This document shows positions 1 through 64,000 of a DNA stretch of 64,000 nucleotides, in pieces. How positions within the stretch are numbered: position 1 is the first letter of the stretch; every line of letters begins with the position of its first letter. The stretch is from positions 41,734 to 105,733 of the forward strand of contig NZ_DATLIW010000006.1 of assembly GCF_035539195.1 (NCBI RefSeq), written 5' to 3'. The position numbers and the translations under genes were made by a program. This DNA is from Luteibacter sp. (GTDB lineage Bacteria > Pseudomonadota > Gammaproteobacteria > Xanthomonadales > Rhodanobacteraceae). The notes below the pieces were generated by a model that saw only the letters and a program-made list of their open reading frames with translations, ran no database searches and was not told where the DNA came from.

Positions 1-88
<88 letters not shown>

Positions 89-140
89 GGTTTCTCTCGC
101 GAATCGAAGCGGATGGTCGAGTGGGCGGGCTAGCGGCGCG

Positions 141-1283
141 TCAGGACGCGCGCTTGGCCTTGTGCTCTTCCATCGAGGCGATGAACGTGTCGAACAGGTA
201 GCCGACGTCTTCGGGACCCGGGCTGGCTTCCGGATGACCCTGGAAGCAGAACGCCGGGCGATCGGTCAGCGCGAAGCCCTGCAGGGAGCCGTCGAACAAC
301 GAGGTGTGCGTCACCCGCACGTTGGCCGGCAGCGTGTCCGCATCCACCGCGAAGCCGTGGTTCTGCGAGCTGATCAGCACGCGACCGGTGTCGAGGTCCT
401 TCACCGGGTGGTTGGCGCCGTGGTGACCGAACTTCATTTTCAGCGTCTTCGCGCCGATGGCCAGCGCGAGGATCTGGTGACCCAGGCAGATGCCGAACAG
501 CGGGATCTTCGTTTCGAGGATCTGCCTGGTCGCTTCGATCGCGTAGTCGCAGGCGGCCGGGTCGCCCGGGCCGTTGGCGAGGAAGATGCCGTCCGGATTC
601 ATGGCGAGCACATCGGCGGCCGGCGTCTGCGCGGGCACCACCGTGATGTCGACGCCGCGGTGAGCGAGCAGACGCAGGATGTTCTGCTTGACGCCGTAGT
701 CGTAGGCGACCACGCGGAATTTCTTCGGCGCGTTGAAGAAGGCCTGCTTGTCGAGGTCGTACGTGCCCTCGCTCCACTGGTAGCTCTTGGTGGTGCTGAC
801 CACCTTGGCCAGATCCATGCCGTTGAGGCCCGGGAAGGCCTTCGCCTTGGCCACCGCGGCGTCGACGTCGATGGCGTCACCGGCGACGATGCAGCCGTTC
901 AGCGCGCCCTTCTCGCGAAGGATGCGCGTGAGGCGGCGCGTGTCGATACCGGCGATGGCCACCACATTCTGGCGCTCGAGGTAATGCGGCAGCGGCTCGG
1001 TGCTTCGCCAGTTGCTGGCCAGGCGCGGCACATCGCGGACGATCAGTCCCGCCGCATGGACGCGGTCGGCCTCGACGTCGACGCCGTTGGTGCCGGTGTT
1101 GCCGATATGGGGATACGTCAGCGTAACGATCTGGCGGGAGTACGAGGGGTCGGTCAGGATTTCCTGATAACCGGTCATGGCGGTGTTGAACACCACCTCG
1201 CCAATCGTTTCGCCTCGTGCACCGACCGAGTGGCCGTGAAAAACGCTGCCGTCTTCGAGAGCAAGCAGAGCAGGAGTACGCAT
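141..1283 (-). CDS. carA: carbamoyl-phosphate synthase small (glutamine amidotransferase) subunit
   Basis: From ORF 141..1466(-). The conserved part begins at the internal Met ([22 protein letters not shown]...[12 protein letters not shown]). GATase motifs [12 protein letters not shown] and HHGANHPV are present. The start was moved to the ATG at 1283 (61 codons in). Confidence 0.95.
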
Positions 1284-1500
1284 GGGATGGGCCGCCTTCA
1301 GGTGCAGCAAAGCCCGCAAGCCTGCTTTGAGCGGCTCGTGGGCCTTGGGGATAAGGGATCGTTGGGCGGGTATGAATGATAGGTGTGAAGGCGGCTTTTG
1401 TCCATCGGAAAACCATGAACGGCCGTGTAGGAAAAATCGCTGGCAACCCTGCCTGACACGATACAATGCCGTCCGAGGTACCTAGCCGAGATTCGCCCGC

Positions 1501-2184
1501 ATGCTGCTCGACCCCGCCCGTCTGGAGCGTCCCGATACCGATATCCGGCATGAGCCGTTTTCGTTCATGATCGCCCACGGCCAGCTGCCGGACGAATCGC
1601 GCAACGACCTGGAACGCGACTTCCCCCAGTATTCGAGCGCCGGGTTCTTCCCCTACGACGCCAGCGACTGCGGCCCGTCGGTCAACGAACTGGTCGAGCA
1701 GATGACCTCCCGGGCGTTTTCCTCGGCCATCGGGCGTCACCTGGGCATTCCCGGCCTCGAGGACTACCCCACCCTGGTCACCCTGTGCCGACTGCTCAAC
1801 CGCCGCCACGGCACCATCCACACCGACAGCAAGTCCAAGATCGCCACCGCGTTGATCTACCTCAACCCGATGTGGCCGGATACCAGCGACGGCTGCCTGC
1901 GCTTCCTGGCCTCGATCGACGATATCGACAACACCGTGGCGCCCGAGCTCAAGCCGCTCTACGGCGAGTTCGCGGTGTTCCGTCGCGCCGAGAACTCCTT
2001 CCACGGCCACCTGCCCTACGAGGGCGAGCGCCGGGTCATCCAGGTGGCCTGGCTGACCTCGGAGGAAGAAAAGGCCCGCAAGACCAAGCGGGGCAAGTTC
2101 TCCCGCGTCTTCAAGAAAATCTTCGGCAAGCTCGACCGCCAGCACGGCGCCGGCCGCGACCGCAGCGCCAACCACCCGGATTGA
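1501..2184 (+). CDS. 2OG-Fe(II) oxygenase superfamily protein (prolyl-hydroxylase-like)
   Basis: 227-aa ORF with an H-x-D iron motif (GTIHTDSKSK), a distal His (NSFHGHLPY) and RxS-like context. The basic Lys-rich C-tail is unusual. Confidence 0.6.
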   Translation: MLLDPARLERPDTDIRHEPFSFMIAHGQLPDESRNDLERDFPQYSSAGFFPYDASDCGPSVNELVEQMTSRAFSSAIGRHLGIPGLEDYPTLVTLCRLLNRRHGTIHTDSKSKIATALIYLNPMWPDTSDGCLRFLASIDDIDNTVAPELKPLYGEFAVFRRAENSFHGHLPYEGERRVIQVAWLTSEEEKARKTKRGKFSRVFKKIFGKLDRQHGAGRDRSANHPD

Positions 2185-2192
2185 GTGCGGAA

Positions 2193-2303
2193 GCCGGCTA
2201 TGTGCCGGCGATCCTGTGGGAGCCAGCTATGTGCCGGCAATCCTGTGGGAGCCGGCTATGTGCCGGCGATCCTGTGGGAGCCGGCTATGTGCCGGCGATC
2301 CCG
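2193..2303. repeat. tandem array of a 29-bp REP-like unit (about 3.8 copies)
   Basis: GCCGGCTATGTGCCGGCGATCCTGTGGGA is repeated head-to-tail (2193, 2222, 2251, 2280). Copy 2 has two substitutions. Each unit contains the hairpin GCCGGC-TATGT-GCCGGC. Confidence 0.85.
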
Positions 2304-2334
2304 CGGCAGCGGGCCAGGCTGCCGCGAGCACCCA

Positions 2335-2430
2335 ATCGCCGCTGAAGCGGCTCCCACACCAGGGCTCCCAAACCGGGGCTCCCAAACCAGGGCTCCCAAA
2401 CCAAGGCTCCCACACCCGGGCTCTCACACC
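2335..2430. repeat. inverted REP element followed by about 5 copies of a 15-bp unit
   Basis: ATCGCCGCTGAAGCGGCTCCCACA (2335-2358) is the reverse complement of the element at 4720-4743 and 14297-14320. It is followed by GGCTCCCAAACCNGG-type units up to about 2430. Confidence 0.8.
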
Positions 2431-2444
2431 AGTCTGCCGCGACT

Positions 2445-3455
2445 TCAGTGGGTACCGAACCACCAGCCCACGAACACCGCGAACACCCCGTACAGGCCGC
2501 CGATCGGCATCAGCCAGCGCGCTTCGACCGAACCGCGGCGGAACATGGCCCATAGCGCCACCACCGCCACCATGGTGATCGCGCCGGCGACGATCAACGG
2601 CGTGTCGAACAGCCACGGTGTCGCGAACAGCGCCAGCGAGCTCGGGATCGTCGCCTGGATCATCATCGCGCCCGAAATGTTGGCCAAAGCCAGGCGTTCC
2701 TTCCCCTGGCGCACCCAGATCAGCGCGTTCACCGTCTCCGGCAGCTCCGTGGCGACGGGGCTCAGCACCAGGGCCACGATGTGCGGCGACAGATGGAAGA
2801 AATCGCCGAACGCCTCCAACTGCCAGACGAAGGTGCGCGAGGCAATGGCAATGACGACGAGCGCAAGCCCCGTCTGCAGCATCACCCAGGTCATCGACGG
2901 GTTGGCGTCGTGGGGCCGGAAGGTGAGCGGGTCGAGTTCGTCCTCGCCCTCGGGAGCGCCGGTGTCGTCGCGCATTTCGCGCCATACATAGGCGACGTAG
3001 GCCAACAGAAAGAGCACACCTAGCCAGGGCTTCCACGCGAAGGCAATGAGGCCGAGTCCCACTTTCACCACGAAGATCGCAAGGAACCAGGACTGGTCGC
3101 GGGCCAGGCGACGGTTGTCCACGCGGACCCGGGTATCCGGTCTTTTCAGGCGCTTACGGCCAGCATATAAGGCGAATCCGACAACGGCGTAGGCGATCGT
3201 AGCAAGCACCAGCGGACCGCCCAGGGCCGCCCCCACGCCGATGTCCTTCGCTTCCGGCGTCTTGCCGAACATCACCGCGACGAAGGTCACCGCGCTTTCC
3301 GGAAGGGCCGTGCCGAAGGCGGCGAGCACCGTGCCGGTGGCCGTGGCGCCAAGATTGAGCTTGCGCCCGAACCATTCGACACCGTTGACGAAGTATTCGC
3401 AGGCGAAATAGATGGCCCCGGCCGAAACCAGGAAGAGGAAGCATGTCAGCAGCAT
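2445..3455 (-). CDS. sodium/calcium exchanger (CaCA, YrbG-like) membrane protein
   Basis: From ORF 2445..3611(-), with the start moved to MLLTCFLFLV (ATG at 3455). Two alpha-repeat signatures are present (AAFGTALPESAV and SPVATELPETVN), with about 10 hydrophobic helices. Confidence 0.8.
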   Translation of the reverse strand: MLLTCFLFLVSAGAIYFACEYFVNGVEWFGRKLNLGATATGTVLAAFGTALPESAVTFVAVMFGKTPEAKDIGVGAALGGPLVLATIAYAVVGFALYAGRKRLKRPDTRVRVDNRRLARDQSWFLAIFVVKVGLGLIAFAWKPWLGVLFLLAYVAYVWREMRDDTGAPEGEDELDPLTFRPHDANPSMTWVMLQTGLALVVIAIASRTFVWQLEAFGDFFHLSPHIVALVLSPVATELPETVNALIWVRQGKERLALANISGAMMIQATIPSSLALFATPWLFDTPLIVAGAITMVAVVALWAMFRRGSVEARWLMPIGGLYGVFAVFVGWWFGTH

Positions 3456-3734
3456 GTTTTGTCTAAGGCCGGGCGAGCGAGTAATACCGATGGCACAGCC
3501 ACACCGCTCGCCCGGCCCGGGTAAGCATGTCGCTGGCCAAAGGTCTCGCCGGGCGGACAGCGCACTCTCCAGGCGCTGTGCCGTTCGCGCCATGGGGCGC
3601 GAGGCCACCAAGTGTGTTGACGCGAACTCCTCGGGGTAGAGGATGGCTACTCCCCAATGACTTCGGCGCGGATCTTAACACGCGTTCGAGGATTCGGTGC
3701 GGAACATTCGCGCCCCCCTTGTAGGAGCCCAGCC

Positions 3735-4529
3735 TCACATCTTGCTGGTGATGACGTCTTCGATGGTCCACAAGCCCGGTGCCCGCCCGGCCATCCAGTT
3801 CGCCGCTTCCAGTGCCCCGCGCGCGAAGATCGAGCGATCCGTCGCCCGATGCGCCAGTTCGATCCGCTCGCCCTGCCCCATCAGCAACGCCTGGTGCTCG
3901 CCGACGATGTCCCCGCCACGGACCACGGCGAAACCGATCGTGCCGCCCTTGCGCGCGCCGGGACGGCCTTCGCGCGAATACACGGCAAGCTCCTCCAGGG
4001 TGGCCCCCCGTCCCGCCGCAGCGGCGTGACCCAGTGCCAGGGCCGTTCCGGAGGGCGCATCTTCCTTGCGTCCATGGTGCGCCTCGACGATGTCGAGATC
4101 CCAGCCCGGCAACGCCGCCGCGGCTTCGCGGAGCAGGCGTGTGAGCACAGCCACGCCGAGGCTGAAGTTGGCAGCGCGCAGCAAGGCGATGCGCTCGGCG
4201 GCCTTACTGAGCCGTTCTTCCAGGGCAGGCTCCAGACCGGTGGTGCCGGTGACGAGCGACGCGCCCGAGGCTTCGCAGTAATCGAGCGCGGCAACGAGCC
4301 CCTCCGGGCCGCTGAAGTCGATCACGACATCGATATCGCCAGCGTCGGTCCAGTCGGTGAAACGCAGCGCGGACACGTCGCCGAACGCCGCCTTGCCCAG
4401 GCGCGGCGAAGACGACGAGACGATGGCCCTGACCAGCTCGAAACGTTCGTCATCGCGCACGAGACCGAGCAGAGCGGTGCCCATGCGGCCGGAGGCGCCG
4501 CTGATGGCGAGACGGGCGGGGCGGGTCAT
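3735..4529 (-). CDS. dapB: 4-hydroxy-tetrahydrodipicolinate reductase
   Basis: From ORF 3735..4655(-), with the start at MTRPARLAISGASGRMG (ATG 4529). The NAD(P) loop GASGRMG and the catalytic motif IVEAHHGRKEDAPSGTAL are present. Confidence 0.93.
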   Translation of the reverse strand: MTRPARLAISGASGRMGTALLGLVRDDERFELVRAIVSSSSPRLGKAAFGDVSALRFTDWTDAGDIDVVIDFSGPEGLVAALDYCEASGASLVTGTTGLEPALEERLSKAAERIALLRAANFSLGVAVLTRLLREAAAALPGWDLDIVEAHHGRKEDAPSGTALALGHAAAAGRGATLEELAVYSREGRPGARKGGTIGFAVVRGGDIVGEHQALLMGQGERIELAHRATDRSIFARGALEAANWMAGRAPGLWTIEDVITSKM

Positions 4530-4584
4530 AGGCGATGCCTTCGGAATGGGGAAGGCAATGCTAGTCGATGATTGCGGAAAGAGC

Positions 4585-4900
4585 ATCGCCGATGAATCGG
4601 CTCCCACAAGGAGCGAGCCACTGGGAGCCACGGGGAGCAAGGGAAGCCATGGCAATGGGAGCAGGAGCAGGAGCAGGAGCCATGAGAGCCATGAGAGCCA
4701 TGAGAGCCATGGGGAGCAATGTGGGAGCCGCTTCAGCGGCGATGCTCTTAATCGGCAGGAGCCGCTTCAGCGGCGATGCTCTTACTCGGCAGGATCAGCT
4801 TCAGCGGCGATGCTCTTGCTCGGCAGGAGCCGATCCATCAGCGATGGGACATTCGGCATCTTCGCTCCGCTGGCATTTCGCCGCTGAAGCGGCTCCCACA
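4585..4900. repeat. composite REP/tandem-repeat block filling the dapB-dnaJ spacer
   Basis: The block contains an inverted REP variant (4585-4608), GCAGGA x3-4 (4661-4680) and CATGAGAGC x3 (4681-4707). It continues with REP TGTGGGAGCCGCTTCAGCGGCGAT (4720-4743) and a 34-bp unit GAGCCGCTTCAGCGGCGATGCTCTTNNTCGGCAG x about 3.5 (to about 4860). It ends with an inverted REP (4878-4900). Confidence 0.85.
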
Positions 4901-4909
4901 TGCTAGTTA

Positions 4910-6040
4910 TTACGAAGTGACTCGCGACCAGAAATCCTTCACGCCATCGATGAAGGTCGTGGAGCGCGGCGTGTGCTTGGCGGCGTCCTCGCCGACGAAG
5001 GTCGCTTCGAGCTGCGTGAGCAGTTCGCGTTGCTCCTTGGTCAGGCGAACCGGGGTCTCGACGACGACAGTACAGATAAGGTCGCCCGTGCGGCCACCGC
5101 GAACCGACTTCACGCCACGGCCGCGCATGCGGAACTGGTGGCCGGTTTGCGTTTCCGGCGGCACGCTGACCGGGATCTCACCTTCGAGCGTCGGCACCAT
5201 AAGCTCGGTACCGAGGGCGGCCTGGGCGAAACGGATCGGCACCTCGCAGTAAAGGTCGCTACCGTCGCGCTGGAAGATGGCGTGCTCGCGCACACGCACT
5301 TCCACGTACAGATCGCCCGAGGGTGCACCCGCGGGACCGGCTTCGCCCTGCCCTGTAAGACGAATGCGATCGCCGTTGTCGACGCCGGCGGGAATCCGCA
5401 CGGACAACGTGCGCTCTTCCTCGAGGCGACCTTCGCCGTGGCACTTCTTGCAGGGCTTGTCGATCTTCTGGCCGGAGCCATGGCAGGTCGGGCACGCCTG
5501 CTGGATCGAGAAGATGCCGTTCTGCATGCGCACGCGACCGTGACCGGCGCAGGTGCTGCACTTGGACACCTTGCCGTCTTCCGACCCCGAGCCGTTGCAG
5601 TGGTGGCAATTGACCTGGGTCGGCACTTCGATCTTCTTCTCGACGCCGAACACGGCTTCCTCGAGGTCCAGATCCATCATGTAGCGCAGGTCTGCGCCAC
5701 GACGCGCGCGCTGGCGACCCGCGCCACCGCCGCCGAAGATGTCACCAAAGATGTCGCCGAAGATATCGCCGACGTCGCCGAAACCGGCGCCACCGCCACG
5801 ACCGAACCCGCCACCTTCGAACGCGGCGTGCCCGTGCTGGTCGTACATCGCGCGCTTCTGCGCGTCGGCCAGCACTTCGTAAGCCTCTTTGGCTTCCTTG
5901 AATTTTTCGATCGCTTCCGGATCGTCCGGATTGCGGTCAGGGTGATACTTCATCGCGACGCGACGAAAGGTCTTCTTGAGGTCACCCTCGGTCACGGTGC
6001 GTTCCACACCGAGGATTTCGTAGTAGTCGCGCTTGCTCAT
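4910..6040 (-). CDS. dnaJ: molecular chaperone DnaJ
   Basis: J domain with HPD (KYHPDRNP), a G/F-rich linker, four CxxCxGxG zinc-finger repeats ([32 protein letters not shown]) and a C-terminal substrate domain. Confidence 0.97.
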
Positions 6041-6170
6041 TACACGTTCGCTTTCCCTGGACGGACGAACGCGCCGGCGGGTTGCCCCTCGGCGCGATCG
6101 TTCCGGTTAACCGTCGGTTCCGCACCGCGGGCGTGGAGCCCGCGGCGCGTCGTTACATGCCGAAGACGAA

Positions 6171-8096
6171 TTACTTCTTCTCGTCCTTGACTTCGGTGAA
6201 CTCGGCGTCGACCACGTCGTCCGGCTGGGCCGAACCACCGCCCGGTGCCGACTGCTGCGCGGTGTCCTGCGCGCCGCCCGACTGCGCCGCGGCGTTGAGC
6301 GCCTGGGCGACCTGCTCGAGGTTGGTGATCTTCGACTCGATGGCGTCCTTGTCTTCGCCGGTCAACGCCTTCTCCAGATCCGACACGGCGCTGTCGATAC
6401 CGGCAAGCTGCTCAGCCGGGATCTTGCCGCCGTGCTCCTTGAGCTGGCTGCGCGTGGCATGAACGAGCTGGTCGCCACGGTTACGCACCTGCACGAGCTC
6501 GTGGAACTTCTTGTCGTCTTCGCGGTTCGCTTCCGCGTCGGCGACCATGCGCTGGACTTCCTCGTCCGACAGGCCCGAACCGGCCTTGATCTCGATCTTC
6601 TGTTCCTTACCGGTGTCCTTGTCCTTCGCCGACACGTGCAGGATGCCGTTGGCGTCGATGTCGAAGGTCACTTCGATCTGCGGCTGGCCACGCGGGGCCG
6701 AACGGATACCGGAGAGGTCGAACTTGCCCAGCGACTTGTTCGCGTTGGCACGCTCGCGCTCGCCCTGCAGCACGTGCACGGTGACCGCGGTCTGGTTGTC
6801 GTCGGCGGTGGAGAAGGTCTGCGAGGCCTTGGTCGGCACCGTGGTGTTCTTCTCGATCAGCTTGGTCATCACGCCACCCATCGTCTCGATACCGAGCGAC
6901 AGCGGAGTGACGTCGAGCAGGAGGACGTCCTTGACGGAACCGCCCAGCACGCCACCCTGGATAGCGGCGCCGACGGCGACGGCTTCATCCGGGTTGACGT
7001 CCTTGCGCGGCTCGCGGCCGAAGAAGTCCTTGACCGCTTCCTGCACCTTGGGCATGCGGGTCTGGCCACCGACGAGGATCACTTCGTTGATGTCCGAGAT
7101 CTTCAGGCCGGCGTCGTTGAGCGCGGTGCGGCACGGGTCGATCGTGCCCTTGACCAGGTCTTCCACCAGCGACTCGAGCTTGGCGCGGGTCAGCTTGATG
7201 TTCAGATGCTTCGGACCCGAGGCATCGGCGGTGACGTACGGCAGGTTCACATCGGTCTGGTGGGCCGAAGAGAGCTCGATCTTCGCGCGCTCTGCAGCGT
7301 CCTTCAGGCGCTGAAGGGCGAGCTGGTCCTGGCGCAGGTCGATGCCCTGCTCCTTCTTGAACTCTTCGACGAGATAGTCGATGACGCGGTTGTCGAAGTC
7401 CTCACCACCGAGGAAGGTGTTGCCGTTGGTCGACAGCACTTCGAACTGCTTCTCGCCGTCGACGTTGGCGATCTCGATGATCGAGACGTCGAACGTGCCG
7501 CCGCCCAGGTCGTACACAGCGATCTTGCGGTCGCGTGCATCGGTCTTGTCCAGGCCATAGGCCAGCGCGGCCGCGGTCGGCTCGTTGATGATGCGCTTGA
7601 CGTCGAGACCGGCGATCTTGCCTGCGTCCTTGGTGGCCTGGCGCTGGCTGTCGTTGAAGTAGGCCGGTACGGTGATGACCGCTTCGGTGACCGCTTCACC
7701 GAGGAAGTCCTCGGCGGTCTTCTTCATCTTCATCAGCACCTTCGAAGAGATCTCCTGCGGCGCCATCTTCTTGCCGTCGGCGGTCTGCACCCAAGCGTCG
7801 CCGTTATCGTGCGCAACGATGCCGTAGGGGACCAGCTTCAGGTCTTTCTGCACTTCGGCGTCGGTGAACTTGCGACCGATGAGGCGCTTCACCGCGTAGA
7901 AGGTGTTCTTGGGGTTGGTCACGCTCTGGCGCTTGGCCGGCGCGCCCACGAGGACTTCGTTGTCCTTGGTGAAAGCCACGATGGACGGCGTGGTGCGATC
8001 GCCCTCTGCATTCTCGATGACGCGTGCGGTCGAACCTTCCATCACTGCTACGCAGGAATTGGTCGTACCGAGGTCGATACCGATGATCTTGCCCAT
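6171..8096 (-). CDS. dnaK: molecular chaperone DnaK (Hsp70)
   Basis: [28 protein letters not shown] and the EEVD-less acidic tail typical of DnaK. The ORF opens at GTG 8102. The ATG at 8096 gives the canonical N-terminus and a 10-nt spacing from GGAG. Confidence 0.97.
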
Positions 8097-8147
8097 AGTC
8101 ACGTTGCTCCGAATTTCATGCGGCCCCCGCGGCCGCGACTGTTTTGG

Positions 8148-8176
8148 AAAATGGGGGTAACCCCCATCGATTCAAT
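8148..8176 (-). promoter_or_regulatory. sigma32-type heat-shock promoter upstream of dnaK
   Basis: The minus strand reads ATTGAAT-CGATGGGGGTTA-CCCCATTTT. This matches the CTTGAAA-N13/14-CCCCATNT consensus well. It overlaps the perfect palindrome ATGGGGGTAACCCCCAT. Confidence 0.5.
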
Positions 8177-8193
8177 ATCTTTGGTGAAGCTGT

Positions 8194-8742
8194 TCAGTTG
8201 TCGCGCACCACGGCGACGAGCGCCGGACGCAGCAGACGGTCGTTCAGCACGAAGCCCTTCTGGACCACGGCGACGACGGTGTTGGGCGCGTGCTCGTTCG
8301 AATCGACCGAGCTGATCGCCTGGTGGTGCTCCGGATTGAACGGCTGGTGCAGCGGATCGACCACCGACAGTCCGTTGGACTGGGTGACCTTCTCCAGCTG
8401 CTTCAACGACATATCCAGACCCTCGCGCAGCGTCTTCGCATCCGCGGCCTGGTTGGCAAGACCCAGAGCGATGCCGTCGTATACCGGCAGCAACTCGGCC
8501 AGCAACTTCTCGTTGGCGAAGCGGCGGGCCTGGTCGATGTCACGCTGCATGCGGCGGCGCTGGTTCTCGATCTCCGCCTTTTCGCGCAGCACCGTCTCGC
8601 GCGCCTGGGCCAGCTCGGTTTCCATCGCGGCCAGCTTGGTGTTCAGGGCCTCGATCTCGGCGTTGACGCCGTTATCGGCCACACCGCCGTCCTGCGCCGG
8701 ATCCGGCACGTGGGGATCGTTGTTTTGCATTACTTGCTCCAA
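8194..8742 (-). CDS. grpE: nucleotide exchange factor GrpE
   Basis: 182 aa, with a long N-terminal coiled coil (LNTKLAAMETELAQARETVLREKAEIENQRRR) and a C-terminal beta domain (VVQKGFVLNDRLLRPALVAV), placed between hrcA and dnaK. Confidence 0.95.
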   Translation of the reverse strand: MEQVMQNNDPHVPDPAQDGGVADNGVNAEIEALNTKLAAMETELAQARETVLREKAEIENQRRRMQRDIDQARRFANEKLLAELLPVYDGIALGLANQAADAKTLREGLDMSLKQLEKVTQSNGLSVVDPLHQPFNPEHHQAISSVDSNEHAPNTVVAVVQKGFVLNDRLLRPALVAVVRDN

Positions 8743-8796
8743 ATGTCAGCGTACCGACCCCTCCGACGGAAGGGTCGAACATTCGCGGGAAATACT

Positions 8797-8819
8797 AAAC
8801 CCGCCTCCCGTGGCGGTTT
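8797..8819 (-). terminator. hairpin overlapping the hrcA stop codon (intra-operon attenuator/terminator candidate)
   Basis: The minus strand reads AAACCGCC-ACGGGA-GGCGGGTTT followed by AGTATTT. The 5' arm includes the hrcA TAA. Confidence 0.3.
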
Positions 8820-9879
8820 ATGAGGTCGCCGCGGCGCGATTCAAGGCGTCGCTGAGCAGTCCGGCGGTGGCTTGCACCACCGGGATCACCCGCTCATATG
8901 CCATACGCGTCGGTCCAATAACTCCGATCGCACCCAGCATGCGCCCGTTCGTGCCGTAGGTGGCGGTGACGATGCTGCAACCGTCCAGGGCCGAGAATCC
9001 GGACTCCTCGCCGATGAACAGCCGCACGCCAGGGGCCTTGACGCACATTTCCATGAGCTGAAGCAGGTCGCGCTTCTGCTGGAAAGCGTCGAAAAGATCG
9101 CGGAGCCGGTCGATATCGGCCAGCTCGGAATAACCCATCAGGTTGGTCTGGCCACTGACCAGCACGTCGTCCGCGTCCTCGTCGGAGCTGAACGAGGCTG
9201 TGGCCAGTTCGACCACCCCATCGAGCAGGCGATTGAGTTCGCCACCCGCCTCGCGCAGCTCGATGGCCAGATGCGCACGGATGTCCGCCAGGCGAAAACC
9301 GGCGAACTGAGCGTTGAGATAGTTGGCGGCCTGCTCCAGCTCGGCCGATTCGAGTGCCTTGGCGAGTTGGACGACCCGGTTCTGTACCTGGTTATCCGAG
9401 AACACCAGGATCACCAGCACCCGCGCATCGGGCAAATTGACGAAATCGATATGCCGCAGCGGAAAGTCGCCCTGGCGCGGCACGGTCACCACACCGGCGA
9501 AGTGAGTCATCGCCGAAAGCAGGTGGGACACGTTGCCGAGCAGGTCGCGCGTGGTCGTCTGGTGTGGCGGCAAGCCGCCCTGCAGGCGCGCCATCTCGTC
9601 GCGCGGCAGCGGCTTGAGTTCGAGCAGGCTGTCGACGAACAGGCGCAGGCCGCGCGGCGTCGGGATTCGTCCCGCCGAGGTGTGCGGCGAGGCGACCAGT
9701 CCGGCCTCTTCGAGGTCGGCCATGATGTTGCGGATGGTCGCCGGGCTGACTTCCAGACCGGACGACTTCGCCAGCGTGCGTGAGCCGACCGGCTCGCCGT
9801 CCGACAGGTATTGGGAGATCAGGGTACGCAGCAGCCGGCGCGCGCGTGCATCGATGTCGTGACCGGAAAACGGATTCAT
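8818..9879 (-). CDS. hrcA: heat-inducible transcription repressor HrcA
   Basis: 353 aa with an N-terminal winged helix (RARRLLRTLISQYLSDGEPVGSRTLAK...SPATIRNIMADLEEAGL) and HrcA C-terminal domain features. It heads the grpE-dnaK-dnaJ cluster. Confidence 0.93.
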   Translation of the reverse strand: MNPFSGHDIDARARRLLRTLISQYLSDGEPVGSRTLAKSSGLEVSPATIRNIMADLEEAGLVASPHTSAGRIPTPRGLRLFVDSLLELKPLPRDEMARLQGGLPPHQTTTRDLLGNVSHLLSAMTHFAGVVTVPRQGDFPLRHIDFVNLPDARVLVILVFSDNQVQNRVVQLAKALESAELEQAANYLNAQFAGFRLADIRAHLAIELREAGGELNRLLDGVVELATASFSSDEDADDVLVSGQTNLMGYSELADIDRLRDLFDAFQQKRDLLQLMEMCVKAPGVRLFIGEESGFSALDGCSIVTATYGTNGRMLGAIGVIGPTRMAYERVIPVVQATAGLLSDALNRAAATS

Positions 9880-9916
9880 GCGCGTGGGCGGGCCGGGGGT
9901 TGGTTCGTCGGGCTAT

Positions 9917-9946
9917 CAATAAGGTCTCGACGGCTCCGTTGCAAGT
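9917..9946 (-). promoter_or_regulatory. possible sigma32-type promoter upstream of hrcA
   Basis: The minus strand reads CTTGCAA-N14-CCTTATTG about 40 nt upstream of the hrcA ATG. The match to the -10 is weaker than at dnaK. Confidence 0.35.
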
Positions 9947-10010
9947 CTCGGCTTCTGCGACGCGCCTGCCGCTACAATCAGCGCGATTCCATCCGCCGCC
10001 ATCGGTAGCC

Positions 10011-11681
10011 ATGCTCACCTCGCTCTACGTCCGCCAGTTTGCCGTCGTCGAAGAAGCCGAGATCGCCTTTGGGCCCGGGCTCACCGTGGTCAGTGGCGAG
10101 ACCGGCGCCGGCAAGTCCCTCCTCGTGGACGCCCTCATGCTCCTGGCCGGCGCCCGCGCCGACAGCGGCATGGTCCGCTCCGGCAGCGATCGGGCCGAGC
10201 TGGCGGCGGAATTCGATCTCACCGGATTGCCCGAGGCCACCGCCTGGCTGCGCCAGGAAGAACTGGACGACGGCGAGACCTGCCAGCTGCGCCGCGTCAT
10301 CCGCGTCGAGGGCAGCTCGCGCGGCTGGATCAACGGTCGCCCCGCCAGCCTCGCGCAGATGTCGGCCCTGGCCGCGCTCATCGTCGAAATCCACGGCCAG
10401 CACGAACACCAGGCTCTGCTGTCGCGCCAGCACCAGATGGGCCTGCTCGACGCCTACGCCGGCAACGAGGCACTGCAGGCCAGCGTGCGCGACACGGCCA
10501 GGTCGTGGCGCGAGGCCGTTGCCCGCATCCGCGCCTTGTCAGGCGGCGACGATCGCGAGCGTCAGATCGAACTGCTCGCCCACGAACTGGAAGAACTGGA
10601 CCGCTGGGCACTCGCGCCTGCCGCGCTGGAAGAACTCGAAGCCCAGCATCGCCGGCTGGCCAACGCCGGCCGACTGGCCGAAGGCGCCAATGGCGTGGTC
10701 GAGATCCTCGACGGCGAAAGCGAGTTCGCCGTCGGCCGCGCCCTGCTGCGCGCCCACGCCGAGCTGTCCCGGCTGGCCGAACTGGACGCCTCCCTGGTGC
10801 CCACCCTCGAACTGCTCGACAGCGCGCAGATCCAGGTCGGCGAGGCCGTGGACGGTCTCGGCCGCTACGCGCAGGACGTGGAGCTCGATCCCGAGCGCCT
10901 GGCCGAGGTCGATACGCACCTCACCCACCTGCACGACCTCTCGCGCCGTTACCGGCTGCCGATCGAGGAACTGACGGTGAAGGCCGAGGAGATACGCGAG
11001 CGCCTGGCCGAACTCGAAGGCGCGGGCGATGCACTGGATCGTCTTGCCCATGAACGCGACCGCCTGCGCAAGGCCTACGACGAAGCGGCCGCCGCCTTGT
11101 CGGCCGCGCGTTCCGCCGCCGCCGGCCGCCTCGGCACCTCGGTCGCCGCGCTCATGGGCGAGCTCGGCATGGCCGGCGGTCGCCTGGAAGTCTCGCTGGA
11201 ACGGGTCGAAGGCGACGAGCCCGATCCGCAGGGTCGCGAGCGTTGCGAACTGCTGGTCAGCGCCAACCCGGGCCAACCGCCCCGCCCGCTGCGTAAGGTC
11301 GCCTCGGGTGGCGAACTGGCCCGCATCAGCCTGGCCATCGAGGTCGCCACGCTGGGCAACGACAACATCGGCTGCATGATTTTCGACGAAGTGGACACCG
11401 GCATCGGCGGCGCCGTGGCCGAAGTGGTCGGCCAGAAGCTGCGCGCGCTCGGCGAGCGGGTCCAGGTGATGTGCGTCACCCACCTGCCCCAGGTCGCCGC
11501 GCAAGGCCATGCGCATCTGCAGGTCGCCAAGGAAAGCGACGGCGAAGCCACCCGCACGCGCATCCACACGCTCGACGCCGCCGGCCGTCGCGACGAACTC
11601 TCGCGCATGCTCGGCGGCGTGGAAATCACCAAGGAAACCCGCGCCCACGCGAAGAAGATGCTCGACCGCGCCCAGGGCTGA
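10011..11681 (+). CDS. recN: DNA repair protein RecN
   Basis: From ORF 9780..11681(+). The conserved N-terminus MLTSLYVRQFAVVEEAEIAFGPGLTVVSGETGAGKS starts at ATG 10011. Walker A, a long coiled coil, the signature SGGELARISLAI and Walker B MIFDEVDTGIGG are present. Confidence 0.95.
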   Translation: MLTSLYVRQFAVVEEAEIAFGPGLTVVSGETGAGKSLLVDALMLLAGARADSGMVRSGSDRAELAAEFDLTGLPEATAWLRQEELDDGETCQLRRVIRVEGSSRGWINGRPASLAQMSALAALIVEIHGQHEHQALLSRQHQMGLLDAYAGNEALQASVRDTARSWREAVARIRALSGGDDRERQIELLAHELEELDRWALAPAALEELEAQHRRLANAGRLAEGANGVVEILDGESEFAVGRALLRAHAELSRLAELDASLVPTLELLDSAQIQVGEAVDGLGRYAQDVELDPERLAEVDTHLTHLHDLSRRYRLPIEELTVKAEEIRERLAELEGAGDALDRLAHERDRLRKAYDEAAAALSAARSAAAGRLGTSVAALMGELGMAGGRLEVSLERVEGDEPDPQGRERCELLVSANPGQPPRPLRKVASGGELARISLAIEVATLGNDNIGCMIFDEVDTGIGGAVAEVVGQKLRALGERVQVMCVTHLPQVAAQGHAHLQVAKESDGEATRTRIHTLDAAGRRDELSRMLGGVEITKETRAHAKKMLDRAQG

Positions 11682-11704
11682 AGGCCAGGCTCGGGCACGC
11701 ATCG

Positions 11705-12334
11705 TCAGGCCCGGATCAAGCCCCGTTCCTGCGCCATCCGGTAGAGGTCGAGTTCCGACCCCGCATTGAGCTTGTTCATCACCGCGGCGCGGTGGATATA
11801 GATCGTCTTCTGTCCGATCCCCAGCTCGGCCGCCACCTGCTTCGGCGCCCGCCCCGCCGCCAGCAGCAGGAACACCTCGCGCTCGCGCGCGGTCAGGCGG
11901 CTGAAGGGATCGAGGTCCACCGAGGACCGGCCCGAGCGGCGCTCGCGCAAGTCCGAACTCAGGTACTGCTCGCCGGCCAGCACGGCACGCACCGCCACGA
12001 CCAGTTCCTCGGGTGCCACGCCCTTGGTGACGTAACCGCGGGCACCACGGCGCAGCGCTTCGGACACGTACGGCTCACCGTCGTGCATGCTCAGCACGAC
12101 GATCTTCATGTTCGGGGAAATGCTGGCCAGATGCTCGATCAGTGGCAAGCCGCTGCCATCGGGCAGCGACAGGTCAACCGCCACCAGGTCAGGGCGGTGC
12201 TGGGTGACCGCGTCGACCGCTTCGTCGGCGTTCCTGGCCTCGGCGACGACGTCGAGGTCGGGTTCCAGCTCGATGAGGCGTTTAAAACCCTCACGAACAA
12301 TGGCGTGGTCATCTACGAGGACGATTCTTGGCAT
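11705..12334 (-). CDS. LuxR/NarL-family response regulator
   Basis: Receiver domain (VLVDDH..., phospho-acceptor context LVAVDLSLPDGSG) plus a LuxR HTH (LTAREREVFLLLAAGRAPKQVAAELGIGQKTIYIHRAAVMNKL). Confidence 0.9.
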   Translation of the reverse strand: MPRIVLVDDHAIVREGFKRLIELEPDLDVVAEARNADEAVDAVTQHRPDLVAVDLSLPDGSGLPLIEHLASISPNMKIVVLSMHDGEPYVSEALRRGARGYVTKGVAPEELVVAVRAVLAGEQYLSSDLRERRSGRSSVDLDPFSRLTAREREVFLLLAAGRAPKQVAAELGIGQKTIYIHRAAVMNKLNAGSELDLYRMAQERGLIRA

Positions 12335-12339
12335 GGACA

Positions 12340-12416
12340 GAATGTAACAGGCTCGCCCGACGCGTGCGTATGGCGGGGATAAGGCAGCGTCAGTCGAGGT
12401 TCGCCGTGTAACATTC
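12340..12416. promoter_or_regulatory. mirror-image 10-mers TGT(T/A)ACATTC located 5 nt before both divergent start codons
   Basis: The minus strand reads TGTTACATTC-TGTCC-ATG (regulator). The plus strand reads TGTAACATTC-GGCGA-ATG (kinase). The 10-mers match at 9/10 positions with identical spacing. Confidence 0.3.
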
Positions 12417-12421
12417 GGCGA

Positions 12422-14041
12422 ATGCGACTAAATGCCGTCTCCCGGTTCGCCGGCCCCCTGTTTGCCCTGGTCTACGGCGCCGCCTGGGTCCTGCTGTGGC
12501 CGACGGAACAACCTTACTGGGTGCTGCCGTTCGGCCTGCGCTTCGGCGCCCTGCTCCTCATGCGCACGCGCAACTGGTTCTGGATCCTCGGCGCCGAAAT
12601 CGTCGCCAGCGCATTCTGCGAATGGCGTAGCGGCCTGCCGATCGGCGGCGCCGGCTTCGTGCTGGGCGACGCCCCGGAACCGCTGATGGTCGCCGCGTGC
12701 CTGTGGCTATTGCGCCGGGCCCACTTGCACGCCAGCCTCAACACGCCCGAAGACGTCGCCCGCCTGCTGCTGTCGGCCATGGTCACGGCCACCGTCGCCA
12801 CCGCCGGCAACGCGGCGATGATGGCCTCCCTGCACCCCGCCGCGCCGGTGGAAATGCTCGGCACCACCTTCGGCAGCGACCTGCTCGGCAACTACCTCGG
12901 CGTGCTGCTGGTCGTCCCGGTGATGATCCTCATCTTCCGCGAGCGGCCCACCCAGTCGGCGCTGGCGGAGTTGCTGCTCGACGGGCTGCTGGTGATGCTC
13001 CCCTCGCTGGCGATCCTGGTGACGCTGGCCGAGTACTCGCCGCAGCCGCAGTTCGCCCGCGTGCTGTCGCTGGCACCGGTGCTGTTCTTCGCCTTCCGGC
13101 ACGGCTGGCGCGGTGCGGGCCTGGCCATGTTGATCACCAGCGTCGGGCTGAACGTCACCGAGGACATGATCGGCCGCGGCGCGCCGACGGCGGCCGCCCA
13201 TCTGTTCCTCGCCGTGGCCGGTACGGGCACCCTCATGCTCGGCGCGGCCACCGACGCCCTGCGCCGGAGCAGCGAGCGCGTGGCCCAGCAGAACACCCAT
13301 CTGGCGGCCGCCAACCAGCGCCTCGACCAGCTCGCCCGCCAGCTGCGGGACGCGGCCCGCGGCAACCTTCAGGCCGAAGAAGACCTGCGCAAGCACATGG
13401 CCGCGGAGCTTCACGACGAGCTGGGCCAGAACCTCACCGCCATCCAGACCCATCTGAAGCTCGCCCAGGCCCGGCTGGGCAGCGCCGGCCTCGACGACAT
13501 CGGCGCCTCGATCAACGGCATCCTCGGCCACATGCGCCGGGCCCTGCACAAGATGCTCGACAGCCTGCGCCCCTCCGTCCTCGACGAGTTCGGCTTGCTC
13601 AGGGCGCTCGACGAGGGCCCGGTCCGCGACATGCTGACCGCCGCCGGCATCCATTACGTAACCGACCTGCGGGGCGAGCCGAGGCTGCTCGACGATGAAA
13701 CCCTTACCGCGATCTACCGCGTCGTGCAGGAAAGTGCGACCAATGTGGTTCGCCATTCCGGGGCGAAGGAACTGAAATTGCGGCTGCGCATCGGACTGCG
13801 CGACAGCGGTCCGGTGGCCATCCTCGACATACGTGACGACGGTACCGGCCTGCCCGCCACACCCAGGCCAGTCCGCACAGACGGTGGCGGACGCGGCCTA
13901 CAGGGAATGAGCGACCGCATCACCGCTCTGGGCGGCATCTTCCGCATCCGTCCCGAGCCAATCGGATTACACCTTCGGGTGTTGCTTCGCAGCACAAGTA
14001 TCGGAACTCACATAGGAAATTTTCCGATACCGGGCCAGTGA
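12422..14041 (+). CDS. MASE1-domain sensor histidine kinase (UhpB-like architecture: MASE1 + HisKA_3 + HATPase_c)
   Basis: About 290 aa of 8 hydrophobic helices, then a coiled coil. The H-box is ELHDELGQNLTAI, the N-box is ESATNVVRHSGA, and the G-boxes are DDGTGLP and GGRGLQGMSDR. It is divergent from a LuxR-type regulator. Confidence 0.85.
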   Translation: MRLNAVSRFAGPLFALVYGAAWVLLWPTEQPYWVLPFGLRFGALLLMRTRNWFWILGAEIVASAFCEWRSGLPIGGAGFVLGDAPEPLMVAACLWLLRRAHLHASLNTPEDVARLLLSAMVTATVATAGNAAMMASLHPAAPVEMLGTTFGSDLLGNYLGVLLVVPVMILIFRERPTQSALAELLLDGLLVMLPSLAILVTLAEYSPQPQFARVLSLAPVLFFAFRHGWRGAGLAMLITSVGLNVTEDMIGRGAPTAAAHLFLAVAGTGTLMLGAATDALRRSSERVAQQNTHLAAANQRLDQLARQLRDAARGNLQAEEDLRKHMAAELHDELGQNLTAIQTHLKLAQARLGSAGLDDIGASINGILGHMRRALHKMLDSLRPSVLDEFGLLRALDEGPVRDMLTAAGIHYVTDLRGEPRLLDDETLTAIYRVVQESATNVVRHSGAKELKLRLRIGLRDSGPVAILDIRDDGTGLPATPRPVRTDGGGRGLQGMSDRITALGGIFRIRPEPIGLHLRVLLRSTSIGTHIGNFPIPGQ

Positions 14042-14225
14042 ACGGTTCGTTACGATTCCGTCATCGATGTGGGGGAGCCGCCGTCGAGAGACGGTGAGCC
14101 CAGGTCGGTCGTGGGGACGATCGACCTGATGAGGCGACAGGATGTCAGCCTCGCCGATGCGAAATGGTGACCCGTGGATCCCGCGAGCAACTCGCGATTC
14201 ACGAACCATGGAAACATCGGATCAA

Positions 14226-14261
14226 GCCGCTGGTGGACAGGAGTCCGCCAGCGGCGTTTTT
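14226..14261 (+). terminator. rho-independent terminator candidate
   Basis: GCCGCTGG-N14-CCAGCGGC followed by GTTTTTATTT. It closes a hairpin-dense 220-nt untranslated stretch after the kinase gene. Confidence 0.5.
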
Positions 14262-14362
14262 ATTTGGGAAAGCCTTTATTTGGGAAAGCCTTTAATTGTG
14301 GGAGCCGCTTCAGCGGCGATTGCCAGGCTGCCGTGCCCGTCGCCGGCACAGCCGGCTCCTCC
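14258..14362. repeat. 16-bp tandem (TTTATTTGGGAAAGCC x2 plus a degenerate third copy) merging into a REP pair
   Basis: The third copy, TTTAATTGTGGGAGCC, runs into REP TGTGGGAGCCGCTTCAGCGGCGAT (14297-14320). An inverted variant GTCGCCGGCACAGCCGGCTCC follows at about 14337-14360. Confidence 0.7.
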
Positions 14363-14383
14363 AAAAGCCCTCGCCCACCAAAG

Positions 14384-14410
14384 AAAAAGGCTCCCATAGG
14401 GAGCCTTTTC
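14384..14410. terminator. bidirectional rho-independent terminator (serves fur on the minus strand)
   Basis: AAAAAGGCTCCC-ATA-GGGAGCCTTTTC. The 7-bp GC stem is flanked by an A-run and a T-run, 29 nt downstream of the fur stop. Confidence 0.65.
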
Positions 14411-14438
14411 ATGCCTGCCAAGCCGTAAAGACCCCGCC

Positions 14439-14852
14439 TCAGCGCTTCTTCTTGGGTCGCACGTACAGCACCAGGCTGTGATCTTCGATCACGTACCCAT
14501 GACGCTCCGCGATTTCATGCTGGAGGCGCTCGATCTCCTCGCTGATGAACTCGATGACCTTCCCGCTGTCCACATCGATCATGTGGTCATGATGCTTGCC
14601 GCGGTCCAGCTCGTAGACGGCCTGCCCACCCTCGAAGTTGTGCTTCATGACGATGCCGGCAGCTTCGAACTGGGTCAGCACCCGATACACCGTGGCAAGC
14701 CCGATGTCTTCCTGGTGCGCAAGCAGACGCTTGTAGATATCTTCGGCGGTCAGGTGGCGCTCGTCCGCCTCCTCGAAGATCTGCAGGATCCGCATGCGCG
14801 GATGTGTGACTTTAAGCCCCGCCTTACGCAGTTCTTTTGTTTCCTGGTCCAT
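14439..14852 (-). CDS. fur: ferric uptake regulator Fur
   Basis: 137 aa with a DNA-binding helix (ATVYRVLTQFEAAGIV), the metal-site motif HHDHMID and ...EDHSLVLYV. Confidence 0.95.
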   Translation of the reverse strand: MDQETKELRKAGLKVTHPRMRILQIFEEADERHLTAEDIYKRLLAHQEDIGLATVYRVLTQFEAAGIVMKHNFEGGQAVYELDRGKHHDHMIDVDSGKVIEFISEEIERLQHEIAERHGYVIEDHSLVLYVRPKKKR

Positions 14853-14924
14853 TGGGACCCCCTCGCGGTGCCGTCAGGCGCTTAGTGTATCATCGCAGGC
14901 TTCACGATCCGGACGTTACTACGC

Positions 14925-15395
14925 ATGCAAAAGCTCATTCGCCGCACGCTGGGTATGGCCATGATGGCGGTCGCCATCGAGGGCTGCAGCCTTCTCTATA
15001 CCCCCGACGTGCAGCAGGGCAACCTGCTCGACAAGAAAAATGTCGAACAGCTGCAGCCGGGTCTGACCAAGCGCCAGGTCCTGGTGCTGCTGGGCACCCC
15101 TTCGGTGGCCTCCCCCTTCGATAACGACCGCTGGGACTACGTCTCCACGTTCTCGCATCGTGGCGGCAAGATGACCACCCGTACGCTCACGCTGACCTTC
15201 AATAACGACACCCTGGTCCGTACCGAAGGCGATTTCTTCGCCCAGGACGCCCAGCAGCTGTTGAAGGACTCCAAGAAGTACAAGAACGATCCGGTCAACG
15301 GCACCAAGGGTGACAAGAACACCAGCGCCAACGACAAGAAGGATGACGACCAGGGCGGCATCTTCGGCGGCAGCTCGTCGGACGACAAGAAGTAA
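14925..15395 (+). CDS. bamE: outer membrane protein assembly factor BamE (SmpA/OmlA lipoprotein)
   Basis: Lipobox AIEGC, then YTPDVQQGNLLDKKNVEQLQPGLTKRQVLVLLGTPS...FDNDRWDYV. The Asp/Lys/Gly-rich C-terminal tail is extra. Synteny with rnfH-ratA-smpB-ssrA matches E. coli. Confidence 0.85.
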   Translation: MQKLIRRTLGMAMMAVAIEGCSLLYTPDVQQGNLLDKKNVEQLQPGLTKRQVLVLLGTPSVASPFDNDRWDYVSTFSHRGGKMTTRTLTLTFNNDTLVRTEGDFFAQDAQQLLKDSKKYKNDPVNGTKGDKNTSANDKKDDDQGGIFGGSSSDDKK

Positions 15396-15403
15396 CAGGC
15401 CTC

Positions 15404-15682
15404 TCAGGCGCCGCGCTTGGCGCGGCGCCGCCTGGCCTCCATCGGATCGAGTGTCAGCGGCCGGTACAGCTCCACCCGGTCGCCCTCCTCCAGGACTCGG
15501 TCCGCGGCGACTTTCTTCGCGAAAATGCCCAGCCTGTCCGGGTCGGGCATGACTCCCTTGGGTAAACCGCCCGCCGCCAGCTCGACCGCCTGCCAGGCGG
15601 TTGTCCCCGACGGAACGACCAGTGCAAGGACGACCTGCCCTTCCGGGCCGACGTAGGCGACCTCGACAGCCAGCTCAGCCAT
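15404..15682 (-). CDS. rnfH: RnfH/RatB family ubiquitin-fold protein
   Basis: 92 aa (VEVAYVGPEGQ...GIFAKKVAADRVLEEGDRVELYRPL). It overlaps ratA by 8 nt, as in the conserved ratA-ratB pair. Confidence 0.85.
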   Translation of the reverse strand: MAELAVEVAYVGPEGQVVLALVVPSGTTAWQAVELAAGGLPKGVMPDPDRLGIFAKKVAADRVLEEGDRVELYRPLTLDPMEARRRRAKRGA

Positions 15683-16103
15683 ACTGCCGGCGCGCCTCGT
15701 CGCAGAAGTCGTCGACCATGCGGTTGGCCAGTTGCTGGAAGCCCATCCTCAGCACCGAACCACCCAGCCCGGCGTAGTCGAAGTCCAGCGCCAGGGCGAT
15801 CTTGCAGCCCACATCGCCCAACGCCTGGAAGGTGAACACCCCATCCAGCGAGCGAAACGGGCCCTCGACGAATTTCATGGCCAGGCTATTCGGCTTGTCC
15901 ATCGTGTTACGGGTAGTGAAACTCTGCTTCAGCCCGGCGAACTTGAGATCCAGCCTGGCCACCAGCACGTTGTCTTCCCGCTCGAGCACTTCGGCGGCGT
16001 CACACCAGCCGAAGCGCTTTGGGTATGCTTCCACATCGTTGACCAGGTCGAACATCTGCGCGGGCGTGAAAGGCACGATCGCACTGCGGCGGATTTCAAT
16101 CAC
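15675..16103 (-). CDS. ratA: SRPBCC/START-fold protein RatA (Coq10-like ubiquinone-binding / ribosome association toxin family)
   Basis: 142 aa (VPFTPAQMFDLVNDVEAYPKRFGWC...). It is divergent from smpB, as in enterobacteria. Confidence 0.85.
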   Translation of the reverse strand: MIEIRRSAIVPFTPAQMFDLVNDVEAYPKRFGWCDAAEVLEREDNVLVARLDLKFAGLKQSFTTRNTMDKPNSLAMKFVEGPFRSLDGVFTFQALGDVGCKIALALDFDYAGLGGSVLRMGFQQLANRMVDDFCDEARRQYG

Positions 16104-16183
16104 TGCTTTGACCTCGTCTCATTTGCCGGCTCACGGACCCGCCGGCCTTGTATCAGGGATCCGATAGACCGATTTTAGCGGAC

Positions 16184-16684
16184 ATGGCAAAAGCGAAACC
16201 GAAGGACACGGAAAAAGAAGGCGGCGGCACGATCGCGCTGAACAAGCGCGCGCGCCACGAATATCACATCGACCAGCGCTTCGAGTGCGGCATGGCCCTG
16301 CAAGGCTGGGAACTGAAGTCCCTGCGCGCGGGCCGGATCAATTTCGGCGAAGGCTGCTACGCGATCATCCAGCACGGTGAGGTCTTCCTCGTCGGCGCCC
16401 AGATCCCGCCCCTGATCAGCGCCTCCACCCACGTGATCGCCAACGACCGGCGCACCCGCAAGCTGCTCCTGCACCGCGAGGAGATCGACCGCCTGATCGG
16501 CGCCGTCGAGCGCAAGGGCTACACCCTCGTGCCCACCGCGATGTACTGGAAGAACAACAAGGTGAAGTGCGAGATCGGCCTGGCCAAGGGTAAGCAGGAC
16601 CACGACAAGCGCACCGCGGAGAAAGAACGTGAGTGGGCGGTCGACAAACAACGGGTCATGCGCTCCCACAACAAGTTGGGCTGA
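16184..16684 (+). CDS. smpB: SsrA-binding protein SmpB
   Basis: From ORF 16148..16684(+), with the start at MAKAKPK (ATG 16184). It contains [29 protein letters not shown] and the basic C-tail [10 protein letters not shown]. It lies immediately upstream of tmRNA. Confidence 0.95.
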
Positions 16685-16707
16685 CCTGAACGGACGGGCG
16701 GCGCCCA

Positions 16708-16736
16708 TTGTGGGTGGCCTGCCCCGGCCATATACT
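16708..16736 (+). promoter_or_regulatory. sigma70-type promoter for ssrA
   Basis: TTGTGG-N17-TATACT ends about 30 nt upstream of the mature tmRNA 5' end. This is consistent with a short RNase P-processed leader. Confidence 0.5.
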
Positions 16737-16766
16737 GCTAGATGTAGTCACACCACAGTTTTCCCC

Positions 16767-17161
<395 letters not shown>

Positions 17162-17171
17162 ATCGACGCTC

Positions 17172-17208
17172 GGGCCAAGGCTTAAACCCTTGGCCCGATT
17201 GCGTTTTT
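17172..17208 (+). terminator. rho-independent terminator of ssrA
   Basis: GGGCCAAGG-CTTAAAC-CCTTGGCCC followed by GATTGCGTTTTT. Confidence 0.6.
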
Positions 17209-17434
17209 AGCGCCGCATTTCGATGACCCAAACGACCCTTCGAGGTATCGTTTGAGGTATCGATTTTGCCGAAACCCTATTTTCTTCAGCGCCCGTCCGG
17301 CATCTAACGTCAGACCCGCCCAATCGTTCCCTGTTCGCAAAGGAATGACTACGAAAGGGGCAACGCGTCTTTAGTCGTCAAGTTCTGCGGCCCCTCGCCG
17401 CGACGGGGCCGCAGAACCTGACGACCACACGGCC

Positions 17435-17893
17435 CTACCGACCGTCCTTTTTTGCGGATCCCGCCGCGATGCGCTTGGTCTCCTCGTAGACGTCCTTTGC
17501 TTCCTTCAACGGCGCGGAGTTGCCACAGCTATCCACGAAGTCCATTTCCGGGGAATGCTGAACGAAAAGAAGATAGGGAACATTGAGGTCCATCGGAAAG
17601 CGTGAAGATGTGTTGACCGAGAACAGCCATAACCTCTTCGCCGGCTTACCCTTGATGACTTCCCGTGCCTTCACGATGTAAATCGTATAGCTGGACATGC
17701 CATCGTCGTTGTCATCTGGCACGTCATGGCTCTCGATCGCTGTGCCGACCATCACAATGGGTGTCTTGGCGAACTCTTCCGCTACCTTGGGGTTCCCGTC
17801 CAGACAGGCCGCTGACGCGCCCCCTCCCCAGAATAAAAGGAGTCCAAATATGGCAACGGATAGACCAGCGCGACGGACAGATGTTGCTGTCAT
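17435..17893 (-). CDS. secreted hypothetical protein (TIMP/NTR-like pattern, see findings)
   Basis: From ORF 17435..18250(-). The start is placed at the internal Met that gives a textbook signal peptide (MTATSVRRAGLSVAIFGLLLFWGGGASAA|C). A 13-bp-stem hairpin (17382-17417) follows the stop. Confidence 0.6.
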   Translation of the reverse strand: MTATSVRRAGLSVAIFGLLLFWGGGASAACLDGNPKVAEEFAKTPIVMVGTAIESHDVPDDNDDGMSSYTIYIVKAREVIKGKPAKRLWLFSVNTSSRFPMDLNVPYLLFVQHSPEMDFVDSCGNSAPLKEAKDVYEETKRIAAGSAKKDGR

Positions 17894-18301
17894 AGAGTGA
17901 CCTTGACGTCGTCCCACTTTTTCGGCACCGCTGAAAACTGGAGTTAAGGTCGCCTCATCCACAGGCCCACGGGGTCGACAGAAGAAGATGACGGATATTA
18001 TGGAGGCTCGCTGAATCGACCTTACAAAGTGCGCGCAAGCAAACGCTGCGCAAGATTCCAAACGCTTCATTTCCCTGTCCCCTGTTTGCCCACCGTCGTC
18101 GCGCGAGCCGCGTGTGCATTCTGTGATTATCCGGCGTGCCAGGGCATATCTTTCCGGAGCTTGCCGGTACACGACATTTAGCGGCATAAGTGGACCGCTA
18201 AAAACAAAGTCAATTTTGCAAACACTCGCCCGCCGCGTGACCGTGTGCATACGACCGTGGCACGTAAGCTGCCTGATGAGTGTCTGCCGAGTTGCAAAAA
18301 T

Positions 18302-18811
18302 CTATTTGGTGACCGACTTTATAAAGTCTTCCAGCCTCCCCGGTTCAGGGAAATCGGCTAGCGTGAGCTGTCGCAGGTTTGTACCGGAATCTTGAAGGAC
18401 TCGATCAAGCTCGTCAGCCACGGTCTGCGTCGCGCCGACGATAGTGACGTCGTGTTCCGCGAGTACTGCGATGGTTTGAGAACCGTTGTACGCAACCCAT
18501 TCCACCGCGCCCTGAACCGACCAGCCCGGAATGTAGAGAAACGAGTCCCAGTCAAACGAAAACGATACGGGATCCGGCTGAGGCATCTCTGACCCAGCGT
18601 AGCCGCAAATCCACCAACAAGAGTCCTCGCTCGCTTCTCGAAGCGCTTCCCAGAGCAGCTTTGGCATGGCGTGCCACTCATACTTATCACGGTCAAGAAC
18701 TGCGCCTCGCCAGCTTTTTCTGGCGAATCCGTCCTGTGCGCCCTCGTCCTCGACGAAAAAAGATCGTCGAGCCTCGTCAATCTTCATTGGCCTCGGAGAA
18801 TTCATACTCAC
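18302..18811 (-). CDS. putative cognate immunity protein of the Rhs-core toxin (hypothetical, acidic, Trp-rich)
   Basis: 169-aa ORF whose ATG overlaps the toxin stop as ATGA (18808-18811). It has no signal peptide or TM helix. The position and coupling are typical of polymorphic-toxin immunity genes. Confidence 0.55.
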   Translation of the reverse strand: MSMNSPRPMKIDEARRSFFVEDEGAQDGFARKSWRGAVLDRDKYEWHAMPKLLWEALREASEDSCWWICGYAGSEMPQPDPVSFSFDWDSFLYIPGWSVQGAVEWVAYNGSQTIAVLAEHDVTIVGATQTVADELDRVLQDSGTNLRQLTLADFPEPGRLEDFIKSVTK

Positions 18812-19707
18812 GATCCCCCTGGAGCTTCAGATTTTGGCTGAGGTTGAGGTGGCGGTGGCGGCTTCGGAAAACGAACGGTGCCGATGATTTTTCCGCTCGG
18901 ATCGGTGATCTTGATGCTCGGCGTCCCTTGTGGATACTGACTCTTTGTACTGTTGTGTAAATCAGCGACGCCGCCATCGGACAAGACCTTCACTTTCGCG
19001 CTGCCCTTGTCTTCCTCCGTGCCGTCGATTTTGTCCCAAGCCTCCTTCTCCCCTCCGGCCACTCCTTCACGCTCCCCTTTTTTTCCTGCTGTCCCGACCG
19101 CGGGACTGGTGCCTTCAAAGATCTTGTCTTTCGCCTCTCCCGACGTCGGTGCTTCATTGAAAACGATAGAGCCCGTGCCTGGTTGCTGACGGTTTACCTG
19201 GTCGACGATCATGTAAGTGGCGTAGCCAGCACCCGCTGCCACAATGACCGCGCCGCCTACATAGACGACCTCAGCCGCGCAAGGCGCACACTTACCCGTC
19301 GGGTCAGACAAACTGACCGGGTTGTTGTTGACGTATGCGTACCTGTTCCCATCAAACACATTTCCCGCAGTGGGAACAATTGGGTCAACGGACAAGAACC
19401 GGCCGATTGCGGGATCGTAGTATCGGGCTTGCATGTAGACAAGCCCGGTGTCCGGATCACCGACGTGGCCGGTATATCCTGGGCCAGCCGCTTGGCTTCC
19501 GATGCTGTTCTGACCGAAGGGCCGATAGTCGGCTTGTGAGGTTATGTTGCCCGCGGCGTCGGCAGTTGCGAGTACGGACCCTAGCGAGTCACTGTAGTAA
19601 TAGGTAACGCTTCTCGATTGCGCGCTTACTGAGCCACTAACGCACACGGCGACTAGTGCGGCCCCTCTCGCCAGAAGTCGAAGTCTGAGAACCAGAGGGT
19701 TCATCAT
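18808..19707 (-). CDS. signal-peptide-bearing RHS repeat-associated core domain protein with variable C-terminal domain
   Basis: The signal peptide is MMNPLVLRLRLLARGAALVAVCVSGSVSA|QS. YD repeats follow (VTYYYSDSLGSVLATADAAGNITSQADYRPFGQ). The Rhs core is GYTGHVGDPDTGLVYMQARYYDPAIGRFLSVDP...NRYAYVNNNPVSLSDPTG. A 161-aa non-conserved C-terminal region completes the protein. Confidence 0.85.
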   Translation of the reverse strand: MMNPLVLRLRLLARGAALVAVCVSGSVSAQSRSVTYYYSDSLGSVLATADAAGNITSQADYRPFGQNSIGSQAAGPGYTGHVGDPDTGLVYMQARYYDPAIGRFLSVDPIVPTAGNVFDGNRYAYVNNNPVSLSDPTGKCAPCAAEVVYVGGAVIVAAGAGYATYMIVDQVNRQQPGTGSIVFNEAPTSGEAKDKIFEGTSPAVGTAGKKGEREGVAGGEKEAWDKIDGTEEDKGSAKVKVLSDGGVADLHNSTKSQYPQGTPSIKITDPSGKIIGTVRFPKPPPPPQPQPKSEAPGGS

Positions 19708-20379
19708 TTACCCTTGATGTTTAAAAGTTGATGACCCGAGGTCTCAACGCGATGCACCGAAGTGCTGGTGCGCAGCAAAAGGGCGTATGACTGACTTAAT
19801 CGGGCAAACGGACGCCATTTGTTACGCCCGGAGACACGACCTCCTGAAACGGGCGCTATGCACATCGCAGCGGCTCGTTGTAAGCCAAGACTCGAGTCCG
19901 ACGGTGAAAAACACCCTGGCTCTCACTCAGGATGATGATGCATACAAGGGCTTGTCAGTCGCGTCGAGGACTTCATCCACTTCGCGGGTCAAGCAGTAAA
20001 ACTCCGGCCGACGAAGAGAAATCGCCCTCACGACGCAGCACCTCTCTCCGGATGCTGCCGAGACTTCGCCCAACACCGTATGTCGCGCAGGAAACGAAAA
20101 ACCCGTCAACTCCGGCGAGCCGACGACCTGACGTTCGTACATTCCGTTGCCCCTTCTTCTGGCGCGCTGCCAGGTCGCAAAAACCTACGCCCCCCACAAG
20201 AATGTGTCAACACACTCCATCAAGTCGCACATGATCACTCCGAAAGTCGGAGTGCTCGCCAGTGCGCTCTTCGAATTGCGCCGATATGCGCTGCTGATCG
20301 GCCGTCATTTAGACGAGCCCCCCACCAGCCCGAGCATCAATTTGAATCGACGGAATCTGGATGTCGCTAGGAATTCTCT

Positions 20380-20946
20380 TCAGGATGAATGGCCCGCAGG
20401 ATCTTCTTTCTTGAACGACAAGGATTTCAGAAGCTGCTGATAGATCTTCCGCACCTTCGGTACCTCGTCGGCCGGCGCCACCATGATGGCTTGGCCGTCC
20501 GCAAACACGGTCCGCACGGGGGCGCTGAACGAGACAATCTCGTTCACCATCTCCTGGTGTTCCACCGTTCCTCTGCGCTGCTCTAACCATGCCTGCGTGC
20601 CATCCAACTCGACAACGGTCGAACCAGGTGGGCGAGTTGGCTTTTCGTCTTCTTCTACCCGCCATCCGACCAAAATGACGATGCAGCTTGAGTGGGACCC
20701 AACCGGGAAGATGTCGAACCCGTGGAAAGGGGCGTCATCTGCGACACCACCCCACCCCGTCTCCCCATTAGGAACGCTGATGACCATGTGATAGTCGTCA
20801 TTCACCACGCGACCTCGATACGCGACCCCCGTTCCCGGTGACCCCGTAGTGAAGTCCGCGCACGTCCGGACAGATTGATTCTCGCTTCCCCATACCGGCG
20901 AGAGCGTGGATGCGACAACGAGCACTGCCAGGGCGTATAGGCGCAT
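20380..20946 (-). CDS. secreted hypothetical protein
   Basis: 188-aa ORF with the signal peptide MRLYALAVLVVASTLSPVWG|SE. No recognisable motif was seen. Confidence 0.6.
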   Translation of the reverse strand: MRLYALAVLVVASTLSPVWGSENQSVRTCADFTTGSPGTGVAYRGRVVNDDYHMVISVPNGETGWGGVADDAPFHGFDIFPVGSHSSCIVILVGWRVEEDEKPTRPPGSTVVELDGTQAWLEQRRGTVEHQEMVNEIVSFSAPVRTVFADGQAIMVAPADEVPKVRKIYQQLLKSLSFKKEDPAGHSS

Positions 20947-21306
20947 GTCTATATCTCAGATCAGAAGCTACTTATACCGATCCATCAGGAAACCAGGGGA
21001 GCGCCGATCCTCACCCGCGCAAGATCGGCTTGCTTGGTCGTTGGGGTAGTGGAAAGCCGAGCCGCAACGTTACTGGGCAAAGTTAAAGGAGACAGCGAAT
21101 GGGTGTCTGTAGGGGAAGTCCTACATTTCCGAATAATACGATGGCTATCGCAAGCGATCAGGCAAGCGGATCGCGTGGATTTTTAGACAACCCGGGCATC
21201 CCGAGACAGCGCCGCTCCCTGGGCGACCCTCCCGTCAACTGATCCTCCGGCGGCGCCCGAACTGCATCACGCTTCAATGCCGGGCAGTAGCCGGAATGCA
21301 CCTGAA

Positions 21307-22014
21307 TCATCCGCGCCCCGCACCCGCCCCCGGCAACACATAAAACAACACAGCGAAGTAATGCAAAACACTTCCCGCCAACACAAACAAATGCCACAGC
21401 GAATGGTGAAACGGCAACCGCTTTGCCAGATAGAACGGAACACCCGCCGTATAGGCAACACCGCCCGCCACCAACAGCATCAGGCCGTCCTTCGGCACGT
21501 GACCTGCCAGCGGCTGGAACGTGGCGATCGCGCCCCATCCCATGGCGACGTACAGGAACACGGCCGCATGGTGATAACGCCTCAAGATGCCTAGCTCGAG
21601 CACCGTGCCGGCGATGGCAAGCAGCCAAATCGCCCCGAACAAGACAAAGCCCCACGTTTCGGGCATCGCGATAAGCGCGAAGGGGGTATAGGTGCCCGCG
21701 ATCAGCCAGTAGATGCCCACATGGTCGAGCGTCCGAAGAAAGCTCTGGGCGCGGTGATTCTTAAGGGTGTGATAAAGGGTCGAAGCGGTAAAGAGGAAAA
21801 TCAGTGTCGCCCCATAGAGCGCACTGGCGAACACCGCAAGAGGACCACCATACGAGGTCGCTTTCGCCACCAGGGCGACGAGCCCGGCGACGCTGAGCCC
21901 GACGGCCAGCCCATGGACGATGCAACTACCCAACTCGTCGATGCGTGCATAGGGAACAGAAGCGAGGTCCGGGTCCGTAGCCATCTGGGAATCCACTCGA
22001 AGGCAAGGGCCCAT
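21307..22014 (-). CDS. hemolysin III / PAQR family channel protein
   Basis: Seven hydrophobic helices with the family motifs LDHVGIYWLIAGTYTPF and HSLWHLFVLAGSVLHY. The alternative start MATDPDL at 21984 is equally possible. Confidence 0.85.
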   Translation of the reverse strand: MGPCLRVDSQMATDPDLASVPYARIDELGSCIVHGLAVGLSVAGLVALVAKATSYGGPLAVFASALYGATLIFLFTASTLYHTLKNHRAQSFLRTLDHVGIYWLIAGTYTPFALIAMPETWGFVLFGAIWLLAIAGTVLELGILRRYHHAAVFLYVAMGWGAIATFQPLAGHVPKDGLMLLVAGGVAYTAGVPFYLAKRLPFHHSLWHLFVLAGSVLHYFAVLFYVLPGAGAGRG

Positions 22015-22123
22015 CGTGCCAGCGTGGTATTGCAGTTGTAGCTTGACAAACCGTCCGCCCCCACTTATTCATTGCCGCCGAGCCTTTACGCTGCAACCAA
22101 GCATGGATTAGGGGAAAAGGAAG

Positions 22124-24175
22124 ATGCATCGGTCCGTATGGTTGTACCTCTCTTTAGGCCTTCTTGCGTTATGCCTGAGCACAGGCGCCCTCGCCCAGGA
22201 TGCGTGCTCGTTTAAATCCGGTGGCGATAAGTCCACCGGACTGACCTTCGGAGCCGGCATAACATCGCCCGGCCTGCCCGCCCGGAGCGCCATTGCGCAA
22301 TTGAAGGACATCGCCACCGCGAAGGGGTTCGATGTCGACCAGGGTAACGTCCAGGGGTCACAGGGATCGCTGACCATTCATCAGAAAGCGAGCGGAACCG
22401 CGCGAGGCTTTCCGCTCTTCATCACGGCCACCGATGCTGGCGCGGTCAATCTCGACGTGACGCTTCCCGCAGGCATGATGGTAAAACCGGACGATATGCG
22501 CGGGGCGATATGCGGCATGCTCGCGCAGGTGAAAAACTCCGGTGGCGCCGTCGCGGCCGCCGCACCGGATAGTCACGCCCCGACCGCCAGCGCCCTGCCC
22601 AGCGCGGCGATGCTATTCGGGCCGGTGGACTCCACGAAGCTCTGCATGACGAACTTCACGACGGCGCTGAACGACGACGAGGGCAGCGCGTACTCCACGT
22701 GGACCATGGCACCCAGCATCGATCCGCACGATGCGATCGCGAGCATGAAGAAGTTCATCGCTGCGATGAAGGACTGGGAGGTTCTTGTTGAGGACTATCA
22801 CGGCCATCAGGGCGAGTTGACCGTCGCGATGAAGAGTATCGATGCGGTCAGGGATTCGGGCTACAGCTTTAACGGTCCAGATAAACGAGGTTTCCCCTTC
22901 CACGTCACGGTGGACGGTGATCTTGCCGCGATTTCCTTCGTGGCCCAGGTAAACCCGGATCAGACGAATATCAACGCCGCTCATATGGAATACCTGGCCT
23001 GCGGCCTGCTCGCTGGGGCCACCCACTCCGAGTTGCCGCCGGATCTGTCGAGAACGGGTGCGGGATCGCTTCCCGCTCAATCGTCGTCCCGCCTAGCGAA
23101 CCTGTTCAAGACCCGCAAGACACTCGTTAAAGAGATAACGCAACAGGCCGCCGACAAACTGAAGGCCAGGCAGGACGCGAGTGCGACGCTGTATCGAAGG
23201 GCGCTTGCCTCCGGCAAGGCCGTCGTTGTCATGCCGATGGTGGATATCGGGGAGAAATACAAGAATGCGGGCCTGCCGACACCGGGTACGGACAGCTATC
23301 CCGATTACAGCCTGGACCGGAACTCCGCCATCATCTGGCAGAAAGACGGCGATCCAAAGAGCATCCTCAAGGTCGGCTATCCGCAATCCATGGATCGTGT
23401 CGGACTGCACGGCTACCTGACAGGCATCGATGCCGGCAAGTCGTATTACATGTTTTACATCGTCGATCCGGGTACGTATTCGCTTGTTGGCAATACCTAC
23501 AAGTTGCTTCGAACGAACTTTCCGGACATGAGCGCGAAGCAGTGGCAAGCGAAGCCGAAGATCGGCCTCGCCTCACTGACCGCAACGAAGGAGAAGGAGT
23601 TCTACCAGACACAGGAATGGTTCGCTGCGCAATATGGTAGTAAGACCGTCTTCGACGGCACCTACTGCGACATGATGATGGTCGGTGGCGCGGGCGGCGG
23701 TGGCTGCGCACACATGTCCGAGGCCTCTCACAGCGAAACCGTGACGACCGATCCGGGCGGTTGGCGTAGCATCCTGCACGCAAAAATGGTCGACGGCGTC
23801 GCGGTGGCAACCAAGCTCACCCGCCCCTTCGCAAAGGTCAGCGTAGGTGCCGGCGAAGCGGTTGTCGTCGATGGCTTTTATAACGACAGCAATAACACCG
23901 CCCTGAACACGGATGGCTGCAATCAGGCCGACTCGAACCTGGTGAACTGCGCAATCAAGACGTTCACGCTGCATCGCATTCCCTCCCGCGTCGGCGACCT
24001 CAACGACGGTCCGGGCAACGCCATGGATTCGCTGTATCTGATCAACGATCGCCTGCCTTTCAGCAAGGACATCATCAAGACTCGCCAGCTGAATGTTTTG
24101 GCGAGCCCCGCAGATGCCAAGATCGGCACGTTCGAAGCGGGGTGGGCGAAGCCGTACTCCTTGTCAACTCAGTAG
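22124..24175 (+). CDS. large secreted hypothetical protein (683 aa) with duplicated N-terminal domain
   Basis: The signal peptide is MHRSVWLYLSLGLLALCLSTGALA|QD. The long uninterrupted ORF sits in a lower-GC context. There is an internal repeat (aa about 52-136 versus about 201-298). It is divergent from the PAQR gene. Confidence 0.75.
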   Translation: MHRSVWLYLSLGLLALCLSTGALAQDACSFKSGGDKSTGLTFGAGITSPGLPARSAIAQLKDIATAKGFDVDQGNVQGSQGSLTIHQKASGTARGFPLFITATDAGAVNLDVTLPAGMMVKPDDMRGAICGMLAQVKNSGGAVAAAAPDSHAPTASALPSAAMLFGPVDSTKLCMTNFTTALNDDEGSAYSTWTMAPSIDPHDAIASMKKFIAAMKDWEVLVEDYHGHQGELTVAMKSIDAVRDSGYSFNGPDKRGFPFHVTVDGDLAAISFVAQVNPDQTNINAAHMEYLACGLLAGATHSELPPDLSRTGAGSLPAQSSSRLANLFKTRKTLVKEITQQAADKLKARQDASATLYRRALASGKAVVVMPMVDIGEKYKNAGLPTPGTDSYPDYSLDRNSAIIWQKDGDPKSILKVGYPQSMDRVGLHGYLTGIDAGKSYYMFYIVDPGTYSLVGNTYKLLRTNFPDMSAKQWQAKPKIGLASLTATKEKEFYQTQEWFAAQYGSKTVFDGTYCDMMMVGGAGGGGCAHMSEASHSETVTTDPGGWRSILHAKMVDGVAVATKLTRPFAKVSVGAGEAVVVDGFYNDSNNTALNTDGCNQADSNLVNCAIKTFTLHRIPSRVGDLNDGPGNAMDSLYLINDRLPFSKDIIKTRQLNVLASPADAKIGTFEAGWAKPYSLSTQ

Positions 24176-24741
24176 CGGCGAGTCTGAGTCACGCAGAAAG
24201 AATCGCTTGCCGAGGCGAGGGGTTCTTTCATGTTTGGAGGGAGGGCCTCTGTGGATCGGCGCGGCCGCGCTTGTAGTCACGAGTCTGGTTAGACCAACCG
24301 AGCGGGTCATCGGGGAGGTCCGAGAAATGCGAAGCCTCATGCACGCCGTCGTCATATATTTGTCTTCCGCATGGCCGATCGTGTCGACGAAGTAGCCGCG
24401 TGAGGCTGCGTGCGTATTGAAGCCACTCGGCGGCCTCGTTCATCAGGTCTTTCTGCGCTCTCGCAACCATCCACGCGCGGACTTCGAAACTTCGGAGCCA
24501 TACGACGCGAAAGCGTCTCGGTCGAAGGCCTTCGGCGAGGTAGACGCACGGCTACGCGTCCGACCTTACGCGCTTGTAGCCGATCGAACGCTGCACAACT
24601 TTCCGTTTGCAAACGACGGATTAGCCAACCTCTTGCCGGAAAAGCGCCCGCCTTGTGTGGTGTACGGCCATGTTCGGCCCGGTATCGTTCTCGTGGGTGA
24701 TGGCTCGGCCACACCCGTCCTTCCACCTACTGGAGCACGCC

Positions 24742-24918
24742 ATGTACGCACTCGTCCGCCCGACCCTGATCGTTGCCGCCCTGCTTGCCCTCTCCTGCGG
24801 TGTCGCCGTGGCCAAGACGACGGCGCACACCGCCGCCGGTGCCAGCACGCAACAGACCCCGCATGCCGTCGACGCCGTACGTTGCAAGAATCCGGCGGAA
24901 TGCAGCGTTCCGCGTTAA
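24742..24918 (+). CDS. possible small secreted peptide (58 aa)
   Basis: An internal Met of ORF 24655..24918 gives MYALVRPTLIVAALLALSCGVAVA|KTT..., followed by a 34-aa mature part ending in a CKNPAEC loop. No homology could be judged. Confidence 0.35.
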   Translation: MYALVRPTLIVAALLALSCGVAVAKTTAHTAAGASTQQTPHAVDAVRCKNPAECSVPR

Positions 24919-25937
24919 GGCGGGGTCGCCTGCGCACCGCGCCGACCCGCGCGCATGGGAAGTCTTGCGCCGACCATGAGCGCCGCTGAAAGGAACAGTG
25001 CCAGGACCACCTGGCACTGGATCATGGCCGGATCGAGCAAGGCCGTGCCGGTAGCCGCCAGGGCGATGCTTGCGCCCATGCCAGCGATCGCCGTGCCGTG
25101 CCACCCATGGCGCACCGCCAGGACCAGAACGGGCAACAGCAAGGCCAATCGCGCCGCCTGACGGAGACCATCGTGCTGCGTCGCCAGTGCAAGCCAGGCG
25201 AGGCCGAACAAGACCGGGACCACCCACAACACGACGTCGCGAAGCAGTGGGCTGCCCCAGAGGGACGCCCCGGTCGCTTGCACGTCGCCGCCGGCGCGCT
25301 CGCGCAAGGCGAGAATCGTCGGCGTAAGCGTCAGGGCACCGAGATAGGCGCCCAACACATAAGCCCAGAAATACGTGGCGACCGAAATATCCGGCCAGGC
25401 CTCCGGCGAATGCAGCAACGCCGTCATCAGCGTCACGACCGTCTTTACCGCCGTCAGCACCGCGCAGCCGAGCGTCGCGGCCAGGACCATGCCCATTCTC
25501 AGCTGTCCATCCGCCGTATAGAGGCTCCATCGCTGCCGCAGCGGCTGGACCCAGGCCATGCACAGCACGATCATCGGCACCGAGGCGGAGACTGCCCACG
25601 CGAGGCCGAACTGCGGCATGCACAGCACCGCGTTTTCAATCATGGGAAGCGCTTCGCCGGCGGCGAGCGCAGGCCAGTAGCGCCGTGGCATGAGCAGGAG
25701 GCAGGCCAGGCGAAGGCCGGCCGTGAGTATCCAGTGGGAGAAGGTCACATGGCGTGTGACCTCGTAGCAAGCCGCGTACGCGGCGGCTACCGCAAGGTGC
25801 TGGCCCCATGCATTCCATCGCGCGGCGCGTCCGTTCACTGCTTCCCCTGGCGGGTGGTCTGGAGGCCGAAGGATGCCATGAACCTGACCGGCCACGCCGT
25901 CCGAAACTGCGGCACTGCCGACAAAGGAGAACACCAT
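24915..25937 (-). CDS. stand-alone MASE1-like integral membrane sensor domain protein
   Basis: 340 aa, all hydrophobic helices with no output domain. It is clearly paralogous to the N-terminus of the kinase at 12422. Compare SHWILTAGLRLACLLLMPRRYWPAL with YWVLPFGLRFGALLLMRTRNWFWIL, and LAVRHGWHGTAIAGMG with FAFRHGWRGAGLAMLI. Confidence 0.7.
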   Translation of the reverse strand: MVFSFVGSAAVSDGVAGQVHGILRPPDHPPGEAVNGRAARWNAWGQHLAVAAAYAACYEVTRHVTFSHWILTAGLRLACLLLMPRRYWPALAAGEALPMIENAVLCMPQFGLAWAVSASVPMIVLCMAWVQPLRQRWSLYTADGQLRMGMVLAATLGCAVLTAVKTVVTLMTALLHSPEAWPDISVATYFWAYVLGAYLGALTLTPTILALRERAGGDVQATGASLWGSPLLRDVVLWVVPVLFGLAWLALATQHDGLRQAARLALLLPVLVLAVRHGWHGTAIAGMGASIALAATGTALLDPAMIQCQVVLALFLSAALMVGARLPMRAGRRGAQATPP

Positions 25938-25961
25938 GCCGAAAATGCATGGCGTTCATCG

Positions 25962-27476
25962 TTAGTCCACCAAGGTCGCCGCGGTCGCCTGCTCGGTGTT
26001 GTGAACTGCCCGCTTACGTGGCAGGAAGCTCGCCGCGATCAGCCCGAGTACGACCACGCCGAGCGCCCAGACAAAGGTGTGCCCGAAGGCGCGGCCGAGC
26101 GCAGGCAGGATTGCCGTGTGCATCGCAGGCGTCATGGTGCGGACAACGGCAAGGCCGGTTTCCTGCACGCCGGTCGAGGGCATCACACTGGCGATCTGGT
26201 GCGACAGCACCACCGCCAGCAATGCGGTACCCACGGAGCCGCCGACGCGCTGCACGACATTCATGCCGCTGGTGACACGCGCGATTTCGTGGCGCTGCAA
26301 GCTGCTCAGCGCGGCCGTCATCGACGGCATCATCGTCGAACCCATGCCCAGGCCGAGCAGGAACAGCATGCCCTCGACCATCCACATCGGTGTATCGCTC
26401 TGAATCTGGGTGAGCCCCACAAGACCGAGCGCCGTCATGGAAAGACCGACCAGCACGATGCGTCCGGGGCCGGTCTTGTCGGTCAGGCGGGCGGCGATCG
26501 GCATGGAGATCATCGCACCGATGCCCTGTGCCGCCATCAACAGGCCGGCACTCAACGCGGACTCGTTGCGCACCAGTTGGAAGTAAAGCGGCAGCAAGAG
26601 CGCGGTGCCGAAGAAGGCCGTACCGAAGAAAAACGACGTGGAGGCCGCGGCGCCAACGATACGCGTACCGAACAGGCGCACATCGATCAGGGCGCCTTCC
26701 TTGCGACGCGCATGCCAGACGAAGCCGATGACCAGGGCAAGACCCAACAGCACGCCGCCCACGGCGTCGGGCCGGCTGAAGCCACCGCCAGCCGCCGTCT
26801 CGGCCAGCCCGTAGACGAAGATCGCCAGACCCGGCGAGAGCATCAGCAAGCCGCGCCAGTCGAGCGAGTGATGCGGCTTGGGCTCGTCGCGTTCGAGGAA
26901 ACGGGACGCCGCGAACAACGCGACCACGCCGATCGGCAGGTTCACGAAGAAGATCCAGCGCCAGGACAGATCGTCGACGAACCAGCCACCGAGGATGGGA
27001 CCGACGATCGGCGCGACCAACATCGGTATGCCGACCAGTCCCATCACCCGTCCCATGCGTTCACGTCCGGCCGCGTGGGAGAGGATGGTCATGCCGGCGG
27101 GCATGATCATCCCGCCGCCGAAACCCTGCAGCACGCGGAAGACGATCAGCGAGGTCGCCGACCAAGCCAGTCCGCATAGCGCGGACCCGATCACGAACAA
27201 CGCGATGGAGCCGATGTACAGGCGCTTGGTGCCGAAGCGGTCGGCAGCCCATCCGGTCAGCGGGATCACCGTGGCGAGCGCCAGCATGTAGCCGGTGGAG
27301 ATCCACTGCGTGACCGACAGCGACGTGCCGAACGAGTGCGACAACTCACGAATGGCGACATTGACGATCGTGGTGTCGAGGATCGACATGAAACTGCCGA
27401 GGACGACGACGGAAGCGATGCTCAGCAACCGGCGGTCGAGCGTCGGCGACGCGGCGGTCTGGGTGGGGCCATTCAT
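25962..27476 (-). CDS. MFS efflux transporter, DHA2 (EmrB/QacA, 14-TMS) family
   Basis: 504 aa with LGSFMSILDTTIVNVAI, motif A-like GWAADRFGTKRL and motif C-like GPILGGW. About 14 helices. It overlaps the upstream MarR gene by 4 nt. Confidence 0.9.
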   Translation of the reverse strand: MNGPTQTAASPTLDRRLLSIASVVVLGSFMSILDTTIVNVAIRELSHSFGTSLSVTQWISTGYMLALATVIPLTGWAADRFGTKRLYIGSIALFVIGSALCGLAWSATSLIVFRVLQGFGGGMIMPAGMTILSHAAGRERMGRVMGLVGIPMLVAPIVGPILGGWFVDDLSWRWIFFVNLPIGVVALFAASRFLERDEPKPHHSLDWRGLLMLSPGLAIFVYGLAETAAGGGFSRPDAVGGVLLGLALVIGFVWHARRKEGALIDVRLFGTRIVGAAASTSFFFGTAFFGTALLLPLYFQLVRNESALSAGLLMAAQGIGAMISMPIAARLTDKTGPGRIVLVGLSMTALGLVGLTQIQSDTPMWMVEGMLFLLGLGMGSTMMPSMTAALSSLQRHEIARVTSGMNVVQRVGGSVGTALLAVVLSHQIASVMPSTGVQETGLAVVRTMTPAMHTAILPALGRAFGHTFVWALGVVVLGLIAASFLPRKRAVHNTEQATAATLVD

Positions 27477-27991
27477 TCGGGCTTTTCCGGAGAGCAGTAG
27501 GAGGCGCCGGTGGGGACGGCGAAATGCTTGCGGGTGAGAACGCCGAGGGTGGTCAGCGCACCGGCGAGATCGGCACGCTCCTCTTCCGTGAGCGCCTCGA
27601 CAAAGCGTTCGGCGGATCGACCGCGAGCGCGGCCGATCTTCTCGAGCGTTTCGCGCCCCGGCTCGGCCAGACCGATGCGCTTGATGCGCCGGTCCGCTTC
27701 GTCTTCCCGCCGCGTAAGCAGGCCGACGCGAACCATGCCGTCCACGGCGCGCCCGGCGGCCGGAAGCGACAGGGAAACCATCTCGGCCAGCTCGGTCACG
27801 GCGAGGTCGGAGCCAGAGTTATCGAGGATCCACAGCATGCGCAGCTGCGAAAAGGTCAGGTCGAAACCGGCCATGACCGCAGCCACGCCGGCCTGGCTGT
27901 CCTTGATGATGGGCATGAGCACGCCCATAAGTTCGGCCGCGAGCGGATGTGTGTCTGGAGGTAGCTTATGCATAGGCGCAATAGTACTCAT
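27473..27991 (-). CDS. MarR family transcriptional regulator
   Basis: From ORF 27473..28150(-), with the start at MSTIAPMHKL (ATG 27991; MHKL at 27973 is also possible). The winged HTH is LTFSQLRMLWILDNSGSDLAVTELAEMVSLSLPAAGRAVDGMVRVGLLTRREDEADRR. Confidence 0.88.
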   Translation of the reverse strand: MSTIAPMHKLPPDTHPLAAELMGVLMPIIKDSQAGVAAVMAGFDLTFSQLRMLWILDNSGSDLAVTELAEMVSLSLPAAGRAVDGMVRVGLLTRREDEADRRIKRIGLAEPGRETLEKIGRARGRSAERFVEALTEEERADLAGALTTLGVLTRKHFAVPTGASYCSPEKPE

Positions 27992-28078
27992 CTGAGCAAT
28001 AGTTGCAAGTGCGCAAGTATATAAGCATACGACGCAAGGCTGATGCCGCCTTCGCGGTAGGCCGCCTATGCTCGATCC

Positions 28079-28360
28079 ATGGCCACCATCGACAAAGAAA
28101 CCATACTCAGCCGCAGCCGCCTGGCGCTGGATGCGTCGGCGATCGGGCATGCCGTGATGGAAGGCGACATGGAGGAAGCGCGCTTTCGCGCCTATCTCCT
28201 GCGCAGCCAGGCCTCCGAACTGGGGCTCGAGGACGTCGAGAAAGCGGCGCTGATGGTTGTCGTGATGCTGCCCAGCGACGAGGGCATGCCCAAACGCGGC
28301 ATTGGCCGGGCCATGTCGCGGCTTTGCGACACCCTCGACATCCGGCGTTGGGCACCGTAG
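28079..28360 (+). CDS. hypothetical small protein (93 aa)
   Basis: An ATG-initiated ORF divergent from the MarR-MFS operon, with plausible composition and no recognisable motif. Confidence 0.4.
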   Translation: MATIDKETILSRSRLALDASAIGHAVMEGDMEEARFRAYLLRSQASELGLEDVEKAALMVVVMLPSDEGMPKRGIGRAMSRLCDTLDIRRWAP

Positions 28361-28391
28361 CCAGCCCGCATCCGCAGGCCTTCCCCTTCGC

Positions 28392-29306
28392 TCATTTGAA
28401 CGTGGCGAGCCACTTCAGCACGGCCTGCGACAGCTCGGTGCGCTGGTCCGAATAAGCGTGGTCGGTGGGCAGATGAAGGCTCGTTACCTGGGTGTCGCCA
28501 GCCCGACGAAGCGCGTTGGCGAACGCGTCATTCGCAGGAGCCAGACCATCGTCCGAGGTGATCACGAAGGCTGGCCGATGCGCGAGCCCTCCAACCTTGG
28601 AAAGAAATGCCCAGGCAGCCGCGTGCTCCGCCAGATCCGTGGCCAGGCTATCGGGCGTACATCCACTGAGCGGCGCCAGCCCCTCCTCCGCCAGTGCCGC
28701 ACCCATCTTCTTGACCGCCACGGTTTGCGATCCCTGCTCCTGCGCCTGCATCTGGACAAACCTGCCGGCGAGGTCCGCAGCCGAGATCATCGCTATGCCC
28801 TCGATGGCAGGGTCGGCGGCAGCGGCCTGCACGGCCATGAAGCCGCCCATGCTGTGACCGACCAGCACGATGCGCGAAGGATCCAGCCGCAGCCGCTTGG
28901 CGTTCTCGGGCTGGCGCAGGTAAGCGATAGCGGACGCCACGTCTTCGATGCTGTGCGAGAACGAGAAGTCGCCCGGCGTTCCCCATGAACCGCGATAGTT
29001 GAAGAACAGGACGTCCCATCCGGCGCGACGCATGTCCTGCGCGAGATCCAGGTTGCGCTCGTTGCCGGGAAAGCCGTGCAGCAGGATCACGACCGGATGC
29101 GGCTGGGCGCCGGCGGCCACGTACACCAGGGCATTCAACGCAGATCCATGACTGGGAATCTGCATCGTTTGCATCGACGCCTTGGCGGCGACGTCAGGCT
29201 TGGCGAGTAAGGCCGGCTTCGCTGCCTCATCGGCGTGTGCCGCGGTGACTGCCATCGATAGCAGCAAGGAAACCGCCAAGCGCGTAACGGTCGAATGGAT
29301 CTTCAT
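28392..29306 (-). CDS. secreted alpha/beta hydrolase (dienelactone hydrolase / S9-like)
   Basis: Signal peptide MKIHSTVTRLAVSLLLSMAVTAAHA, oxyanion region VVILLHGFPG, nucleophile elbow GHSMGG, and a late Asp/His (SDDG...TDHAY). Confidence 0.85.
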   Translation of the reverse strand: MKIHSTVTRLAVSLLLSMAVTAAHADEAAKPALLAKPDVAAKASMQTMQIPSHGSALNALVYVAAGAQPHPVVILLHGFPGNERNLDLAQDMRRAGWDVLFFNYRGSWGTPGDFSFSHSIEDVASAIAYLRQPENAKRLRLDPSRIVLVGHSMGGFMAVQAAAADPAIEGIAMISAADLAGRFVQMQAQEQGSQTVAVKKMGAALAEEGLAPLSGCTPDSLATDLAEHAAAWAFLSKVGGLAHRPAFVITSDDGLAPANDAFANALRRAGDTQVTSLHLPTDHAYSDQRTELSQAVLKWLATFK

Positions 29307-29558
29307 GTCGCCCCCGTGTCATTCGGCGTGGACCTCTCGAGAAACGGAGTTCCGTTCGGAAAGTAGCTCGATCGCTGGAAGCATGCTCGATCGACACCCG
29401 GCCATGCAACACGAATTCGCCCTCCCTTGGCATGCGCCCCGCCCCCTGATAACCTCCGCCACGTCGCCGACTCAGGCGACCGTAAGCGTTTACGTCAACC
29501 AACGCGCATCCTGTCCAGTTGCCCTCGCGGTGGCTGGTCGCTGCGTTGGAGTGAATAC

Positions 29559-30752
29559 GTGAACCTGCTTACCCTTGTCAGAAAGCCGGCGTACCTCGCC
29601 GCCCTCCTCTTCCTTTTCATCAGTATCGGCGACGGCGTGATGCTGCCGTTCTTTGCCCTGTGGGCACAGAAGGACGCGGGCGTACCTGTCGCCTGGATCG
29701 GCATGCTTTTCGGCTGTTATGCCGGCGGCGAGTTGCTTGCCACGCCGCTCTTGGGCGGCATCGCGGATCGCCTGGGTCGACGACCTGTCCTGCTTGCTTC
29801 GACACTCGGGGTTGGCGGCGGGTTTCTGCTGCTTTCGTTCTGCCACGGTGTGGTCGCGACGGCCGCGGTGCTCTTGCTGATCGGTGCGTTTGAAAGCGTG
29901 CTGCACCCTACCGTCTTCACCGTGATCGGCGACGTGGTGCCGCAGGACGAAACGCGACACTACTTTGCCGTGGCCCGCGTGCTTTCCAGCATCGGCCGCG
30001 CCATCGGTCCGGCGATCGGTGCGCTGCTGGTCTTGCGTTCGTTGAGCACGGTATTTGTCGGCTCGGCCATCGCGCTGCTATCTGCAGCGACGCTGGTGGT
30101 GTGCTTGCTGCCTGAAACCCTCGGCACAGGAGCCGGCGAAGAGGACGATGAGGAAGAGGAAGGTTTTTCGGCCCTGCTTCCCGCCTTGCGCGATCGCCGG
30201 CTCGGTGGATTGCTGCTGTGCTTCATGTTGCTCGAGCTGTCGGGCAGCTGGGTCGAGACCGTGCTGCCGCTCAGCGTGCATGCCGCTGGGACGTTGAGCC
30301 CTTCGGGAGTGGGCCTGCTTTTCACCTTTGGCTCGATACTCACCGCCGTCTTGCAGATTCCGGTCACTCGCCTGACGGCCCGATTCAATGCGCGTTGCCT
30401 GGTGCTTGCCAGCGCGGCCTTGTCGATCGCGGCCTTGGGCGTTCTCCTGGCGTCGCCCAGCCTCGTCGCGCTGGTCGTGGCAGTAACGTGCTTCTCGACT
30501 GCCGACGTGGTTTGCGGACCGCTGATGCCTTCGGCCGTTAACGAACTGGCCGCACCGAAGACGCGCGCGACGTACATGGCCGCGGTTTCGGTCGCTAACG
30601 ATGTGAAGGACACCATCGGGCCGGCCAGCGGAACCCTGTTGTTCGCCATCGCGGCGTCGCTGCCATGGGTGGCAGGCATTCCATTGGTGGGGCTGGCGGC
30701 GTGGGGGCTTGCCGCGACGTTGGCGCAATCGGCATCAAGACCGACGGTATGA
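29559..30752 (+). CDS. MFS transporter (12-TMS)
   Basis: From ORF 29427..30752(+). The hydrophobic core starts at the GTG-encoded VNLLTLVRKPAYLAALLF (29559). Motif A is GGIADRLGRRPVLL. The acidic loop EEDDEEEEG lies between the two halves. The start is uncertain. Confidence 0.8.
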   Translation: MNLLTLVRKPAYLAALLFLFISIGDGVMLPFFALWAQKDAGVPVAWIGMLFGCYAGGELLATPLLGGIADRLGRRPVLLASTLGVGGGFLLLSFCHGVVATAAVLLLIGAFESVLHPTVFTVIGDVVPQDETRHYFAVARVLSSIGRAIGPAIGALLVLRSLSTVFVGSAIALLSAATLVVCLLPETLGTGAGEEDDEEEEGFSALLPALRDRRLGGLLLCFMLLELSGSWVETVLPLSVHAAGTLSPSGVGLLFTFGSILTAVLQIPVTRLTARFNARCLVLASAALSIAALGVLLASPSLVALVVAVTCFSTADVVCGPLMPSAVNELAAPKTRATYMAAVSVANDVKDTIGPASGTLLFAIAASLPWVAGIPLVGLAAWGLAATLAQSASRPTV

Positions 30753-30815
30753 ATCGGGCGCAATATGCAGGTAGCGGCCAGTCGGCAGCTCGCAAGAAAA
30801 TGAGGAGCCAACCCT

Positions 30816-33257
30816 GTGAGAACCCAGACTTCATCACGTCCGCCATGGATACTGCTTGCCACGGCCGTCGTTTTCCTGCTGCTGGGCATGGCGCTGGCCA
30901 TGCTCGGCGTACGCCTTGTCGCCCTCGGCGGCTCGCTGCATTACCTCGTGTTCGGCCTTGGGCTCATCGCCGTTGCGGCCTTGCTCTATGCGCGTCGGCA
31001 AGTGGCCATCTCGCTCTACGCGGCCATGCTCGTGCTCACCACCGTGTGGGCGCTGTACGAGGTCGGCCTCGATTTCTGGCAACTGCTGCCACGACTGGAC
31101 GTCTGGTTCGCGCTCGGACTCTGGCTCGCACTGCCCTTCATACGTCGCCCGCTGCGAGCGACGTCGATTCCTTATCCGGCGGCATCCCTTGCCGTGGGTC
31201 TGGTCTTCGCCCTGGTCGTGGGGTTGGTGAGCCTGCCCCGTGAGTCGACCACCATCGAGGGCCACCTCGCACGCGGCCTCGACGCGGTCCTGCCGACAGC
31301 GGCCCTCGGCCCGGGTGGTACACCGGCCGGCGAGTGGCACTCGTATGGGGGAACGCCGTTCGGTCAGCGCTACTCGCCCCTGGACCAGATCAATGCCCAG
31401 AACGTGGGTAAGCTGACGAAGGCGTGGGAATTCCATACCGGCGATCTTCCGGGTCCCCAGGATCCGGTCGAGATCACCAACCAGGTCACGCCGCTGAAGA
31501 TCGGCGACACCCTGTATGTGTGCACGCCGCATAGCATCGTGATTGCCGTGGATGCGACGACGGGCAAGGAGCAGTGGCGCTTCGATCCGAAAATCCAGAG
31601 CGCGAACGGCACCTTCAAGATGTGGGAACACATGACCTGCCGCGGCGTCTCGTATCACAACGATGCCGACTACGCGGCCGCCGGCGCAGCCTCGCCGGCG
31701 ACAGCCACGACCACGGCCGTAGCCTCCGCCGCACCCGCCGTCACAGACTGCCCGCGCCGCCTCTTCCTGCCCACGGCCGACGCACGCCTGATCGCGCTCA
31801 ATGCGGACAACGGTCAGATCTGCACCGGCTTCGGCGACAAGGGCACCATCCAGCTGCTCACCGACAATCTCGATGGGCGGATGCTGCCTGGCGGTTATTA
31901 CTCGACGTCACCTCCGGCGATCACGCGCGACCTGGTCATCATCGGTGGCCATGTAAGCGACAACTACTCCACGCACGAAGCGTCGGGTGTCATTCGTGCC
32001 TTCGACGTACACGACGGGCATCTGGTCTGGAACTGGGACGCGGCCAATCCCGAAGAAACCACTCCGCTGCCCGCGGGCCAGCACTACACGCGTAACTCCC
32101 CGAACGTGTGGTCGGTGATGAGCGTGGACGAAGGACTGGGCCTGGTCTACCTGCCGATGGGTAACCAGACCCCGGACACCTGGGGCGCCGACCGCACCCC
32201 CGGTGCCGAGAAATACGCCGCCGGCGTGGTCGCGCTGGAGATCGCCACGGGCAAGGTGCGCTGGAACTACCAGTTCACCCACCACGATCTCTGGGACAAG
32301 GACGTCAGCGCGCAGCCCACCCTCGTCGACCTGAAGACAGCTTCCGGCGTGCAGCCCGCGGTGATCTCCACCAGCAAGCAGGGCAGCATCTACGTGCTGA
32401 ACCGCCTGACCGGGAAACCCATCTTTCCCATCGACGAAGTGCCGGTCGCCCAGGGTGCCGTGCAGGGCGACCACACCTCGCCGACGCAGCCAAGATCGCA
32501 GCTCAACTACGACCCGCCGAAGCTCACCGAGGCGGACATGTGGGGCACCACGCCCTTCGACCAGGTGATGTGCCGCATCCGCTTCAAGTCCATGCGTTAC
32601 GACGGTCCGTACACCCCGCCCGGCCTCACCGAGACCCTGATCCACCCGGGCAACGCCGGCGTCTTCGATTGGGGCGGCATCTCCGTCGATCCGGTTCGCC
32701 AGATCGCCTTCACCAACCCCAACTCGTTCGCCTTCGTCTTCCGCCTGGTTCCAGCGGCGGAGGTCGCGCGCAGGGAAGCCTCGACCAGCGAGAGTTCGGG
32801 CGTGCATCCCGATACCGGTGCGCCTTACGGCGTCGAGATCTCTCCTCTGCTCAGTGCGCTTGGCATTCCCTGCCAGGCGCCGCCGTGGGGCTGGGTGTCG
32901 GCGGTGGACCTGACCACCGGCAAGGTGATCTGGAAGCACAAGAACGGCACGACACGTGACAGCGCTCCCTTCGGCATTCCGCTACCCCTCGGTGTTCCCG
33001 GCCAGGGCGGCACGCTTATCACGGCCGGCGGTGTCGCCTTCTTCGGCGCGACGCTGGACTCCTACTTGCGCGCGTACGACGTCACCGACGGAAAACAATT
33101 GTGGAGCAGCCGCCTGCCTGCCGGTGGCCAGGCCACGCCGATGAGTTTCAAGGGAAAGGACGGCCGCCAGTACATCGTCATCATGGCCGGCGGCCATGGC
33201 TCGCTTGGCACGAAGATGGGTGACTCGGTGGTCGCCTACGCGCTGCCTGCGCCATAA
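30816..33257 (+). CDS. gcd: membrane-bound PQQ-dependent glucose (quinate/shikimate-family) dehydrogenase
   Basis: GTG start preceded by GAGGAG. Five N-terminal TM helices are followed by a PQQ beta-propeller (WHSYGGTPFGQRYSPLDQIN, repeated W-motifs, C-terminal GGQATPMSF...YIVIMAGGHG). Confidence 0.93.
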   Translation: MRTQTSSRPPWILLATAVVFLLLGMALAMLGVRLVALGGSLHYLVFGLGLIAVAALLYARRQVAISLYAAMLVLTTVWALYEVGLDFWQLLPRLDVWFALGLWLALPFIRRPLRATSIPYPAASLAVGLVFALVVGLVSLPRESTTIEGHLARGLDAVLPTAALGPGGTPAGEWHSYGGTPFGQRYSPLDQINAQNVGKLTKAWEFHTGDLPGPQDPVEITNQVTPLKIGDTLYVCTPHSIVIAVDATTGKEQWRFDPKIQSANGTFKMWEHMTCRGVSYHNDADYAAAGAASPATATTTAVASAAPAVTDCPRRLFLPTADARLIALNADNGQICTGFGDKGTIQLLTDNLDGRMLPGGYYSTSPPAITRDLVIIGGHVSDNYSTHEASGVIRAFDVHDGHLVWNWDAANPEETTPLPAGQHYTRNSPNVWSVMSVDEGLGLVYLPMGNQTPDTWGADRTPGAEKYAAGVVALEIATGKVRWNYQFTHHDLWDKDVSAQPTLVDLKTASGVQPAVISTSKQGSIYVLNRLTGKPIFPIDEVPVAQGAVQGDHTSPTQPRSQLNYDPPKLTEADMWGTTPFDQVMCRIRFKSMRYDGPYTPPGLTETLIHPGNAGVFDWGGISVDPVRQIAFTNPNSFAFVFRLVPAAEVARREASTSESSGVHPDTGAPYGVEISPLLSALGIPCQAPPWGWVSAVDLTTGKVIWKHKNGTTRDSAPFGIPLPLGVPGQGGTLITAGGVAFFGATLDSYLRAYDVTDGKQLWSSRLPAGGQATPMSFKGKDGRQYIVIMAGGHGSLGTKMGDSVVAYALPAP

Positions 33258-33289
33258 ATAAACCCAAATTTGCAAATATCCCCAGAATG

Positions 33290-33336
33290 CCCCAACCTCC
33301 GACGGATGCCAGATGGCAGTCCGTCGGAGGTTGGGG
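33290..33336 (+). promoter_or_regulatory. long hairpin sequestering the Shine-Dalgarno of the GH35 gene
   Basis: CCCCAACCTCCGACGG (33290-33305) pairs perfectly with CCGTCGGAGGTTGGGG (33321-33336). An inner TGCC/GGCA extension brings the stem to about 21 bp. The 3' arm contains GGAGG and abuts ATG 33337. Confidence 0.5.
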
Positions 33337-36303
33337 ATGTTCGCTTTTCGCAGGCCGCATGGCCGTCTCGCCGGGTGCATGGGCGCCCTGGCGCTTTCCA
33401 CGCTGGTCGCCGCGAGCGCGCCGGCACTCGCCAGTGAGTCGCCGGCCGCCTCGCCCGGCACGGCAACGACGCACCGCATCGCTTACGACCGCTACTCGCT
33501 CATCATCGACGGCAAGCCGACCTATCTGTGGTCGGGCTCCTTTCATTACTGGCGCCTGCCATCCCCCGATCTGTGGACCGATGTCCTGCAGAAGATGAAA
33601 GCCGCCGGCTTCAACGCGGTGGAGATTTATTTCGATTGGGGGTATCACTCGCCACGGCGCGGGGTCTACGACTTCTCCGGCATTCGCGACGTCGACCGTC
33701 TGCTCGATATCGCACGCGACGTCGGCATCTACGTGATTGCGCGCCCCGGCCCGTACATCAACGCCGAAACGGACGGCGGCGGATTCCCTGGATGGCTGGT
33801 CACCACGGCCGGCAAGCCGCGCTCCACCGATCCCGAATACACCGCCGCGTATCGCGAGTGGATGACCCAGATCGATCGCGTGCTCGCGCGTCATCAGTTC
33901 ACCGATGGCCGCGGCAGCGTGCTGCTTTACCAGGTGGAAAACGAGTTCTACAACGACTCCGCCGATGGCCGTCGCTACATGCAGGATCTCGAAGACAAGG
34001 CCCATGCCGACGGCATCACCGTACCGCTCATCGGCAACCACAACAGCAATTTCTTCAGCGGTGTCGGCGCGGTGGATATGCCCGGTTTCGACTCGTATCC
34101 CGCCGACTTCGATTGCACGCGACCGGAACGCTGGAACAGCGTGTACGACTTCGCCAGCGAACGAAAGGAACTGACCCGCTGGCCGCTGTTCTTCCCCGAG
34201 TACCAGGGCGGCGCGTTCGACGTGTGGGGCGGTCCGGGCTACGAAGCCTGCCGTAAACTCACCGGCCCCGATTTCGAGCGTGTGTTCTACGAGGCGACCA
34301 TGGCCGCCGGCTCGACCATGCAGAATTTCTACATGACCTACGGCGGCATCAACTGGGGCTGGCTGTCGTCGCCGGGCGTGTATACCTCGTACGACTACGG
34401 TGCGGCGATCGCCGCCAGTCGCCGGCTCACCGACAAGTACGACCAGCAGAAGCTCATCGGCTACATGACCCAGGCCGTCGCGCCCCTGACGCGAACCGAT
34501 GCGGTGGCGAGCGCGGTGCCGGAGAACCCGCGCCTTCATGTCGACGTGCGCGTCAATCCGGACGATGGCACGCGCTTCTACATCCTGCGTCATGCGGATG
34601 CGGCGGATACATCGAACGATGCGACGCACCTGGCCATCGCGTTGGGCAAGGGGGATGCAACGACGATCCCGCAGCAGCCCGGTACGGCGATCCACATCGA
34701 CGGGCGCGACTCGAAGGTTCTCCTGGCCAATTACCGCTTCGGCAAACAGGATCTCGCGTATTCGACGTCCGAACTGATGACGCAGATGCGACTTGGCGAC
34801 CGGGATGTCGCTGTGCTTTACGGCCGACACGACGAGGACGGAGAAACCGTGTTGCGCTACGCGACCGAACCGACCACCCACGTTCTCGACGGCAAGGTCG
34901 CCGTACATTGGGATTCGGGCTCGCACACGTTGCGCCTCAACTACCGCCACGCCGGCCTTGCGCGCGTCGCGATCGGCCAGGGCGATGCGTCCCTGCTGCT
35001 GTTGATCGGAGACAACGACGCGGCGACGCGCTTCTGGCGTGTGGATACCCCGACAGGACCCATCCTCGTGCGTGGCCCCTATCTGGTCCGCAGCGCCGTG
35101 CGCAACGGCGACCAGTTCGCGCTCACCGGCGATACCGACAAGGCCGGCGATATCGAGCTGCTAGCCACCCCGGACACCCGCGGCTTCACGTGGAATGGTG
35201 CGCCGGTGCATACCGACACCACCGCCTCGGCGACCTTGCAAGGCCGCCTCGATGGCCCCGTACCGGTGGCGCTGCCGACCCTGACCACATGGCACATCAG
35301 CGATGCCGCACCGGAGATCGCACCCGCCTTCGACGACAACGACTGGCTCGCTGCCAGCCGGACCTCGACACCGAATCCGTACTGGGACCACAAACTGCCG
35401 ATTCTCGACAGCGACGCCTATGGTTTCCACCACGGCCATGTCTGGTACCGCGGTCATTTCAAGGCCACCGGCAAGGAAGCCGCGATCCAGCTCGCCGCCA
35501 ACACCGGCGTGCATCTCGGCAACCATGGCATTTTCACGGCATGGCTCAACGGACACTTCCTCGGTAACAACCCGAGTGGTGCGCAGCAGTTCGCGATCGA
35601 TCCAGCGTGGCTGAAGCCCGGTGCCGACAATGTCGTCTCCGTTCTCGTCGAGAACACCGGACACAACCAGGAAGAGCACAACGGCGCATTTCGCGAGCCG
35701 CGCGGCTTGATCGCCGCGTCCTTCGCGAATGGCTCCACAGATATCCGCTGGAAGATCCAGGGCAATGTCGGCGGCGAGAACCTGCCGGATCCGGTCCGCG
35801 GTCCGTTCAACGCCGGCGGCCTCTACGGCGAGCGCATGGGCTGGCAGTTGCCCGGATTCCCGGATGGCAAATGGGCTACGACGACCCTGCCCCGCACGAC
35901 CGACAAGCCGGGTGTCGACTGGTATCGCAGCAGCTTCCATCTGGACATCCCGACGGGGCACGACCTGCCGATCGCGCTTCGCATTCACGATGCAGCACCC
36001 CACCACTACCGCGCCGTCGTCTTCGTCAACGGCTGGCAGATCGGGCGTTACATCAGCGACGTCGGTCCGCAGACGGACTTCGAACTTCCCGCCGGACTGC
36101 TGAACACCCATGGCGACAACACGATCGCCATCGCCGCATGGAGCACGGCGCAGGACGGTGGATTGGGCGAGGTGTCTCTGGTGGCACAGGGCAGTTACCG
36201 GAGCGCACTGGACGTGAAATCCGTCGCCGCGCCCGACTACCCGCAGGTGATGCGAGCACAAGCAGGCTTGCCGGTTAGGACACCGCCGAACGCGGGTCAT
36301 TGA
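33337..36303 (+). CDS. secreted beta-galactosidase, glycoside hydrolase family 35
   Basis: The ORF opens at 33313. The SD-spaced ATG at 33337 gives the signal peptide MFAFRRPHGRLAGCMGALALSTLVAASAPALA. GH35 barrel motifs are FHYWRLP, GFNAVEIYFDWGYH, ARPGPYINAETDGGGFPGW and YQVENEF. Confidence 0.9.
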   Translation: MFAFRRPHGRLAGCMGALALSTLVAASAPALASESPAASPGTATTHRIAYDRYSLIIDGKPTYLWSGSFHYWRLPSPDLWTDVLQKMKAAGFNAVEIYFDWGYHSPRRGVYDFSGIRDVDRLLDIARDVGIYVIARPGPYINAETDGGGFPGWLVTTAGKPRSTDPEYTAAYREWMTQIDRVLARHQFTDGRGSVLLYQVENEFYNDSADGRRYMQDLEDKAHADGITVPLIGNHNSNFFSGVGAVDMPGFDSYPADFDCTRPERWNSVYDFASERKELTRWPLFFPEYQGGAFDVWGGPGYEACRKLTGPDFERVFYEATMAAGSTMQNFYMTYGGINWGWLSSPGVYTSYDYGAAIAASRRLTDKYDQQKLIGYMTQAVAPLTRTDAVASAVPENPRLHVDVRVNPDDGTRFYILRHADAADTSNDATHLAIALGKGDATTIPQQPGTAIHIDGRDSKVLLANYRFGKQDLAYSTSELMTQMRLGDRDVAVLYGRHDEDGETVLRYATEPTTHVLDGKVAVHWDSGSHTLRLNYRHAGLARVAIGQGDASLLLLIGDNDAATRFWRVDTPTGPILVRGPYLVRSAVRNGDQFALTGDTDKAGDIELLATPDTRGFTWNGAPVHTDTTASATLQGRLDGPVPVALPTLTTWHISDAAPEIAPAFDDNDWLAASRTSTPNPYWDHKLPILDSDAYGFHHGHVWYRGHFKATGKEAAIQLAANTGVHLGNHGIFTAWLNGHFLGNNPSGAQQFAIDPAWLKPGADNVVSVLVENTGHNQEEHNGAFREPRGLIAASFANGSTDIRWKIQGNVGGENLPDPVRGPFNAGGLYGERMGWQLPGFPDGKWATTTLPRTTDKPGVDWYRSSFHLDIPTGHDLPIALRIHDAAPHHYRAVVFVNGWQIGRYISDVGPQTDFELPAGLLNTHGDNTIAIAAWSTAQDGGLGEVSLVAQGSYRSALDVKSVAAPDYPQVMRAQAGLPVRTPPNAGH

Positions 36304-36319
36304 TCCGTTGCTCAGTGCA

Positions 36320-36352
36320 GCGACCATGCCTCGTGCACGACGGCATGGTCGC
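36320..36352 (+). terminator. strong hairpin after the GH35 gene (terminator candidate, weak U-tract)
   Basis: GCGACCATGCC-N11-GGCATGGTCGC (11-bp perfect stem) followed by TTGT. Confidence 0.4.
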
Positions 36353-36514
36353 TTGTCGGGCTACGCCCCCGTAGAACGGTGTCTGCGATAGCGCTTCGCA
36401 CACGCGCTTGACGGATAACGCGGGCATGGCATTAACTCCGCCGGAGTGGCCCCTCGTCGATCCGTCAGGGTCGAAGCCAACACCTTTCATCAAGCCACCC
36501 AGGGAAGCGACTCC

Positions 36515-36895
36515 ATGAAAGCCCATGCCTCGATCGCGCTGCTTGCGTTGCTCATCATCCCCACCGTCGTCTCCGCGCAGTCCAGCGGATGCGACGCGAA
36601 GCGTCAGTCGATAGAAACCGAGATCGCCTACGCGCAGAACCACGACAACACGTCTCGCGTGCGGGGTCTGCAGACCGCGCTTGCGGAAGTGACGGCGCAT
36701 TGCACCGAAGCCTCCCTGCAAAGCGCTGCCAACAACAGGATCGCCAAAGCTCGGGACCACGTGACAGAGAAAGCGCACGAACTCCAGGAAGCCAAGGCGC
36801 AGGGCAAGAGCCCGAAGAAAATAGCGGACCGCCAGCGCAAGCTCGACCAGGCCCACGCGGATCTGGAACAGGCGCTGCTCGACGCGGGAGCGTGA
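36515..36895 (+). CDS. DUF1090 (YqjC-like) periplasmic protein
   Basis: From ORF 36446..36895(+), with the start at MKAHASIALLALLIIPTVVSA. The pattern is C-x-AKRQSIETEIAYAQNHDN..RVRGLQTAL.EV..HCT, followed by a Lys/Ala-rich helix typical of the family. Confidence 0.75.
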   Translation: MKAHASIALLALLIIPTVVSAQSSGCDAKRQSIETEIAYAQNHDNTSRVRGLQTALAEVTAHCTEASLQSAANNRIAKARDHVTEKAHELQEAKAQGKSPKKIADRQRKLDQAHADLEQALLDAGA

Positions 36896-38113
36896 TCAGG
36901 CCCCCGAAGGGGCGATCTCGCTCGCCTCGGAACGCTCCCGCAGGCTGACGAAGATCATCGCCGCTGCCACCAGCAACACCACGCCGGCGCCAACGAAAAC
37001 CCCGGATGCCCCGGCGCGATCGAACACGAGACCGCCAGCGGCCGCGCCCAGCGTGATAGCGAACTGCACCGCCGCCACGATCAGGCCACCGCCGCTCTCG
37101 GCTTCGTCGGGAACGGTCTTCGTGATCCAGGTGGTCCATGCCACCGGCACGGCGCCGAAGGCCATGCCCCACAGCGCGACGAGCAGCGCATCGGCGATCG
37201 GCGCACGACCCAGCGCCACCAGCGCGAGGGCAATCGCACTCATCGCCAGCGGCATCAGCAGCAAGGTCATCCGCAGGCTACGCTCGAGAACGAAGCCGGC
37301 AAGCGACGTGCCGATGAAGTTGGCGACGCCGAAGCCAAGCAGGATCACCGAAAGCCCGTTCACGCCCACGCCGGTCACCCCTTCGAGGAAGGGCCGCAGG
37401 TAGGTGAAGAAGGCGAAGTGCCCGGTGAACACCAGCAGCACCGAGATCATGCCCGCGCGCATCGCCGGGCGCTTCATGACATCGACCAGCGTACCCATGC
37501 GTGCCGAACCCGTCGGTGCCATCTTCGGCAGCACGACAAGCTGCCAGAAGAACGCCAGCACGCCGATCACCGTCGCGATCAGGAACACGTTGCGCCAGCC
37601 GATGAGATGACCGAAGTAACTACCCAGCGGCGCCGCGGCCACGGTGGCGACGGAGACGCCACTGAAGATGATCGACAGCGCTCGCGGGACCATCGCCTCG
37701 GGCACCAGGCGCATCGCGACAGCGGCGGACATCGTCCAGAAGCCGCCGATGGCGATGCCGAGCAGCACGCGACCGACCAGGACCAGCGAGAGCGTCGGCG
37801 CAAAGGCGACCAGCAGGTTCGAGGCAACCAGGAGGACCGAGAAGGAAAGCAGCACGATCCGTCGGTCGGTGTTACGGGTGAGCACCGAAATGAGCAGGCT
37901 GGTGACCAGGGCGACGGCCGCCGTCGCGGTGACGGTCTGCCCCGCCATGCCTTCGGTCACACCCAGGCTCGCCGCCATGGGGGTGAGCAGGCTCGCCGGC
38001 AGGAACTCGGCCGTAATCAGCGCGAAAACACCCAGGGTCACCGCGAAGACCGCGCCCCAGGCGGGCTGCTCCGTTACTGCCACCGTGTCACAGGTTTCCG
38101 CACAAGCCGACAT
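36896..38113 (-). CDS. MFS transporter (sugar/purine-nucleoside efflux-like, 12-TMS)
   Basis: From ORF 36896..38182(-), with the start at MSACAETCDTVAV (38113). It contains FLPASLLTPMAASLGVTEGMAGQ and 12 helices. It is divergent from an AraC regulator. Confidence 0.85.
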   Translation of the reverse strand: MSACAETCDTVAVTEQPAWGAVFAVTLGVFALITAEFLPASLLTPMAASLGVTEGMAGQTVTATAAVALVTSLLISVLTRNTDRRIVLLSFSVLLVASNLLVAFAPTLSLVLVGRVLLGIAIGGFWTMSAAVAMRLVPEAMVPRALSIIFSGVSVATVAAAPLGSYFGHLIGWRNVFLIATVIGVLAFFWQLVVLPKMAPTGSARMGTLVDVMKRPAMRAGMISVLLVFTGHFAFFTYLRPFLEGVTGVGVNGLSVILLGFGVANFIGTSLAGFVLERSLRMTLLLMPLAMSAIALALVALGRAPIADALLVALWGMAFGAVPVAWTTWITKTVPDEAESGGGLIVAAVQFAITLGAAAGGLVFDRAGASGVFVGAGVVLLVAAAMIFVSLRERSEASEIAPSGA

Positions 38114-38212
38114 GTCGCATTCCGTCCAACCAAGGAAAGTCAGCATGGTAGGCGCCCCAGGCCGGACGGTATATGATGGCAAATCCTTAATATTTGATCA
38201 TGCGTCCGGATC

Positions 38213-39172
38213 ATGCCCCTTCCTGCCTTTGCCGACGAATCCGACGCCGCGAGCGAACTGCTCCTGGGGATGCGTCTGGTCGGCGTGAACTACCGGCGCA
38301 TCGAACTGGCCCGGCCCTTCGGCGTCGGATTCAAGGGCGAACCCGGTCACGCGCAGTTTCACTTCATCGGCCGAGGCCCCGTGCTGCTGCGCACGCACAA
38401 CGACAGGTTGCTCCCGCTTGAAACCGGCGATGCCGTGCTGCTGCCGCAGGGTGGTCCGCACATGCTGCTCTCGTCGGCGGACGTGCCCTCGCGCGATGTC
38501 ACGGATTTCCTGACCACGCCGTTGTGCAACAGCGTCTCCGATATCCACCCCGAATGCGAAGCGACGGCGCGGGCAGCCGGCGCCCTGATCTTCAGCGGAT
38601 GCATGGAATTCGAACTGGGCGGTATGCAGCCGCTCGTCACGGCGATGCCCGAGGTGATGCTGGTCGGCACCCTGCTCGACCGCTACCCCGAGCTGCGTCC
38701 GATGCTCGATGCGATGGAGCGCGAGTCCTGTCACAGGCGTGCCGGTTTCGCCGGCATTCTCGCCCGACTGGCCGATGTCGTCTCCGCGATCATCGTCCGC
38801 GGCTGGGTGGAATCGGGCTGCGGCGACGCATCCGGCTGGTTGAAGGCATTGCGCGACCCGCGACTGGGCAAGGCGATCGTGGCCATGCACCGCGAACCGG
38901 GTCGCAACTGGACGGTGGCCGAACTCGCCGACGAAATGGGCAGCTCGCGTTCGGTGTTCGCCGAGCGCTTCCTCGCCGTCACCGGCATGACCCCGGTGCG
39001 CTACCTCACCGAACTGCGCATGCGCCTGGCCGCGCAATGGATCGGCCGGGACAGCGCGACGATCGAGAGCGTGGCTTTCCAGCTGGGCTACGGCTCCCTG
39101 GCGGCCTTCAGCCGCGCGTTCAAGCGGGTGATCGGGGAGCCGCCGGGAGCGGTGCGCCAGGCCGCCAGGTGA
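38213..39172 (+). CDS. AraC family transcriptional regulator (cupin-like N-domain)
   Basis: C-terminal dual HTH (WTVAELADEMGSSRSVFAERFLAVTGMTPVRYLTELRMRLAAQWI...SVAFQLGYGSLAAFSRAFKRVIG). Confidence 0.88.
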   Translation: MPLPAFADESDAASELLLGMRLVGVNYRRIELARPFGVGFKGEPGHAQFHFIGRGPVLLRTHNDRLLPLETGDAVLLPQGGPHMLLSSADVPSRDVTDFLTTPLCNSVSDIHPECEATARAAGALIFSGCMEFELGGMQPLVTAMPEVMLVGTLLDRYPELRPMLDAMERESCHRRAGFAGILARLADVVSAIIVRGWVESGCGDASGWLKALRDPRLGKAIVAMHREPGRNWTVAELADEMGSSRSVFAERFLAVTGMTPVRYLTELRMRLAAQWIGRDSATIESVAFQLGYGSLAAFSRAFKRVIGEPPGAVRQAAR

Positions 39173-39198
39173 TCGCCAGGGCTTGATAAGGGAGCGGC

Positions 39199-41364
39199 TC
39201 AGAGAAACCTGTAGTTGAACGTCACCGTGACACTGTTCGGTGGCGCGTAGTACAGGTTGCTGTACTGGTCGAGTACGAAGTACTTCCGGTTGAGCAGGTT
39301 GTCCGCATTGAGCTGCAGCGAGGCCTGCGGCGAGAACGCGTACTTCGCCATGGCACTTATCAGCATCACCGACGACTGGTTCACCGTCTGCGGGCCTTGC
39401 GGACCATCGACCGGCGTATGGCTGGCCGACTGCCAGTTGGCGCCGCCGCCGACGGTCACGTGACGCCAGCGACCCGGCAACGTGTATGTGGTGAAGAGAC
39501 GGACCAGGGTACGCGGCAAGGCGGTACGCAGTGCCGTACTCCTGCCATCGTCGCCCAGCCCCTTGATGTTGAAGTGCGACCAGCCCAGCGTGCCATTCCA
39601 CGTATCGGAAAGCTGGCCTGAGACTTCGGCCTCGAAGCCTCGCGACTTGGTGCCGTTGACCGGATAGTAGGCCTGCGTGCGTCCGTCCGGCAGGAACTCG
39701 CCGACGGCCGCCTCGGCCACGTTGTCCTGGCGGGTCTCGAAGAACGTGAGCGATGTATTCAACAGGCCACCGAAGTGACGGCCCTTGATACCGACCTCGC
39801 GGCTGCTGCCCGTCATCGGATCGAGGAAGCTGCCGTCGGCACGACGGTTGTCCTGCGGATCGAAGATTTCCGTGTAGCTGGCAAACGCCGAGTACGTCGG
39901 GTCGATCTCGTAGATCAGGCCGGCATACGGCATGGTCTTGCTTTCGTTCTGGTGGTAGGTGCCAGCGGATGCATCGTCGGTGTCGTTCTTCCAGCGCGCA
40001 TAGCGCGCGCCGGCGACGAGCTTGAGTGGATCGGCCAGCTGCAGGCGCGTCGCGACATACAGGCCGCTCTGTACCGTGCGTGCGATGTTCGCGCGGTCGC
40101 CCGTGGCCGCAAAATCGGGAAACGGGTAGTCGCCGTTCCAGGCGAGAAAATTGTCGATCGGTGCCAGATCGCCGTGGGCATGCTCGATCGAGTCCTTCGT
40201 ATAGTGCGAACCGCTCGCGCCGACGACCAGCTCATGCTCGCGTCCGAACGCCTCGAACGGGCCGGACGCGTACAGATCCAACATGTTCTGGCGACCGCGG
40301 TCGCGCCCCTGGTAAGCGTAGGGATCCACGCCGGCGCCGGTGTCGCGGTTGGGAAATCCATAGACATAGAACAGCTGCGAATCGCCCTGGGTCTCGCGGT
40401 GGCTGGCCATGGCATGTCCCTGCCAACCGCTGCCGAACTCATGCTTGAGATCGATGAAGGCCGTCTTCGTGGTGTTGGTCCAGCGCGTCCAGTCGGCCGC
40501 ACTGGTGAATCCGCGACGCCATGCGATGAAGCCGCCGTCGTCGTAGAACACCGGATACGAGCCCCAGGTCACGCCCTTGGGTTTGGATTTCTGCCAATCG
40601 AAGCCCACGCTCAGCGTCGTGCTCGCGTCCAGGTCGGCATCGACAACGCCGTAGAGCACATCCTTCTTGCTGCTGTAGCGGTCGAGATAAGCGTTCCCTT
40701 GCTCATGGGTGGCGACCACGCGGCCGCGCACGCTACCGGAAGCGTTCAGTGGCGAGGACACGTCCACCGATTCGCGCTGCGTGTTGTAAGAGCCGTAGCT
40801 GACGGTCGCGTCGGCCTGCAGTGTGTGGCTGTCCGCATGCTTGCGCACGAAATTGATCAGGGCAGACGGGCTACCTGCGCCACTGAGCAGGCCGGACGCA
40901 CCGCGAACCACTTCGATGCGATCGTAGATCGAGGTATCCAGGCTGCCATCCGCGGAGCTTGCGTTGATGCCGGGCGCGACGGGAACACCGTCGTAGGCCA
41001 TGTTCTCGATCGGAAAGCCGCGCGCGTAGAACACCACGCGCTCGCTGTCATACGCACTGGAGAACACACCTGTCGTACTGTCGAGTACGCGGCGAACGGA
41101 GGTGAGGTTCTGGTCTTCGATGCGCTGTTCGGTGATGACACTGACCGACTGCGGCGTATCCTGCAGCGAAAGCGGCAGCCGCGTCGCGACGGCCGTCTGC
41201 TCGACGGTGTAGTTCGACGTGCGCTGTCCCTGTACTTTCACCGCGTCGAGCGTGGTGGCGGTATCCGTGGTCACCGACTGTGCCTGCGCTGCGGCAGGTA
41301 AGAACAGAGCAAGGCCAATGGCCCGCGAAAGCAGCCGAGGACGGCTGGTACGACGTTCAAGCAT
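39199..41364 (-). CDS. TonB-dependent siderophore-type outer membrane receptor
   Basis: From ORF 39199..41397(-), with the start at MLERRTSRPRLL (41364). It has a signal peptide ending AAAQA|QS, a TonB-box-like TLDAVKV, plug motifs (RVEVVRGASGLLSGAGSPSALINFV) and a beta-barrel ending ...VTFNYRFL. Confidence 0.92.
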   Translation of the reverse strand: MLERRTSRPRLLSRAIGLALFLPAAAQAQSVTTDTATTLDAVKVQGQRTSNYTVEQTAVATRLPLSLQDTPQSVSVITEQRIEDQNLTSVRRVLDSTTGVFSSAYDSERVVFYARGFPIENMAYDGVPVAPGINASSADGSLDTSIYDRIEVVRGASGLLSGAGSPSALINFVRKHADSHTLQADATVSYGSYNTQRESVDVSSPLNASGSVRGRVVATHEQGNAYLDRYSSKKDVLYGVVDADLDASTTLSVGFDWQKSKPKGVTWGSYPVFYDDGGFIAWRRGFTSAADWTRWTNTTKTAFIDLKHEFGSGWQGHAMASHRETQGDSQLFYVYGFPNRDTGAGVDPYAYQGRDRGRQNMLDLYASGPFEAFGREHELVVGASGSHYTKDSIEHAHGDLAPIDNFLAWNGDYPFPDFAATGDRANIARTVQSGLYVATRLQLADPLKLVAGARYARWKNDTDDASAGTYHQNESKTMPYAGLIYEIDPTYSAFASYTEIFDPQDNRRADGSFLDPMTGSSREVGIKGRHFGGLLNTSLTFFETRQDNVAEAAVGEFLPDGRTQAYYPVNGTKSRGFEAEVSGQLSDTWNGTLGWSHFNIKGLGDDGRSTALRTALPRTLVRLFTTYTLPGRWRHVTVGGGANWQSASHTPVDGPQGPQTVNQSSVMLISAMAKYAFSPQASLQLNADNLLNRKYFVLDQYSNLYYAPPNSVTVTFNYRFL

Positions 41365-41506
41365 GGTTTGATGCCCCTGGGCGAGTGGCCTACGCAAGCG
41401 GGAGTCTCGCTTGCATGAAAGTCACGACGGGGGGCTGGCTTGACACGGCTGGCAGGTCGCTTCGCCGCGAAGTCTAGCAAATGCGAACTCGCACGTGTAG
41501 GCCGCA

Positions 41507-42354
41507 TCATCCTGGGACGAAGACCACCCTTGCCTTTCCGCTGTCGGCATCCCAGGCCGTCTGGACGTCCGAGAGCGGCAGCGCTCGCGTGGCAATCTTC
41601 AGGTTGGCGGGCATCGCCGCGGCAAAGACCTGCCCCGCGGCTGCAAGAAGATCCGGCAACGGAACGCTCTTGACGCCACTGCCCATCAGCACGATGGCCG
41701 ACGACCTCAGCGCCGCGCCCGGCAAGCGGATATCGCCGCCGCTGGCACTGCCCACCTGCACGAAACGCACCGGGCGCGCGTCGTCGACGGCTTTCGCAAT
41801 CGCGACGATGATCGTCTCGGCGCTCTTTCCCCACAGGTAATCGACAACCACGTCGATCCCTTCCTCGAACTGCTGCCGGAGCGCTGCCTCGAATCGCGAC
41901 ACGCCATCGGCATCGCTTCCGTCCAGTTGGAACGGAAGGACGATATCGGCGCCGATTGCCTCGACCGATGCCAGCGCCGCGGCGTCGCGAGCGGTCGCGA
42001 TGACCTTTCCCGCGCCGAGGTGCTTTGCCAGCTGCACGGCCAGCCGTCCCGCGATACCCGTCGCGCCGTTGATCAACACGGTATCGCCGCGCTTGAGCTG
42101 CGCACGGTAGACGAGCGCGGCCCACGCCGACATGCCCGGGTTTGCCAGTGCGGCGGCGGTAACGTCGTCGAGACCGTCCGGCACCGGAATGCAGAAGCCG
42201 GCACGTACGCGCGTGACCTCGCACGCGACCGGGTGAAGTGAGTGAGCGGCGAGGCGGTGACGGCGATCAGTTCCTCTCCCTCGACGGCGGCGGGAGCGTC
42301 GATATCGGCGAACACGGGCGGCTTACCCGCCTCGAACATGACGGCTGCCTTCAC
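41507..42354 (-). pseudogene. decayed zinc-type alcohol dehydrogenase / NADPH:quinone oxidoreductase gene (frameshift plus internal deletion)
   Basis: The N-terminal piece (GTG 42354; VKAAVMFEAGKPPVFADIDAPAAVEGEELIAVTASPLTHFTRS...) is in one frame. The C-terminal piece (..CIPVPDGLDDVTAAALANPGMSAWAAL...INGATGIAGRLAVQLAK...) is in another. VPDGL occurs at about codon 57 instead of about 120-130, so the catalytic-domain core is missing. Confidence 0.7.
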
Positions 42355-42371
42355 GATGCACCTCCAGTAAA

Positions 42372-42410
42372 TCTAACGTTGTTAGAGTTAATCTAACCGT
42401 GTTAGATTAA
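42372..42410. promoter_or_regulatory. two adjacent palindromic operators (TetR-type) in the divergent promoter region
   Basis: TCTAAC-GTT-GTTAGA (42372-42386) and TTAATCTAAC-CGT-GTTAGATTAA (42388-42410). Both are perfect and share the core TCTAAC-N3-GTTAGA. They lie 28 nt upstream of the TetR ATG. Confidence 0.55.
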
Positions 42411-42437
42411 CTTCGCAACCCCAGGCGGCAGGCCCGT

Positions 42438-43076
42438 ATGAAAGTGAATCGCGACATCATCGTGCAGGCCGCCCTTCGCCTTCTGGATGAAACCGGCCTG
42501 GAAGACCTCACGCTGCGCAAGCTGGCGCAGACGCTCGACATCCAGGCGCCCACGCTCTACTGGCACTTCAAGAGCAAGGACGCCCTGATCGACGAGATGG
42601 CGACGCTCGTCCTTGTCGATGGCGCGGCGAATCTCATGCCCGGCGAACCGTCGGACGACTGGCGGGTGTGGGTATCCTCGTTCGGGCAAGGCCTGCGTCG
42701 AACCCTGCTCGGTTACCGTGATGGCGGCAGGATGATCGCCGGTACCCGCCTCACCAACACGCTGTTCCAGGAAACCGCCGAGCGGATCGGTGGCCACCTT
42801 ACCCAGGCAGGGTTCACGACACGCCAGGCGGTCACGCTACTAAGCGCTGTCTACACCTTCACGGTGAGCTTCGCGATCGAGGAACAGGCGGTATTCCCCA
42901 GACCCGGCGAACGCTCGCCGGCGTACGACATCGACATGCGCAAGACGCATCTGGATCCCGACGCGTTCCCCCTGCTTCGAGAGGCCGGCGACGTCCTCTT
43001 CGACCGGTTCGACCAGCGCTTCGACGAAAGCATCGACCTGATGCTTCGCGGCGCGGCGACCTTGCTGCCGGGATAA
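42438..43076 (+). CDS. TetR family transcriptional repressor (TetR(A..)-class-like)
   Basis: N-terminal HTH (AALRLLDETGLEDLTLRKLAQTLDIQAPTLYWHFKSKDALIDEM) plus a TetR_C-like ligand domain. Confidence 0.9.
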   Translation: MKVNRDIIVQAALRLLDETGLEDLTLRKLAQTLDIQAPTLYWHFKSKDALIDEMATLVLVDGAANLMPGEPSDDWRVWVSSFGQGLRRTLLGYRDGGRMIAGTRLTNTLFQETAERIGGHLTQAGFTTRQAVTLLSAVYTFTVSFAIEEQAVFPRPGERSPAYDIDMRKTHLDPDAFPLLREAGDVLFDRFDQRFDESIDLMLRGAATLLPG

Positions 43077-43082
43077 GCCTCG

Positions 43083-43670
43083 ATGTCATCCCTGACGACG
43101 CTCCTCGACGATGTCCGCGCATGCACCTTGTGCGCTCCCCATCTGCCCCTCGGTCCCCGGCCGGTCGTGCAGATGTCGGCATCCTCGCGCATCCTCATCG
43201 CGGGCCAGGCGCCGGGGCGAAAAGTGCATGAGACCGGTATCCCGTTCAACGACGTCAGTGGCGACAGGCTGCGCCAGTGGCTGGGCCTGTCGCGGGAGGA
43301 CTTCTACGACCCGACCAAGCTGGCCATCCTCGGCATGGGCTTCTGCTTTCCCGGAACGGGCAAGTCCGGCGACCTGCCGCCACGCCCCGAGTGCGCGCCG
43401 ACATGGCGGGCCCCGTTGCTCGCGCACCTGAAGAACGTGCGGCTGACGCTGGTCCTCGGCCACTATGCGATGGCGTACCACCTGCCCGGCCGGGGCAAGA
43501 CGCTCACCGATGTCGTTACCGGATGGCGGCGCGACTGGCCGTCGATCGTTCCGCTTCCGCACCCCAGCCCGCGCAACCAGGCGTGGCTGAAGCGCAATCC
43601 GTGGTTCGAGCGCGACCTGCTCCCGGTGCTTCGCTCGAGGGTTGCCGAGGTGCTACGCGACGGCGACTGA
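43083..43670 (+). CDS. uracil-DNA glycosylase superfamily protein
   Basis: CTLC near the N-terminus, motif A-like IAGQAPG and motif B-like LPHPSPRNQAW. 195 aa. Confidence 0.85.
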   Translation: MSSLTTLLDDVRACTLCAPHLPLGPRPVVQMSASSRILIAGQAPGRKVHETGIPFNDVSGDRLRQWLGLSREDFYDPTKLAILGMGFCFPGTGKSGDLPPRPECAPTWRAPLLAHLKNVRLTLVLGHYAMAYHLPGRGKTLTDVVTGWRRDWPSIVPLPHPSPRNQAWLKRNPWFERDLLPVLRSRVAEVLRDGD

Positions 43671-43679
43671 TACGACGCC

Positions 43680-46109
43680 TCACGCCTGAAACAGGCTGAT
43701 CTGCGCCGTGGTGAGGTTCGCGAAGCTGTCGCCCAAGGGCCCGAGGATCGCATCGGCGATCGGCTGCAGCTGGCTGGTCAGGTAATGCTCGTAGTCGATC
43801 CGGGATTCGCGCGCCTCGAGCGGTTCGGGTCCGTTTCGCGTCATCACATAGCTGATCCATCCGCCGTTCTGGTACTGGCGTGGACGCTGGTTACGCACGT
43901 TGTAATCGTCGGCCATCCGCGCCGCCCGTACCTGCGGCGGCGTATTGCTCCGGTAGTCGGCGAGCTTGCCGCGAAGTCGCTTGCGATAGACGAGGAGGTC
44001 GTCGAACTCACCGGCAAGCAGGCTGCGCGTGTACTCGCGGACGAAGTCGGCATAGGGCTGCTCCTTGAAGATGCGCAGGTACAGCGCCTGCTGGAACGTC
44101 TGCGCCAGCGGGGTCCAGTCGCTGCGTACGGTTTCCAGCCCGCGATAGACGACCTCTTCTGCGCCATCGTCGGAGATCACCAGTCCGGCATAGCGCTTCT
44201 TGCTGCCGAGCTCGCTACCGCGAATGGTGGGCATGAAGAAGCGCTGGTAGTGCGTATCGAATTCGATCTCGAGTTCACTCTTCAGGCCAAGCGTGTCGGC
44301 CAGGTGTTCGCGCCACCACCGGTTCACGCGCTCCACCAGATGATCCGCAATGGCGGTCGCCTCGGCCTCGCTGCGGCGCTGCTTCAGCCAGATGAAGATC
44401 GAGTCGGTATCGCCGTAGATGACGTCGTAGCCTTCGGCTTCGACCAGCTCGCGCGTGCGCCGCATCACATCATGACCACGCAGGGTGACCGCCGAGACCA
44501 GTTCCGGATCGAAGAAGCGGCAGTTGGGTGCACCGAGCACACCGACGAACGAGTTCATCAGCAGCTTCAGCGACTGGCTCTGCGCCTGGTTGCCCTGTCG
44601 TTTCGCCTCGTCGCGACGCTCCCATAGTTGGGTGACGATGGCCGGCAGGCAATGCCTGGTACGCGAGAAGAAACGTCCGTGCACGCCGGGCACGGCGGCC
44701 GCGGCCGACGTGTCCAGGGCGCCTTCGGCGAGCCCGACGGGATCGACCAGGAAGGTTCGGATGATCGACGGGTAAAGGCTCTTGAAGTCCAGCACCAGCA
44801 CCGAGTCGTACAACCCGGGGCGGGAATTCATGACGAAACCGCCGGGGAACGCCTTCTCGGCGATGTCGCCGACATTCGGCGCCACGTAGCCTTCGCGGTG
44901 CATGCGCGGCAGGTATTGGTGATCGAACGCGGCGATGGAACCACCGAAGTGATCGGCCTGCAGGCCGGTGACATGCGCTCGTTCGAGCATGAAGTCGAAG
45001 AGCTTCGCCTTGGCGAATATCCGTGTGACGAGCTCGCAGTCCTTGAGGTTGTAGCGCGCCAGGGCAACTTTATCTTCGTGGAAGCGACGCTCGATCTCGG
45101 CCATCCGGTGGTAGGGATCGTCGATCGACTTACCCTCGCCGAGCATCGTCTGCGCGACGTTTTCGAGGCTATAGGACGAGAAGCTCCACTGTGCGGAACG
45201 GACCGCTTCGATGCCGTCGATGACCAGGCGCCCGGCCATGGGGGCAAACAGGAAGCCCTCGCGCCGGGAATGACCGCGCCACTCGATGGGCTGCGCGCCG
45301 CGCCCCAGCAGCAGCGGGATGCCGTACTTGTCCGCGTGCGCCTGGAGAAGGCGAAGGTCGAACTGGACGAGGCTCCAGCCGATGAGGGCATCCGGGTCGT
45401 GCTCGACGAACCAGGCGTTCAGCCAGTGAATGACCTGCGCGGGATCGGAAACGTATGTCAGTTCGAAGTCGTCCGGCGGCGTGTCGTCCATGCCGGCCTC
45501 GCCAAGCATGATCACCTGCCGCTGCCCGCAGCCTTCCAGCGCCAGCGAATAAAGATCGCCTTCGGCACTCGTCTCGATATCCAGCGACACCACGCGCAAC
45601 GACGGCCGGTAATCGGCGACAGGCCTGAGCTTGGGATCGAGAATGACGTCGCCCTCTTCCGCGCCACCTTCGAGGGTGACGGCTGCGGTGATGAAGCGCT
45701 CCATCATGTAGCGCTCGGGGGGACGTATGTCGGCCTCGTACAAAGGGATGCCGCGATCCCTCAGTCGCTTCTCGAGCAGGATCATCTGCCTGTGACTTCG
45801 CGCGTAGAGGCCGAGCACGGGCTCCTGGGCGAACGTTTTCAGTGGCAGTGGACGTATGTCCACCGAGCCGATCCTGCGAGCGACGCCTTCGATATCCGCT
45901 TGCTGCGATGCCCTGGCGAAGGCCACGGACTGCTGCGCGGTGATGACGACACGCTTCGGCCCTTTGTCGGTCGCCAGCCAGAACTCGACGTCGGTCCCGT
46001 GCCCCGTGTCCCGCCAATGGCGGGTAAGGATGAAACCCTGTCGGGTCGGGGACGTCACTGCGGTATCCTGCGGGTCGGCTGAAGCGTGAATTGTGCCATC
46101 CAGGGACAT
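43680..46109 (-). CDS. polB: DNA polymerase II (family B)
   Basis: QGFILTRHWRDTGHGTDVEFWLATDKGP matches the Pol II N-terminus. The exo motif is SLDIETS and the pol motifs are VLDFKSLYPSIIRTF, KLLMNSFVG and VIYGDTDSIFIW. The start is at 46109 (MSLDG) or 46130. Confidence 0.93.
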   Translation of the reverse strand: MSLDGTIHASADPQDTAVTSPTRQGFILTRHWRDTGHGTDVEFWLATDKGPKRVVITAQQSVAFARASQQADIEGVARRIGSVDIRPLPLKTFAQEPVLGLYARSHRQMILLEKRLRDRGIPLYEADIRPPERYMMERFITAAVTLEGGAEEGDVILDPKLRPVADYRPSLRVVSLDIETSAEGDLYSLALEGCGQRQVIMLGEAGMDDTPPDDFELTYVSDPAQVIHWLNAWFVEHDPDALIGWSLVQFDLRLLQAHADKYGIPLLLGRGAQPIEWRGHSRREGFLFAPMAGRLVIDGIEAVRSAQWSFSSYSLENVAQTMLGEGKSIDDPYHRMAEIERRFHEDKVALARYNLKDCELVTRIFAKAKLFDFMLERAHVTGLQADHFGGSIAAFDHQYLPRMHREGYVAPNVGDIAEKAFPGGFVMNSRPGLYDSVLVLDFKSLYPSIIRTFLVDPVGLAEGALDTSAAAAVPGVHGRFFSRTRHCLPAIVTQLWERRDEAKRQGNQAQSQSLKLLMNSFVGVLGAPNCRFFDPELVSAVTLRGHDVMRRTRELVEAEGYDVIYGDTDSIFIWLKQRRSEAEATAIADHLVERVNRWWREHLADTLGLKSELEIEFDTHYQRFFMPTIRGSELGSKKRYAGLVISDDGAEEVVYRGLETVRSDWTPLAQTFQQALYLRIFKEQPYADFVREYTRSLLAGEFDDLLVYRKRLRGKLADYRSNTPPQVRAARMADDYNVRNQRPRQYQNGGWISYVMTRNGPEPLEARESRIDYEHYLTSQLQPIADAILGPLGDSFANLTTAQISLFQA

Positions 46110-46184
46110 GGTATAGATCCAAACGTTCAAGACACGACCGCTGCTTCGGCGAATAGTCCTCCGTCTTCAAACAAGGCCCACGCT

Positions 46185-46571
46185 ATGAATGACTCCGTCC
46201 TCAGCCAGAGCTTCCTCGATGCCCAGCGCGAGCGCCTGCTCGACCTGCGCAAGCAGCTGGTCGGTACCGCCGACGCGGCGGGCGACGAAGAAGGCCTGCT
46301 CCAGCAGACGGCCGGCGGCGAGCCGCAGGATTCGGGCGACGACGCCGAACGCTTCGCCCAGCAGGATCGGGACGAGTCCATCCTGAGCCACAACGAGGGC
46401 CGTCTCACCGTCGTCGACCGCGCGCTGGCCAAACTCGACGAGGGCACCTACGGCATCTCGGACGGCAACGGCGAGACGATCTCCAAGGCTCGCCTCGAGG
46501 CCATCCCCGAGACGATCTACACGATCGAGGAAATGGAACAGCACGAGCGCGCCGAGCGCGCCGCCCGCTAG
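46185..46571 (+). CDS. DksA/TraR-family protein lacking all zinc-finger cysteines
   Basis: From ORF 46086..46571(+), with the start at MNDSVLSQ (46185). It has a coiled coil with an acidic tip (DSGDDAERF, matching DxxDxA), then GTYGISDGNGETISKARLEAIPETIYTIEE where the family has YGxCxxCGxxIxxxRLxxxPxxxxCxxC. Confidence 0.7.
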   Translation: MNDSVLSQSFLDAQRERLLDLRKQLVGTADAAGDEEGLLQQTAGGEPQDSGDDAERFAQQDRDESILSHNEGRLTVVDRALAKLDEGTYGISDGNGETISKARLEAIPETIYTIEEMEQHERAERAAR

Positions 46572-46640
46572 GCCGCGCTTCCCGAAACGAGGGACCAAAA
46601 CTGCAAGGAGCGCAGGGCCATCTGCTGCTACGTTGCCGCC

Positions 46641-47759
46641 ATGAACTTACGTATCGGCATCGTCGGCGGTTCCATGGGCGGTTTGTTCGCAGCCAGCGTA
46701 CTGCGTGCCGCCGGGCATGACGTGCATGTTTTCGAACGCTCCGAACGCGGACTGGAGGGCCGCGGCGCGGGCCTGGTGGGTCAACGGGAGCTGTATGCGA
46801 TCCTGCGCATGCTCGGCTGCGAACAGGCCGCCCGCGTCGGCGTGCTCGCCCACGAACGGATCACCTTCGCACGAAACGGCAGCATCGCCCAGCGCGACGT
46901 GACGCCGCAGACGCAGATCTCATGGGATCACCTCTATCGCACCGTGCGGCACCTTTTACCGCCTGCGGCGTACCGCGTGGGTGCGCGGGTCGTTCGTGTC
47001 GAGAACGGGGCTTCGGCAGCAAGCGTGATACTCGATGACGGCCAGACGCATCGCTTCGACCTGGTCATCGGCGCCGACGGTATCGGTTCGGTGGCGCGGG
47101 CGGCGGTGAGCCATGGCCCCACCGCGAGCACCTATGCGGGCTATGTCGCCTGGCGCGGACTGATTGCCGAGGACACGCTTCCTGCCGAAGCCGCGAAGGT
47201 GCTGTCCGAACGCTTCGCCTTCTACCACATGCACGGATCGCAGATCCTCGGCTATCTGGTCCCCGGTCCGGGCGGCGAGACGGCGCCGGGTCAGCGGCGC
47301 TACAACTGGGTGTGGTACCGACAGGCGGCCGAGGGTGTCGCGCTCGATCGGTGGCTCACCGGCAGCGACGGGCGTCTTCGCGAGTACTCGGTGGCGCGGG
47401 GCGACATACCGGACACCCTGCGCGATGAACTGTGGACCGCGGCGCGCGAGCTGCTGCCCACGCCTTTCGCCCTGGCGGTGGAGGCCGAACCCACACCGTC
47501 CATCCAGGCGATCTTCGACTACGAGAGCACGCGCATGGTCCGCGACCGCGTGGCCCTCCTCGGCGATGCCGCCTTCGTCGTGCGGCCGCACACGGCGATG
47601 GGCGTGGCCAAGGCCGCAGGCGATGCCATGACGCTCGTGGCCGCACTGGATCGCCTGCCTCTGGAGAAGGCGCTGGTCGTTTACGAGGCCGAACGCCTGG
47701 CCGAGGGACACCGCCTTGCGGTCTACGGCAGGGAACTCGGGCGCCCCCTGACCGCCTGA
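46641..47759 (+). CDS. FAD-dependent monooxygenase (aromatic-ring hydroxylase-like)
   Basis: Rossmann N-terminus RIGIVGGSMGGLFAASVLRAAGHDVHVFER, DLVIGADGIGS, and GDAAFVVRPHTAMGVAKA. Confidence 0.85.
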   Translation: MNLRIGIVGGSMGGLFAASVLRAAGHDVHVFERSERGLEGRGAGLVGQRELYAILRMLGCEQAARVGVLAHERITFARNGSIAQRDVTPQTQISWDHLYRTVRHLLPPAAYRVGARVVRVENGASAASVILDDGQTHRFDLVIGADGIGSVARAAVSHGPTASTYAGYVAWRGLIAEDTLPAEAAKVLSERFAFYHMHGSQILGYLVPGPGGETAPGQRRYNWVWYRQAAEGVALDRWLTGSDGRLREYSVARGDIPDTLRDELWTAARELLPTPFALAVEAEPTPSIQAIFDYESTRMVRDRVALLGDAAFVVRPHTAMGVAKAAGDAMTLVAALDRLPLEKALVVYEAERLAEGHRLAVYGRELGRPLTA

Positions 47760-47862
47760 AGTGCCGACCTCCGCACATTTGTCGTATCCGACCCCCTGAC
47801 CACGATAGACGGCGGCGGCAGCGCCCCGATATGCTTCGGCGCAGGGGAAGTAGGGGTATGAC

Positions 47863-48201
47863 GTGTCTGAGTTGACGACGAAAAGCATCCTCCACACGCG
47901 CACGTCGCATTTCGTGTCGGGGGTCGCCACAGGCATGGCCATCACGGGACCCACCGACGACGGTTTCCTGCACATGCACTTCTTTCGCGAAGTGCAGCGC
48001 ATTACCAATGACGACGTACCTGCGCGCTCGTTGTCGCCGAACGAGATGGAGCTGGCCTGGGGTCACGCGGAGGCGAACATCCATCTGCATCGCGAGGAGA
48101 TCGCGGTGATCTCGATCCCGGTCGGACGCCTGCCCGTCATCAGTACCTCGATCGCCCGCGCCATGCGCTTCGTGGCCACCCTGACGACGCGATCCCCGTG
48201 A
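47863..48201 (+). CDS. hypothetical protein (112 aa)
   Basis: A GTG-initiated ORF preceded by a purine-rich stretch. No recognisable motif was seen. The sequence is visibly more A/T-rich than the neighbouring genes. Confidence 0.4.
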   Translation: MSELTTKSILHTRTSHFVSGVATGMAITGPTDDGFLHMHFFREVQRITNDDVPARSLSPNEMELAWGHAEANIHLHREEIAVISIPVGRLPVISTSIARAMRFVATLTTRSP

Positions 48202-48208
48202 GCCGAAC

Positions 48209-49801
48209 TCAGGGACTCTGCCGGTCGTTCTCGGCGGAGATCTCCTGCATGTCGAGATCGCGTTCGAAATAGTGCAGCAGCTCATCGTGGATCTGGCCCG
48301 AGCGGTGTAAGCGGAGCAGTTCCGCCCGCCCTGCCGCGATAGCGGCGAGGATCACGTCGTAATGCGCCTCACGGCCGCCGGTGAAGTCCTGCGGCGCGAT
48401 GGCATAACGTTCGGCGACCGTCACCCGGTAGGTGTACTGTTCGAGCAGCCGCGGATGCACCAGCTGCCCCTGGCTGTCGTATGCACGCGCCTTGACCGCC
48501 TCCAGCTGTGCGATATCGATCAGCCTGTTGGCCTGGCCTTCGTTGAGGTGGGCCGTGTCGACATGCACGGCACGATCCAGTTTCAGCCAGCGGATGACCG
48601 GGGCGATCGTGCCGCCCTGGACGACCACGGTGACCAGGATCACGGCGAAGGCCGCGGCGAGCGTCAGGTCGCGGCCGGGCATCTGCTCGGGCAGGGAGAG
48701 CGCGATCGCCAGTGTGACCACGCCGCGCATGCCCGCCCAGCTGAGCAGGAACGAGGCCGAAGGCGATGGTGGCGCGACTTTCCTCCCGACCATGCGCGCG
48801 AGCGGCATGCGGAGGTAATCCGTGGCATAGATCCACAGGAATCGCGAAAGGATCACGGCGGCGAGCACCGCGAGAATCGGCACGCCCAGGGCATCCAGCG
48901 CGCTGCCGATGCCGCCGAGACGCTCGACCACACCGCGCAGGGAAAAGCCGATGAGGATGAAGACCAAGGCTTCGAGCAGGAAGATCATCACCGCCCAGAA
49001 CGCCGTGGCGCGCATGCGCACGTTGGCCGGGAAGATGTCGTGCTGGTACCAGCCCAACAGGATGCCGGTGGTCACGACCGAAAGCACGCCGGAAACATGC
49101 AGGCTTTCCCCGCCGATGTACGCCGCCCAGGGCGACAGGCAGGCCGCCGTGATCGCAAGATAGACGTGGGTGATGCGACGGACCACCTGGACCGCGACGA
49201 GGCCGACCGCCGCACCCACGGCGATGCCCCCCGCCGCGAGGCCGACGAAGCTGAGCGCGGCCTCCTGTGCGCTGAACGCGCCGGTGAGCGCGGCGGCGAC
49301 AGCGAAGCGGAACAGCACCAGGCCCGTCGCGTCGTTGAGCAGGCTCTCGCCCTCGAGCAGGACCATCAGTCGCCGCGGCAGACGCACCTTGCCGAGGACG
49401 GCCTTCGCGGCCACGGCATCCGGCGGCGACACCACGGCACCCAGTGCGAAACACGCCGCCCAGGGCAACGAAGGCACGATCCAGTGCACGGTGGCACCGA
49501 CGGCAAGCGTGGTGAACACCACCGCGCCGATAGCGAGCCACAGGATCCCGCCGAGGTACTGACGGAAGTCCGACCAAACCGTGTAGTAAGCACCGTCCTG
49601 AAGCAGGGGCGGCAGGAAGACGATCAGCACCAGCTCCGGGTCGAAGCTCACCGGCGGTATGCCGGGCAGGAACGCGATGCCGATGCCACCCGCCAGCAGT
49701 GCCGCGGCGGAAGGCAGCCGAAAACGACGCGCAATCAGTTCAAGCGCCAGGATCGCGACCAGAAGAATGAGTACGAACTTGAACGTTTCCGTCGACGACA
49801 T
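48209..49801 (-). CDS. Na+/H+ antiporter (CPA1 family)
   Basis: From ORF 48209..50263(-). The hydrophobic protein starts at MSSTETFKFVLILLVAILALE (ATG 49801). It contains FLPPLLQDGAY, VVSPPDAVAA and LLEGESLLNDATGLVLF, with a soluble C-terminal domain. Confidence 0.9.
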   Translation of the reverse strand: MSSTETFKFVLILLVAILALELIARRFRLPSAAALLAGGIGIAFLPGIPPVSFDPELVLIVFLPPLLQDGAYYTVWSDFRQYLGGILWLAIGAVVFTTLAVGATVHWIVPSLPWAACFALGAVVSPPDAVAAKAVLGKVRLPRRLMVLLEGESLLNDATGLVLFRFAVAAALTGAFSAQEAALSFVGLAAGGIAVGAAVGLVAVQVVRRITHVYLAITAACLSPWAAYIGGESLHVSGVLSVVTTGILLGWYQHDIFPANVRMRATAFWAVMIFLLEALVFILIGFSLRGVVERLGGIGSALDALGVPILAVLAAVILSRFLWIYATDYLRMPLARMVGRKVAPPSPSASFLLSWAGMRGVVTLAIALSLPEQMPGRDLTLAAAFAVILVTVVVQGGTIAPVIRWLKLDRAVHVDTAHLNEGQANRLIDIAQLEAVKARAYDSQGQLVHPRLLEQYTYRVTVAERYAIAPQDFTGGREAHYDVILAAIAAGRAELLRLHRSGQIHDELLHYFERDLDMQEISAENDRQSP

Positions 49802-49870
49802 GATGGCCCCTGCGCTAGCGGGACGCCCCGCTCGGTCACAAGCATAGACGAGGAGGACTATCCTTGGCCG

Positions 49871-50809
49871 ATGGACCGAATCGAAGCCATGAAAGTGTTC
49901 GTCGCCACGCTGGACGAGGGCAGCCTTGCAGGCGCCGGACGCCGGCTTTCGCGATCGCCCGCCGCGGTAAGCCGCGCCATCGCCTTCCTCGAGAATCACG
50001 TCGGCGCGGAGCTGCTGCATCGGACCACCCGGTCGATCCGGCTCAGCGAAGCGGGCGAGCGCTACGCGGCCGCGTGCCGCCGTGTGCTGGCCGAACTGGA
50101 TGAGGCCGACTTGAGCGTGGCAGGCGAGCGCGCATCGCCGCGCGGGACGCTCACGATCACCGCGCCGCCGGTCAGTGGCGAAGACATCCTTCGTCCCGTG
50201 GTCGACGCGTACCTTGAAGCCTATCCGGACGTATCGATCCACTTCGTGCTGCTCGACCGCCACGCCAGCCTCGTCGACGAAGGCATCGACATCGCCTTGC
50301 GCGTGGGCGATCTGCAGGACTCCTCCATGGTCGCCACCCGCGTCGGTGGCAATGTGAAGCGCGTGGTGGCGGCTTCACCGGCCTACCTCGAATCCCACCC
50401 GGCCATCCGCGAGCCTGGCGACCTCCTCCAGCATCGGATCATCACCACGACGCATTTTGGTCACGATACCTGGGTGTTCCCGCCTGCGCCGGGCAGTTCC
50501 GTGCCGCGCTCCATCCGTTTCAAGCCACGACTGGTGGTGAACAGCGTGCGGGCCGCCATGGCCTCCTCCGTGGCGCATCACGGCGTGACGCGCCTGTACA
50601 CCTACCACGTGGCCGACCGCGTCCAGGACGGATCGCTCCGCCTGGTGCTTCGCCACGCCGAGTCGGCCGGACTACCCGTGCACCTCATCACGCCGAACGG
50701 TCGACTCGCCGTGCCCAAGGTCCGCAGCTTCGTCGACTTCGCCGTGCCGCTGCTGCGCGCCGAGTTCGCCCGCCTGATGGCCCAGGCCGACGCGCTCGAC
50801 GGCAAGTAG
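49871..50809 (+). CDS. LysR family transcriptional regulator
   Basis: MDRIEAMKVFVATLDEGSLAGAGRRLSRSPAAVSRAIAFLENHVGAELLHRTTRSIRLSEAG plus a LysR substrate-binding domain. It is the 3' part of the chimeric ORF 48362..50809 and is divergent from the antiporter. Confidence 0.92.
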   Translation: MDRIEAMKVFVATLDEGSLAGAGRRLSRSPAAVSRAIAFLENHVGAELLHRTTRSIRLSEAGERYAAACRRVLAELDEADLSVAGERASPRGTLTITAPPVSGEDILRPVVDAYLEAYPDVSIHFVLLDRHASLVDEGIDIALRVGDLQDSSMVATRVGGNVKRVVAASPAYLESHPAIREPGDLLQHRIITTTHFGHDTWVFPPAPGSSVPRSIRFKPRLVVNSVRAAMASSVAHHGVTRLYTYHVADRVQDGSLRLVLRHAESAGLPVHLITPNGRLAVPKVRSFVDFAVPLLRAEFARLMAQADALDGK

Positions 50810-50834
50810 CGCCGTCGCCCACCGCCGGTGCCGG

Positions 50835-51497
50835 TCAGCGCTGCGCGGCAGCCGCTTCCGAAAGCAGGCGTACATAGCCCTGCGGATCCTGCGATCCTGA
50901 AAAGAACGGCTTGTCGTGCATGAAGTAACTGGGCACGCTGGTCACCCCTGCCTCGAGCACGGCCTGTTCCCGCCGACGCACGTCCCCTTGCAGCGAAGCC
51001 GAACGCTCCACCGCCTGGGCAGCCATGCCGACACCGGCCGCCAAGGCCTCCAGCACGCCATGGTCACCGAGGTCCTGCCCCTCGGTGAAGTACGCCACGA
51101 ACATCGCCTCGGCCAGACGCGTCTGCAAGGACGAACCGCCCTCCTTCCATGCCAGGCGAAGCAACGCGTGCGCGGCCAGCGTGTGCGAGGTACGCGGCTG
51201 CTTGTCGTAGTTGAAGACGGCACCGAGCGGCCGACCGGCGGCAACGGCACGCGCATCCATCGCCAGCGCGTTCTCCCAGCTGCCGAAGCGGGCGCTGCGG
51301 AAGGTTCGGCGATCCATACCCTCCAGCGGCAGGTTCGGATTCAGTTCGAACGGCATCCACTCCAGCTCGACCTCGATGCCCTGCCCGGCAAGTATCGCGA
51401 TGGCTTTATCCAGGCTGCGCTTGCCGATGAAGCACCAGGGGCAGATCACATCGGCGACGACCTGAAGTTTCAGTACGGTGGTGTGTTGCGTTTGCAT
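50835..51497 (-). CDS. DsbA-family dithiol oxidoreductase (FrnE/2-hydroxychromene-2-carboxylate isomerase-like)
   Basis: Thioredoxin-fold active site VICPWCFIGK; 220 aa. Confidence 0.88.
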   Translation of the reverse strand: MQTQHTTVLKLQVVADVICPWCFIGKRSLDKAIAILAGQGIEVELEWMPFELNPNLPLEGMDRRTFRSARFGSWENALAMDARAVAAGRPLGAVFNYDKQPRTSHTLAAHALLRLAWKEGGSSLQTRLAEAMFVAYFTEGQDLGDHGVLEALAAGVGMAAQAVERSASLQGDVRRREQAVLEAGVTSVPSYFMHDKPFFSGSQDPQGYVRLLSEAAAAQR

Positions 51498-51577
51498 GAG
51501 GCTGGTTCCGGTTGTCGTGTGGGAAGGAGGCTGCGTGCCCGCGGTACACCACGGGCACGCGATGCGGTCTTCGGCGA

Positions 51578-52288
51578 TCAGCGGCCGGCGTTCTGGCCAC
51601 CGTCGACGTAGAGCACCTCGCCCGTGGCGAAGCTGGCACCCTCCAGATAGAGCACGGCGTCGGTGATGTCGCCGATGTCGCCAATCCGCTTCATCGGGTT
51701 GAAGCTGGCGAGGGTCGCGAAGGTTTCCGGCGAGTGGATCGGGGTCTTGATGAAGCCGGGGGAGACGGCGTTCACGCGGATGCCTTTCTCACCGTACTCG
51801 ACGGCCAGTTCCTTCGTCACCGAGGTCAGGCCGCCCTTGGTCAGGTTGGCCAGGGCAGTCGGAACACCGGCAATGGCCTGGTTGACGAAGGTGGTGGTGA
51901 TGCTGACGACGTGACCGCTGCCCTGCTTCTCCATCTGCGCGATGGCACGCTGGGTGATGTGGAAGAAGCCGGCCAGGTTGGTCGAGATCATCGCCGCGAA
52001 ATCCGCCGCCGTGTAATCGGTGAATGGCTTGGCAATGAAGATGCCTGCGTTGTTGACCAGGGTGTCGATGCGGCCGAACTTCGCCAGCGCCTCACGCACC
52101 ACACGCTCCGCCGTGGCCGCCTCGCCGATGTCGCCAGCGACGGCGAGCACGTCCGGATCGTTGCCCTGGACGATGGAACGCGATGTCGCGACAACACGGA
52201 AACCCTTCGCGCGATAGGCTTTTACGAGGCCTTCGCCGATACCCTGCGAACCACCGGTGATGATGGCGACTTTCTGTTCGTTGCTCAT
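51578..52288 (-). CDS. SDR family NAD(P)-dependent oxidoreductase
   Basis: From ORF 51578..52477(-), with the start at MSNEQKVAIITGGSQGIG (ATG 52288, with GAGGAG upstream). It contains LVNNAGI and a C-terminal GEVLYVDGG. Confidence 0.92.
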   Translation of the reverse strand: MSNEQKVAIITGGSQGIGEGLVKAYRAKGFRVVATSRSIVQGNDPDVLAVAGDIGEAATAERVVREALAKFGRIDTLVNNAGIFIAKPFTDYTAADFAAMISTNLAGFFHITQRAIAQMEKQGSGHVVSITTTFVNQAIAGVPTALANLTKGGLTSVTKELAVEYGEKGIRVNAVSPGFIKTPIHSPETFATLASFNPMKRIGDIGDITDAVLYLEGASFATGEVLYVDGGQNAGR

Positions 52289-52306
52289 GTCGATCTCCTC
52301 AAGGGT

Positions 52307-52328
52307 CCGGCGATCGGACGATCGCCGG
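52307..52328. promoter_or_regulatory. perfect 10-2-10 inverted repeat just upstream of the SDR gene (operator or 5'-UTR hairpin)
   Basis: CCGGCGATCG-GA-CGATCGCCGG, 19 nt upstream of the SDR ATG. Confidence 0.3.
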
Positions 52329-52534
52329 CGGCTCTGGTCGAGCCGATGGAAGCCAAGTTGGGGACCGCGCGGAACGTGCTGAATGGTCGGCCGAAGGCAG
52401 TGTCTCTTCCGCCGGCCGCAACAATGTCCGCCGCGCTGCCTCCGGGTGAAGACCCTCGTCGGTTTGCGCCATACCACGCGCCTTCACGGCCCGCGTTCTA
52501 GAATTCGGGCATTCCCTGGCGAGACTTCAGACAC

Positions 52535-52999
52535 ATGACCCCATCGACCCTCGACGAACTGGTCAGCGAGGAAGCGGCACTGCAGTTCGACCGCTTCGGC
52601 CTGGACGACGCCTGGACGATCGGCAACGCCTTGCGCGAGGCCGCGCTCGCGCGCCTGGGCGCCGTCGCTGTCGAGATCGCCCTGCGCGACCGCCCGCTGT
52701 TCTACACCGTGACCCCCGGCGCCGATACGTCCAACGGCAACTGGATCCGGCGTAAACGCAACACCGTGCTCGCCCTGGGCACCAGCACCCTCGTCGTCGG
52801 CATGAAGCTGGCGAAGGCCGGGCAGACCCTCGAAGAGCGCTATGGATTGTCCCCGGCGGAGCACGCCTCCGATGGCGGCGGCTTCCCGGTGCGCCTGCGG
52901 TCGCTCGGCGTCATTGGGGCGATCACCGTATCGGGCATGCCCTCGCTCGAGGACCACCAGTTGGTCACCGGCGTGCTGCGCTCGTTCCTTCAGCGCTGA
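52535..52999 (+). CDS. UPF0303 / heme-degrading (GlcG/HbpS-like) domain protein
   Basis: 154 aa (FDRFGLDDAWTIGNALREAAL..., GGGFPV..., GAITVSGMPSLEDHQLV). Confidence 0.8.
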   Translation: MTPSTLDELVSEEAALQFDRFGLDDAWTIGNALREAALARLGAVAVEIALRDRPLFYTVTPGADTSNGNWIRRKRNTVLALGTSTLVVGMKLAKAGQTLEERYGLSPAEHASDGGGFPVRLRSLGVIGAITVSGMPSLEDHQLVTGVLRSFLQR

Positions 53000-54596
53000 C
53001 CGACGCCAGCGGAGGAACGTGGCTCATCACGTGCTCGGCGATAGCCGTGATGGTGAGGCTGGGATTGACGCCAAGGTTGGCCGAGAGCACGGATCCGTCG
53101 CACACGTAGAGGTTGCGGTAACCGTGGACGCGGCCGCGGCTGTCGCATACCCCGGTGGCGGCGTCCCGCCCCATCACGGCACCGCCCAGGCAATGGGCCG
53201 TCATGGGGATATCCAGAAAGATCTCCGACAGCGAGGTCATCGGCACCCCGCCCGTCGCTTGCGCCGCCTTCATGGCGAAGTCGTTCGCGACGGGGATGAA
53301 CGTCGGGATCTTCGGGCCTTCGGTCACCAGACGGCGACGAAATGGCCGGAACCATCGCCGCCCCAGCCGCATCGTGAGCTGGCCATCGAGAGTCTGCATA
53401 CACAGCAGGATCATCGACTCGCGCGCCCAGTTCCTCGTGCGAACGAGCCGGAACAAGGCGAGCGGCCGCGTCAGGAGCATGTGCAGCATCGTGAACAGCC
53501 AGCTCGTCCGACGATGACGACCCTTTGCCATCACCGTCGTCAGCAAGCCCATCACATCCGAGCCAGCCGGGTAGCGCGTGGCTTCGATGTGCGTATGCGC
53601 GTCGATATAGATACCCGACCCGATAGCGACGCCGCGCGAAAGATCTTCGGAGGAACCGGGAAAGCGAATACCGATGAGCGACTCGGCATTGGTGCGCACA
53701 CCATGTCCAAGGGCCGGCGATATCGACGGTAGCGCTCCGCTTTCGCGCAGGCGGAAGAGCAGATCCTGGGTACCCAGCGACGAGGCGGCGAAAACCACGC
53801 CTCGACAGCGCAGCCGGGTCGATACCGCGCCCTTGCGCGTGGTGACCACATAGCCTGCGGAACCATCCGGCGCGTCACCGATCGGGCGGACGTCGACCAC
53901 GCGCGTCTGCTCGATAACCGCCGCGCCACGCTTCTGGGCAAGGTAAAGGTAGTTCAGATCCAGCGTGTTCTTGGCGCCGTACCGGCAGCCGACCATGCAC
54001 CCGCCACAGCCGGTGCAGGCATGACGATCGGGGCCTTCACCGTCGAAGTAGGGGTCCGCATAGGTCTTGTCCGGCGCATCGCCCTCCTCGCCAAAGAAGA
54101 CACCGACCTCCGTCGCATAGAAGCTGTCCCCAACGCCAACGGACTTTGCCATGTCGCGCAGCCGGAAGTCCGCCGCTGCGAGTCGTCGGTTGGTGGTTAC
54201 ACCAAGCATGCGCCGCGCCGTGGCGTAGTGCGCCGGCATGATCCGCTCCCAGTCTTCCAGCCCCGCCCAGGCGCCTTCGCGCCAGACACTGGACGGCGGT
54301 TCGAGAAGCGTCTGGGCGTACGTGATGGAACCGCCGCCCACGGCATTGCCGTGCAGAACGACCACGTGGCGAAAGAAACGCATGCCGAAAAAGCCGTGCA
54401 TGCCAAGCGAGGGGGCCCAAAGCCAGCGCGACAATCGCCAGTTCGTCGTCGGCAATGTATCCGGCGCCCATCGCCGGCCCTGCTCGATCACCGCGACACG
54501 GTAACCCTTCTCCGCCAGTCGCAATGCCGCCACGCTCCCGCCGAAGCCGGAGCCGATGACGATGTAGTCGACGTCGGAGTCAGCGTTTTCTTGCAT
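52965..54596 (-). CDS. GMC family FAD-dependent oxidoreductase (cholesterol-oxidase-like)
   Basis: DYIVIGSGFGGSVAALRLAEKGYRVAVIEQG, with a C-terminal GMC motif (GNLYVCDGSVLSANLGVNPSLTI). Its 3' end overlaps the convergent UPF0303 gene by 35 nt. Confidence 0.9.
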   Translation of the reverse strand: MQENADSDVDYIVIGSGFGGSVAALRLAEKGYRVAVIEQGRRWAPDTLPTTNWRLSRWLWAPSLGMHGFFGMRFFRHVVVLHGNAVGGGSITYAQTLLEPPSSVWREGAWAGLEDWERIMPAHYATARRMLGVTTNRRLAAADFRLRDMAKSVGVGDSFYATEVGVFFGEEGDAPDKTYADPYFDGEGPDRHACTGCGGCMVGCRYGAKNTLDLNYLYLAQKRGAAVIEQTRVVDVRPIGDAPDGSAGYVVTTRKGAVSTRLRCRGVVFAASSLGTQDLLFRLRESGALPSISPALGHGVRTNAESLIGIRFPGSSEDLSRGVAIGSGIYIDAHTHIEATRYPAGSDVMGLLTTVMAKGRHRRTSWLFTMLHMLLTRPLALFRLVRTRNWARESMILLCMQTLDGQLTMRLGRRWFRPFRRRLVTEGPKIPTFIPVANDFAMKAAQATGGVPMTSLSEIFLDIPMTAHCLGGAVMGRDAATGVCDSRGRVHGYRNLYVCDGSVLSANLGVNPSLTITAIAEHVMSHVPPLASVSAEGTSAARR

Positions 54597-54820
54597 CAGG
54601 GACGGACAGGCGAGCGGATTTCAAGGAGGCAGCCGTTGAGGTCTCGCACATATCCTACCCGCTGCCCCCATGGCTTTTCTTCCACCGCTTCGACCGCGAG
54701 CGCACCGGCGGCAACCGCGTGACCGGACCGGCGGAACTCACGTGTCATGTGACCCTGGTCGCTGCAGCCGCCCCGGAGCGCGGCCTCGACCAGGCTGAGG
54801 GGACGTCGAACCTCAACCAT
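54596..54820 (-). pseudogene. possible chimeric gene remnant (AraC-type HTH tail fused to a VOC/glyoxalase C-terminal strand)
   Basis: 74-aa ORF. SLVEAALRGGCSDQGHMTREFRR resembles the second AraC HTH (..GFSDQSHFTRxFRR). EKPWGQRVGYVRDLNGCLLEIRSP resembles the last VOC beta-strands. It is far too short for either fold. Confidence 0.35.
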
Positions 54821-54882
54821 GGTTTAGGTCAAGCACGAACGTACACGACTTGCGTACACATGCCGGGCGTAGCCTTGGGGAC

Positions 54883-55101
54883 ATGGCACACCGTGACGAC
54901 CTTCAAAGCATGCTCGACCGCCTCGCCAGTGAGGTGCAGGCCGGTTTGCACGAAAATCCCGATCCGGATGCGTTCTGGCCGACGTTCGCGACGCAGTCCA
55001 ACTTCGTACTCGAGGCGGCGGGGCCGGAGCATTTCGATTGGGTGAGCTCGGAGGTATCGGCCATCTTGATGAAGCATGGGATTTCGGTGCCTGAAGCGTG
55101 A
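54883..55101 (+). CDS. hypothetical small acidic protein (72 aa; ORF opens at 54850)
   Basis: MAHRDDLQSMLDRLASEVQAGLHENPDPDAFWPTFATQSNF... has coding-like composition but no motif. Confidence 0.35.
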   Translation: MAHRDDLQSMLDRLASEVQAGLHENPDPDAFWPTFATQSNFVLEAAGPEHFDWVSSEVSAILMKHGISVPEA

Positions 55102-55270
55102 CCGCGAGCACCTGTCGCGGATAAATCGGATCCCACAGACGTTCCCGTAGGTGCCGCATTTGCGACGGTTCCGCCGCGGCGGGCACGTGCTCCATGCCAG
55201 AAGTCACGGATTTACCTGCTTAGGCCAATTTGCCAGACTCGGGCGATCGTCCCGACACTAAGGCTCCAGC

Positions 55271-57262
55271 ATGCGACAGCCGCGCCCTGCCCTCTCTCAC
55301 GTCAGGACCGCGTTGTCGGTCGGCGTCGCTTCCTTCTGCCTCGCCCTGCTGGCCGAGCCCGTCGCGGCCCAGGCCGTCCAGACGGCCGAACAGAAAGCAC
55401 TCGTCGCCAAGCGCATCGATCTGGAGAAGCAGCTCGAGGATGTGGCCATCATCGACCGCAAGGTCATGGTGAAGATGCGCGACGGCAAGCGCATGGCGGC
55501 CGACGTATACCGGCCGAAGAACGCCGGCGGCAAGGTGCCGACAATCTTCGTGCGCACGCCGTACAACTTCAATTTCTGGGACGTCAAGAACGGCGCGCCG
55601 CGCGATATGACGCGCGAGCTCGAGGCCGTGAAACACGGCTACGCGCTGGTCGAAATGAACGAGCGCGGCCACTATTTCTCCGAGGGCAACTACGAGATCC
55701 TCGGCGCGCCGCTGAGCGACGGCGTGGACGCGGTGCGCTGGATGTCCACGCAGCCATGGTCCAACGGCAAGGTCGGCACCACGGGCTGCTCGTCGACGGC
55801 GGAATGGCAGATGGCCGTGGTCGCGGAGAACGAACCGGCCCTGGCGACGTTCAACGTCCAGGGCTTCGGCGCCGGCGTCGGCAAGGTCGGCCCGTACTAC
55901 GAACAGGGCAACTGGTACCGCGGCGGCGCGGTGCAGATGCTCTTCCAGGCGTGGATCTACGGCGAGCAGAACCAGGTTCGCCCGATGTTTCCCGCCAACA
56001 CCTCCCAGGCCGACCTGATCCGCGTCTCCAAGGCGTTCGACCTCGACCCGCAAATGCCACCGGTGGACTGGGACCAGGCCTTCTGGCATCTGCCCGAAAA
56101 CGAGATCCTCAAGGCCGTCGACGGGCCCAAGGGCATTTTCGCCGATGCGATGGACGTCCCTACGGGCGGCAACATGATCGCTCGCACGCCGAACAGCCCC
56201 GCCTGGCGCAAAGGCGGCCTGTGGCACGACGACATGAAGATCGACAAGCCTGGCCTGTGGTTCATGAGCTGGTTCGACGTGTCCGTCTCGCCGAACCTCG
56301 CCGCCTTCAACCAGGTGCGCGCCACGGCACCGAAGGCCGTCGCGGACCAACAGTACGCGATCATCGCACCCGTGCTGCACTGCGCGTATACGCGTGCCAC
56401 GGAGCACACCATGATCGGCGACCTCGACGTCGGCGATGCACGCTTCGACTACGAAGGCCTCGTGTTCGGCTGGTTCGACAAGTTCCTCAAGGGCGTGGAC
56501 AGCCCGTTGGTCGATAAGCAGCCCAAGGTCATGTACTACGTGATGGGCGAGAACAAATGGCGTAACTCGCAAACCTGGCCGCCGGCCGGTGCGGTGACGC
56601 GCGACCTCTACTTCACCAGCGGTGGCAAGGCCAACACGCTCTACGGCGACGGCAAGCTCGTCGACGCGGCCGGTGGCACCGACCAGCCCGATAGCTTCGT
56701 CTACGATCCGGCCAACCCGGTCACCACGCTGGGCGGCGGCGGTTGCTGCCAGGGCAATGCGGTGAAGTTCGGTTCCTTCGACCAGAACCCGCAGCTGGCC
56801 CGAAACGACATCCTGGTTTACGACTCCGAGCCCTTCAAGGAAGGTACCGAGGTCAGCGGGCCGATCACGGTCACGCTTTACGTTTCGTCCGATGCGAAGG
56901 ACACCGACTTCACCTTCAAGGTGATGGACGTGCATCCCGACGGCAAGGCCTTCAACATCACCGAGAACATCCAGCGCATGCGTTACCGCGAGGGTTACGA
57001 CAAGCCGCCGGTGTGGATGAAGGACGGCGAGGTCTACAAGGTGACCTTCCAGCCGATCGACACGAGCATGTTCTTCTTCCCCGGGCACAAGCTGCGGGTC
57101 GCGATTTCCAGCAGCAACTTCCCGCGCTTCGATCGCAACCTCAATACCGGTGGCAACAACTACGACGAGGCGAAGGGCGTGATCGCGCATAACGCGGTGC
57201 ATCACGATGCGGCGCATCCGTCGAAGATCACCTATACGATCGTGCCGCGTACGACGCCCTGA
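55271..57262 (+). CDS. secreted CocE/NonD family hydrolase (S15 X-Pro dipeptidyl-peptidase-like)
   Basis: A signal peptide, then [18 protein letters not shown]...[10 protein letters not shown], a nucleophile region [15 protein letters not shown] and a C-terminal jelly-roll domain ([34 protein letters not shown]). Confidence 0.9.
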
Positions 57263-57268
57263 CGCCCC

Positions 57269-57290
57269 GCTGCCGCGGGATCGCGGCAGC
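57269..57290. terminator. GC hairpin between convergent genes (terminator candidate, no U-tract)
   Basis: GCTGCCGCG-GGAT-CGCGGCAGC, a 9-bp perfect stem, lying between the CocE/NonD stop (57262) and the lipoprotein stop (57295). Confidence 0.4.
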
Positions 57291-57294
57291 CCGG

Positions 57295-57624
57295 TCACGT
57301 CGCCCGGCAATCGGGCGACACCTTTCCTGCCGTCGGCGCAACGCACTGGCTGAACCCGGCCGGCAGGTTGTCGAGGCGCAACGCCTCGGCCACCGGCAAC
57401 GAGAACGCGCGAACCTGCGCGCCCTCGTGGAACACCGTGTAGTAGCACCGCCCGCTCCGGCTCGCCTTGCATTCGAACCACGCGCGGCCCATGCGCACGT
57501 CGGTCAGGCTATCGAGAGTCACCTTGCCGTTCTCCTGTGCCGTGGCCGCGATGCTGCGGTTCTGGGCGTCGGTGCAACCGGCGAGGTTGAGGAAGCAGTA
57601 GATGATGGCAAGCAAGGTGCGCAT
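57295..57624 (-). CDS. small lipoprotein with four additional cysteines
   Basis: From ORF 57295..57642(-). Starting at MRTLLAIIYCFLNLAGC gives the lipobox LAGC. The gene is the last in the kinase-regulator operon. Its ORF overlaps the regulator stop by 4 nt. Confidence 0.6.
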   Translation of the reverse strand: MRTLLAIIYCFLNLAGCTDAQNRSIAATAQENGKVTLDSLTDVRMGRAWFECKASRSGRCYYTVFHEGAQVRAFSLPVAEALRLDNLPAGFSQCVAPTAGKVSPDCRAT

Positions 57625-57638
57625 GGAAGTCTCCTTCG

Positions 57639-58406
57639 TCACATGGCGCGGAAGATGGCCATGAACGGCTGACTCACATTCAGGGTTTCGGGGCGCCCAC
57701 GCAGGCGCAGGCAGCCCTTGCCGGTGTCGTCCCGTTCGACCGAGGCGACCTGGCGCAGGTTGACGATGGTGGAGCGATGGATCTGGCGGAATGTCTTCGG
57801 GTCGAGCTGCCGCAGCAGGTCGCGAATCGGGCGACTCAACAGCGCATCGCCATCCGCTGTCGCGACTACCGTGTACTTGTTGTCGGCACGGAAGTAGATG
57901 ACATCGTCGACGAGGATCAGGCGCGTCGCCTTGCCGGCACCGGCGGTGATCCAGGTCAACGGCTCATCCGGCGCCTCGTCGAAGCGACCGATCATGTCCT
58001 TGGCCAGGTCACCCGTACGACGCGCATGCCGCGCAGCGTCGGCAAGGCGGCTGCGTAGCCGCGTTACGGTCTGGGCGAGGCGCTCGGCGACCACCGGCTT
58101 GAGCAGGTAATCGATCGCCCCGCGCTCGAACGCGTCGACCGCGTACTGGTCATAGGCGGTCACGAAGACGACGAGCGTGTGCGGGCTGGCATCGGCCGCG
58201 GCGGCAGCGACCTCCATGCCTGTCAGTCCCGGCATGCGAATGTCGAGAAAGGCTACGTCTGGCTGGTGATTGGCAATGGCCTCCAGCGCTTCGCCGCCGT
58301 CCTCGCAGACCGCGACGATGTCCAGCTCCGGCCACGCCCTGGCCAGTTCACGTTGAAGCGCGGCGGAAAGCAGCTTTTCGTCTTCGGCAACGATGCACTT
58401 AGGCAT
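57639..58406 (-). CDS. LytR/AlgR (LytTR) family response regulator
   Basis: Receiver domain (IVAEDEKLL..., DVAFLDIRMPGLTG) plus a LytTR DNA-binding domain (LILVDDVIYFRADNKYTVV...FRQIHRSTIVNL). Confidence 0.92.
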   Translation of the reverse strand: MPKCIVAEDEKLLSAALQRELARAWPELDIVAVCEDGGEALEAIANHQPDVAFLDIRMPGLTGMEVAAAAADASPHTLVVFVTAYDQYAVDAFERGAIDYLLKPVVAERLAQTVTRLRSRLADAARHARRTGDLAKDMIGRFDEAPDEPLTWITAGAGKATRLILVDDVIYFRADNKYTVVATADGDALLSRPIRDLLRQLDPKTFRQIHRSTIVNLRQVASVERDDTGKGCLRLRGRPETLNVSQPFMAIFRAM

Positions 58407-59637
58407 GATCGTTCACTCCCTTCGTCGGCAGCGTGATCGTCGCGGCGACCCCGTTGGGAAAGTTGTTGCCGATGACGAAGGCCGCCGTCGCACCGTAGGT
58501 GAGGCGCAGCCGCTCGCGCAGATTCTTCAGGCCGATACCGGTGCCCGAGCCTTCGCTGCGAAACCCCATGCCGTCGTCGGCGACCGTGAGCGACAGGGCC
58601 CCGCCTTCCACGCGCCCACGTATCCACACGCCGCCGCCACCCGGCTTCGGCTCGAGGCCGTGCTTGATCGCGTTCTCGACCAGGGTCTGCAGCATCATCG
58701 AAGGCATCGGCACAGCGGCGATGTCATCGGCGACCTCGGTGTGCACGGTAAGGCGTTCGCCCATGCGCAGTTTCATGATCTCCAGCCACGCCGTGGAACG
58801 TTCGAGCTCCTGGCCCAGGGTCGACAACGATCCATCGGTATTCGGTAGCGAGCGGCGCAAATAGTCGATCAGGTGGCCGAGCATGCGATCGGCGCGGGCG
58901 GGATCGGTGCGGACCAGTTCCTGGGCGCTGGCCAAGGTGTTGTAGAGGAAATGGGGTTCCACCTGGGCCTGGAGCAGGCCCAGCTGTGCCGCCGTGAGCT
59001 CCTTCTCCATCGCCGTCTGCCGCACATCGGCACGCTCGCGATTGCGCCGTTCGGTCAGGCGTTGGGTCAGGGCGCGAACCAGGGTTTCGACATGCTCGAG
59101 CGATGCACCACCGTCCGGGTTGAACCAGTCCATCCACGCGCTGCTGTCCGGCTCGCAGACGAACATGACGCTGCTGGAACCATCGGAGGGCGTGATCGTG
59201 GCCGTGACCCGGGTGTTGCGATCGAGACCCTGCTGCGGCAAACCGCGGCGCCGCGGCGTGTCGCCGGGTAGCAGGCGAACCACCGCACGTATCTGCAGGC
59301 CACCCCGTGTGCCGCCGATGTCCTGCACATTCGGCAACTCGCGGATCGCCGCATCGACGATGTCGAAGGCCTCGTCGGCACCGTATGGCACTTCGACGCG
59401 ACGACGCTGGCGGTTCGACAGCGTCTCCGCGTCGATCCGGCCGGCAAGGGTGCGCACGCGGTACAGGTGGGTCACGCCACGCCCCAGCGCAATGAGCAGG
59501 CCAACGAACCAGGCCAGCGTGACGAACCACGGCAGATCGCCGTGGTGCCAGTCGAACATGCCGAACAGCACCAGCAACATGCACCATGCGGCGAACCAGG
59601 CGACAACGATACGACCGAGGAATTTGAGGCTTGCCAT
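58399..59637 (-). CDS. LytS/YehU-type sensor histidine kinase (2 TM + cytoplasmic domain + His_kinase + HATPase_c)
   Basis: From ORF 58399..59823(-), with the start at MASLKFLGRIVVAWF (ATG 59637). The H-box is VEPHFLYNTLASAQ, the N-box is LVENAIKHG, and the G-boxes are DDGMGF and GTGIGLKNLRERL. It overlaps the regulator gene by 8 nt. Confidence 0.88.
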   Translation of the reverse strand: MASLKFLGRIVVAWFAAWCMLLVLFGMFDWHHGDLPWFVTLAWFVGLLIALGRGVTHLYRVRTLAGRIDAETLSNRQRRRVEVPYGADEAFDIVDAAIRELPNVQDIGGTRGGLQIRAVVRLLPGDTPRRRGLPQQGLDRNTRVTATITPSDGSSSVMFVCEPDSSAWMDWFNPDGGASLEHVETLVRALTQRLTERRNRERADVRQTAMEKELTAAQLGLLQAQVEPHFLYNTLASAQELVRTDPARADRMLGHLIDYLRRSLPNTDGSLSTLGQELERSTAWLEIMKLRMGERLTVHTEVADDIAAVPMPSMMLQTLVENAIKHGLEPKPGGGGVWIRGRVEGGALSLTVADDGMGFRSEGSGTGIGLKNLRERLRLTYGATAAFVIGNNFPNGVAATITLPTKGVNDHA

Positions 59638-59851
59638 CGCATGGCTCCGGAACGGGATTGCGACGGAGCATACGACGGTGTACGGAGGTTGCTCGACGCG
59701 TTTCCGACGAAACGCCCGATTGCCCGACGAAACGCCTTGGAAGCGCCCTTCTGCGTCGCAGCATGACCTGGGGATCGCGATAGGCCATGCTCGGGAGGTT
59801 GGCTTCAGCGGTGGGGACCGCAAGCCACGACAAAGACAAAGGGGTTAACGC

Positions 59852-60193
59852 ATGGCCTTGTTGCTCGTCGTTTTCGCTGTCGTTGTTCTAGCGATCTATC
59901 TCGGCATCAATATGCTGCCGAAGAATCATCCCGCCAACTGGCTACTCGGTATCGTCGGTGGCGCCTGCCTCGTCCTCGCCTGGTACGCCATCTTCAGACC
60001 GATGATGATCGCCACGGGCGGTTCCGACCCGTCGCTGATCGCTCTGGGCCTGCACGCGGCCGGCATCGTTTCCTGCGTCCTCGGCCTCGTTTGCCTGGGC
60101 GTATGCGTGTGGCGCGACCCGGCACGCTTCTGGATGCTTTCGATCGTCTTCATCGGCGTGATCGGCGCCACCCAGGTCACCGCGCTCGGCTGA
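59852..60193 (+). CDS. small integral membrane protein (4 predicted helices)
   Basis: 113-aa ATG ORF that is uniformly hydrophobic (MALLLVVFAVVVLAIYL...). Confidence 0.55.
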   Translation: MALLLVVFAVVVLAIYLGINMLPKNHPANWLLGIVGGACLVLAWYAIFRPMMIATGGSDPSLIALGLHAAGIVSCVLGLVCLGVCVWRDPARFWMLSIVFIGVIGATQVTALG

Positions 60194-60210
60194 GCGCGGC
60201 GTTATCCCTG

Positions 60211-61140
60211 CTAGTTCTTGTAGGGATAGCCTGTTGCATGGAGTTCGGCTGCACCTTCCGATACGTCCAGCACCGCGTGGGCACCGAAAGGTAGCGTCCA
60301 TTTGTCACGGCCGTGGCCGAACGCCAGGCCGCGCACGATAGGTACCGTGCACACGGCGGCAAACCGTTCGAGCGCATGCTCGATGTCGTAGCCGTTGTCG
60401 TACTCGCTGACCCGTTGCCCGCCCAGGCCACCGAGGATGATGGCGCGCTGTCCGGCAAGCACGCCGCTTAATTGCAACTCGTAAAGCATCCGCTCGACAC
60501 GGTAAGCCTGCTCGCCGGCTTCCTCCAGATAGAGGATCCCGTCGTCGATCGCCGGCATGTAGGGCGTGCCGATGAGACTGCACAGCGCCGAGAGGTTGCC
60601 ACCCCAAAGGGTGCCTTCGAGATGGACATTCGCCTGCCCTTCCGGACACGTCCAGACGATATCCGTGCGCGGCGATTGCAAGGTCTGCCAGAAGTGGCGC
60701 CAGGTGTTCTCGCGAAGGTAGCCGGCACCGAAGTCCTGCACGAGCATGGGCCCGAAAAGCGAACCGATGCGGCTGCGCGCATACAGGGCGCACTGGATCA
60801 CGGTGAAATCGCCGTGGCCGACGAGGACACACGCACTTTCTGAGAAGCGGGCCTTCAGCCCCTGGTAATCCAGGTGCTCCAGCAGCGCGATGGCCCCGTA
60901 GCCGCCATGAATGGCCATGACCACGTCCGGTAGCGGCCGCTCGGGATCGGCGAGCTGGTTGATGTCCATGGCGCGCTCGGCGTCGCTGCCGGCGAACCGC
61001 AGGGCCACGCGGTCCACGACATGCGTGCCGAGGAGCGTGTGACCTGCGGCCTGCAAGCGCTCGATGCCTCGCTGGCAGGCGGCGCGGTCTTCGGCGTAAC
61101 CAGAAGGAGCAATAAGACGGATCTCGAATCGTTTCGGCAT
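60211..61140 (-). CDS. LD-carboxypeptidase (peptidase S66, LdcA/MccF) homologue with apparent Ser-to-Gly change at the nucleophile
   Basis: From ORF 60211..61272(-), with the start at MPKRFEIRLIAPSGY (61140). Family blocks are AIHGGYGAIALLEHLDY, LVGHGDFTVIQ (the family has G-[FY]-S-D-[IF]-T), LYLEEAGEQAYRVERMLYEL and GLAFGHG. Confidence 0.8.
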   Translation of the reverse strand: MPKRFEIRLIAPSGYAEDRAACQRGIERLQAAGHTLLGTHVVDRVALRFAGSDAERAMDINQLADPERPLPDVVMAIHGGYGAIALLEHLDYQGLKARFSESACVLVGHGDFTVIQCALYARSRIGSLFGPMLVQDFGAGYLRENTWRHFWQTLQSPRTDIVWTCPEGQANVHLEGTLWGGNLSALCSLIGTPYMPAIDDGILYLEEAGEQAYRVERMLYELQLSGVLAGQRAIILGGLGGQRVSEYDNGYDIEHALERFAAVCTVPIVRGLAFGHGRDKWTLPFGAHAVLDVSEGAAELHATGYPYKN

Positions 61141-61406
61141 GACTGGCAGTACGTGACCTGCACTACCAATACCCCTACGACCGCGCGAAGGCAACCCGAA
61201 GTTGTCCTGATCGGGCTCGACTGCCCCCTGAGAGGTACTCACCATTTCATCCTCACATTCCTTGGGCCCCACATCGCCCCGGGAAACCGGGCCATCACAC
61301 CGCCGCGGGCGTGATGGCTTCGATCAGAGGAGGAGAACGTCGGTCACGTTGATCAATAACGGCCACGGAACCATCGAAAACGGCACGATCCGGCGGCCGT
61401 CACGGG

Positions 61407-62387
61407 TTACCAGCCTTCGAACTCTTCGGCCGCGGCGAGATCGTCCGCGGGTGCACTGCGGATGAGCGTTTCGCGTGGCTGTTCGCCAAACACGCTGCGA
61501 TATTTCTCAGCAAAACGCGAGAGGTCCCACATGCCGCAACTCAGCGCGACGGACTTGACCGAGCGTCGACCGGCTTCCGCCGTGACCAGGCTACGATGCG
61601 CCGTGCACAGGCGAAGCATGGCGAGGTAACGGTTCGGCGGGATGCCGAGCAGGTCGTCGAAGGCGTAACGCAGGCCGCGCTCGCTGGCTCCTGCCGCCTG
61701 GCACAACTCCTGCGAATAGATATCGCGGCGGAGATTGGCACGCATGAAGCGCTCGGCGCGCCGCATGACCTGGTAGTGCGCCCGCCGCCCGCGCGATGCA
61801 ACCGGCCGTTCTTCGGATGACGAGCCCAGGGCGACGCGAATATGTTCGTCGAGCAGGTCTTCGACCGGGCCGAATGCGATGTCCTCGGCTTCGTGTACGC
61901 GCTCGCGGATCTGCCGGTAGGCTCGCTTGAGGTGCTCGGAGGTGACCGAGAAAAGACGAAGACGCTGCGCGGCCATATCCACGTCGGCATGATCGGAAGC
62001 CATGAATCGCGAGCGGAAACGTGCATACGGCGCCACTACGAGGGTGAACCGCGTGCCACGTTCGAACATGAAGTCGGTGGGTGTGCCACGCAGCAGCGTC
62101 ACGCCCATTTCCGATTCGACGCCGACGCCCTGGCACCAGCTGCGCTCGCCGGTCTCGTGCAGGTAGACGAGCATGCATGAGTCGTCGGGCACCGTGAGCG
62201 AACCACGCACGTCGAAATCGATGTGCCCGGTGAGATAGGTGACTCCATCGTGCGATTTCGACGCGATCGAGGCACGCGGCCGTGCCGGGCTGAGTGTCAG
62301 CAGATCGACCTCGCACAGGCCCAATGCCGCGCCCAAGGTCACCAGATCGTAGTCTTCCAGTCCCTGCATGTTGGAAGGGCGAGTCAT
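61407..62387 (-). CDS. AraC family transcriptional regulator
   Basis: C-terminal dual HTH (IYSQELCQAAGASERGLRYAFDDLLGIPPNRYLAMLRLCTAHRSL...VKSVALSCGMWDLSRFAEKYRSVFGEQP). Confidence 0.88.
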   Translation of the reverse strand: MTRPSNMQGLEDYDLVTLGAALGLCEVDLLTLSPARPRASIASKSHDGVTYLTGHIDFDVRGSLTVPDDSCMLVYLHETGERSWCQGVGVESEMGVTLLRGTPTDFMFERGTRFTLVVAPYARFRSRFMASDHADVDMAAQRLRLFSVTSEHLKRAYRQIRERVHEAEDIAFGPVEDLLDEHIRVALGSSSEERPVASRGRRAHYQVMRRAERFMRANLRRDIYSQELCQAAGASERGLRYAFDDLLGIPPNRYLAMLRLCTAHRSLVTAEAGRRSVKSVALSCGMWDLSRFAEKYRSVFGEQPRETLIRSAPADDLAAAEEFEGW

Positions 62388-62581
62388 GCGCCTACCTCCC
62401 TACCGTTGGTGTTTCCCTGCATCGGCGGAACGGCGTCATCTGAGTGCCATGCCATTCCGGCAACGCCCCTATCGTTGCCCATCCTGATCCGAACGCTAAC
62501 CCTTCCCATATCCACCCCCCGCAGCATCCACTGGCAGGCTACGCCTGCACGCGACAAAATCTCCATCGGACGGCAAAAACC

Positions 62582-62595
62582 CGTTTACGTAAACG
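62582..62595. promoter_or_regulatory. perfect 14-bp palindrome in the AraC upstream region
   Basis: CGTTTAC-GTAAACG, about 195 nt upstream of the AraC start and about 70 nt beyond the Hsp70-like gene stop. Confidence 0.25.
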
Positions 62596-62666
62596 AGCGA
62601 TGCCGACGCCATAACTACCGATGTAATGCAGCAAAAGCCAGCACTTTGTGAATATGCCGAATTCGC

Positions 62667-64000
62667 TTAGCGACTCTCGGAAGCGATTGATGAATTTGGT
62701 AAAAGTGCCGCTTGTGCGAGTCCAGAGACTACACCCAGAGAGGGGTCGCCGTGCACCACGCGGATACCGGGGAAACTTGCCCCCACCCGCTCGCGAACCT
62801 GCGGTGATCGCGAGGTGCCGCCGGTGAGGAAAACGCTCGCCGGAGGCTCGCCGATGTCCGCCTGGGCCTGGTCGAGAAGGCGTCCCATACGGTCGAGGAA
62901 ATCCTCGGAAGCAGCGCGGAAGTCGCCGGCAACGGCGTCGATCGTCAGGCCTGCCTCGATAAAATCCAGCGAGGCGGACGCCGCATCCGAGGCCGAGAGG
63001 TCGATCTTCATCCGTTCCGCGGACTGGTTCAGACGGGTCGTCGCGCCGGTGCCCTGAAGGGCGCGCAGCCGCGAACCGAAGGGCTCGTCGACCTGGCGAT
63101 AGTCCTGTTTGCGGAACTCGCGCTGCTTGGGCAGGTTGTGCACGCTGGCCGCTTCGACGAAATGGTGCACCGGCACGCCGCTCAGGTCCTTGCCGAACCG
63201 GGGCATGAAGCTGTGCAGGCTGACCCCCACGTCCAGGTCCGTGCCGCCGCGTGGCAGACCCCAGCTCCGGTGCATGATCGGCACTTGGCCCGCTCCCAGC
63301 TCGGCGTAGGCGACGTCCGTGGTGCCGCCGCCGATATCGACGATGATCGCCCGCTGCCGCTCCGCCAGCGACTGGTGGTAGTGCATCGCCGCGGCGGCGG
63401 GCTCCTCGAGAAAGGACACCTCGTCGAAGCCGGCGATGCGCGCGGCTTCGCGCAGAATGGAGAGCGCCTGCTCGCCACCGGCCGCGCCCATGGAGCTGCG
63501 AAACTCGACCGGACGACCGATGACCGCCTCGCGAACGGGCGTGCCGAACTGCCGCGTGGCCACCAGACGAACGTGCTCGAGGATGTGCGCCGCGATGCTA
63601 ACGATGGTCTTGCGCACTCGTGGATCGAGCTTGTAGCCGAACATGGATTTCGGCGATTCGATCAGGTTGCCGGTGCCCTCTTCGAGATAGGCATCGACGG
63701 CTTCCTCGCCGAACAACGCGTCCTGGAAGCTCGCCACCGATGCCGACGCCTCGCGCGTGCGCTCCTCCATCCACTGTCGGCGCACCACGCGGATCGCGTC
63801 ACGACGCAGGTCCATATCGCCACGCGGCGACCGCCCGGCCTGGCGCTCGTCCAGGCGCGAGGCGCGCACGAACGCGTCCACCTGGGCCTCGAGGGTGGGA
63901 GTCAGCACGAAGTCGTCGACGTTCGGCACCACTTCGGGAAAGAACACCGCGGTGCGGAACTGCCGCGCATCGCCGAAACGGACCAGCTCGAGTTGGCCGT
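62667..64000 (-). CDS. Hsp70-family (YegD-like) ATPase, 5'-truncated by window end
   Basis: The reading frame is open to position 64000 (..GQLELVRFGDARQFRTAVFFPE..). Actin-fold motifs are IIVDIGGGTTDV, VFLTGGTSRSPQV and EEPAAAAMHY. There is no DnaK-type substrate-binding domain. Confidence 0.85.
   Translation of the reverse strand, partial: GQLELVRFGDARQFRTAVFFPEVVPNVDDFVLTPTLEAQVDAFVRASRLDERQAGRSPRGDMDLRRDAIRVVRRQWMEERTREASASVASFQDALFGEEAVDAYLEEGTGNLIESPKSMFGYKLDPRVRKTIVSIAAHILEHVRLVATRQFGTPVREAVIGRPVEFRSSMGAAGGEQALSILREAARIAGFDEVSFLEEPAAAAMHYHQSLAERQRAIIVDIGGGTTDVAYAELGAGQVPIMHRSWGLPRGGTDLDVGVSLHSFMPRFGKDLSGVPVHHFVEAASVHNLPKQREFRKQDYRQVDEPFGSRLRALQGTGATTRLNQSAERMKIDLSASDAASASLDFIEAGLTIDAVAGDFRAASEDFLDRMGRLLDQAQADIGEPPASVFLTGGTSRSPQVRERVGASFPGIRVVHGDPSLGVVSGLAQAALLPNSSIASESR

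Follow-up and report, generated by a model that had tools for sequence, protein, structure and literature searches.

The DNA directly downstream of the tmRNA gene ssrA in this Luteibacter chromosome is low in GC and carries an Rhs-type toxin gene among mostly orphan genes. How did this stretch arise, and does it represent a new kind of competition system? The original prediction, made from sequence alone, had proposed a single 7.5-kb island (17210–24741) that had lost its mobility genes. We examined the question in the window (the whole 64-kb stretch of DNA that was analysed) and by comparison with 20 Luteibacter genomes. The features of the locus are collected in Table 1.

Table 1. Features identified downstream of ssrA, in window coordinates
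Feature	Position	Strand	Basis
ssrA (tmRNA), full length and intact	16767..17161	+	ARAGORN; Rfam RF00023, 197 bits, model positions 1–374 of 374
Scar of an integrase-bearing ssrA island	17162..17300	+	Homology to the left end of the L009/L010 ssrA islands
Integrase stub: 13 codons from a TTG start (LPKPYFLQRPSGI), closed by TAA	17266..17307	+	tblastn and DNA alignment
21-nt inverted repeat (hairpin), 95% complementary; probable terminator just downstream of the 152-aa gene	17374..17425	.	Repeat search
152-aa signal-peptide protein, putative orphan periplasmic immunity	17435..17893	-	Context of L101 homologue
Putative immunity protein of mini-Rhs, 161–169 aa, no signal peptide	18302..18811	-	Overlap with toxin; homologue neighbourhoods
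Mini-Rhs putative toxin, 298 aa	18808..19704	-	TIGR03696
188-aa signal-peptide protein, probable orphan periplasmic immunity type	20380..20946	-	L101 neighbourhood
trhA (PAQR/hemolysin-III family), backbone gene	21307..21984	-	NF011669, 227.6 bits; synteny
683-aa secreted orphan (signal peptide)	22124..24175	+	Sequence; cluster search
MASE1 membrane sensor (stand-alone, 307 aa); the variable zone's last gene	24915..25838	-	PF05231
DHA2/EmrB-type MFS transporter; the conserved right flank starts with it	25962..27476	-	90% cluster of 54 members, including dw_328

Composition of the DNA downstream of ssrA

The interval 17210–24741 has a GC content of 0.5815, compared with 0.6516 for the remainder of the window, and the six 60-nt counts behind the predicted GC drop were reproduced exactly (55.0, 55.0, 61.7, 51.7, 80.0 and 66.7%). 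A 400-nt profile stays at 0.54–0.64 across 16.8–24.6 kb and returns to 0.65–0.69 at ∼24.7 kb, and the lowest-GC stretch of this size anywhere in the 64 kb starts at 16701. The GC3 values of the six zone genes (0.60–0.75) are completely separated from those of 13 flanking genes (0.77–0.88; Mann–Whitney p = 3.5e-4). The tetranucleotide deviation is maximal at 16.5–21.5 kb (z = 3.2) and lies below z = 1 at 21.5–24.7 kb; being strong to 21.5 kb and weak beyond, it makes the compositional deviation two-tiered. Coding density is 0.68, against 0.95 in 25962–36303, and the four gaps noted previously (17894–18301, 19708–20379, 20947–21306 and 24176–24741) are as described. The six ORFs match the independent gene calls of the public contig, two of them being shorter than their longest versions (152 rather than 271 aa, and 161–169 aa for the putative immunity gene).

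Variable segments on either side of a backbone gene

All 20 Luteibacter genomes are collinear with the window over more than 11 kb to the left of ssrA, at 78–94% identity. The blastn alignments listed for Luteibacter loci then stop at window positions 17161–17166 (17162 in one MAG), with a sole exception that reaches 17300. Synteny breaks at the 3′ end of ssrA, which forms the left edge of a variable zone. The genes of its first part were found downstream of ssrA in 0 of the 20 genomes; together with the deviant composition, this upholds the proposal that the DNA was acquired. Zone proteins belong to 90% clusters of only 1–5 members, versus 54 for the MFS transporter and 35 for the adjoining MarR gene (a cluster that includes dw_328 and OK325).

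The gene trhA is syntenic, at 81% DNA identity, in dw_328, OK325, L098 and L100. Since this identity is like that of the right flank (80–84%), at least two variable segments surround a backbone gene: segment A (17.2–21.3 kb) and segment B (22.0–25.9 kb). The zone is a mosaic and not a single island, and trhA belongs to the backbone rather than to the cargo. Its product matches the NCBIfam equivalog NF011669 over its full length (cut-off 80 bits) and is a housekeeping-type membrane-homeostasis protein, contrary to the earlier view that none of the six ORFs looked like a housekeeping gene.

Collinearity with dw_328 resumes at 25963 and continues to at least 35847 at 80–84% identity; the variable zone ends at 25962 rather than 24741. 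In dw_328 and L098, ssrA is followed by variable DNA, trhA, MASE1 and further genes, and then by the MFS gene (MFS504).

A scar of an integrase gene at the ssrA 3′ end

Inspection of the first 139 nt downstream of ssrA revealed the ssrA terminator hairpin (17170–17198), a 12-nt tandem repeat (GAGGTATCGTTT/GAGGTATCGATT, 17242–17265) and the beginning of an integrase gene. From position 17100, inside ssrA, to 17300 the window aligns with the corresponding locus of Luteibacter sp. UNCMF331Sha3.1 (L009) at 84% identity (172/204 nt). The part of this scar beyond ssrA is also common to L010, and in both it runs into a PF00589/DUF6538 tyrosine integrase. In tblastn the stub matches the N-termini of the integrases in L009, L010 and L003 (MPKPYFIPRPSGLYVRF..., LPKPYILKRPAGWYARF...), and the remainder of its gene has been deleted. 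L003 and L009 have intact integrases of this type immediately behind ssrA, the L009 island also carrying a ParA-like ATPase; the homologue at that place in L010 is shortened and its Pfam scores are sub-threshold.

Neither an integrase nor a duplicate of the ssrA 3′ end had been seen in the original prediction. The latter holds when mismatches are allowed: the last 25 nt of ssrA have no second match at up to 3 mismatches anywhere in the 64-kb window, and blastn-short with the ssrA 3′ end found no other match longer than 14 nt there, and hence no attR. As to the former, the window contains no intact integrase, transposase or phage gene, but the 13-codon stub had been missed. With neither an attR nor an intact mobility gene, the 139-nt scar is the only pointer to an integrase-mediated origin of the present cargo.

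A short Rhs protein with an overlapping partner gene

The predicted Rhs-type toxin module with an immunity gene was borne out by an Rhs core domain (TIGR03696; E = 2.8e-22, 79 bits, cut-off 32.5) and an overlapping partner gene. The 298-aa protein, hereafter mini-Rhs, comprises a Sec signal peptide (residues ∼1–29), a YD repeat and Rhs-associated core ending in DPTGK (∼30–138), a hydrophobic helix (∼145–170) and a putative C-terminal (CT) toxin domain (∼185–285). It is too short and cannot form an Rhs cocoon. Hundreds of relatives of ∼300 aa share a conserved N-terminus and differ in their CT, and the CT of mini-Rhs is found also on proteins of 969 and 1106 aa. The CT model (pLDDT 80–91) has no structural neighbour in the PDB and its sequence belongs to no Pfam family. 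We infer that this domain is toxic; it may be of an RNase-like alpha+beta type, with His, Lys and Arg as invariant residues.

The GTG start of the partner gene overlaps the TGA stop of mini-Rhs by 4 nt (GTGA). Twenty homologues of the partner (161–170 aa, the named ones from Luteibacter) were found, a family that likewise matches none in Pfam. Elsewhere these homologues occur in small-gene arrays with Imm40 and DUF4265 proteins, and at two loci a large Rhs or XVIPCD effector is nearby. A remote relative of the partner (hhalign probability 84%, E = 7.5e-6) is encoded by the gene after P0012, the closest toxin homologue; toxin and partner covary. The protein of up to 169 aa presumably neutralises the mini-Rhs CT.

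Two candidate orphan immunity genes

A homologue of the 152-aa gene in contig L101 (94% protein identity; 96% DNA identity over 17394–17903) shares a 4-nt ATGA overlap with the 3′ end of a large Rhs gene bearing a different CT toxin domain, and is followed by a gene for a 176-aa relative of the 188-aa protein (33% identity, E = 2e-36). The homology with L101 starts inside the hairpin region downstream of the 152-aa gene. Because the 152-aa homologue directly follows the Rhs gene and the 188-aa relative comes next, we read both as orphan immunity genes, probably encoding periplasmic immunity proteins of Rhs loci and not effectors, as had been thought of the secreted orphans. For the 188-aa protein this is probable from its neighbourhood in that one short contig. 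Only 4 homologues of it were found, another of which (76%) adjoins MASE1-trhA in L100. The 152-aa protein has no match in Pfam, NCBIfam, PADLOC, PHROG or the PDB, and no cognate toxin or remnant of one is present in the window; its rarity is poorly measured, because the search used a concatenated query that missed its own cluster.

Genes of segment B

The 683-aa secreted orphan has two BamC/DcrB-like N-terminal domains (weak fold matches; model pLDDT 50) and a strongly conserved C-terminal half with an invariant YCD...GC.H..E..H.ET..DPGGWR motif. Ten relatives were found, besides its own cluster, among 5.8 billion clusters; these homologues stand alone in unrelated contexts. The MASE1 protein has a 90% cluster of 2 members, and the MASE1 genes occupying the corresponding site in dw_328 are only 52–60% identical to it.

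Assembly of the zone

We consider it probable that the interval 17162–25961, from ssrA to the MFS-MarR genes, is a chromosomal plasticity zone of one Luteibacter lineage, composed of an ssrA-island relic, Rhs toxin-immunity cassettes, backbone trhA and a second variable segment. At least one island would have integrated at the ssrA 3′ end by means of a DUF6538-type tyrosine integrase, whose gene was later lost from codon 14 on, so that the remaining DNA would have been fixed in place. Four minus-strand cassettes (mini-Rhs, its immunity gene and the 152- and 188-aa genes) would make up 17.4–21.0 kb. Mini-Rhs would act as a Sec-exported, shell-less toxin with a translationally coupled cytoplasmic immunity protein, and the 152- and 188-aa proteins may shield the cell from toxins delivered by neighbouring strains. 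The gene trhA is older backbone, and the 683-aa orphan and MASE1 would form a second, separately variable segment. The present cargo may have come with the integrase of the stub; however, the islands that bear an integrase in L003, L009 and L010 contain none of its genes (within the 9.5 kb available), and it may therefore have come by recombination instead.

That absence also favours a recombination hot spot without an integrase, in which strains exchange the cassettes between the conserved ssrA, trhA and MFS-MarR anchors through homologous recombination in the flanks, once DNA has entered by transformation or conjugation, and the stub is an unrelated older scar. At least five different ssrA-trhA contents occur among strains sharing trhA at ∼81% (the window, dw_328, OK325, L098 and L100), the identity with dw_328 changes from 91–94% left of ssrA to 80–84% on its right, as expected for recombination tracts ending at ssrA, and the L101 homology begins and ends ∼10–40 nt from the 152-aa gene, as a cassette would. 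We regard this explanation as quite possible, if not the one we favour, since almost all genomes compared have the break at, or a few bases from, the ssrA 3′ end, and relatives carry at that very place integrases homologous to the stub (a shortened one in L010). These observations make site-specific integration at least one contributor; the two processes are not mutually exclusive. The coherent old island of the original prediction, with all six genes as cargo, is very unlikely: acquisition, deviant composition and the loss of an integrase stand, and GC is lowered continuously across the whole stretch, but the strong tetranucleotide signal stops short, 683-aa homologues sit in unrelated loci, the conserved flank returns too late, and the gene order of dw_328 and L098, with trhA in place and different DNA on both sides, already contradicts it. 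Native, vertically inherited low-GC DNA, shaped by weak expression or non-coding content, is scarcely credible. Nearby core genes are lower in GC too (fur 0.58, bamE 0.60), but their GC3 is 0.78–0.86, and the synteny data and small clusters already refute this reading.

For mini-Rhs itself, the alternative is a silent orphan cassette (core tip plus CT) retained as a reserve for recombination into a full-length rhs gene at another site in the genome, with the array serving only as an immunity reservoir. At the P0012 locus an Rhs gene of >1800 aa is followed by two mini-Rhs/partner pairs, which is the classical orphan arrangement; the N-terminal part of mini-Rhs and the final portion of large Rhs cores share 35% identity, and polymorphic toxin cassettes have been described (PMC3482391). 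Nevertheless, 127 of 146 short relatives have a signal-peptide-like N-terminus with an AxA-type site directly before a conserved TVTYxYTD, which argues for independent translation and export, the mini-Rhs ORF is intact with an ATG start, and the 64-kb window has no large rhs gene nor any other Rhs core motif. We therefore think a silent cassette rather unlikely, and prefer an exported toxin.

Comparison with known systems

The locus is a fairly ordinary bacterial competition locus and not a new kind of system. To call it so far undescribed, as the original prediction had allowed, was too strong, since its parts follow the pattern already described for polymorphic Rhs toxins with their immunity genes and orphan cassettes (PMC3482391). 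The single trhA is ordinary as well, resembling TrhA/YqfA (PAQR, hemolysin-III) over the full length of NF011669 with no difference seen.

With ssrA-integrated islands that carry a tyrosine integrase (CP4-57 of E. coli; vcr of Dehalococcoides, PMC3146451) the zone shares the site immediately 3′ of ssrA, the synteny break there, deviant composition, strain-variable cargo and an integrase at the same place in relatives. Unlike them, it retains only 13 integrase codons, lacks an attR repeat and an excisionase, and forms a mosaic with a backbone gene in its midst instead of one bounded element; the integrases of its Luteibacter relatives bear a DUF6538 N-terminal domain.

Rhs polymorphic toxin-immunity systems (Zhang et al. 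2012, PMC3482391; Jamet and Nassif 2015, PMC4436062) resemble the cassettes in a core ending in DPxG with a variable CT after it, an immunity gene overlapping the toxin stop, stray immunity genes nearby, and a CT that also occurs on proteins of full Rhs size. They differ in that mini-Rhs, at only 298 aa, therefore lacks a YD-repeat shell, and has a Sec signal peptide in place of a PAAR, VgrG or other T6SS-linked domain; its CT domain and immunity family also fall outside Pfam. Finally, orphan 'poly-immunity' arrays at T6SS/Rhs loci, such as that reported in a preprint on a Stenotrophomonas Rhs module (10.64898/2026.07.13.738213), likewise keep immunity-type genes without cognate toxins, grouped with members of further immunity families (Imm40, DUF4265). 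In comparison, the array in the window lies at the ssrA hot spot and not beside a T6SS/vgrG cluster, and two of its putative immunity proteins are periplasmic.

Probable integration at the tmRNA gene and the remnant of an integrase

The chromosome represented by the window is that of a Luteibacter (Rhodanobacteraceae), with an SmpB protein 98% identical to those of Luteibacter sp. dw_328 and sp. OK325, and its left flank (fur-bamE-rnfH-ratA-smpB-ssrA) is kept across the family. We compared the locus with a set of 80 smpB loci, each including 10 kb on either side. To the left of ssrA, 20 Luteibacter genomes are collinear with the window over more than 11 kb at 78–94% DNA identity. Synteny breaks at the 3' end of ssrA, where the printed blastn alignments to Luteibacter loci end at positions 17161–17166 (one reaches 17300), and the DNA that follows is species-specific in content and often lower in GC in the relatives as well. 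The first gene 3' of ssrA is an intact tyrosine integrase (PF00589) in Luteibacter sp. UNCMF331Sha3.1 (locus L009) and in a further Luteibacter locus, L003; that of L009 also contains a DUF6538 N-terminal domain, and its island carries a ParA-like ATPase. A third Luteibacter locus, L010, contains a shortened integrase homologue after ssrA with sub-threshold Pfam scores. Since integrase genes lie directly after ssrA in these relatives, we conclude that ssrA is an active integration site within the genus.

Features of the ssrA locus and the adjoining variable DNA
Feature	Position	Strand	Remarks
ssrA (tmRNA)	16767–17161	+	full length
ssrA terminator hairpin	17170–17198		
12-nt tandem repeat	17242–17265		GAGGTATCGTTT / GAGGTATCGATT; between ssrA terminator and integrase start
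Integrase stub	17266–17307		13 codons, then stop
152-aa protein gene	17435–17893		signal peptide, no database match
Putative immunity gene of mini-Rhs	18302–18811	-	GTG start overlaps toxin TGA stop
Predicted mini-Rhs toxin gene (298 aa)	18808–19704	-	Rhs-associated core TIGR03696
188-aa protein gene	20380–20946		
trhA	21307–21984		
683-aa secreted orphan gene	22124–24175		signal peptide

The original prediction held that the DNA after ssrA contains no integrase. This is correct for an intact gene, and no match to PF00589 was found between ssrA and the MFS gene, but the first 13 codons of such a gene persist. Positions 17162–17300 are homologous to the start of the L009 and L010 islands, and an alignment starting at 17100, within ssrA, displays 84% identity over 204 nt; the common stretch comprises the terminator, the 12-nt tandem repeat and the first integrase codons. 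The stub (TTG CCG AAA CCC TAT TTT CTT CAG CGC CCG TCC GGC ATC TAA) encodes LPKPYFLQRPSGI followed by a stop, as compared to integrase N-termini of MPKPYFIPRPSGLYVRF... in L009 and LPKPYILKRPAGWYARF... in L003. Because these codons persist and homology to the relatives' integrases ends at the stop codon, we conclude that the integrase was deleted beyond codon 13 and is not merely absent. The tandem repeat is kept in the L009 and L010 islands and may be a binding site for the integrase or a regulator. We also observed a 16-nt inverted match (15 of 16 positions) between 17015–17030, inside ssrA, and 17302–17317, at the exact end of the stub homology; its score was reached in only 3 of 300 shuffles, and it could be either a product of chance or the trace of a deletion or rearrangement.

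The claim that the window contains no second ssrA 3' end was borne out, as the last 25 nt of ssrA were not found again anywhere in the window with up to 3 mismatches. A blastn-short search for attR using the last 155 nt of ssrA plus the terminator returned only scattered chance matches of 10–14 nt. In the integrase-bearing relatives, no repeat of the ssrA end was found within 9.5 kb, and the length of att therefore cannot be learned from them.

Recomputation reproduced the six original spot counts of GC exactly and confirmed the drop for the whole of 17210–24741, which has a GC fraction of 0.5815 (versus 0.6516 elsewhere); no stretch of equal length in the 64 kb is lower in GC. The third codon position (GC3) is the better discriminator, because nearby core genes of lowish GC (fur and bamE) keep a GC3 of ∼0.8: the six genes of the zone range from 0.60 to 0.75 and 13 flanking genes from 0.77 to 0.88, a complete separation (p = 3.5e-4). 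The deviation in tetranucleotide usage is strong at 16.5–21.5 kb (z up to 3.2) but weak at 21.5–24.7 kb. Coding density is reduced as noted (0.68 in 17210–24741 versus 0.95 across the next 10 kb), and the predicted ORFs match genes called independently on a public contig, apparently from the same organism. A sigma-70 promoter scan of the zone returned no sites. The sole other compositional outlier of the window is a high-GC patch at 9500–12000 (0.70; tetranucleotide z 2.2–2.5) that is kept in relatives. A manganese (yybP-ykoY) riboswitch at 3492–3667 on the minus strand (65 bits) has no relation to the zone.

Two variable segments separated by trhA

The interval 17210–24741 had been described as a single island. 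Comparison of gene orders instead revealed a mosaic, in which two variable segments, A (17.2–21.3 kb) and B (22.0–25.9 kb), are split by trhA. The order in dw_328 was read from its MFS gene, which shares a contig with the ssrA of that strain.

Gene order downstream of ssrA in the window and in two relatives
Locus	Between ssrA and trhA	From trhA onwards
Window	stub, 152 aa, immunity gene, mini-Rhs, 188 aa	trhA, 683 aa, MASE1, MFS504, MarR, ...
dw_328	histidine kinase, KaiC-like ATPase, 147 aa, PhyH	trhA, MASE1, 146 aa, 307 aa, LysR, lactamase_B, HD, cupin, MFS504, MarR, ...
L098 (metagenome contig)	DUF2306, PhyH	trhA, MASE1, ..., MFS504

The trhA product is a PAQR membrane-homeostasis protein (NCBIfam NF011669, 227.6 bits against a cut-off of 80) with full-length family matches to TIGR01065 (184.8 bits, cut-off 172.2) and PF03006 (E = 2.7e-35). 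The gene is syntenic in dw_328 at a DNA identity (81%) like that of the right flank (80–84% from 25963 to at least 35847), which makes trhA a backbone gene of the window lineage. The right border, previously placed at 24741, is located at 25962, and collinearity with dw_328 restarts at the next position. At 90% identity, each protein encoded at 17.4–25.8 kb falls into a cluster of 1–5 members, while the MFS504 cluster has 54 members (dw_328 among them) and that of MarR166 has 35 (dw_328 and OK325 among them). The view that this DNA was acquired, and is not core, holds up: no segment A gene follows ssrA in the 20 Luteibacter genomes. A variable region reaching to 60 kb, suggested by the L. rhizovicinus arrangement described below, was considered and rejected for the window lineage, given the collinearity with dw_328 and the ordinary genes, none of them for mobility, at 36–64 kb.

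Several further observations concern the surroundings. Identity to dw_328 (L001/L097) is 91–94% on the left (6140–17162) versus only 80–84% on the right (25963–35847), which suggests separate histories for left and right flank, with recombination tracts perhaps stopping at ssrA. In L. rhizovicinus (L018), positions 15740–19616, ∼4.8 kb after ssrA and in the same orientation, hold homologues of window positions 60214–63998 (an LD-carboxypeptidase, an AraC-type regulator and the next gene), an arrangement suggestive of a large rearrangement, or an insertion, that separates the two species. The interval beside trhA holds an XVIPCD (type IV secretion) effector and a signal-peptide neighbour in the contig L100 (4142–5713), and an Abi_C-domain protein in OK325 (L002, 15332–16207).

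DNA similarity searches of 17162–25000 against plasmids and phages returned no match, PADLOC found nothing, and the Rhs core was the sole match to PHROGs. When 17162–24914 was compared by tblastx with all fetched loci, in search of pseudogene remnants in its four gaps, only the stub region, trhA and the 683-aa gene were matched; tblastn with four Rhs proteins matched only mini-Rhs. The four cassettes of segment A are all on the minus strand, and three of the gaps measure 408, 675 and 360 nt.

A short Rhs protein and its partner

The 298-aa ‘mini-Rhs’ protein matches the Rhs-associated core over profile positions 1–75 of 76 (residues 61–138, E = 2.8e-22). The core ends in NNPVSLSDPTGK, corresponding to the PxxxxDPxG motif ahead of the toxin domain. 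Matches to RHS_repeat and TEN_YD-shell are below threshold and limited to residues 27–132, and the N-terminal part was modelled at pLDDT 30–55. Neither Pfam nor NCBIfam revealed a PAAR, VgrG-binding or other T6SS-linked domain in the protein, and no T6SS genes were found among ∼30 scanned ORFs of the window.

Searched exhaustively with HMMER, 1.8 billion representatives yielded 217,287 hits, and 409 representatives of 50%-identity clusters reach E ≤ 1e-30. Among the best 150 relatives, 146 are shorter than 400 aa (127 of these with a signal-peptide-like N-terminus), and most align over residues ∼15–145 only. In the relatives listed (P0012–P0161) the signal peptide typically ends in AHA (an AxA site), followed by a near-identical (G)TVTYxYTDPQGTPLAEAD. 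The C-terminal toxin domain (CT) is shared as well, to residues ∼280–290, by ∼9–12 of the best 150, including proteins of 969 and 1106 aa. Such a conserved upstream part joined to a variable CT is what Zhang et al. (PMC3482391) describe as the signature of polymorphic toxins.

The CT matches no Pfam family. Its AlphaFold2 model (residues ∼185–285) is confident (pLDDT 80–91) and comprises three short helices and a five-stranded sheet, and residues G244, H250, G260, K265 and R278 are invariant. A Foldseek search of the PDB identified no neighbour; because the best E-value for so confident a model was 0.07, an RNase-type activity, suggested to us by the alpha+beta topology and the invariant His, Lys and Arg, stays a guess.

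These properties might define a numerous class of shell-less mini-Rhs toxins that seems not to have been described before (each with an AxA-type Sec signal peptide, ∼110 aa of the Rhs core tip and a polymorphic CT). Its members would be exported and delivered by a route other than an Rhs cocoon or T6SS, and the CT in this window would represent a new toxin fold. We regard this proposal as improbable. The one delivery step that the mini-Rhs sequence predicts is Sec export to the periplasm, and our literature searches identified no paper describing the class or the CT fold, which is weak evidence. The gene could alternatively be a silent stock for recombination, an explanation that we consider somewhat unlikely.

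For mini-Rhs as a toxin, the adjacent gene provides a candidate cognate immunity protein. Toxin stop and partner start overlap in a GTGA at 18808–18811, and the partner, of 169 aa or in a shorter version 161 aa, is without a signal peptide. Its 20 homologues are 161–170 aa in length, and the named ones are all from Luteibacter. In five other contexts they occur in small-gene arrays that lack this toxin and also encode Imm40 and DUF4265 proteins; such an array adjoins a 1425-aa Rhs protein in one locus and an XVIPCD-domain effector in another. The latter belongs to the type IV secretion system, known from Luteibacter, that kills bacteria (PMC6536674). Directly after the closest homologue of the toxin (P0012, 53% identical), and likewise sharing 4 nt with it, lies the gene of a 176-aa protein remotely homologous to the immunity family in the window (hhalign probability 84%, E = 7.5e-6), which indicates that toxin and partner co-vary. 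The product of this gene is likely to be the cognate immunity protein, a putative neutraliser of the mini-Rhs CT.

Additional small and secreted proteins

The soil metagenome contig L101 contains a 94%-identical copy of the 152-aa protein directly after a large Rhs gene with a different CT, to which it is joined by a 4-nt overlap (ATGA). DNA homology between window and L101 (96%) is confined to 17394–17903 and ends 10 nt before the start codon, and the CT of the L101 Rhs protein has no match within the window. Since the homologue lies right after an Rhs CT in L101 and the window contains no such toxin, the 152-aa protein is likely an orphan immunity protein. Its signal peptide suggests a target that acts in the periplasm. 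The mature protein begins with a cysteine directly after the signal peptide (ASAA|C), and a second conserved cysteine is positioned close to the C-terminal end. The protein may be a lipoprotein, or its fold may be inhibitor-like with the N-terminal cysteine exposed.

The second gene after the same Rhs CT in L101 encodes a 33%-identical relative of the 188-aa protein (E = 2e-36), the one such context seen. A concatenated 152+188-aa search yielded only three further relatives, all of the 188-aa protein; it missed the query's own clusters and says little about the 152-aa family. One 188-aa relative, in L100, adjoins MASE1-trhA, with an XVIPCD effector and a signal-peptide protein on the ssrA side of trhA. 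We suggest, with less confidence than for the 152-aa protein, that the 188-aa protein is a second orphan protein of the immunity type. A PDB sequence search with both proteins returned only signal-peptide noise.

Segment B encodes a 683-aa secreted protein for which, among 5.8 billion clusters, we found its own cluster and ten relatives (55–77% identical) that stand alone in unrelated neighbourhoods. A weak AlphaFold2 model (pLDDT 50) contains two small BamC/DcrB-like N-terminal domains; Foldseek matches (RnlA, BamC, Flpp3 and DcrB) cover these domains only, at TM-scores of ∼0.1–0.5, and are uninformative on function. The C-terminal half is highly conserved, with an invariant YCD...GGC.H..E..H.ET..DPGGWR (residues 495–548) in which the invariant Cys, His and Glu residues are C515, C528, H530, E533, H536 and E538, and with further invariant cysteines at C599 and C609. 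This cluster hints that the domain, which AlphaFold2 failed to model, has a catalytic or metal site, and the protein may be an enzyme built around a metal or Cys/His centre. The MASE1 gene that follows is a stand-alone sensor-domain paralogue that shares only 52–60% identity with its positional counterparts in dw_328.

Discussion

For the observed site, scar, composition, mosaic structure, domain content and gene couplings we propose the following history. A tyrosine integrase would have brought an island in at ssrA, and a deletion would then have taken out the integrase together with attR and so immobilized the DNA. Recombination between conserved anchors may later have swapped cassettes; the ssrA-trhA interval was seen with at least five different contents. 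The resulting array would supply one toxin with self-protection, as well as protection from two toxins of related strains.

The locus offers a clean worked example of the decay of a tmRNA-site island, with 13 codons of integrase left, attR gone, and a cargo that survived and was later rearranged around a backbone gene. It suggests likely roles for three Luteibacter families of ‘hypothetical’ proteins (a cognate immunity protein and two orphan ones) and flags two under-studied families: the Sec-signal mini-Rhs toxins, abundant in metagenomes, and the rare 683-aa secreted protein with its invariant Cys/His/Glu cluster. The general view of such loci is unchanged, and the value lies in annotation and in the choice of what to take into toxin-immunity assays in a genus associated with plants and soil.

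Among known systems, the zone resembles tRNA/tmRNA islands in its position directly 3' of ssrA with a synteny break at the ssrA 3' end, in its deviant composition and in its patchy occurrence among relatives, but differs from them in having neither an intact integrase nor attR; it behaves as such an island in decay. Mini-Rhs is like the Rhs/YD-repeat toxins in its Rhs core, variable CT and immunity partner directly downstream, but is without the long YD-repeat shell (∼1000 aa or more) that surrounds the toxin in those proteins. It differs from T6SS-delivered Rhs effectors in its Sec-type signal peptide at the N-terminus and in the absence of a T6SS-linked domain. The zone belongs to already known kinds of system, and any novelty would be confined to the mini-Rhs class and the fold of its CT.

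Follow-up and report, generated by a model that had tools for sequence, protein, structure and literature searches.

The open reading frame at positions 18808-19707 of the window, as we call the whole 64-kb stretch of Luteibacter DNA analysed here, encodes a 299-amino-acid protein that probably serves as tip subunit in a polymorphic toxin of the Rhs/YD-cocoon type that is split over two genes; in this case it is solitary and accompanied by a candidate immunity gene. In relatives the shell is encoded by a separate, adjacent gene and the split falls at the mature N-terminus of the tip, which argues that the tip is one subunit of a two-part Rhs. Rhs toxins have hitherto been regarded as giant one-chain proteins, delivered for the most part through type VI secretion (the T6SS). 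Short Rhs proteins are usually dismissed as leftovers of recombination that are not expressed (bioRxiv 10.1101/2024.02.26.582050).

A complete gene with a predicted signal peptide

The tip gene had been delimited in a first-pass annotation that left the strand unstated; it is a real and complete gene on the minus strand, with its stop codon at 18808-18810. It begins with ATG ATG, and an SD-like AAGGG and an in-frame TAA lie 5' of this start. Since the in-frame TAA is located directly upstream, no rhs body is hidden in front of the tip. No YD-coding remnant was found upstream either: when a shell protein of the kind described below was used as a tblastn query against the 64-kb window, the best match (E=0.07) was far away. 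The window contains no second copy of the tip protein. An identical tip gene is present in an independent assembly (L091) and the identical locus was reached via P0310, although exact look-up of the tip protein returned no record.

Residues 1-29 (19621-19707, minus strand) form a predicted Sec signal peptide of the SPI type, as read from three Arg, a hydrophobic core and a cleavage site between VSA and QS. The same layout, K/R followed by a hydrophobic core and often by AxA, directly precedes the first YD strand in 107 of the 114 homologues in which this strand was found. These leader features and their conservation are consistent with export. A lipoprotein leader (VAVC22) was also considered and rejected: no canonical lipobox is present, position -1 is occupied by a non-canonical V, and homologues do not conserve the Cys. 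A promoter scan upstream of the tip, uninformative in itself, gave no match to the sigma-70 consensus.

Two YD hairpins and the Rhs core

The four-part architecture first proposed for the protein (signal peptide, about two YD repeats, Rhs core and variable C-terminus) was right. The mature N-terminus, aa 30-66 (SVTYYYSD...DYRPFGQ; 19510-19620, minus strand), consists of two YD-type beta-hairpins and begins exactly at the shell/tip split point. In the AF2 model, strands of the hairpins span residues 36-39, 45-49 and 55-58, with a pLDDT of about 80. This YD part is short and degenerate, two hairpins only and no multi-repeat shell, and it scores below the thresholds of RHS_repeat (PF05593; 14.3 versus 22), TEN_YD-shell (PF25023; 12.2 versus 50) and the NCBIfam model RHS_core NF041261 (25 versus 2000). 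The Rhs-associated core, aa 61-138 (19294-19527, minus strand), is recognised by TIGR03696 (Rhs_assc_core) with 79 bits against a cut-off of 32.5 (E=2.8e-22) over profile positions 1-75 of 76. Of the two profiles that the first-pass annotation had suggested for a search, the core model scored above its cut-off and PF05593 did not.

The core ends in the motif P130-xxxx-DPTG138. Alignment conservation singled out two core aspartates, D108 (19384-19386, minus strand) and D135 (19303-19305, minus strand): across 121 sequences, D108 is invariant and D135, P136 and G138 are at least 90% conserved. The canonical autoprotease motif is PxxxxDPxG[LWF], the residue after DPxG being L, W or F (bioRxiv 10.1101/2024.02.26.582050). 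The tip has K139 at this position, and R or K follows DPxG in 83 of 98 tips of the family. Because K replaces L/W/F, self-cleavage of the tip is not assured, although it may take place. Modelled alone, the core reached an AF2 pLDDT of only 42-60 despite the 121-sequence alignment; the toxin domain models well.

A putative toxin domain and its candidate immunity gene

The 161-aa C-terminus comprises a Cys pair and hydrophobic helix (aa 139-168), a toxin domain (aa 184-280) and a Pro-rich tail (aa 281-299). K139, the Cys140/Cys143 pair and a Gly/Ala-rich hydrophobic helix (19204-19293, minus strand) open the toxin module. The hydrophobic stretch itself, about aa 146-168, has a KD hydrophobicity of 1.79 over 19 aa, and AF2 places a helix at 153-173. 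At least two Cys occur within 30 aa after DPxG in 70 of 98 tips, and such post-core Cys pairs are compatible with an oxidising compartment. In most of the distant members read, a hydrophobic stretch lies ahead of the same toxin type. This stretch could also be a stop-transfer segment, keeping the toxin domain in the cytoplasm of the producer.

The putative toxin domain (18868-19158, minus strand) is C-terminal and about 100 aa long, with AF2 block means mostly of 86-95 and a single 10-residue block at 65. An exhaustive search with a profile built from 6 sequences retrieved 41 proteins, in which the domain is always at the extreme C-terminus; these include RHS-repeat proteins of 764-1,596 aa and a shell-linked tip of Stenotrophomonas maltophilia. 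A word-index search with the C-terminal 160 aa gave nothing despite the existence of P0001 at 97% identity, and this reflects a limit of that search method. No Pfam or NCBIfam family matched the domain, even at E≤10. Foldseek comparison of the tip with the PDB yielded weak Rhs/teneurin matches to the N-terminal part and no match at E≤0.001, the best being the Plk4 polo box at E=0.2; a likeness of the toxin domain to barnase/BECR RNases, suggested by its helix-then-sheet layout, is therefore without support. The Pro-rich tail (18811-18867, minus strand) has counterparts across unrelated toxin types, as at least six Pro are found in the last 25 aa of 31 of the 98 tips.

The candidate cognate immunity gene (18302-18805, minus strand) begins 3 bases past the tip stop codon and encodes 167 aa from ATG 18805 (SD GGGGGA), or 161 aa from ATG 18787 in the NCBI call, with no signal peptide. 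Its product shares 66% and 45% identity with the proteins encoded immediately downstream of the tip in its two closest relatives, values that follow the divergence of the toxins, and bears a weak similarity (E=0.02) to the S. maltophilia counterpart. It matched no Pfam or NCBIfam family even at E≤10, and its single-sequence AF2 model has a pLDDT of 51. A conserved N-domain, many toxin Pfams and a co-varying downstream gene together mark the pair as a polymorphic toxin system. As an immunity gene follows the tip, the toxin likely targets bacteria.

The pair lies in a low-GC islet next to ssrA

The tip/immunity pair is carried by an accessory islet delimited by GC composition (17162-24500, no strand assigned), with a GC content of 0.54-0.61 over most of its length against 0.65-0.72 in most of the flanks. 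Islet proteins group into clusters of 1-5 members, whereas those of the flanking housekeeping genes have 55-171 Luteibacter members per cluster. The islet is bordered by the tmRNA gene ssrA (16767-17161, plus strand; ARAGORN), which is context only and not part of the toxin. When the islet borders were searched for an att-like direct repeat of the ssrA 3' end, only chance 18-mers turned up, and no integrase was seen among the inspected ORFs. This setting had escaped the first-pass annotation, as had the abutting immunity gene, the hydrophobic helix and the K after DPTG.

The earlier statement that no T6SS or Tc genes are nearby was borne out in the stretches examined. T6SS genes (PAAR, prePAAR, vgrG, hcp, EagR) were seen neither in the ORF list for 14-25 kb of the window, of which six ORFs were scanned against Pfam, nor around ten related loci, and Tc genes were not seen in the examined loci. 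Nor is there a shell gene within the 64-kb window, and hence none upstream of this tip on the same strand.

The tip belongs to a large family

A family of short proteins combining a signal peptide with an Rhs core, for which the first-pass annotation had suggested a search, does exist: 1,152 matches to the tip were obtained, the best 120 of which are 167-483 aa long (median 309) and share the same plan. In these 120 relatives the conserved part is the N-terminal ~45% of the protein and the C-termini are diverse; the C-terminal domains found in tip relatives include HNH, lysozyme, M91, NucA/B, GH-E, LHH, EndoU, Ntox21 and REase-7. In species-representative genomes we found 580 related stretches; the best 80 all come from Rhodanobacteraceae or unclassified Lysobacterales, and a single genome contributes as many as six of these loci. 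The family, apparently undescribed, is mainly found in Rhodanobacteraceae and extends to Stenotrophomonas, Alteromonas and Shewanella.

The dN/dS ratio between the tip of the window and one solitary relative is about 0.10, and 0.12 for the stretch containing the leader; these two solitary copies are thus under purifying selection, N-domain included. The first-pass annotation had left two alternatives, a Sec-exported mini-Rhs of a new kind or a product of recombination in which a signal peptide had been captured. The second, as a one-off event, is at odds with the number of relatives, which exceeds 1,150, and with the low dN/dS (about 0.1) of the two solitary copies compared; the first is favoured over an artefact as well. 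None of the three findings that the first-pass annotation had named as contrary evidence arose: no rhs body lies upstream, the predicted signal peptide is conserved across the family and the core scores with its model. In a tree of the N-domain, solitary and shell-linked tips are intermixed. The subclade of the window (WIN, L001-L005) sits on a long branch and is solitary in all three of its contexts (that of the window, that of L001-L003 and that of L004-L005), which suggests that a shell-independent life is possible.

Shell and tip are encoded by separate genes in relatives

Among the 66 tips with enough upstream sequence, 27 (~40%) follow a shell ORF, counted as a YD ORF of more than 900 aa with a signal peptide and without a core, or sit in an array behind one; about 60% are solitary. 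The shell gene product is 1,750-2,100 aa long and carries a signal peptide, a YD shell and a Fn3 array, but no Rhs core; the ORF has RHS_repeat and Fn3-like matches. The first claim that the protein has no shell therefore holds for this polypeptide but not for the system, since relatives carry the shell as a separate, adjacent gene with its own signal peptide. The split form prevails: of the best 120 shell homologues, the core motif is absent from 118, and the other 2 are fused Rhs proteins.

The position of the split can be read from a fused Luteibacter Rhs of 1,632 aa (L078), in which the shell protein of the shell-tip locus L072 covers residues 43-1351 and the tip of the same locus covers residues 1352-1459. 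V34 of the tip of the window aligns to V1352 of this protein. The tip thus has its own predicted signal peptide, followed by the last YD hairpins, and aligns to the shell end. In three complete genomes the order is shell then tip, with a 4-bp overlap in two and a 14-bp gap in the third; a small gene follows the shell-tip pair in two of the three, and no other neighbour is conserved across them. Shell-tip loci are found in several Luteibacter genomes (L025, L028, L034, L049, L054, L056 and L072), and tandem arrays of tips stand behind shells in L044 and L036. The same split design occurs in S. maltophilia, where the tip carries the toxin family of the window, and on an Alteromonas conjugative plasmid; tblastn against plasmids returned 1,330 generic Rhs cores, including the Alteromonas match.

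Comparison with known systems

In the BC subcomplex of Tc toxins, the YD cocoon is formed by two polypeptides, TcB and TcC; the C subunit brings the core with its aspartyl protease and a variable toxin, which is enclosed, and several alternative C subunits can arm one B subunit. Examples are Photorhabdus TcdB2-TccC3 and Yersinia entomophaga YenB-YenC1/C2. The Tc and split-Rhs designs both have a two-polypeptide YD cocoon with the core and a variable toxin on one of the two chains. However, TcC supplies a large share of the shell, with an Rhs part of about 650-700 aa (~half of the cocoon), whereas the tip has only two hairpins and the core, an Rhs part of ~110 aa, and the split point differs; the resemblance to TcC is functional and not one of membership. 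In further contrast to Tc, both split-Rhs partners have predicted Sec signal peptides, the large subunit ends in a Fn3 array, no TcA-like injector is encoded nearby and a candidate immunity gene follows the tip. BC is homologous to Rhs and is cleaved after DPxGL (bioRxiv 10.1101/2024.02.26.582050).

The Bcn-A locus of Xanthomonas perforans encodes a 1,398-aa RHS protein, ORFA, and the 290-aa ORF4, both of which are essential (PMC7259588; GenBank AF454545.2). ORF4 starts with a signal peptide and contains hydrophobic helices from residue 148 onwards; ORF5, directly after it, confers immunity; and the activity, found in the supernatant and mostly above 100 kDa, disappears when the type II secretion gene xpsD is mutated (PMC7259588). 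Its authors took ORFA to be the toxin and assigned ORF4 an accessory or processing role, and they reported no Rhs core in ORF4 (PMC7259588). Judged by this published description only, ORF4 and the tip agree in size and layout: the organisms belong to the same order, the tip is 299 aa long with its helix from about aa 146, and a gene for 161-167 aa follows it as ORF5 follows ORF4. Unlike at the tip loci, two small genes, ORF2 and ORF3, separate ORFA from ORF4.

With the single-chain Rhs effectors (T6SS effectors linked to PAAR, VgrG or adaptors, and E. coli RhsA-type proteins) the tip shares the TIGR03696 core, the aspartates, a polymorphic toxin and a downstream immunity gene. Unlike them it has no shell, bears a predicted Sec leader and carries K instead of L/W/F after DPxG; T6SS-delivered Rhs proteins further differ in that the tip has a predicted signal peptide at its N-terminus, and the stretches examined showed neither PAAR nor VgrG nor Hcp. 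WapA of Bacillus subtilis and the bacterial teneurin-like proteins each consist of one chain longer than 2,000 aa, and the paper on them describes no split form (PMC13018210). They resemble the split system in their Sec signal peptide, toxin-enclosing YD shell, immunity gene and lack of a dedicated injection machine. MafB-type toxins, with a leader, a constant N-domain and a variable C-terminus, are classed as exported by Sec and type II secretion (Zhang et al. 2012, PMC3482391). The tip family is likewise a short, lineage-expanded polymorphic toxin with a leader and a constant N-domain; this domain, however, is an Rhs plug and not MafB-N, and a matching shell protein exists.

Finally, orphan rhs-CT cassettes are also short genes with the core end and a toxin, followed by an immunity gene and sometimes arrayed (as in L044, L036 and L078). 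Classical orphans have no start codon or export signal and are thought to need recombination (bioRxiv 10.1101/2024.02.26.582050); one example, at L078:9212-10276, has no leader. The tip family has both a start and a leader, and the gene of the window, with its ATG, AAGGG and predicted signal peptide, differs from the orphans in just the way the first-pass annotation had said.

A proposed split-Rhs model and its alternatives

Our best explanation, which we consider more likely than not, places the tip in a split system of three genes. Gene 1 encodes a protein of ~1,750-2,100 aa with a predicted Sec leader, an N-terminal region and a YD shell, in which a Fn3-like array takes the place of the Rhs core; gene 2, usually abutting or overlapping gene 1 by a few bases, encodes a leader, two final YD hairpins, a plug formed by the core and a polymorphic toxin, and gene 3 the immunity protein. 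Only genes 2 and 3 are present in the window. The tip would be exported by Sec and its leader cut off at the VSA/QS site. In the periplasm, its hairpins and core may then complete a shell protein encoded elsewhere in the genome, enclosing the hydrophobic toxin module within the cocoon, and D108 and D135 would cleave between DPTG and K139. The loaded particle would exit, probably through the type II system, a route suggested in part by X. perforans Bcn-A, as a large diffusible or surface-bound bacteriocin. The Fn3 array would bind the target, and the hydrophobic helix would take the ~100-aa toxin domain across its inner membrane to a presumably cytoplasmic site of action; kin cells would be shielded by the cytoplasmic immunity protein.

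A more far-reaching reading, to which we give roughly one chance in three, is that dispersed, Sec-exported tips enter one common core-less shell/Fn3 carrier in the periplasm, loaded in trans. A single shell could thus be armed with many toxins at the protein level, without the DNA rearrangement that classical rhs orphans require, and the resulting particle of more than 200 kDa would be released by the type II system in a Bcn-A-like manner. In that case, many of the "short RHS repeat-associated core" proteins that are today set aside as dead fragments would be working ammunition. Under the split-Rhs reading in general, Rhs toxins of Gram-negative bacteria would have an export path through Sec and probably type II secretion, the cocoon could close after export, and toxins could be swapped at the protein level, as with TcB/TcC but for bacterial warfare. 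The genetically puzzling Bcn-A bacteriocin, which matters in the ecology of tomato bacterial spot, could be reinterpreted with ORF4, and not ORFA, as the toxin carrier. A new ~100-aa toxin domain and its immunity family would be defined, and these hypotheses can be put to the test in soil bacteria that grow in culture (Luteibacter, Dyella, Rhodanobacter) as well as in S. maltophilia.

A less probable alternative, to which we give about one chance in four in our reckoning, is that the tip works without a shell once its signal peptide has taken it to the periplasm. The YD/core part would then be only a pre-toxin, self-cleaving or secretion-recognition module, like MafB-N of Neisseria, and the toxin would be released by type II secretion, vesicles or lysis. 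The predominance of solitary tips points this way, as do the whole subclade of the window, solitary in housekeeping or islet contexts, the selection acting on solitary copies and the hydrophobic helix of the toxin module, which could itself mediate membrane entry. However, the N-domain of the tip is exactly the piece that shell genes lack and it models poorly alone, solitary and linked tips overall form no separate clades, and the sole experimental analogue, Bcn-A, also requires a large RHS protein. Moreover, every solved structure of an Rhs, Tc or teneurin protein that we know of has the core inside the shell.

It is unlikely that the gene is a silent orphan cassette, a stored rhs-CT/immunity module active only once recombined behind a shell-linked tip, as the classical view of orphans has it for short Rhs proteins. 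Such a role would accord with the tandem arrays behind shells, with a conserved N-domain coding sequence that could act as a homology arm, with the absence of a consensus promoter in the uninformative scan and with the treatment of short Rhs proteins as unexpressed recombination substrates (bioRxiv 10.1101/2024.02.26.582050). But the start codon and signal peptide are kept in the tip of the window and in nearly all relatives inspected, the SD-like AAGGG precedes the former, the leader-containing part is itself constrained between the two solitary copies, and the immunity gene needs expression in any case. The tip as one subunit of a split Rhs remains our preferred reading.

An assembly, frameshift or annotation artefact, in which a sequencing error would have broken a full-length rhs gene, is already refuted and retains a negligible probability: nothing was found in its favour, the in-frame TAA is followed by the tip start with no YD coding potential upstream in any frame, the gene is identical in the independent assembly and the same boundaries recur in hundreds of relatives.

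An intact minus-strand gene encodes a leader-bearing Rhs tip

A minus-strand ORF of 299 aa fills positions 18808-19707. The ORF, the Rhs core and the leader layout reported by the first-pass annotation, which left the strand unstated, were all confirmed. As read from the sequence, the gene starts with ATG ATG, is preceded by AAGGG and has an in-frame TAA directly upstream, and no sizeable ORF is found upstream as far as ~20380. When the whole window was searched by tblastn with a 1,976-aa shell protein (the large YD-repeat protein encoded separately in relatives of this locus), the best match had E=0.07 and was distant from the gene; the same search with the 299-aa protein, hereafter the tip, did not find a second copy. 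The upstream TAA, the lack of a sizeable upstream ORF and these empty searches indicate that a hidden or frameshifted rhs body is absent. An artefact was excluded by the in-frame stop codon, by the window being devoid of an rhs body and by an identical locus in an independent assembly (L091).

The tip N-terminus, MMNPLVLRLRLLARGAALVAVCVSGSVSA/QS, has a predicted Sec/SPI leader layout (signal peptide, aa 1-29), which abuts the first YD strand in 107 of 114 homologues whose first strand could be located; A-x-A is present in 65 of these 107. The leader is followed by two YD hairpins (aa 30-66), a short and degenerate part scoring below the Pfam thresholds (RHS_repeat, 14.3 vs 22; TEN_YD-shell, 12.2 vs 50), and by the Rhs core (aa 61-138; TIGR03696 Rhs_assc_core, 79 bits, cut-off 32.5), in which D108 is invariant and D135-P-x-G138 at least 90% conserved over 121 sequences. 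The canonical Rhs motif is PxxxxDPxG[LWF] (bioRxiv 10.1101/2024.02.26.582050); in the tip, aa 139 is a K in place of L/W/F. Beyond it lie a cysteine pair (aa 140 and 143), a Gly/Ala-rich hydrophobic helix (aa 146-168), a putative toxin domain of ~100 aa (aa 184-280) and a Pro-rich tail (aa 281-299; 18811-18867). AlphaFold2 was confident for the toxin domain (block means mostly 86-95, one block 65), and the pLDDT of the core was just 42-60, even with the 121-sequence alignment.

The tip belongs to a family with variable C-termini

A homology search with the tip protein returned 1,152 matches, the best 120 of which are all 167-483 aa long (median 309), with conservation confined to the first ~45% of the protein. 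The C-terminal domains of these 120 include HNH, HNH_5, phage lysozyme, peptidase M91, NucA/NucB, GH-E, LHH, EndoU, Ntox21 and Tox-REase-7. The tip is therefore a member of a family and not an accident. Database entries name it "RHS repeat-associated core domain-containing protein". When each species was represented by a single genome, 580 tip-related stretches were found; the best 80 all come from Rhodanobacter, Luteibacter, Dyella, Frateuria, Fulvimonas, Oleiagrimonas or unclassified Lysobacterales, and a single genome contributes as many as six of these 80. A word-index search with the C-terminal 160 aa gave no match despite a 97%-identical homologue (P0001) in the database; negatives of this method on short or low-complexity queries are accordingly not to be trusted.

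The residue after DPxG is R or K in 83/98 family members (the equivalent segment in the window, aa 139-143, is 19279-19293), and 70/98 carry at least two Cys within the 30 aa past this motif, in forms such as RCxxC, KCLEDLC and TCDxxSC. The cysteine pairs fit an oxidising compartment, and the basic residue and Cys pair at the core-toxin boundary may form a disulfide loop or reflect another chemistry of cleavage. Pro-rich tails (PPPPPPP...) terminate 31/98 tips whose toxin domains are otherwise unrelated, which hints at a common tail function.

In relatives, a separate shell gene ends where the tip begins

Among the 66 tips with enough upstream sequence, 27 have a same-strand ORF of >900 aa directly before the tip or the tip array. 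Where complete, this ORF usually encodes 1,750-1,980 aa, with a signal peptide and YD repeats and without the core motif; it is annotated "RHS repeat protein", "YD repeat-containing protein" or "hypothetical". The shell shows RHS_repeat matches, weaker Fn3-like matches (ChitinaseA_N, fn3, Y_Y_Y) close to the C-terminus, and sequence similarity to solved Rhs and teneurin-like shells. On reading, its YD part stops at "...DFIYLGNKMIARKS" and Fn3-like repeats follow immediately; 385-831 residues (median 622) lie past this junction motif in the 42 shells where it was located. The shell family counts at least 595 proteins; among its best 120, two are ordinary fused Rhs proteins and the other 118 have no core motif.

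The split point is located by a fused 1,632-aa Rhs protein with a signal peptide from Luteibacter sp. OK325 (L078). Residues 43-1351 of this protein are covered by a shell from the same genome and residues 1352-1459 by the adjoining tip; the window's protein aligns to it with 53% identity, V34 falling on V1352, so that the mature N-terminus of the tip starts exactly at the shell end. At this fused locus (L078:1996-10276) the Rhs gene is followed by a classical leaderless orphan at 9212-10276, and since a split shell-tip locus (L072) is also present in OK325, the fused, split and orphan forms share one genome.

Complete Dyella, Rhodanobacter and Frateuria genomes all show the gene order shell then tip, with a 4-bp overlap in two and 14 bp between them in the third; a small gene follows the tip in two of the three, and neither a T6SS nor another conserved neighbour was found at these three loci. 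Stenotrophomonas maltophilia has a 1,776-aa shell with an Fn3 tail, a 290-aa tip and an immunity gene. In the Alteromonas mediterranea conjugative plasmid pAMEDUM8_300 (L092, 133394-140793), a leader-bearing 1,328-aa "RHS repeat protein" shell overlaps a leader-bearing 249-aa "RHS repeat-associated core" tip, and a tip was also found in Shewanella. The split design thus extends beyond Rhodanobacteraceae. The plasmid shell ends in a Cys-rich ~115-aa domain, not an Fn3 array, and an orphan "polymorphic toxin type 10" and Imm27 pair follows. Elsewhere, two or three tandem tips stand behind one shell (L044:59-10971, from Rhodanobacter caeni; also L036, L013, L015, L038 and L081), each visibly keeping its signal peptide in L044 and L036; these look like arrays of ready-to-export alternatives rather than leaderless orphans.

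The toxin domain and a candidate immunity gene

An exhaustive profile search found the ~100-aa domain in 41 proteins, always at the extreme C-terminus. Some of these are RHS-repeat proteins 764-1,596 aa long, others are tips with a leader, and one is the S. maltophilia tip that is linked to a shell; a hydrophobic Gly/Ala-rich stretch precedes the domain in most members read. The domain, which has no Pfam family and no PDB fold match, is read as a genuine polymorphic-toxin module. A candidate immunity ORF lies 3 bases past the tip stop codon (18302-18805, or with its start at 18787 according to NCBI). Its identity to the genes that follow the two closest tips is 66% and 45%, in parallel with the toxin divergence, and its S. 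maltophilia counterpart shows a faint resemblance to it (E=0.02). As this ORF has no leader, a cytoplasmic site of toxin action is suggested.

A proposed two-part cocoon and its alternatives

The best-supported reading sees the tip as the smaller of two subunits that build an Rhs cocoon. Sec would export the tip, which in the periplasm would complete the shell-Fn3 protein and enclose the hydrophobic toxin module; a cut would probably occur after G138/K139, and the whole would exit as one large particle. Inference is the basis for assembly in trans, for self-cleavage, for the export route and for the target of the toxin. The first-pass proposal of a new Sec-type mini-Rhs is supported in part: the kind is real, but the protein is better read as a subunit than as a shell-less toxin.

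Tc toxins form their cocoon from two chains, TcB and TcC, and alternative C subunits carry different toxins; with its two chains and swappable toxin subunit, TcB/TcC is the nearest mechanistic precedent for tip and shell. Tc BC is homologous to Rhs (bioRxiv 10.1101/2024.02.26.582050). The nearest experimental case is probably Bcn-A of Xanthomonas perforans, likened here through the published description of ORF4: a 1,398-aa RHS protein (ORFA) and the 290-aa ORF4 (N-terminal signal peptide, hydrophobic helices starting at aa 148) are both essential, ORF5 confers immunity, and the activity is found in the supernatant, mostly at >100 kDa, and is abolished in an xpsD mutant; its authors regard ORFA as the toxin and ORF4 as an accessory factor (PMC7259588). 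The portions consulted of Zhang et al. 2012 place RHS repeats with the toxins exported by Sec/T2SS and describe MafB as a leader, a constant N-domain and a variable toxin; no description of a split Rhs was found in them (PMC3482391). Sec-exported shells of teneurin-like proteins are described as single-chain only (PMC13018210), and a full-text literature search for split or bipartite Rhs found nothing relevant. Rhs/Tc-type cocoon toxins are a known kind; the location of the split and the Sec leaders on both halves, with export predicted, are new.

Four observations keep two rival readings in play: the 64-kb window holds no shell, the window's subclade is entirely solitary, K139 departs from the canonical residue and the hydrophobic helix could serve as a stop-transfer segment. 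Of these readings, an autonomous mini-toxin is unlikely and a silent orphan cassette distinctly less probable. The nearest relatives, likewise solitary, stand in two other, unrelated housekeeping contexts, and the subclade sits on a long branch of the N-domain tree, in which solitary and linked tips are mixed elsewhere. Short Rhs proteins were regarded as unexpressed recombination fragments in a 2024 survey (bioRxiv 10.1101/2024.02.26.582050). When the window's copy is compared with a single solitary relative, dN/dS is ~0.10 (leader and N-domain 0.12, C-terminal part 0.06), with dS saturated; both are therefore maintained genes.

The tip lies in a low-GC islet next to ssrA

After ssrA (tmRNA, 16767-17161) the GC content falls from 0.65-0.72 to 0.54-0.61 across most of the stretch to ~24.5 kb, delimiting an islet of ~7.5 kb (16767-24500 including ssrA). 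Its proteins have few cluster mates (1-5 members per cluster), and the clusters of the flanking housekeeping proteins have 55-171 members. The window's Fur, SmpB, HrcA and RecN group with Luteibacter proteins at >=90% identity, which places the window in this genus. A search for att repeats bounding the islet was negative, and none of the inspected ORFs was recognised as an integrase; the islet resembles an ssrA-targeted island that is old or has decayed. The toxin pair is flanked by two small minus-strand ORFs from rare clusters, 17435-18250 (with a leader-like stretch inside it; the L091 gene call gives 152 aa) and 20380-20946 (188 aa, with a leader-like N-terminus). A plus-strand ORF of 683 aa (22124-24175), a singleton cluster with a signal-peptide-like N-terminus, matches nothing in Pfam or NCBIfam, and its conservation is limited to the identical locus L091. 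The region is bracketed by MASE1-type membrane sensor genes at 12422-14041 (+) and 24915-25937 (-); MASE1 was confirmed on the equivalent L091 genes, and in one of these it is joined to a histidine kinase.
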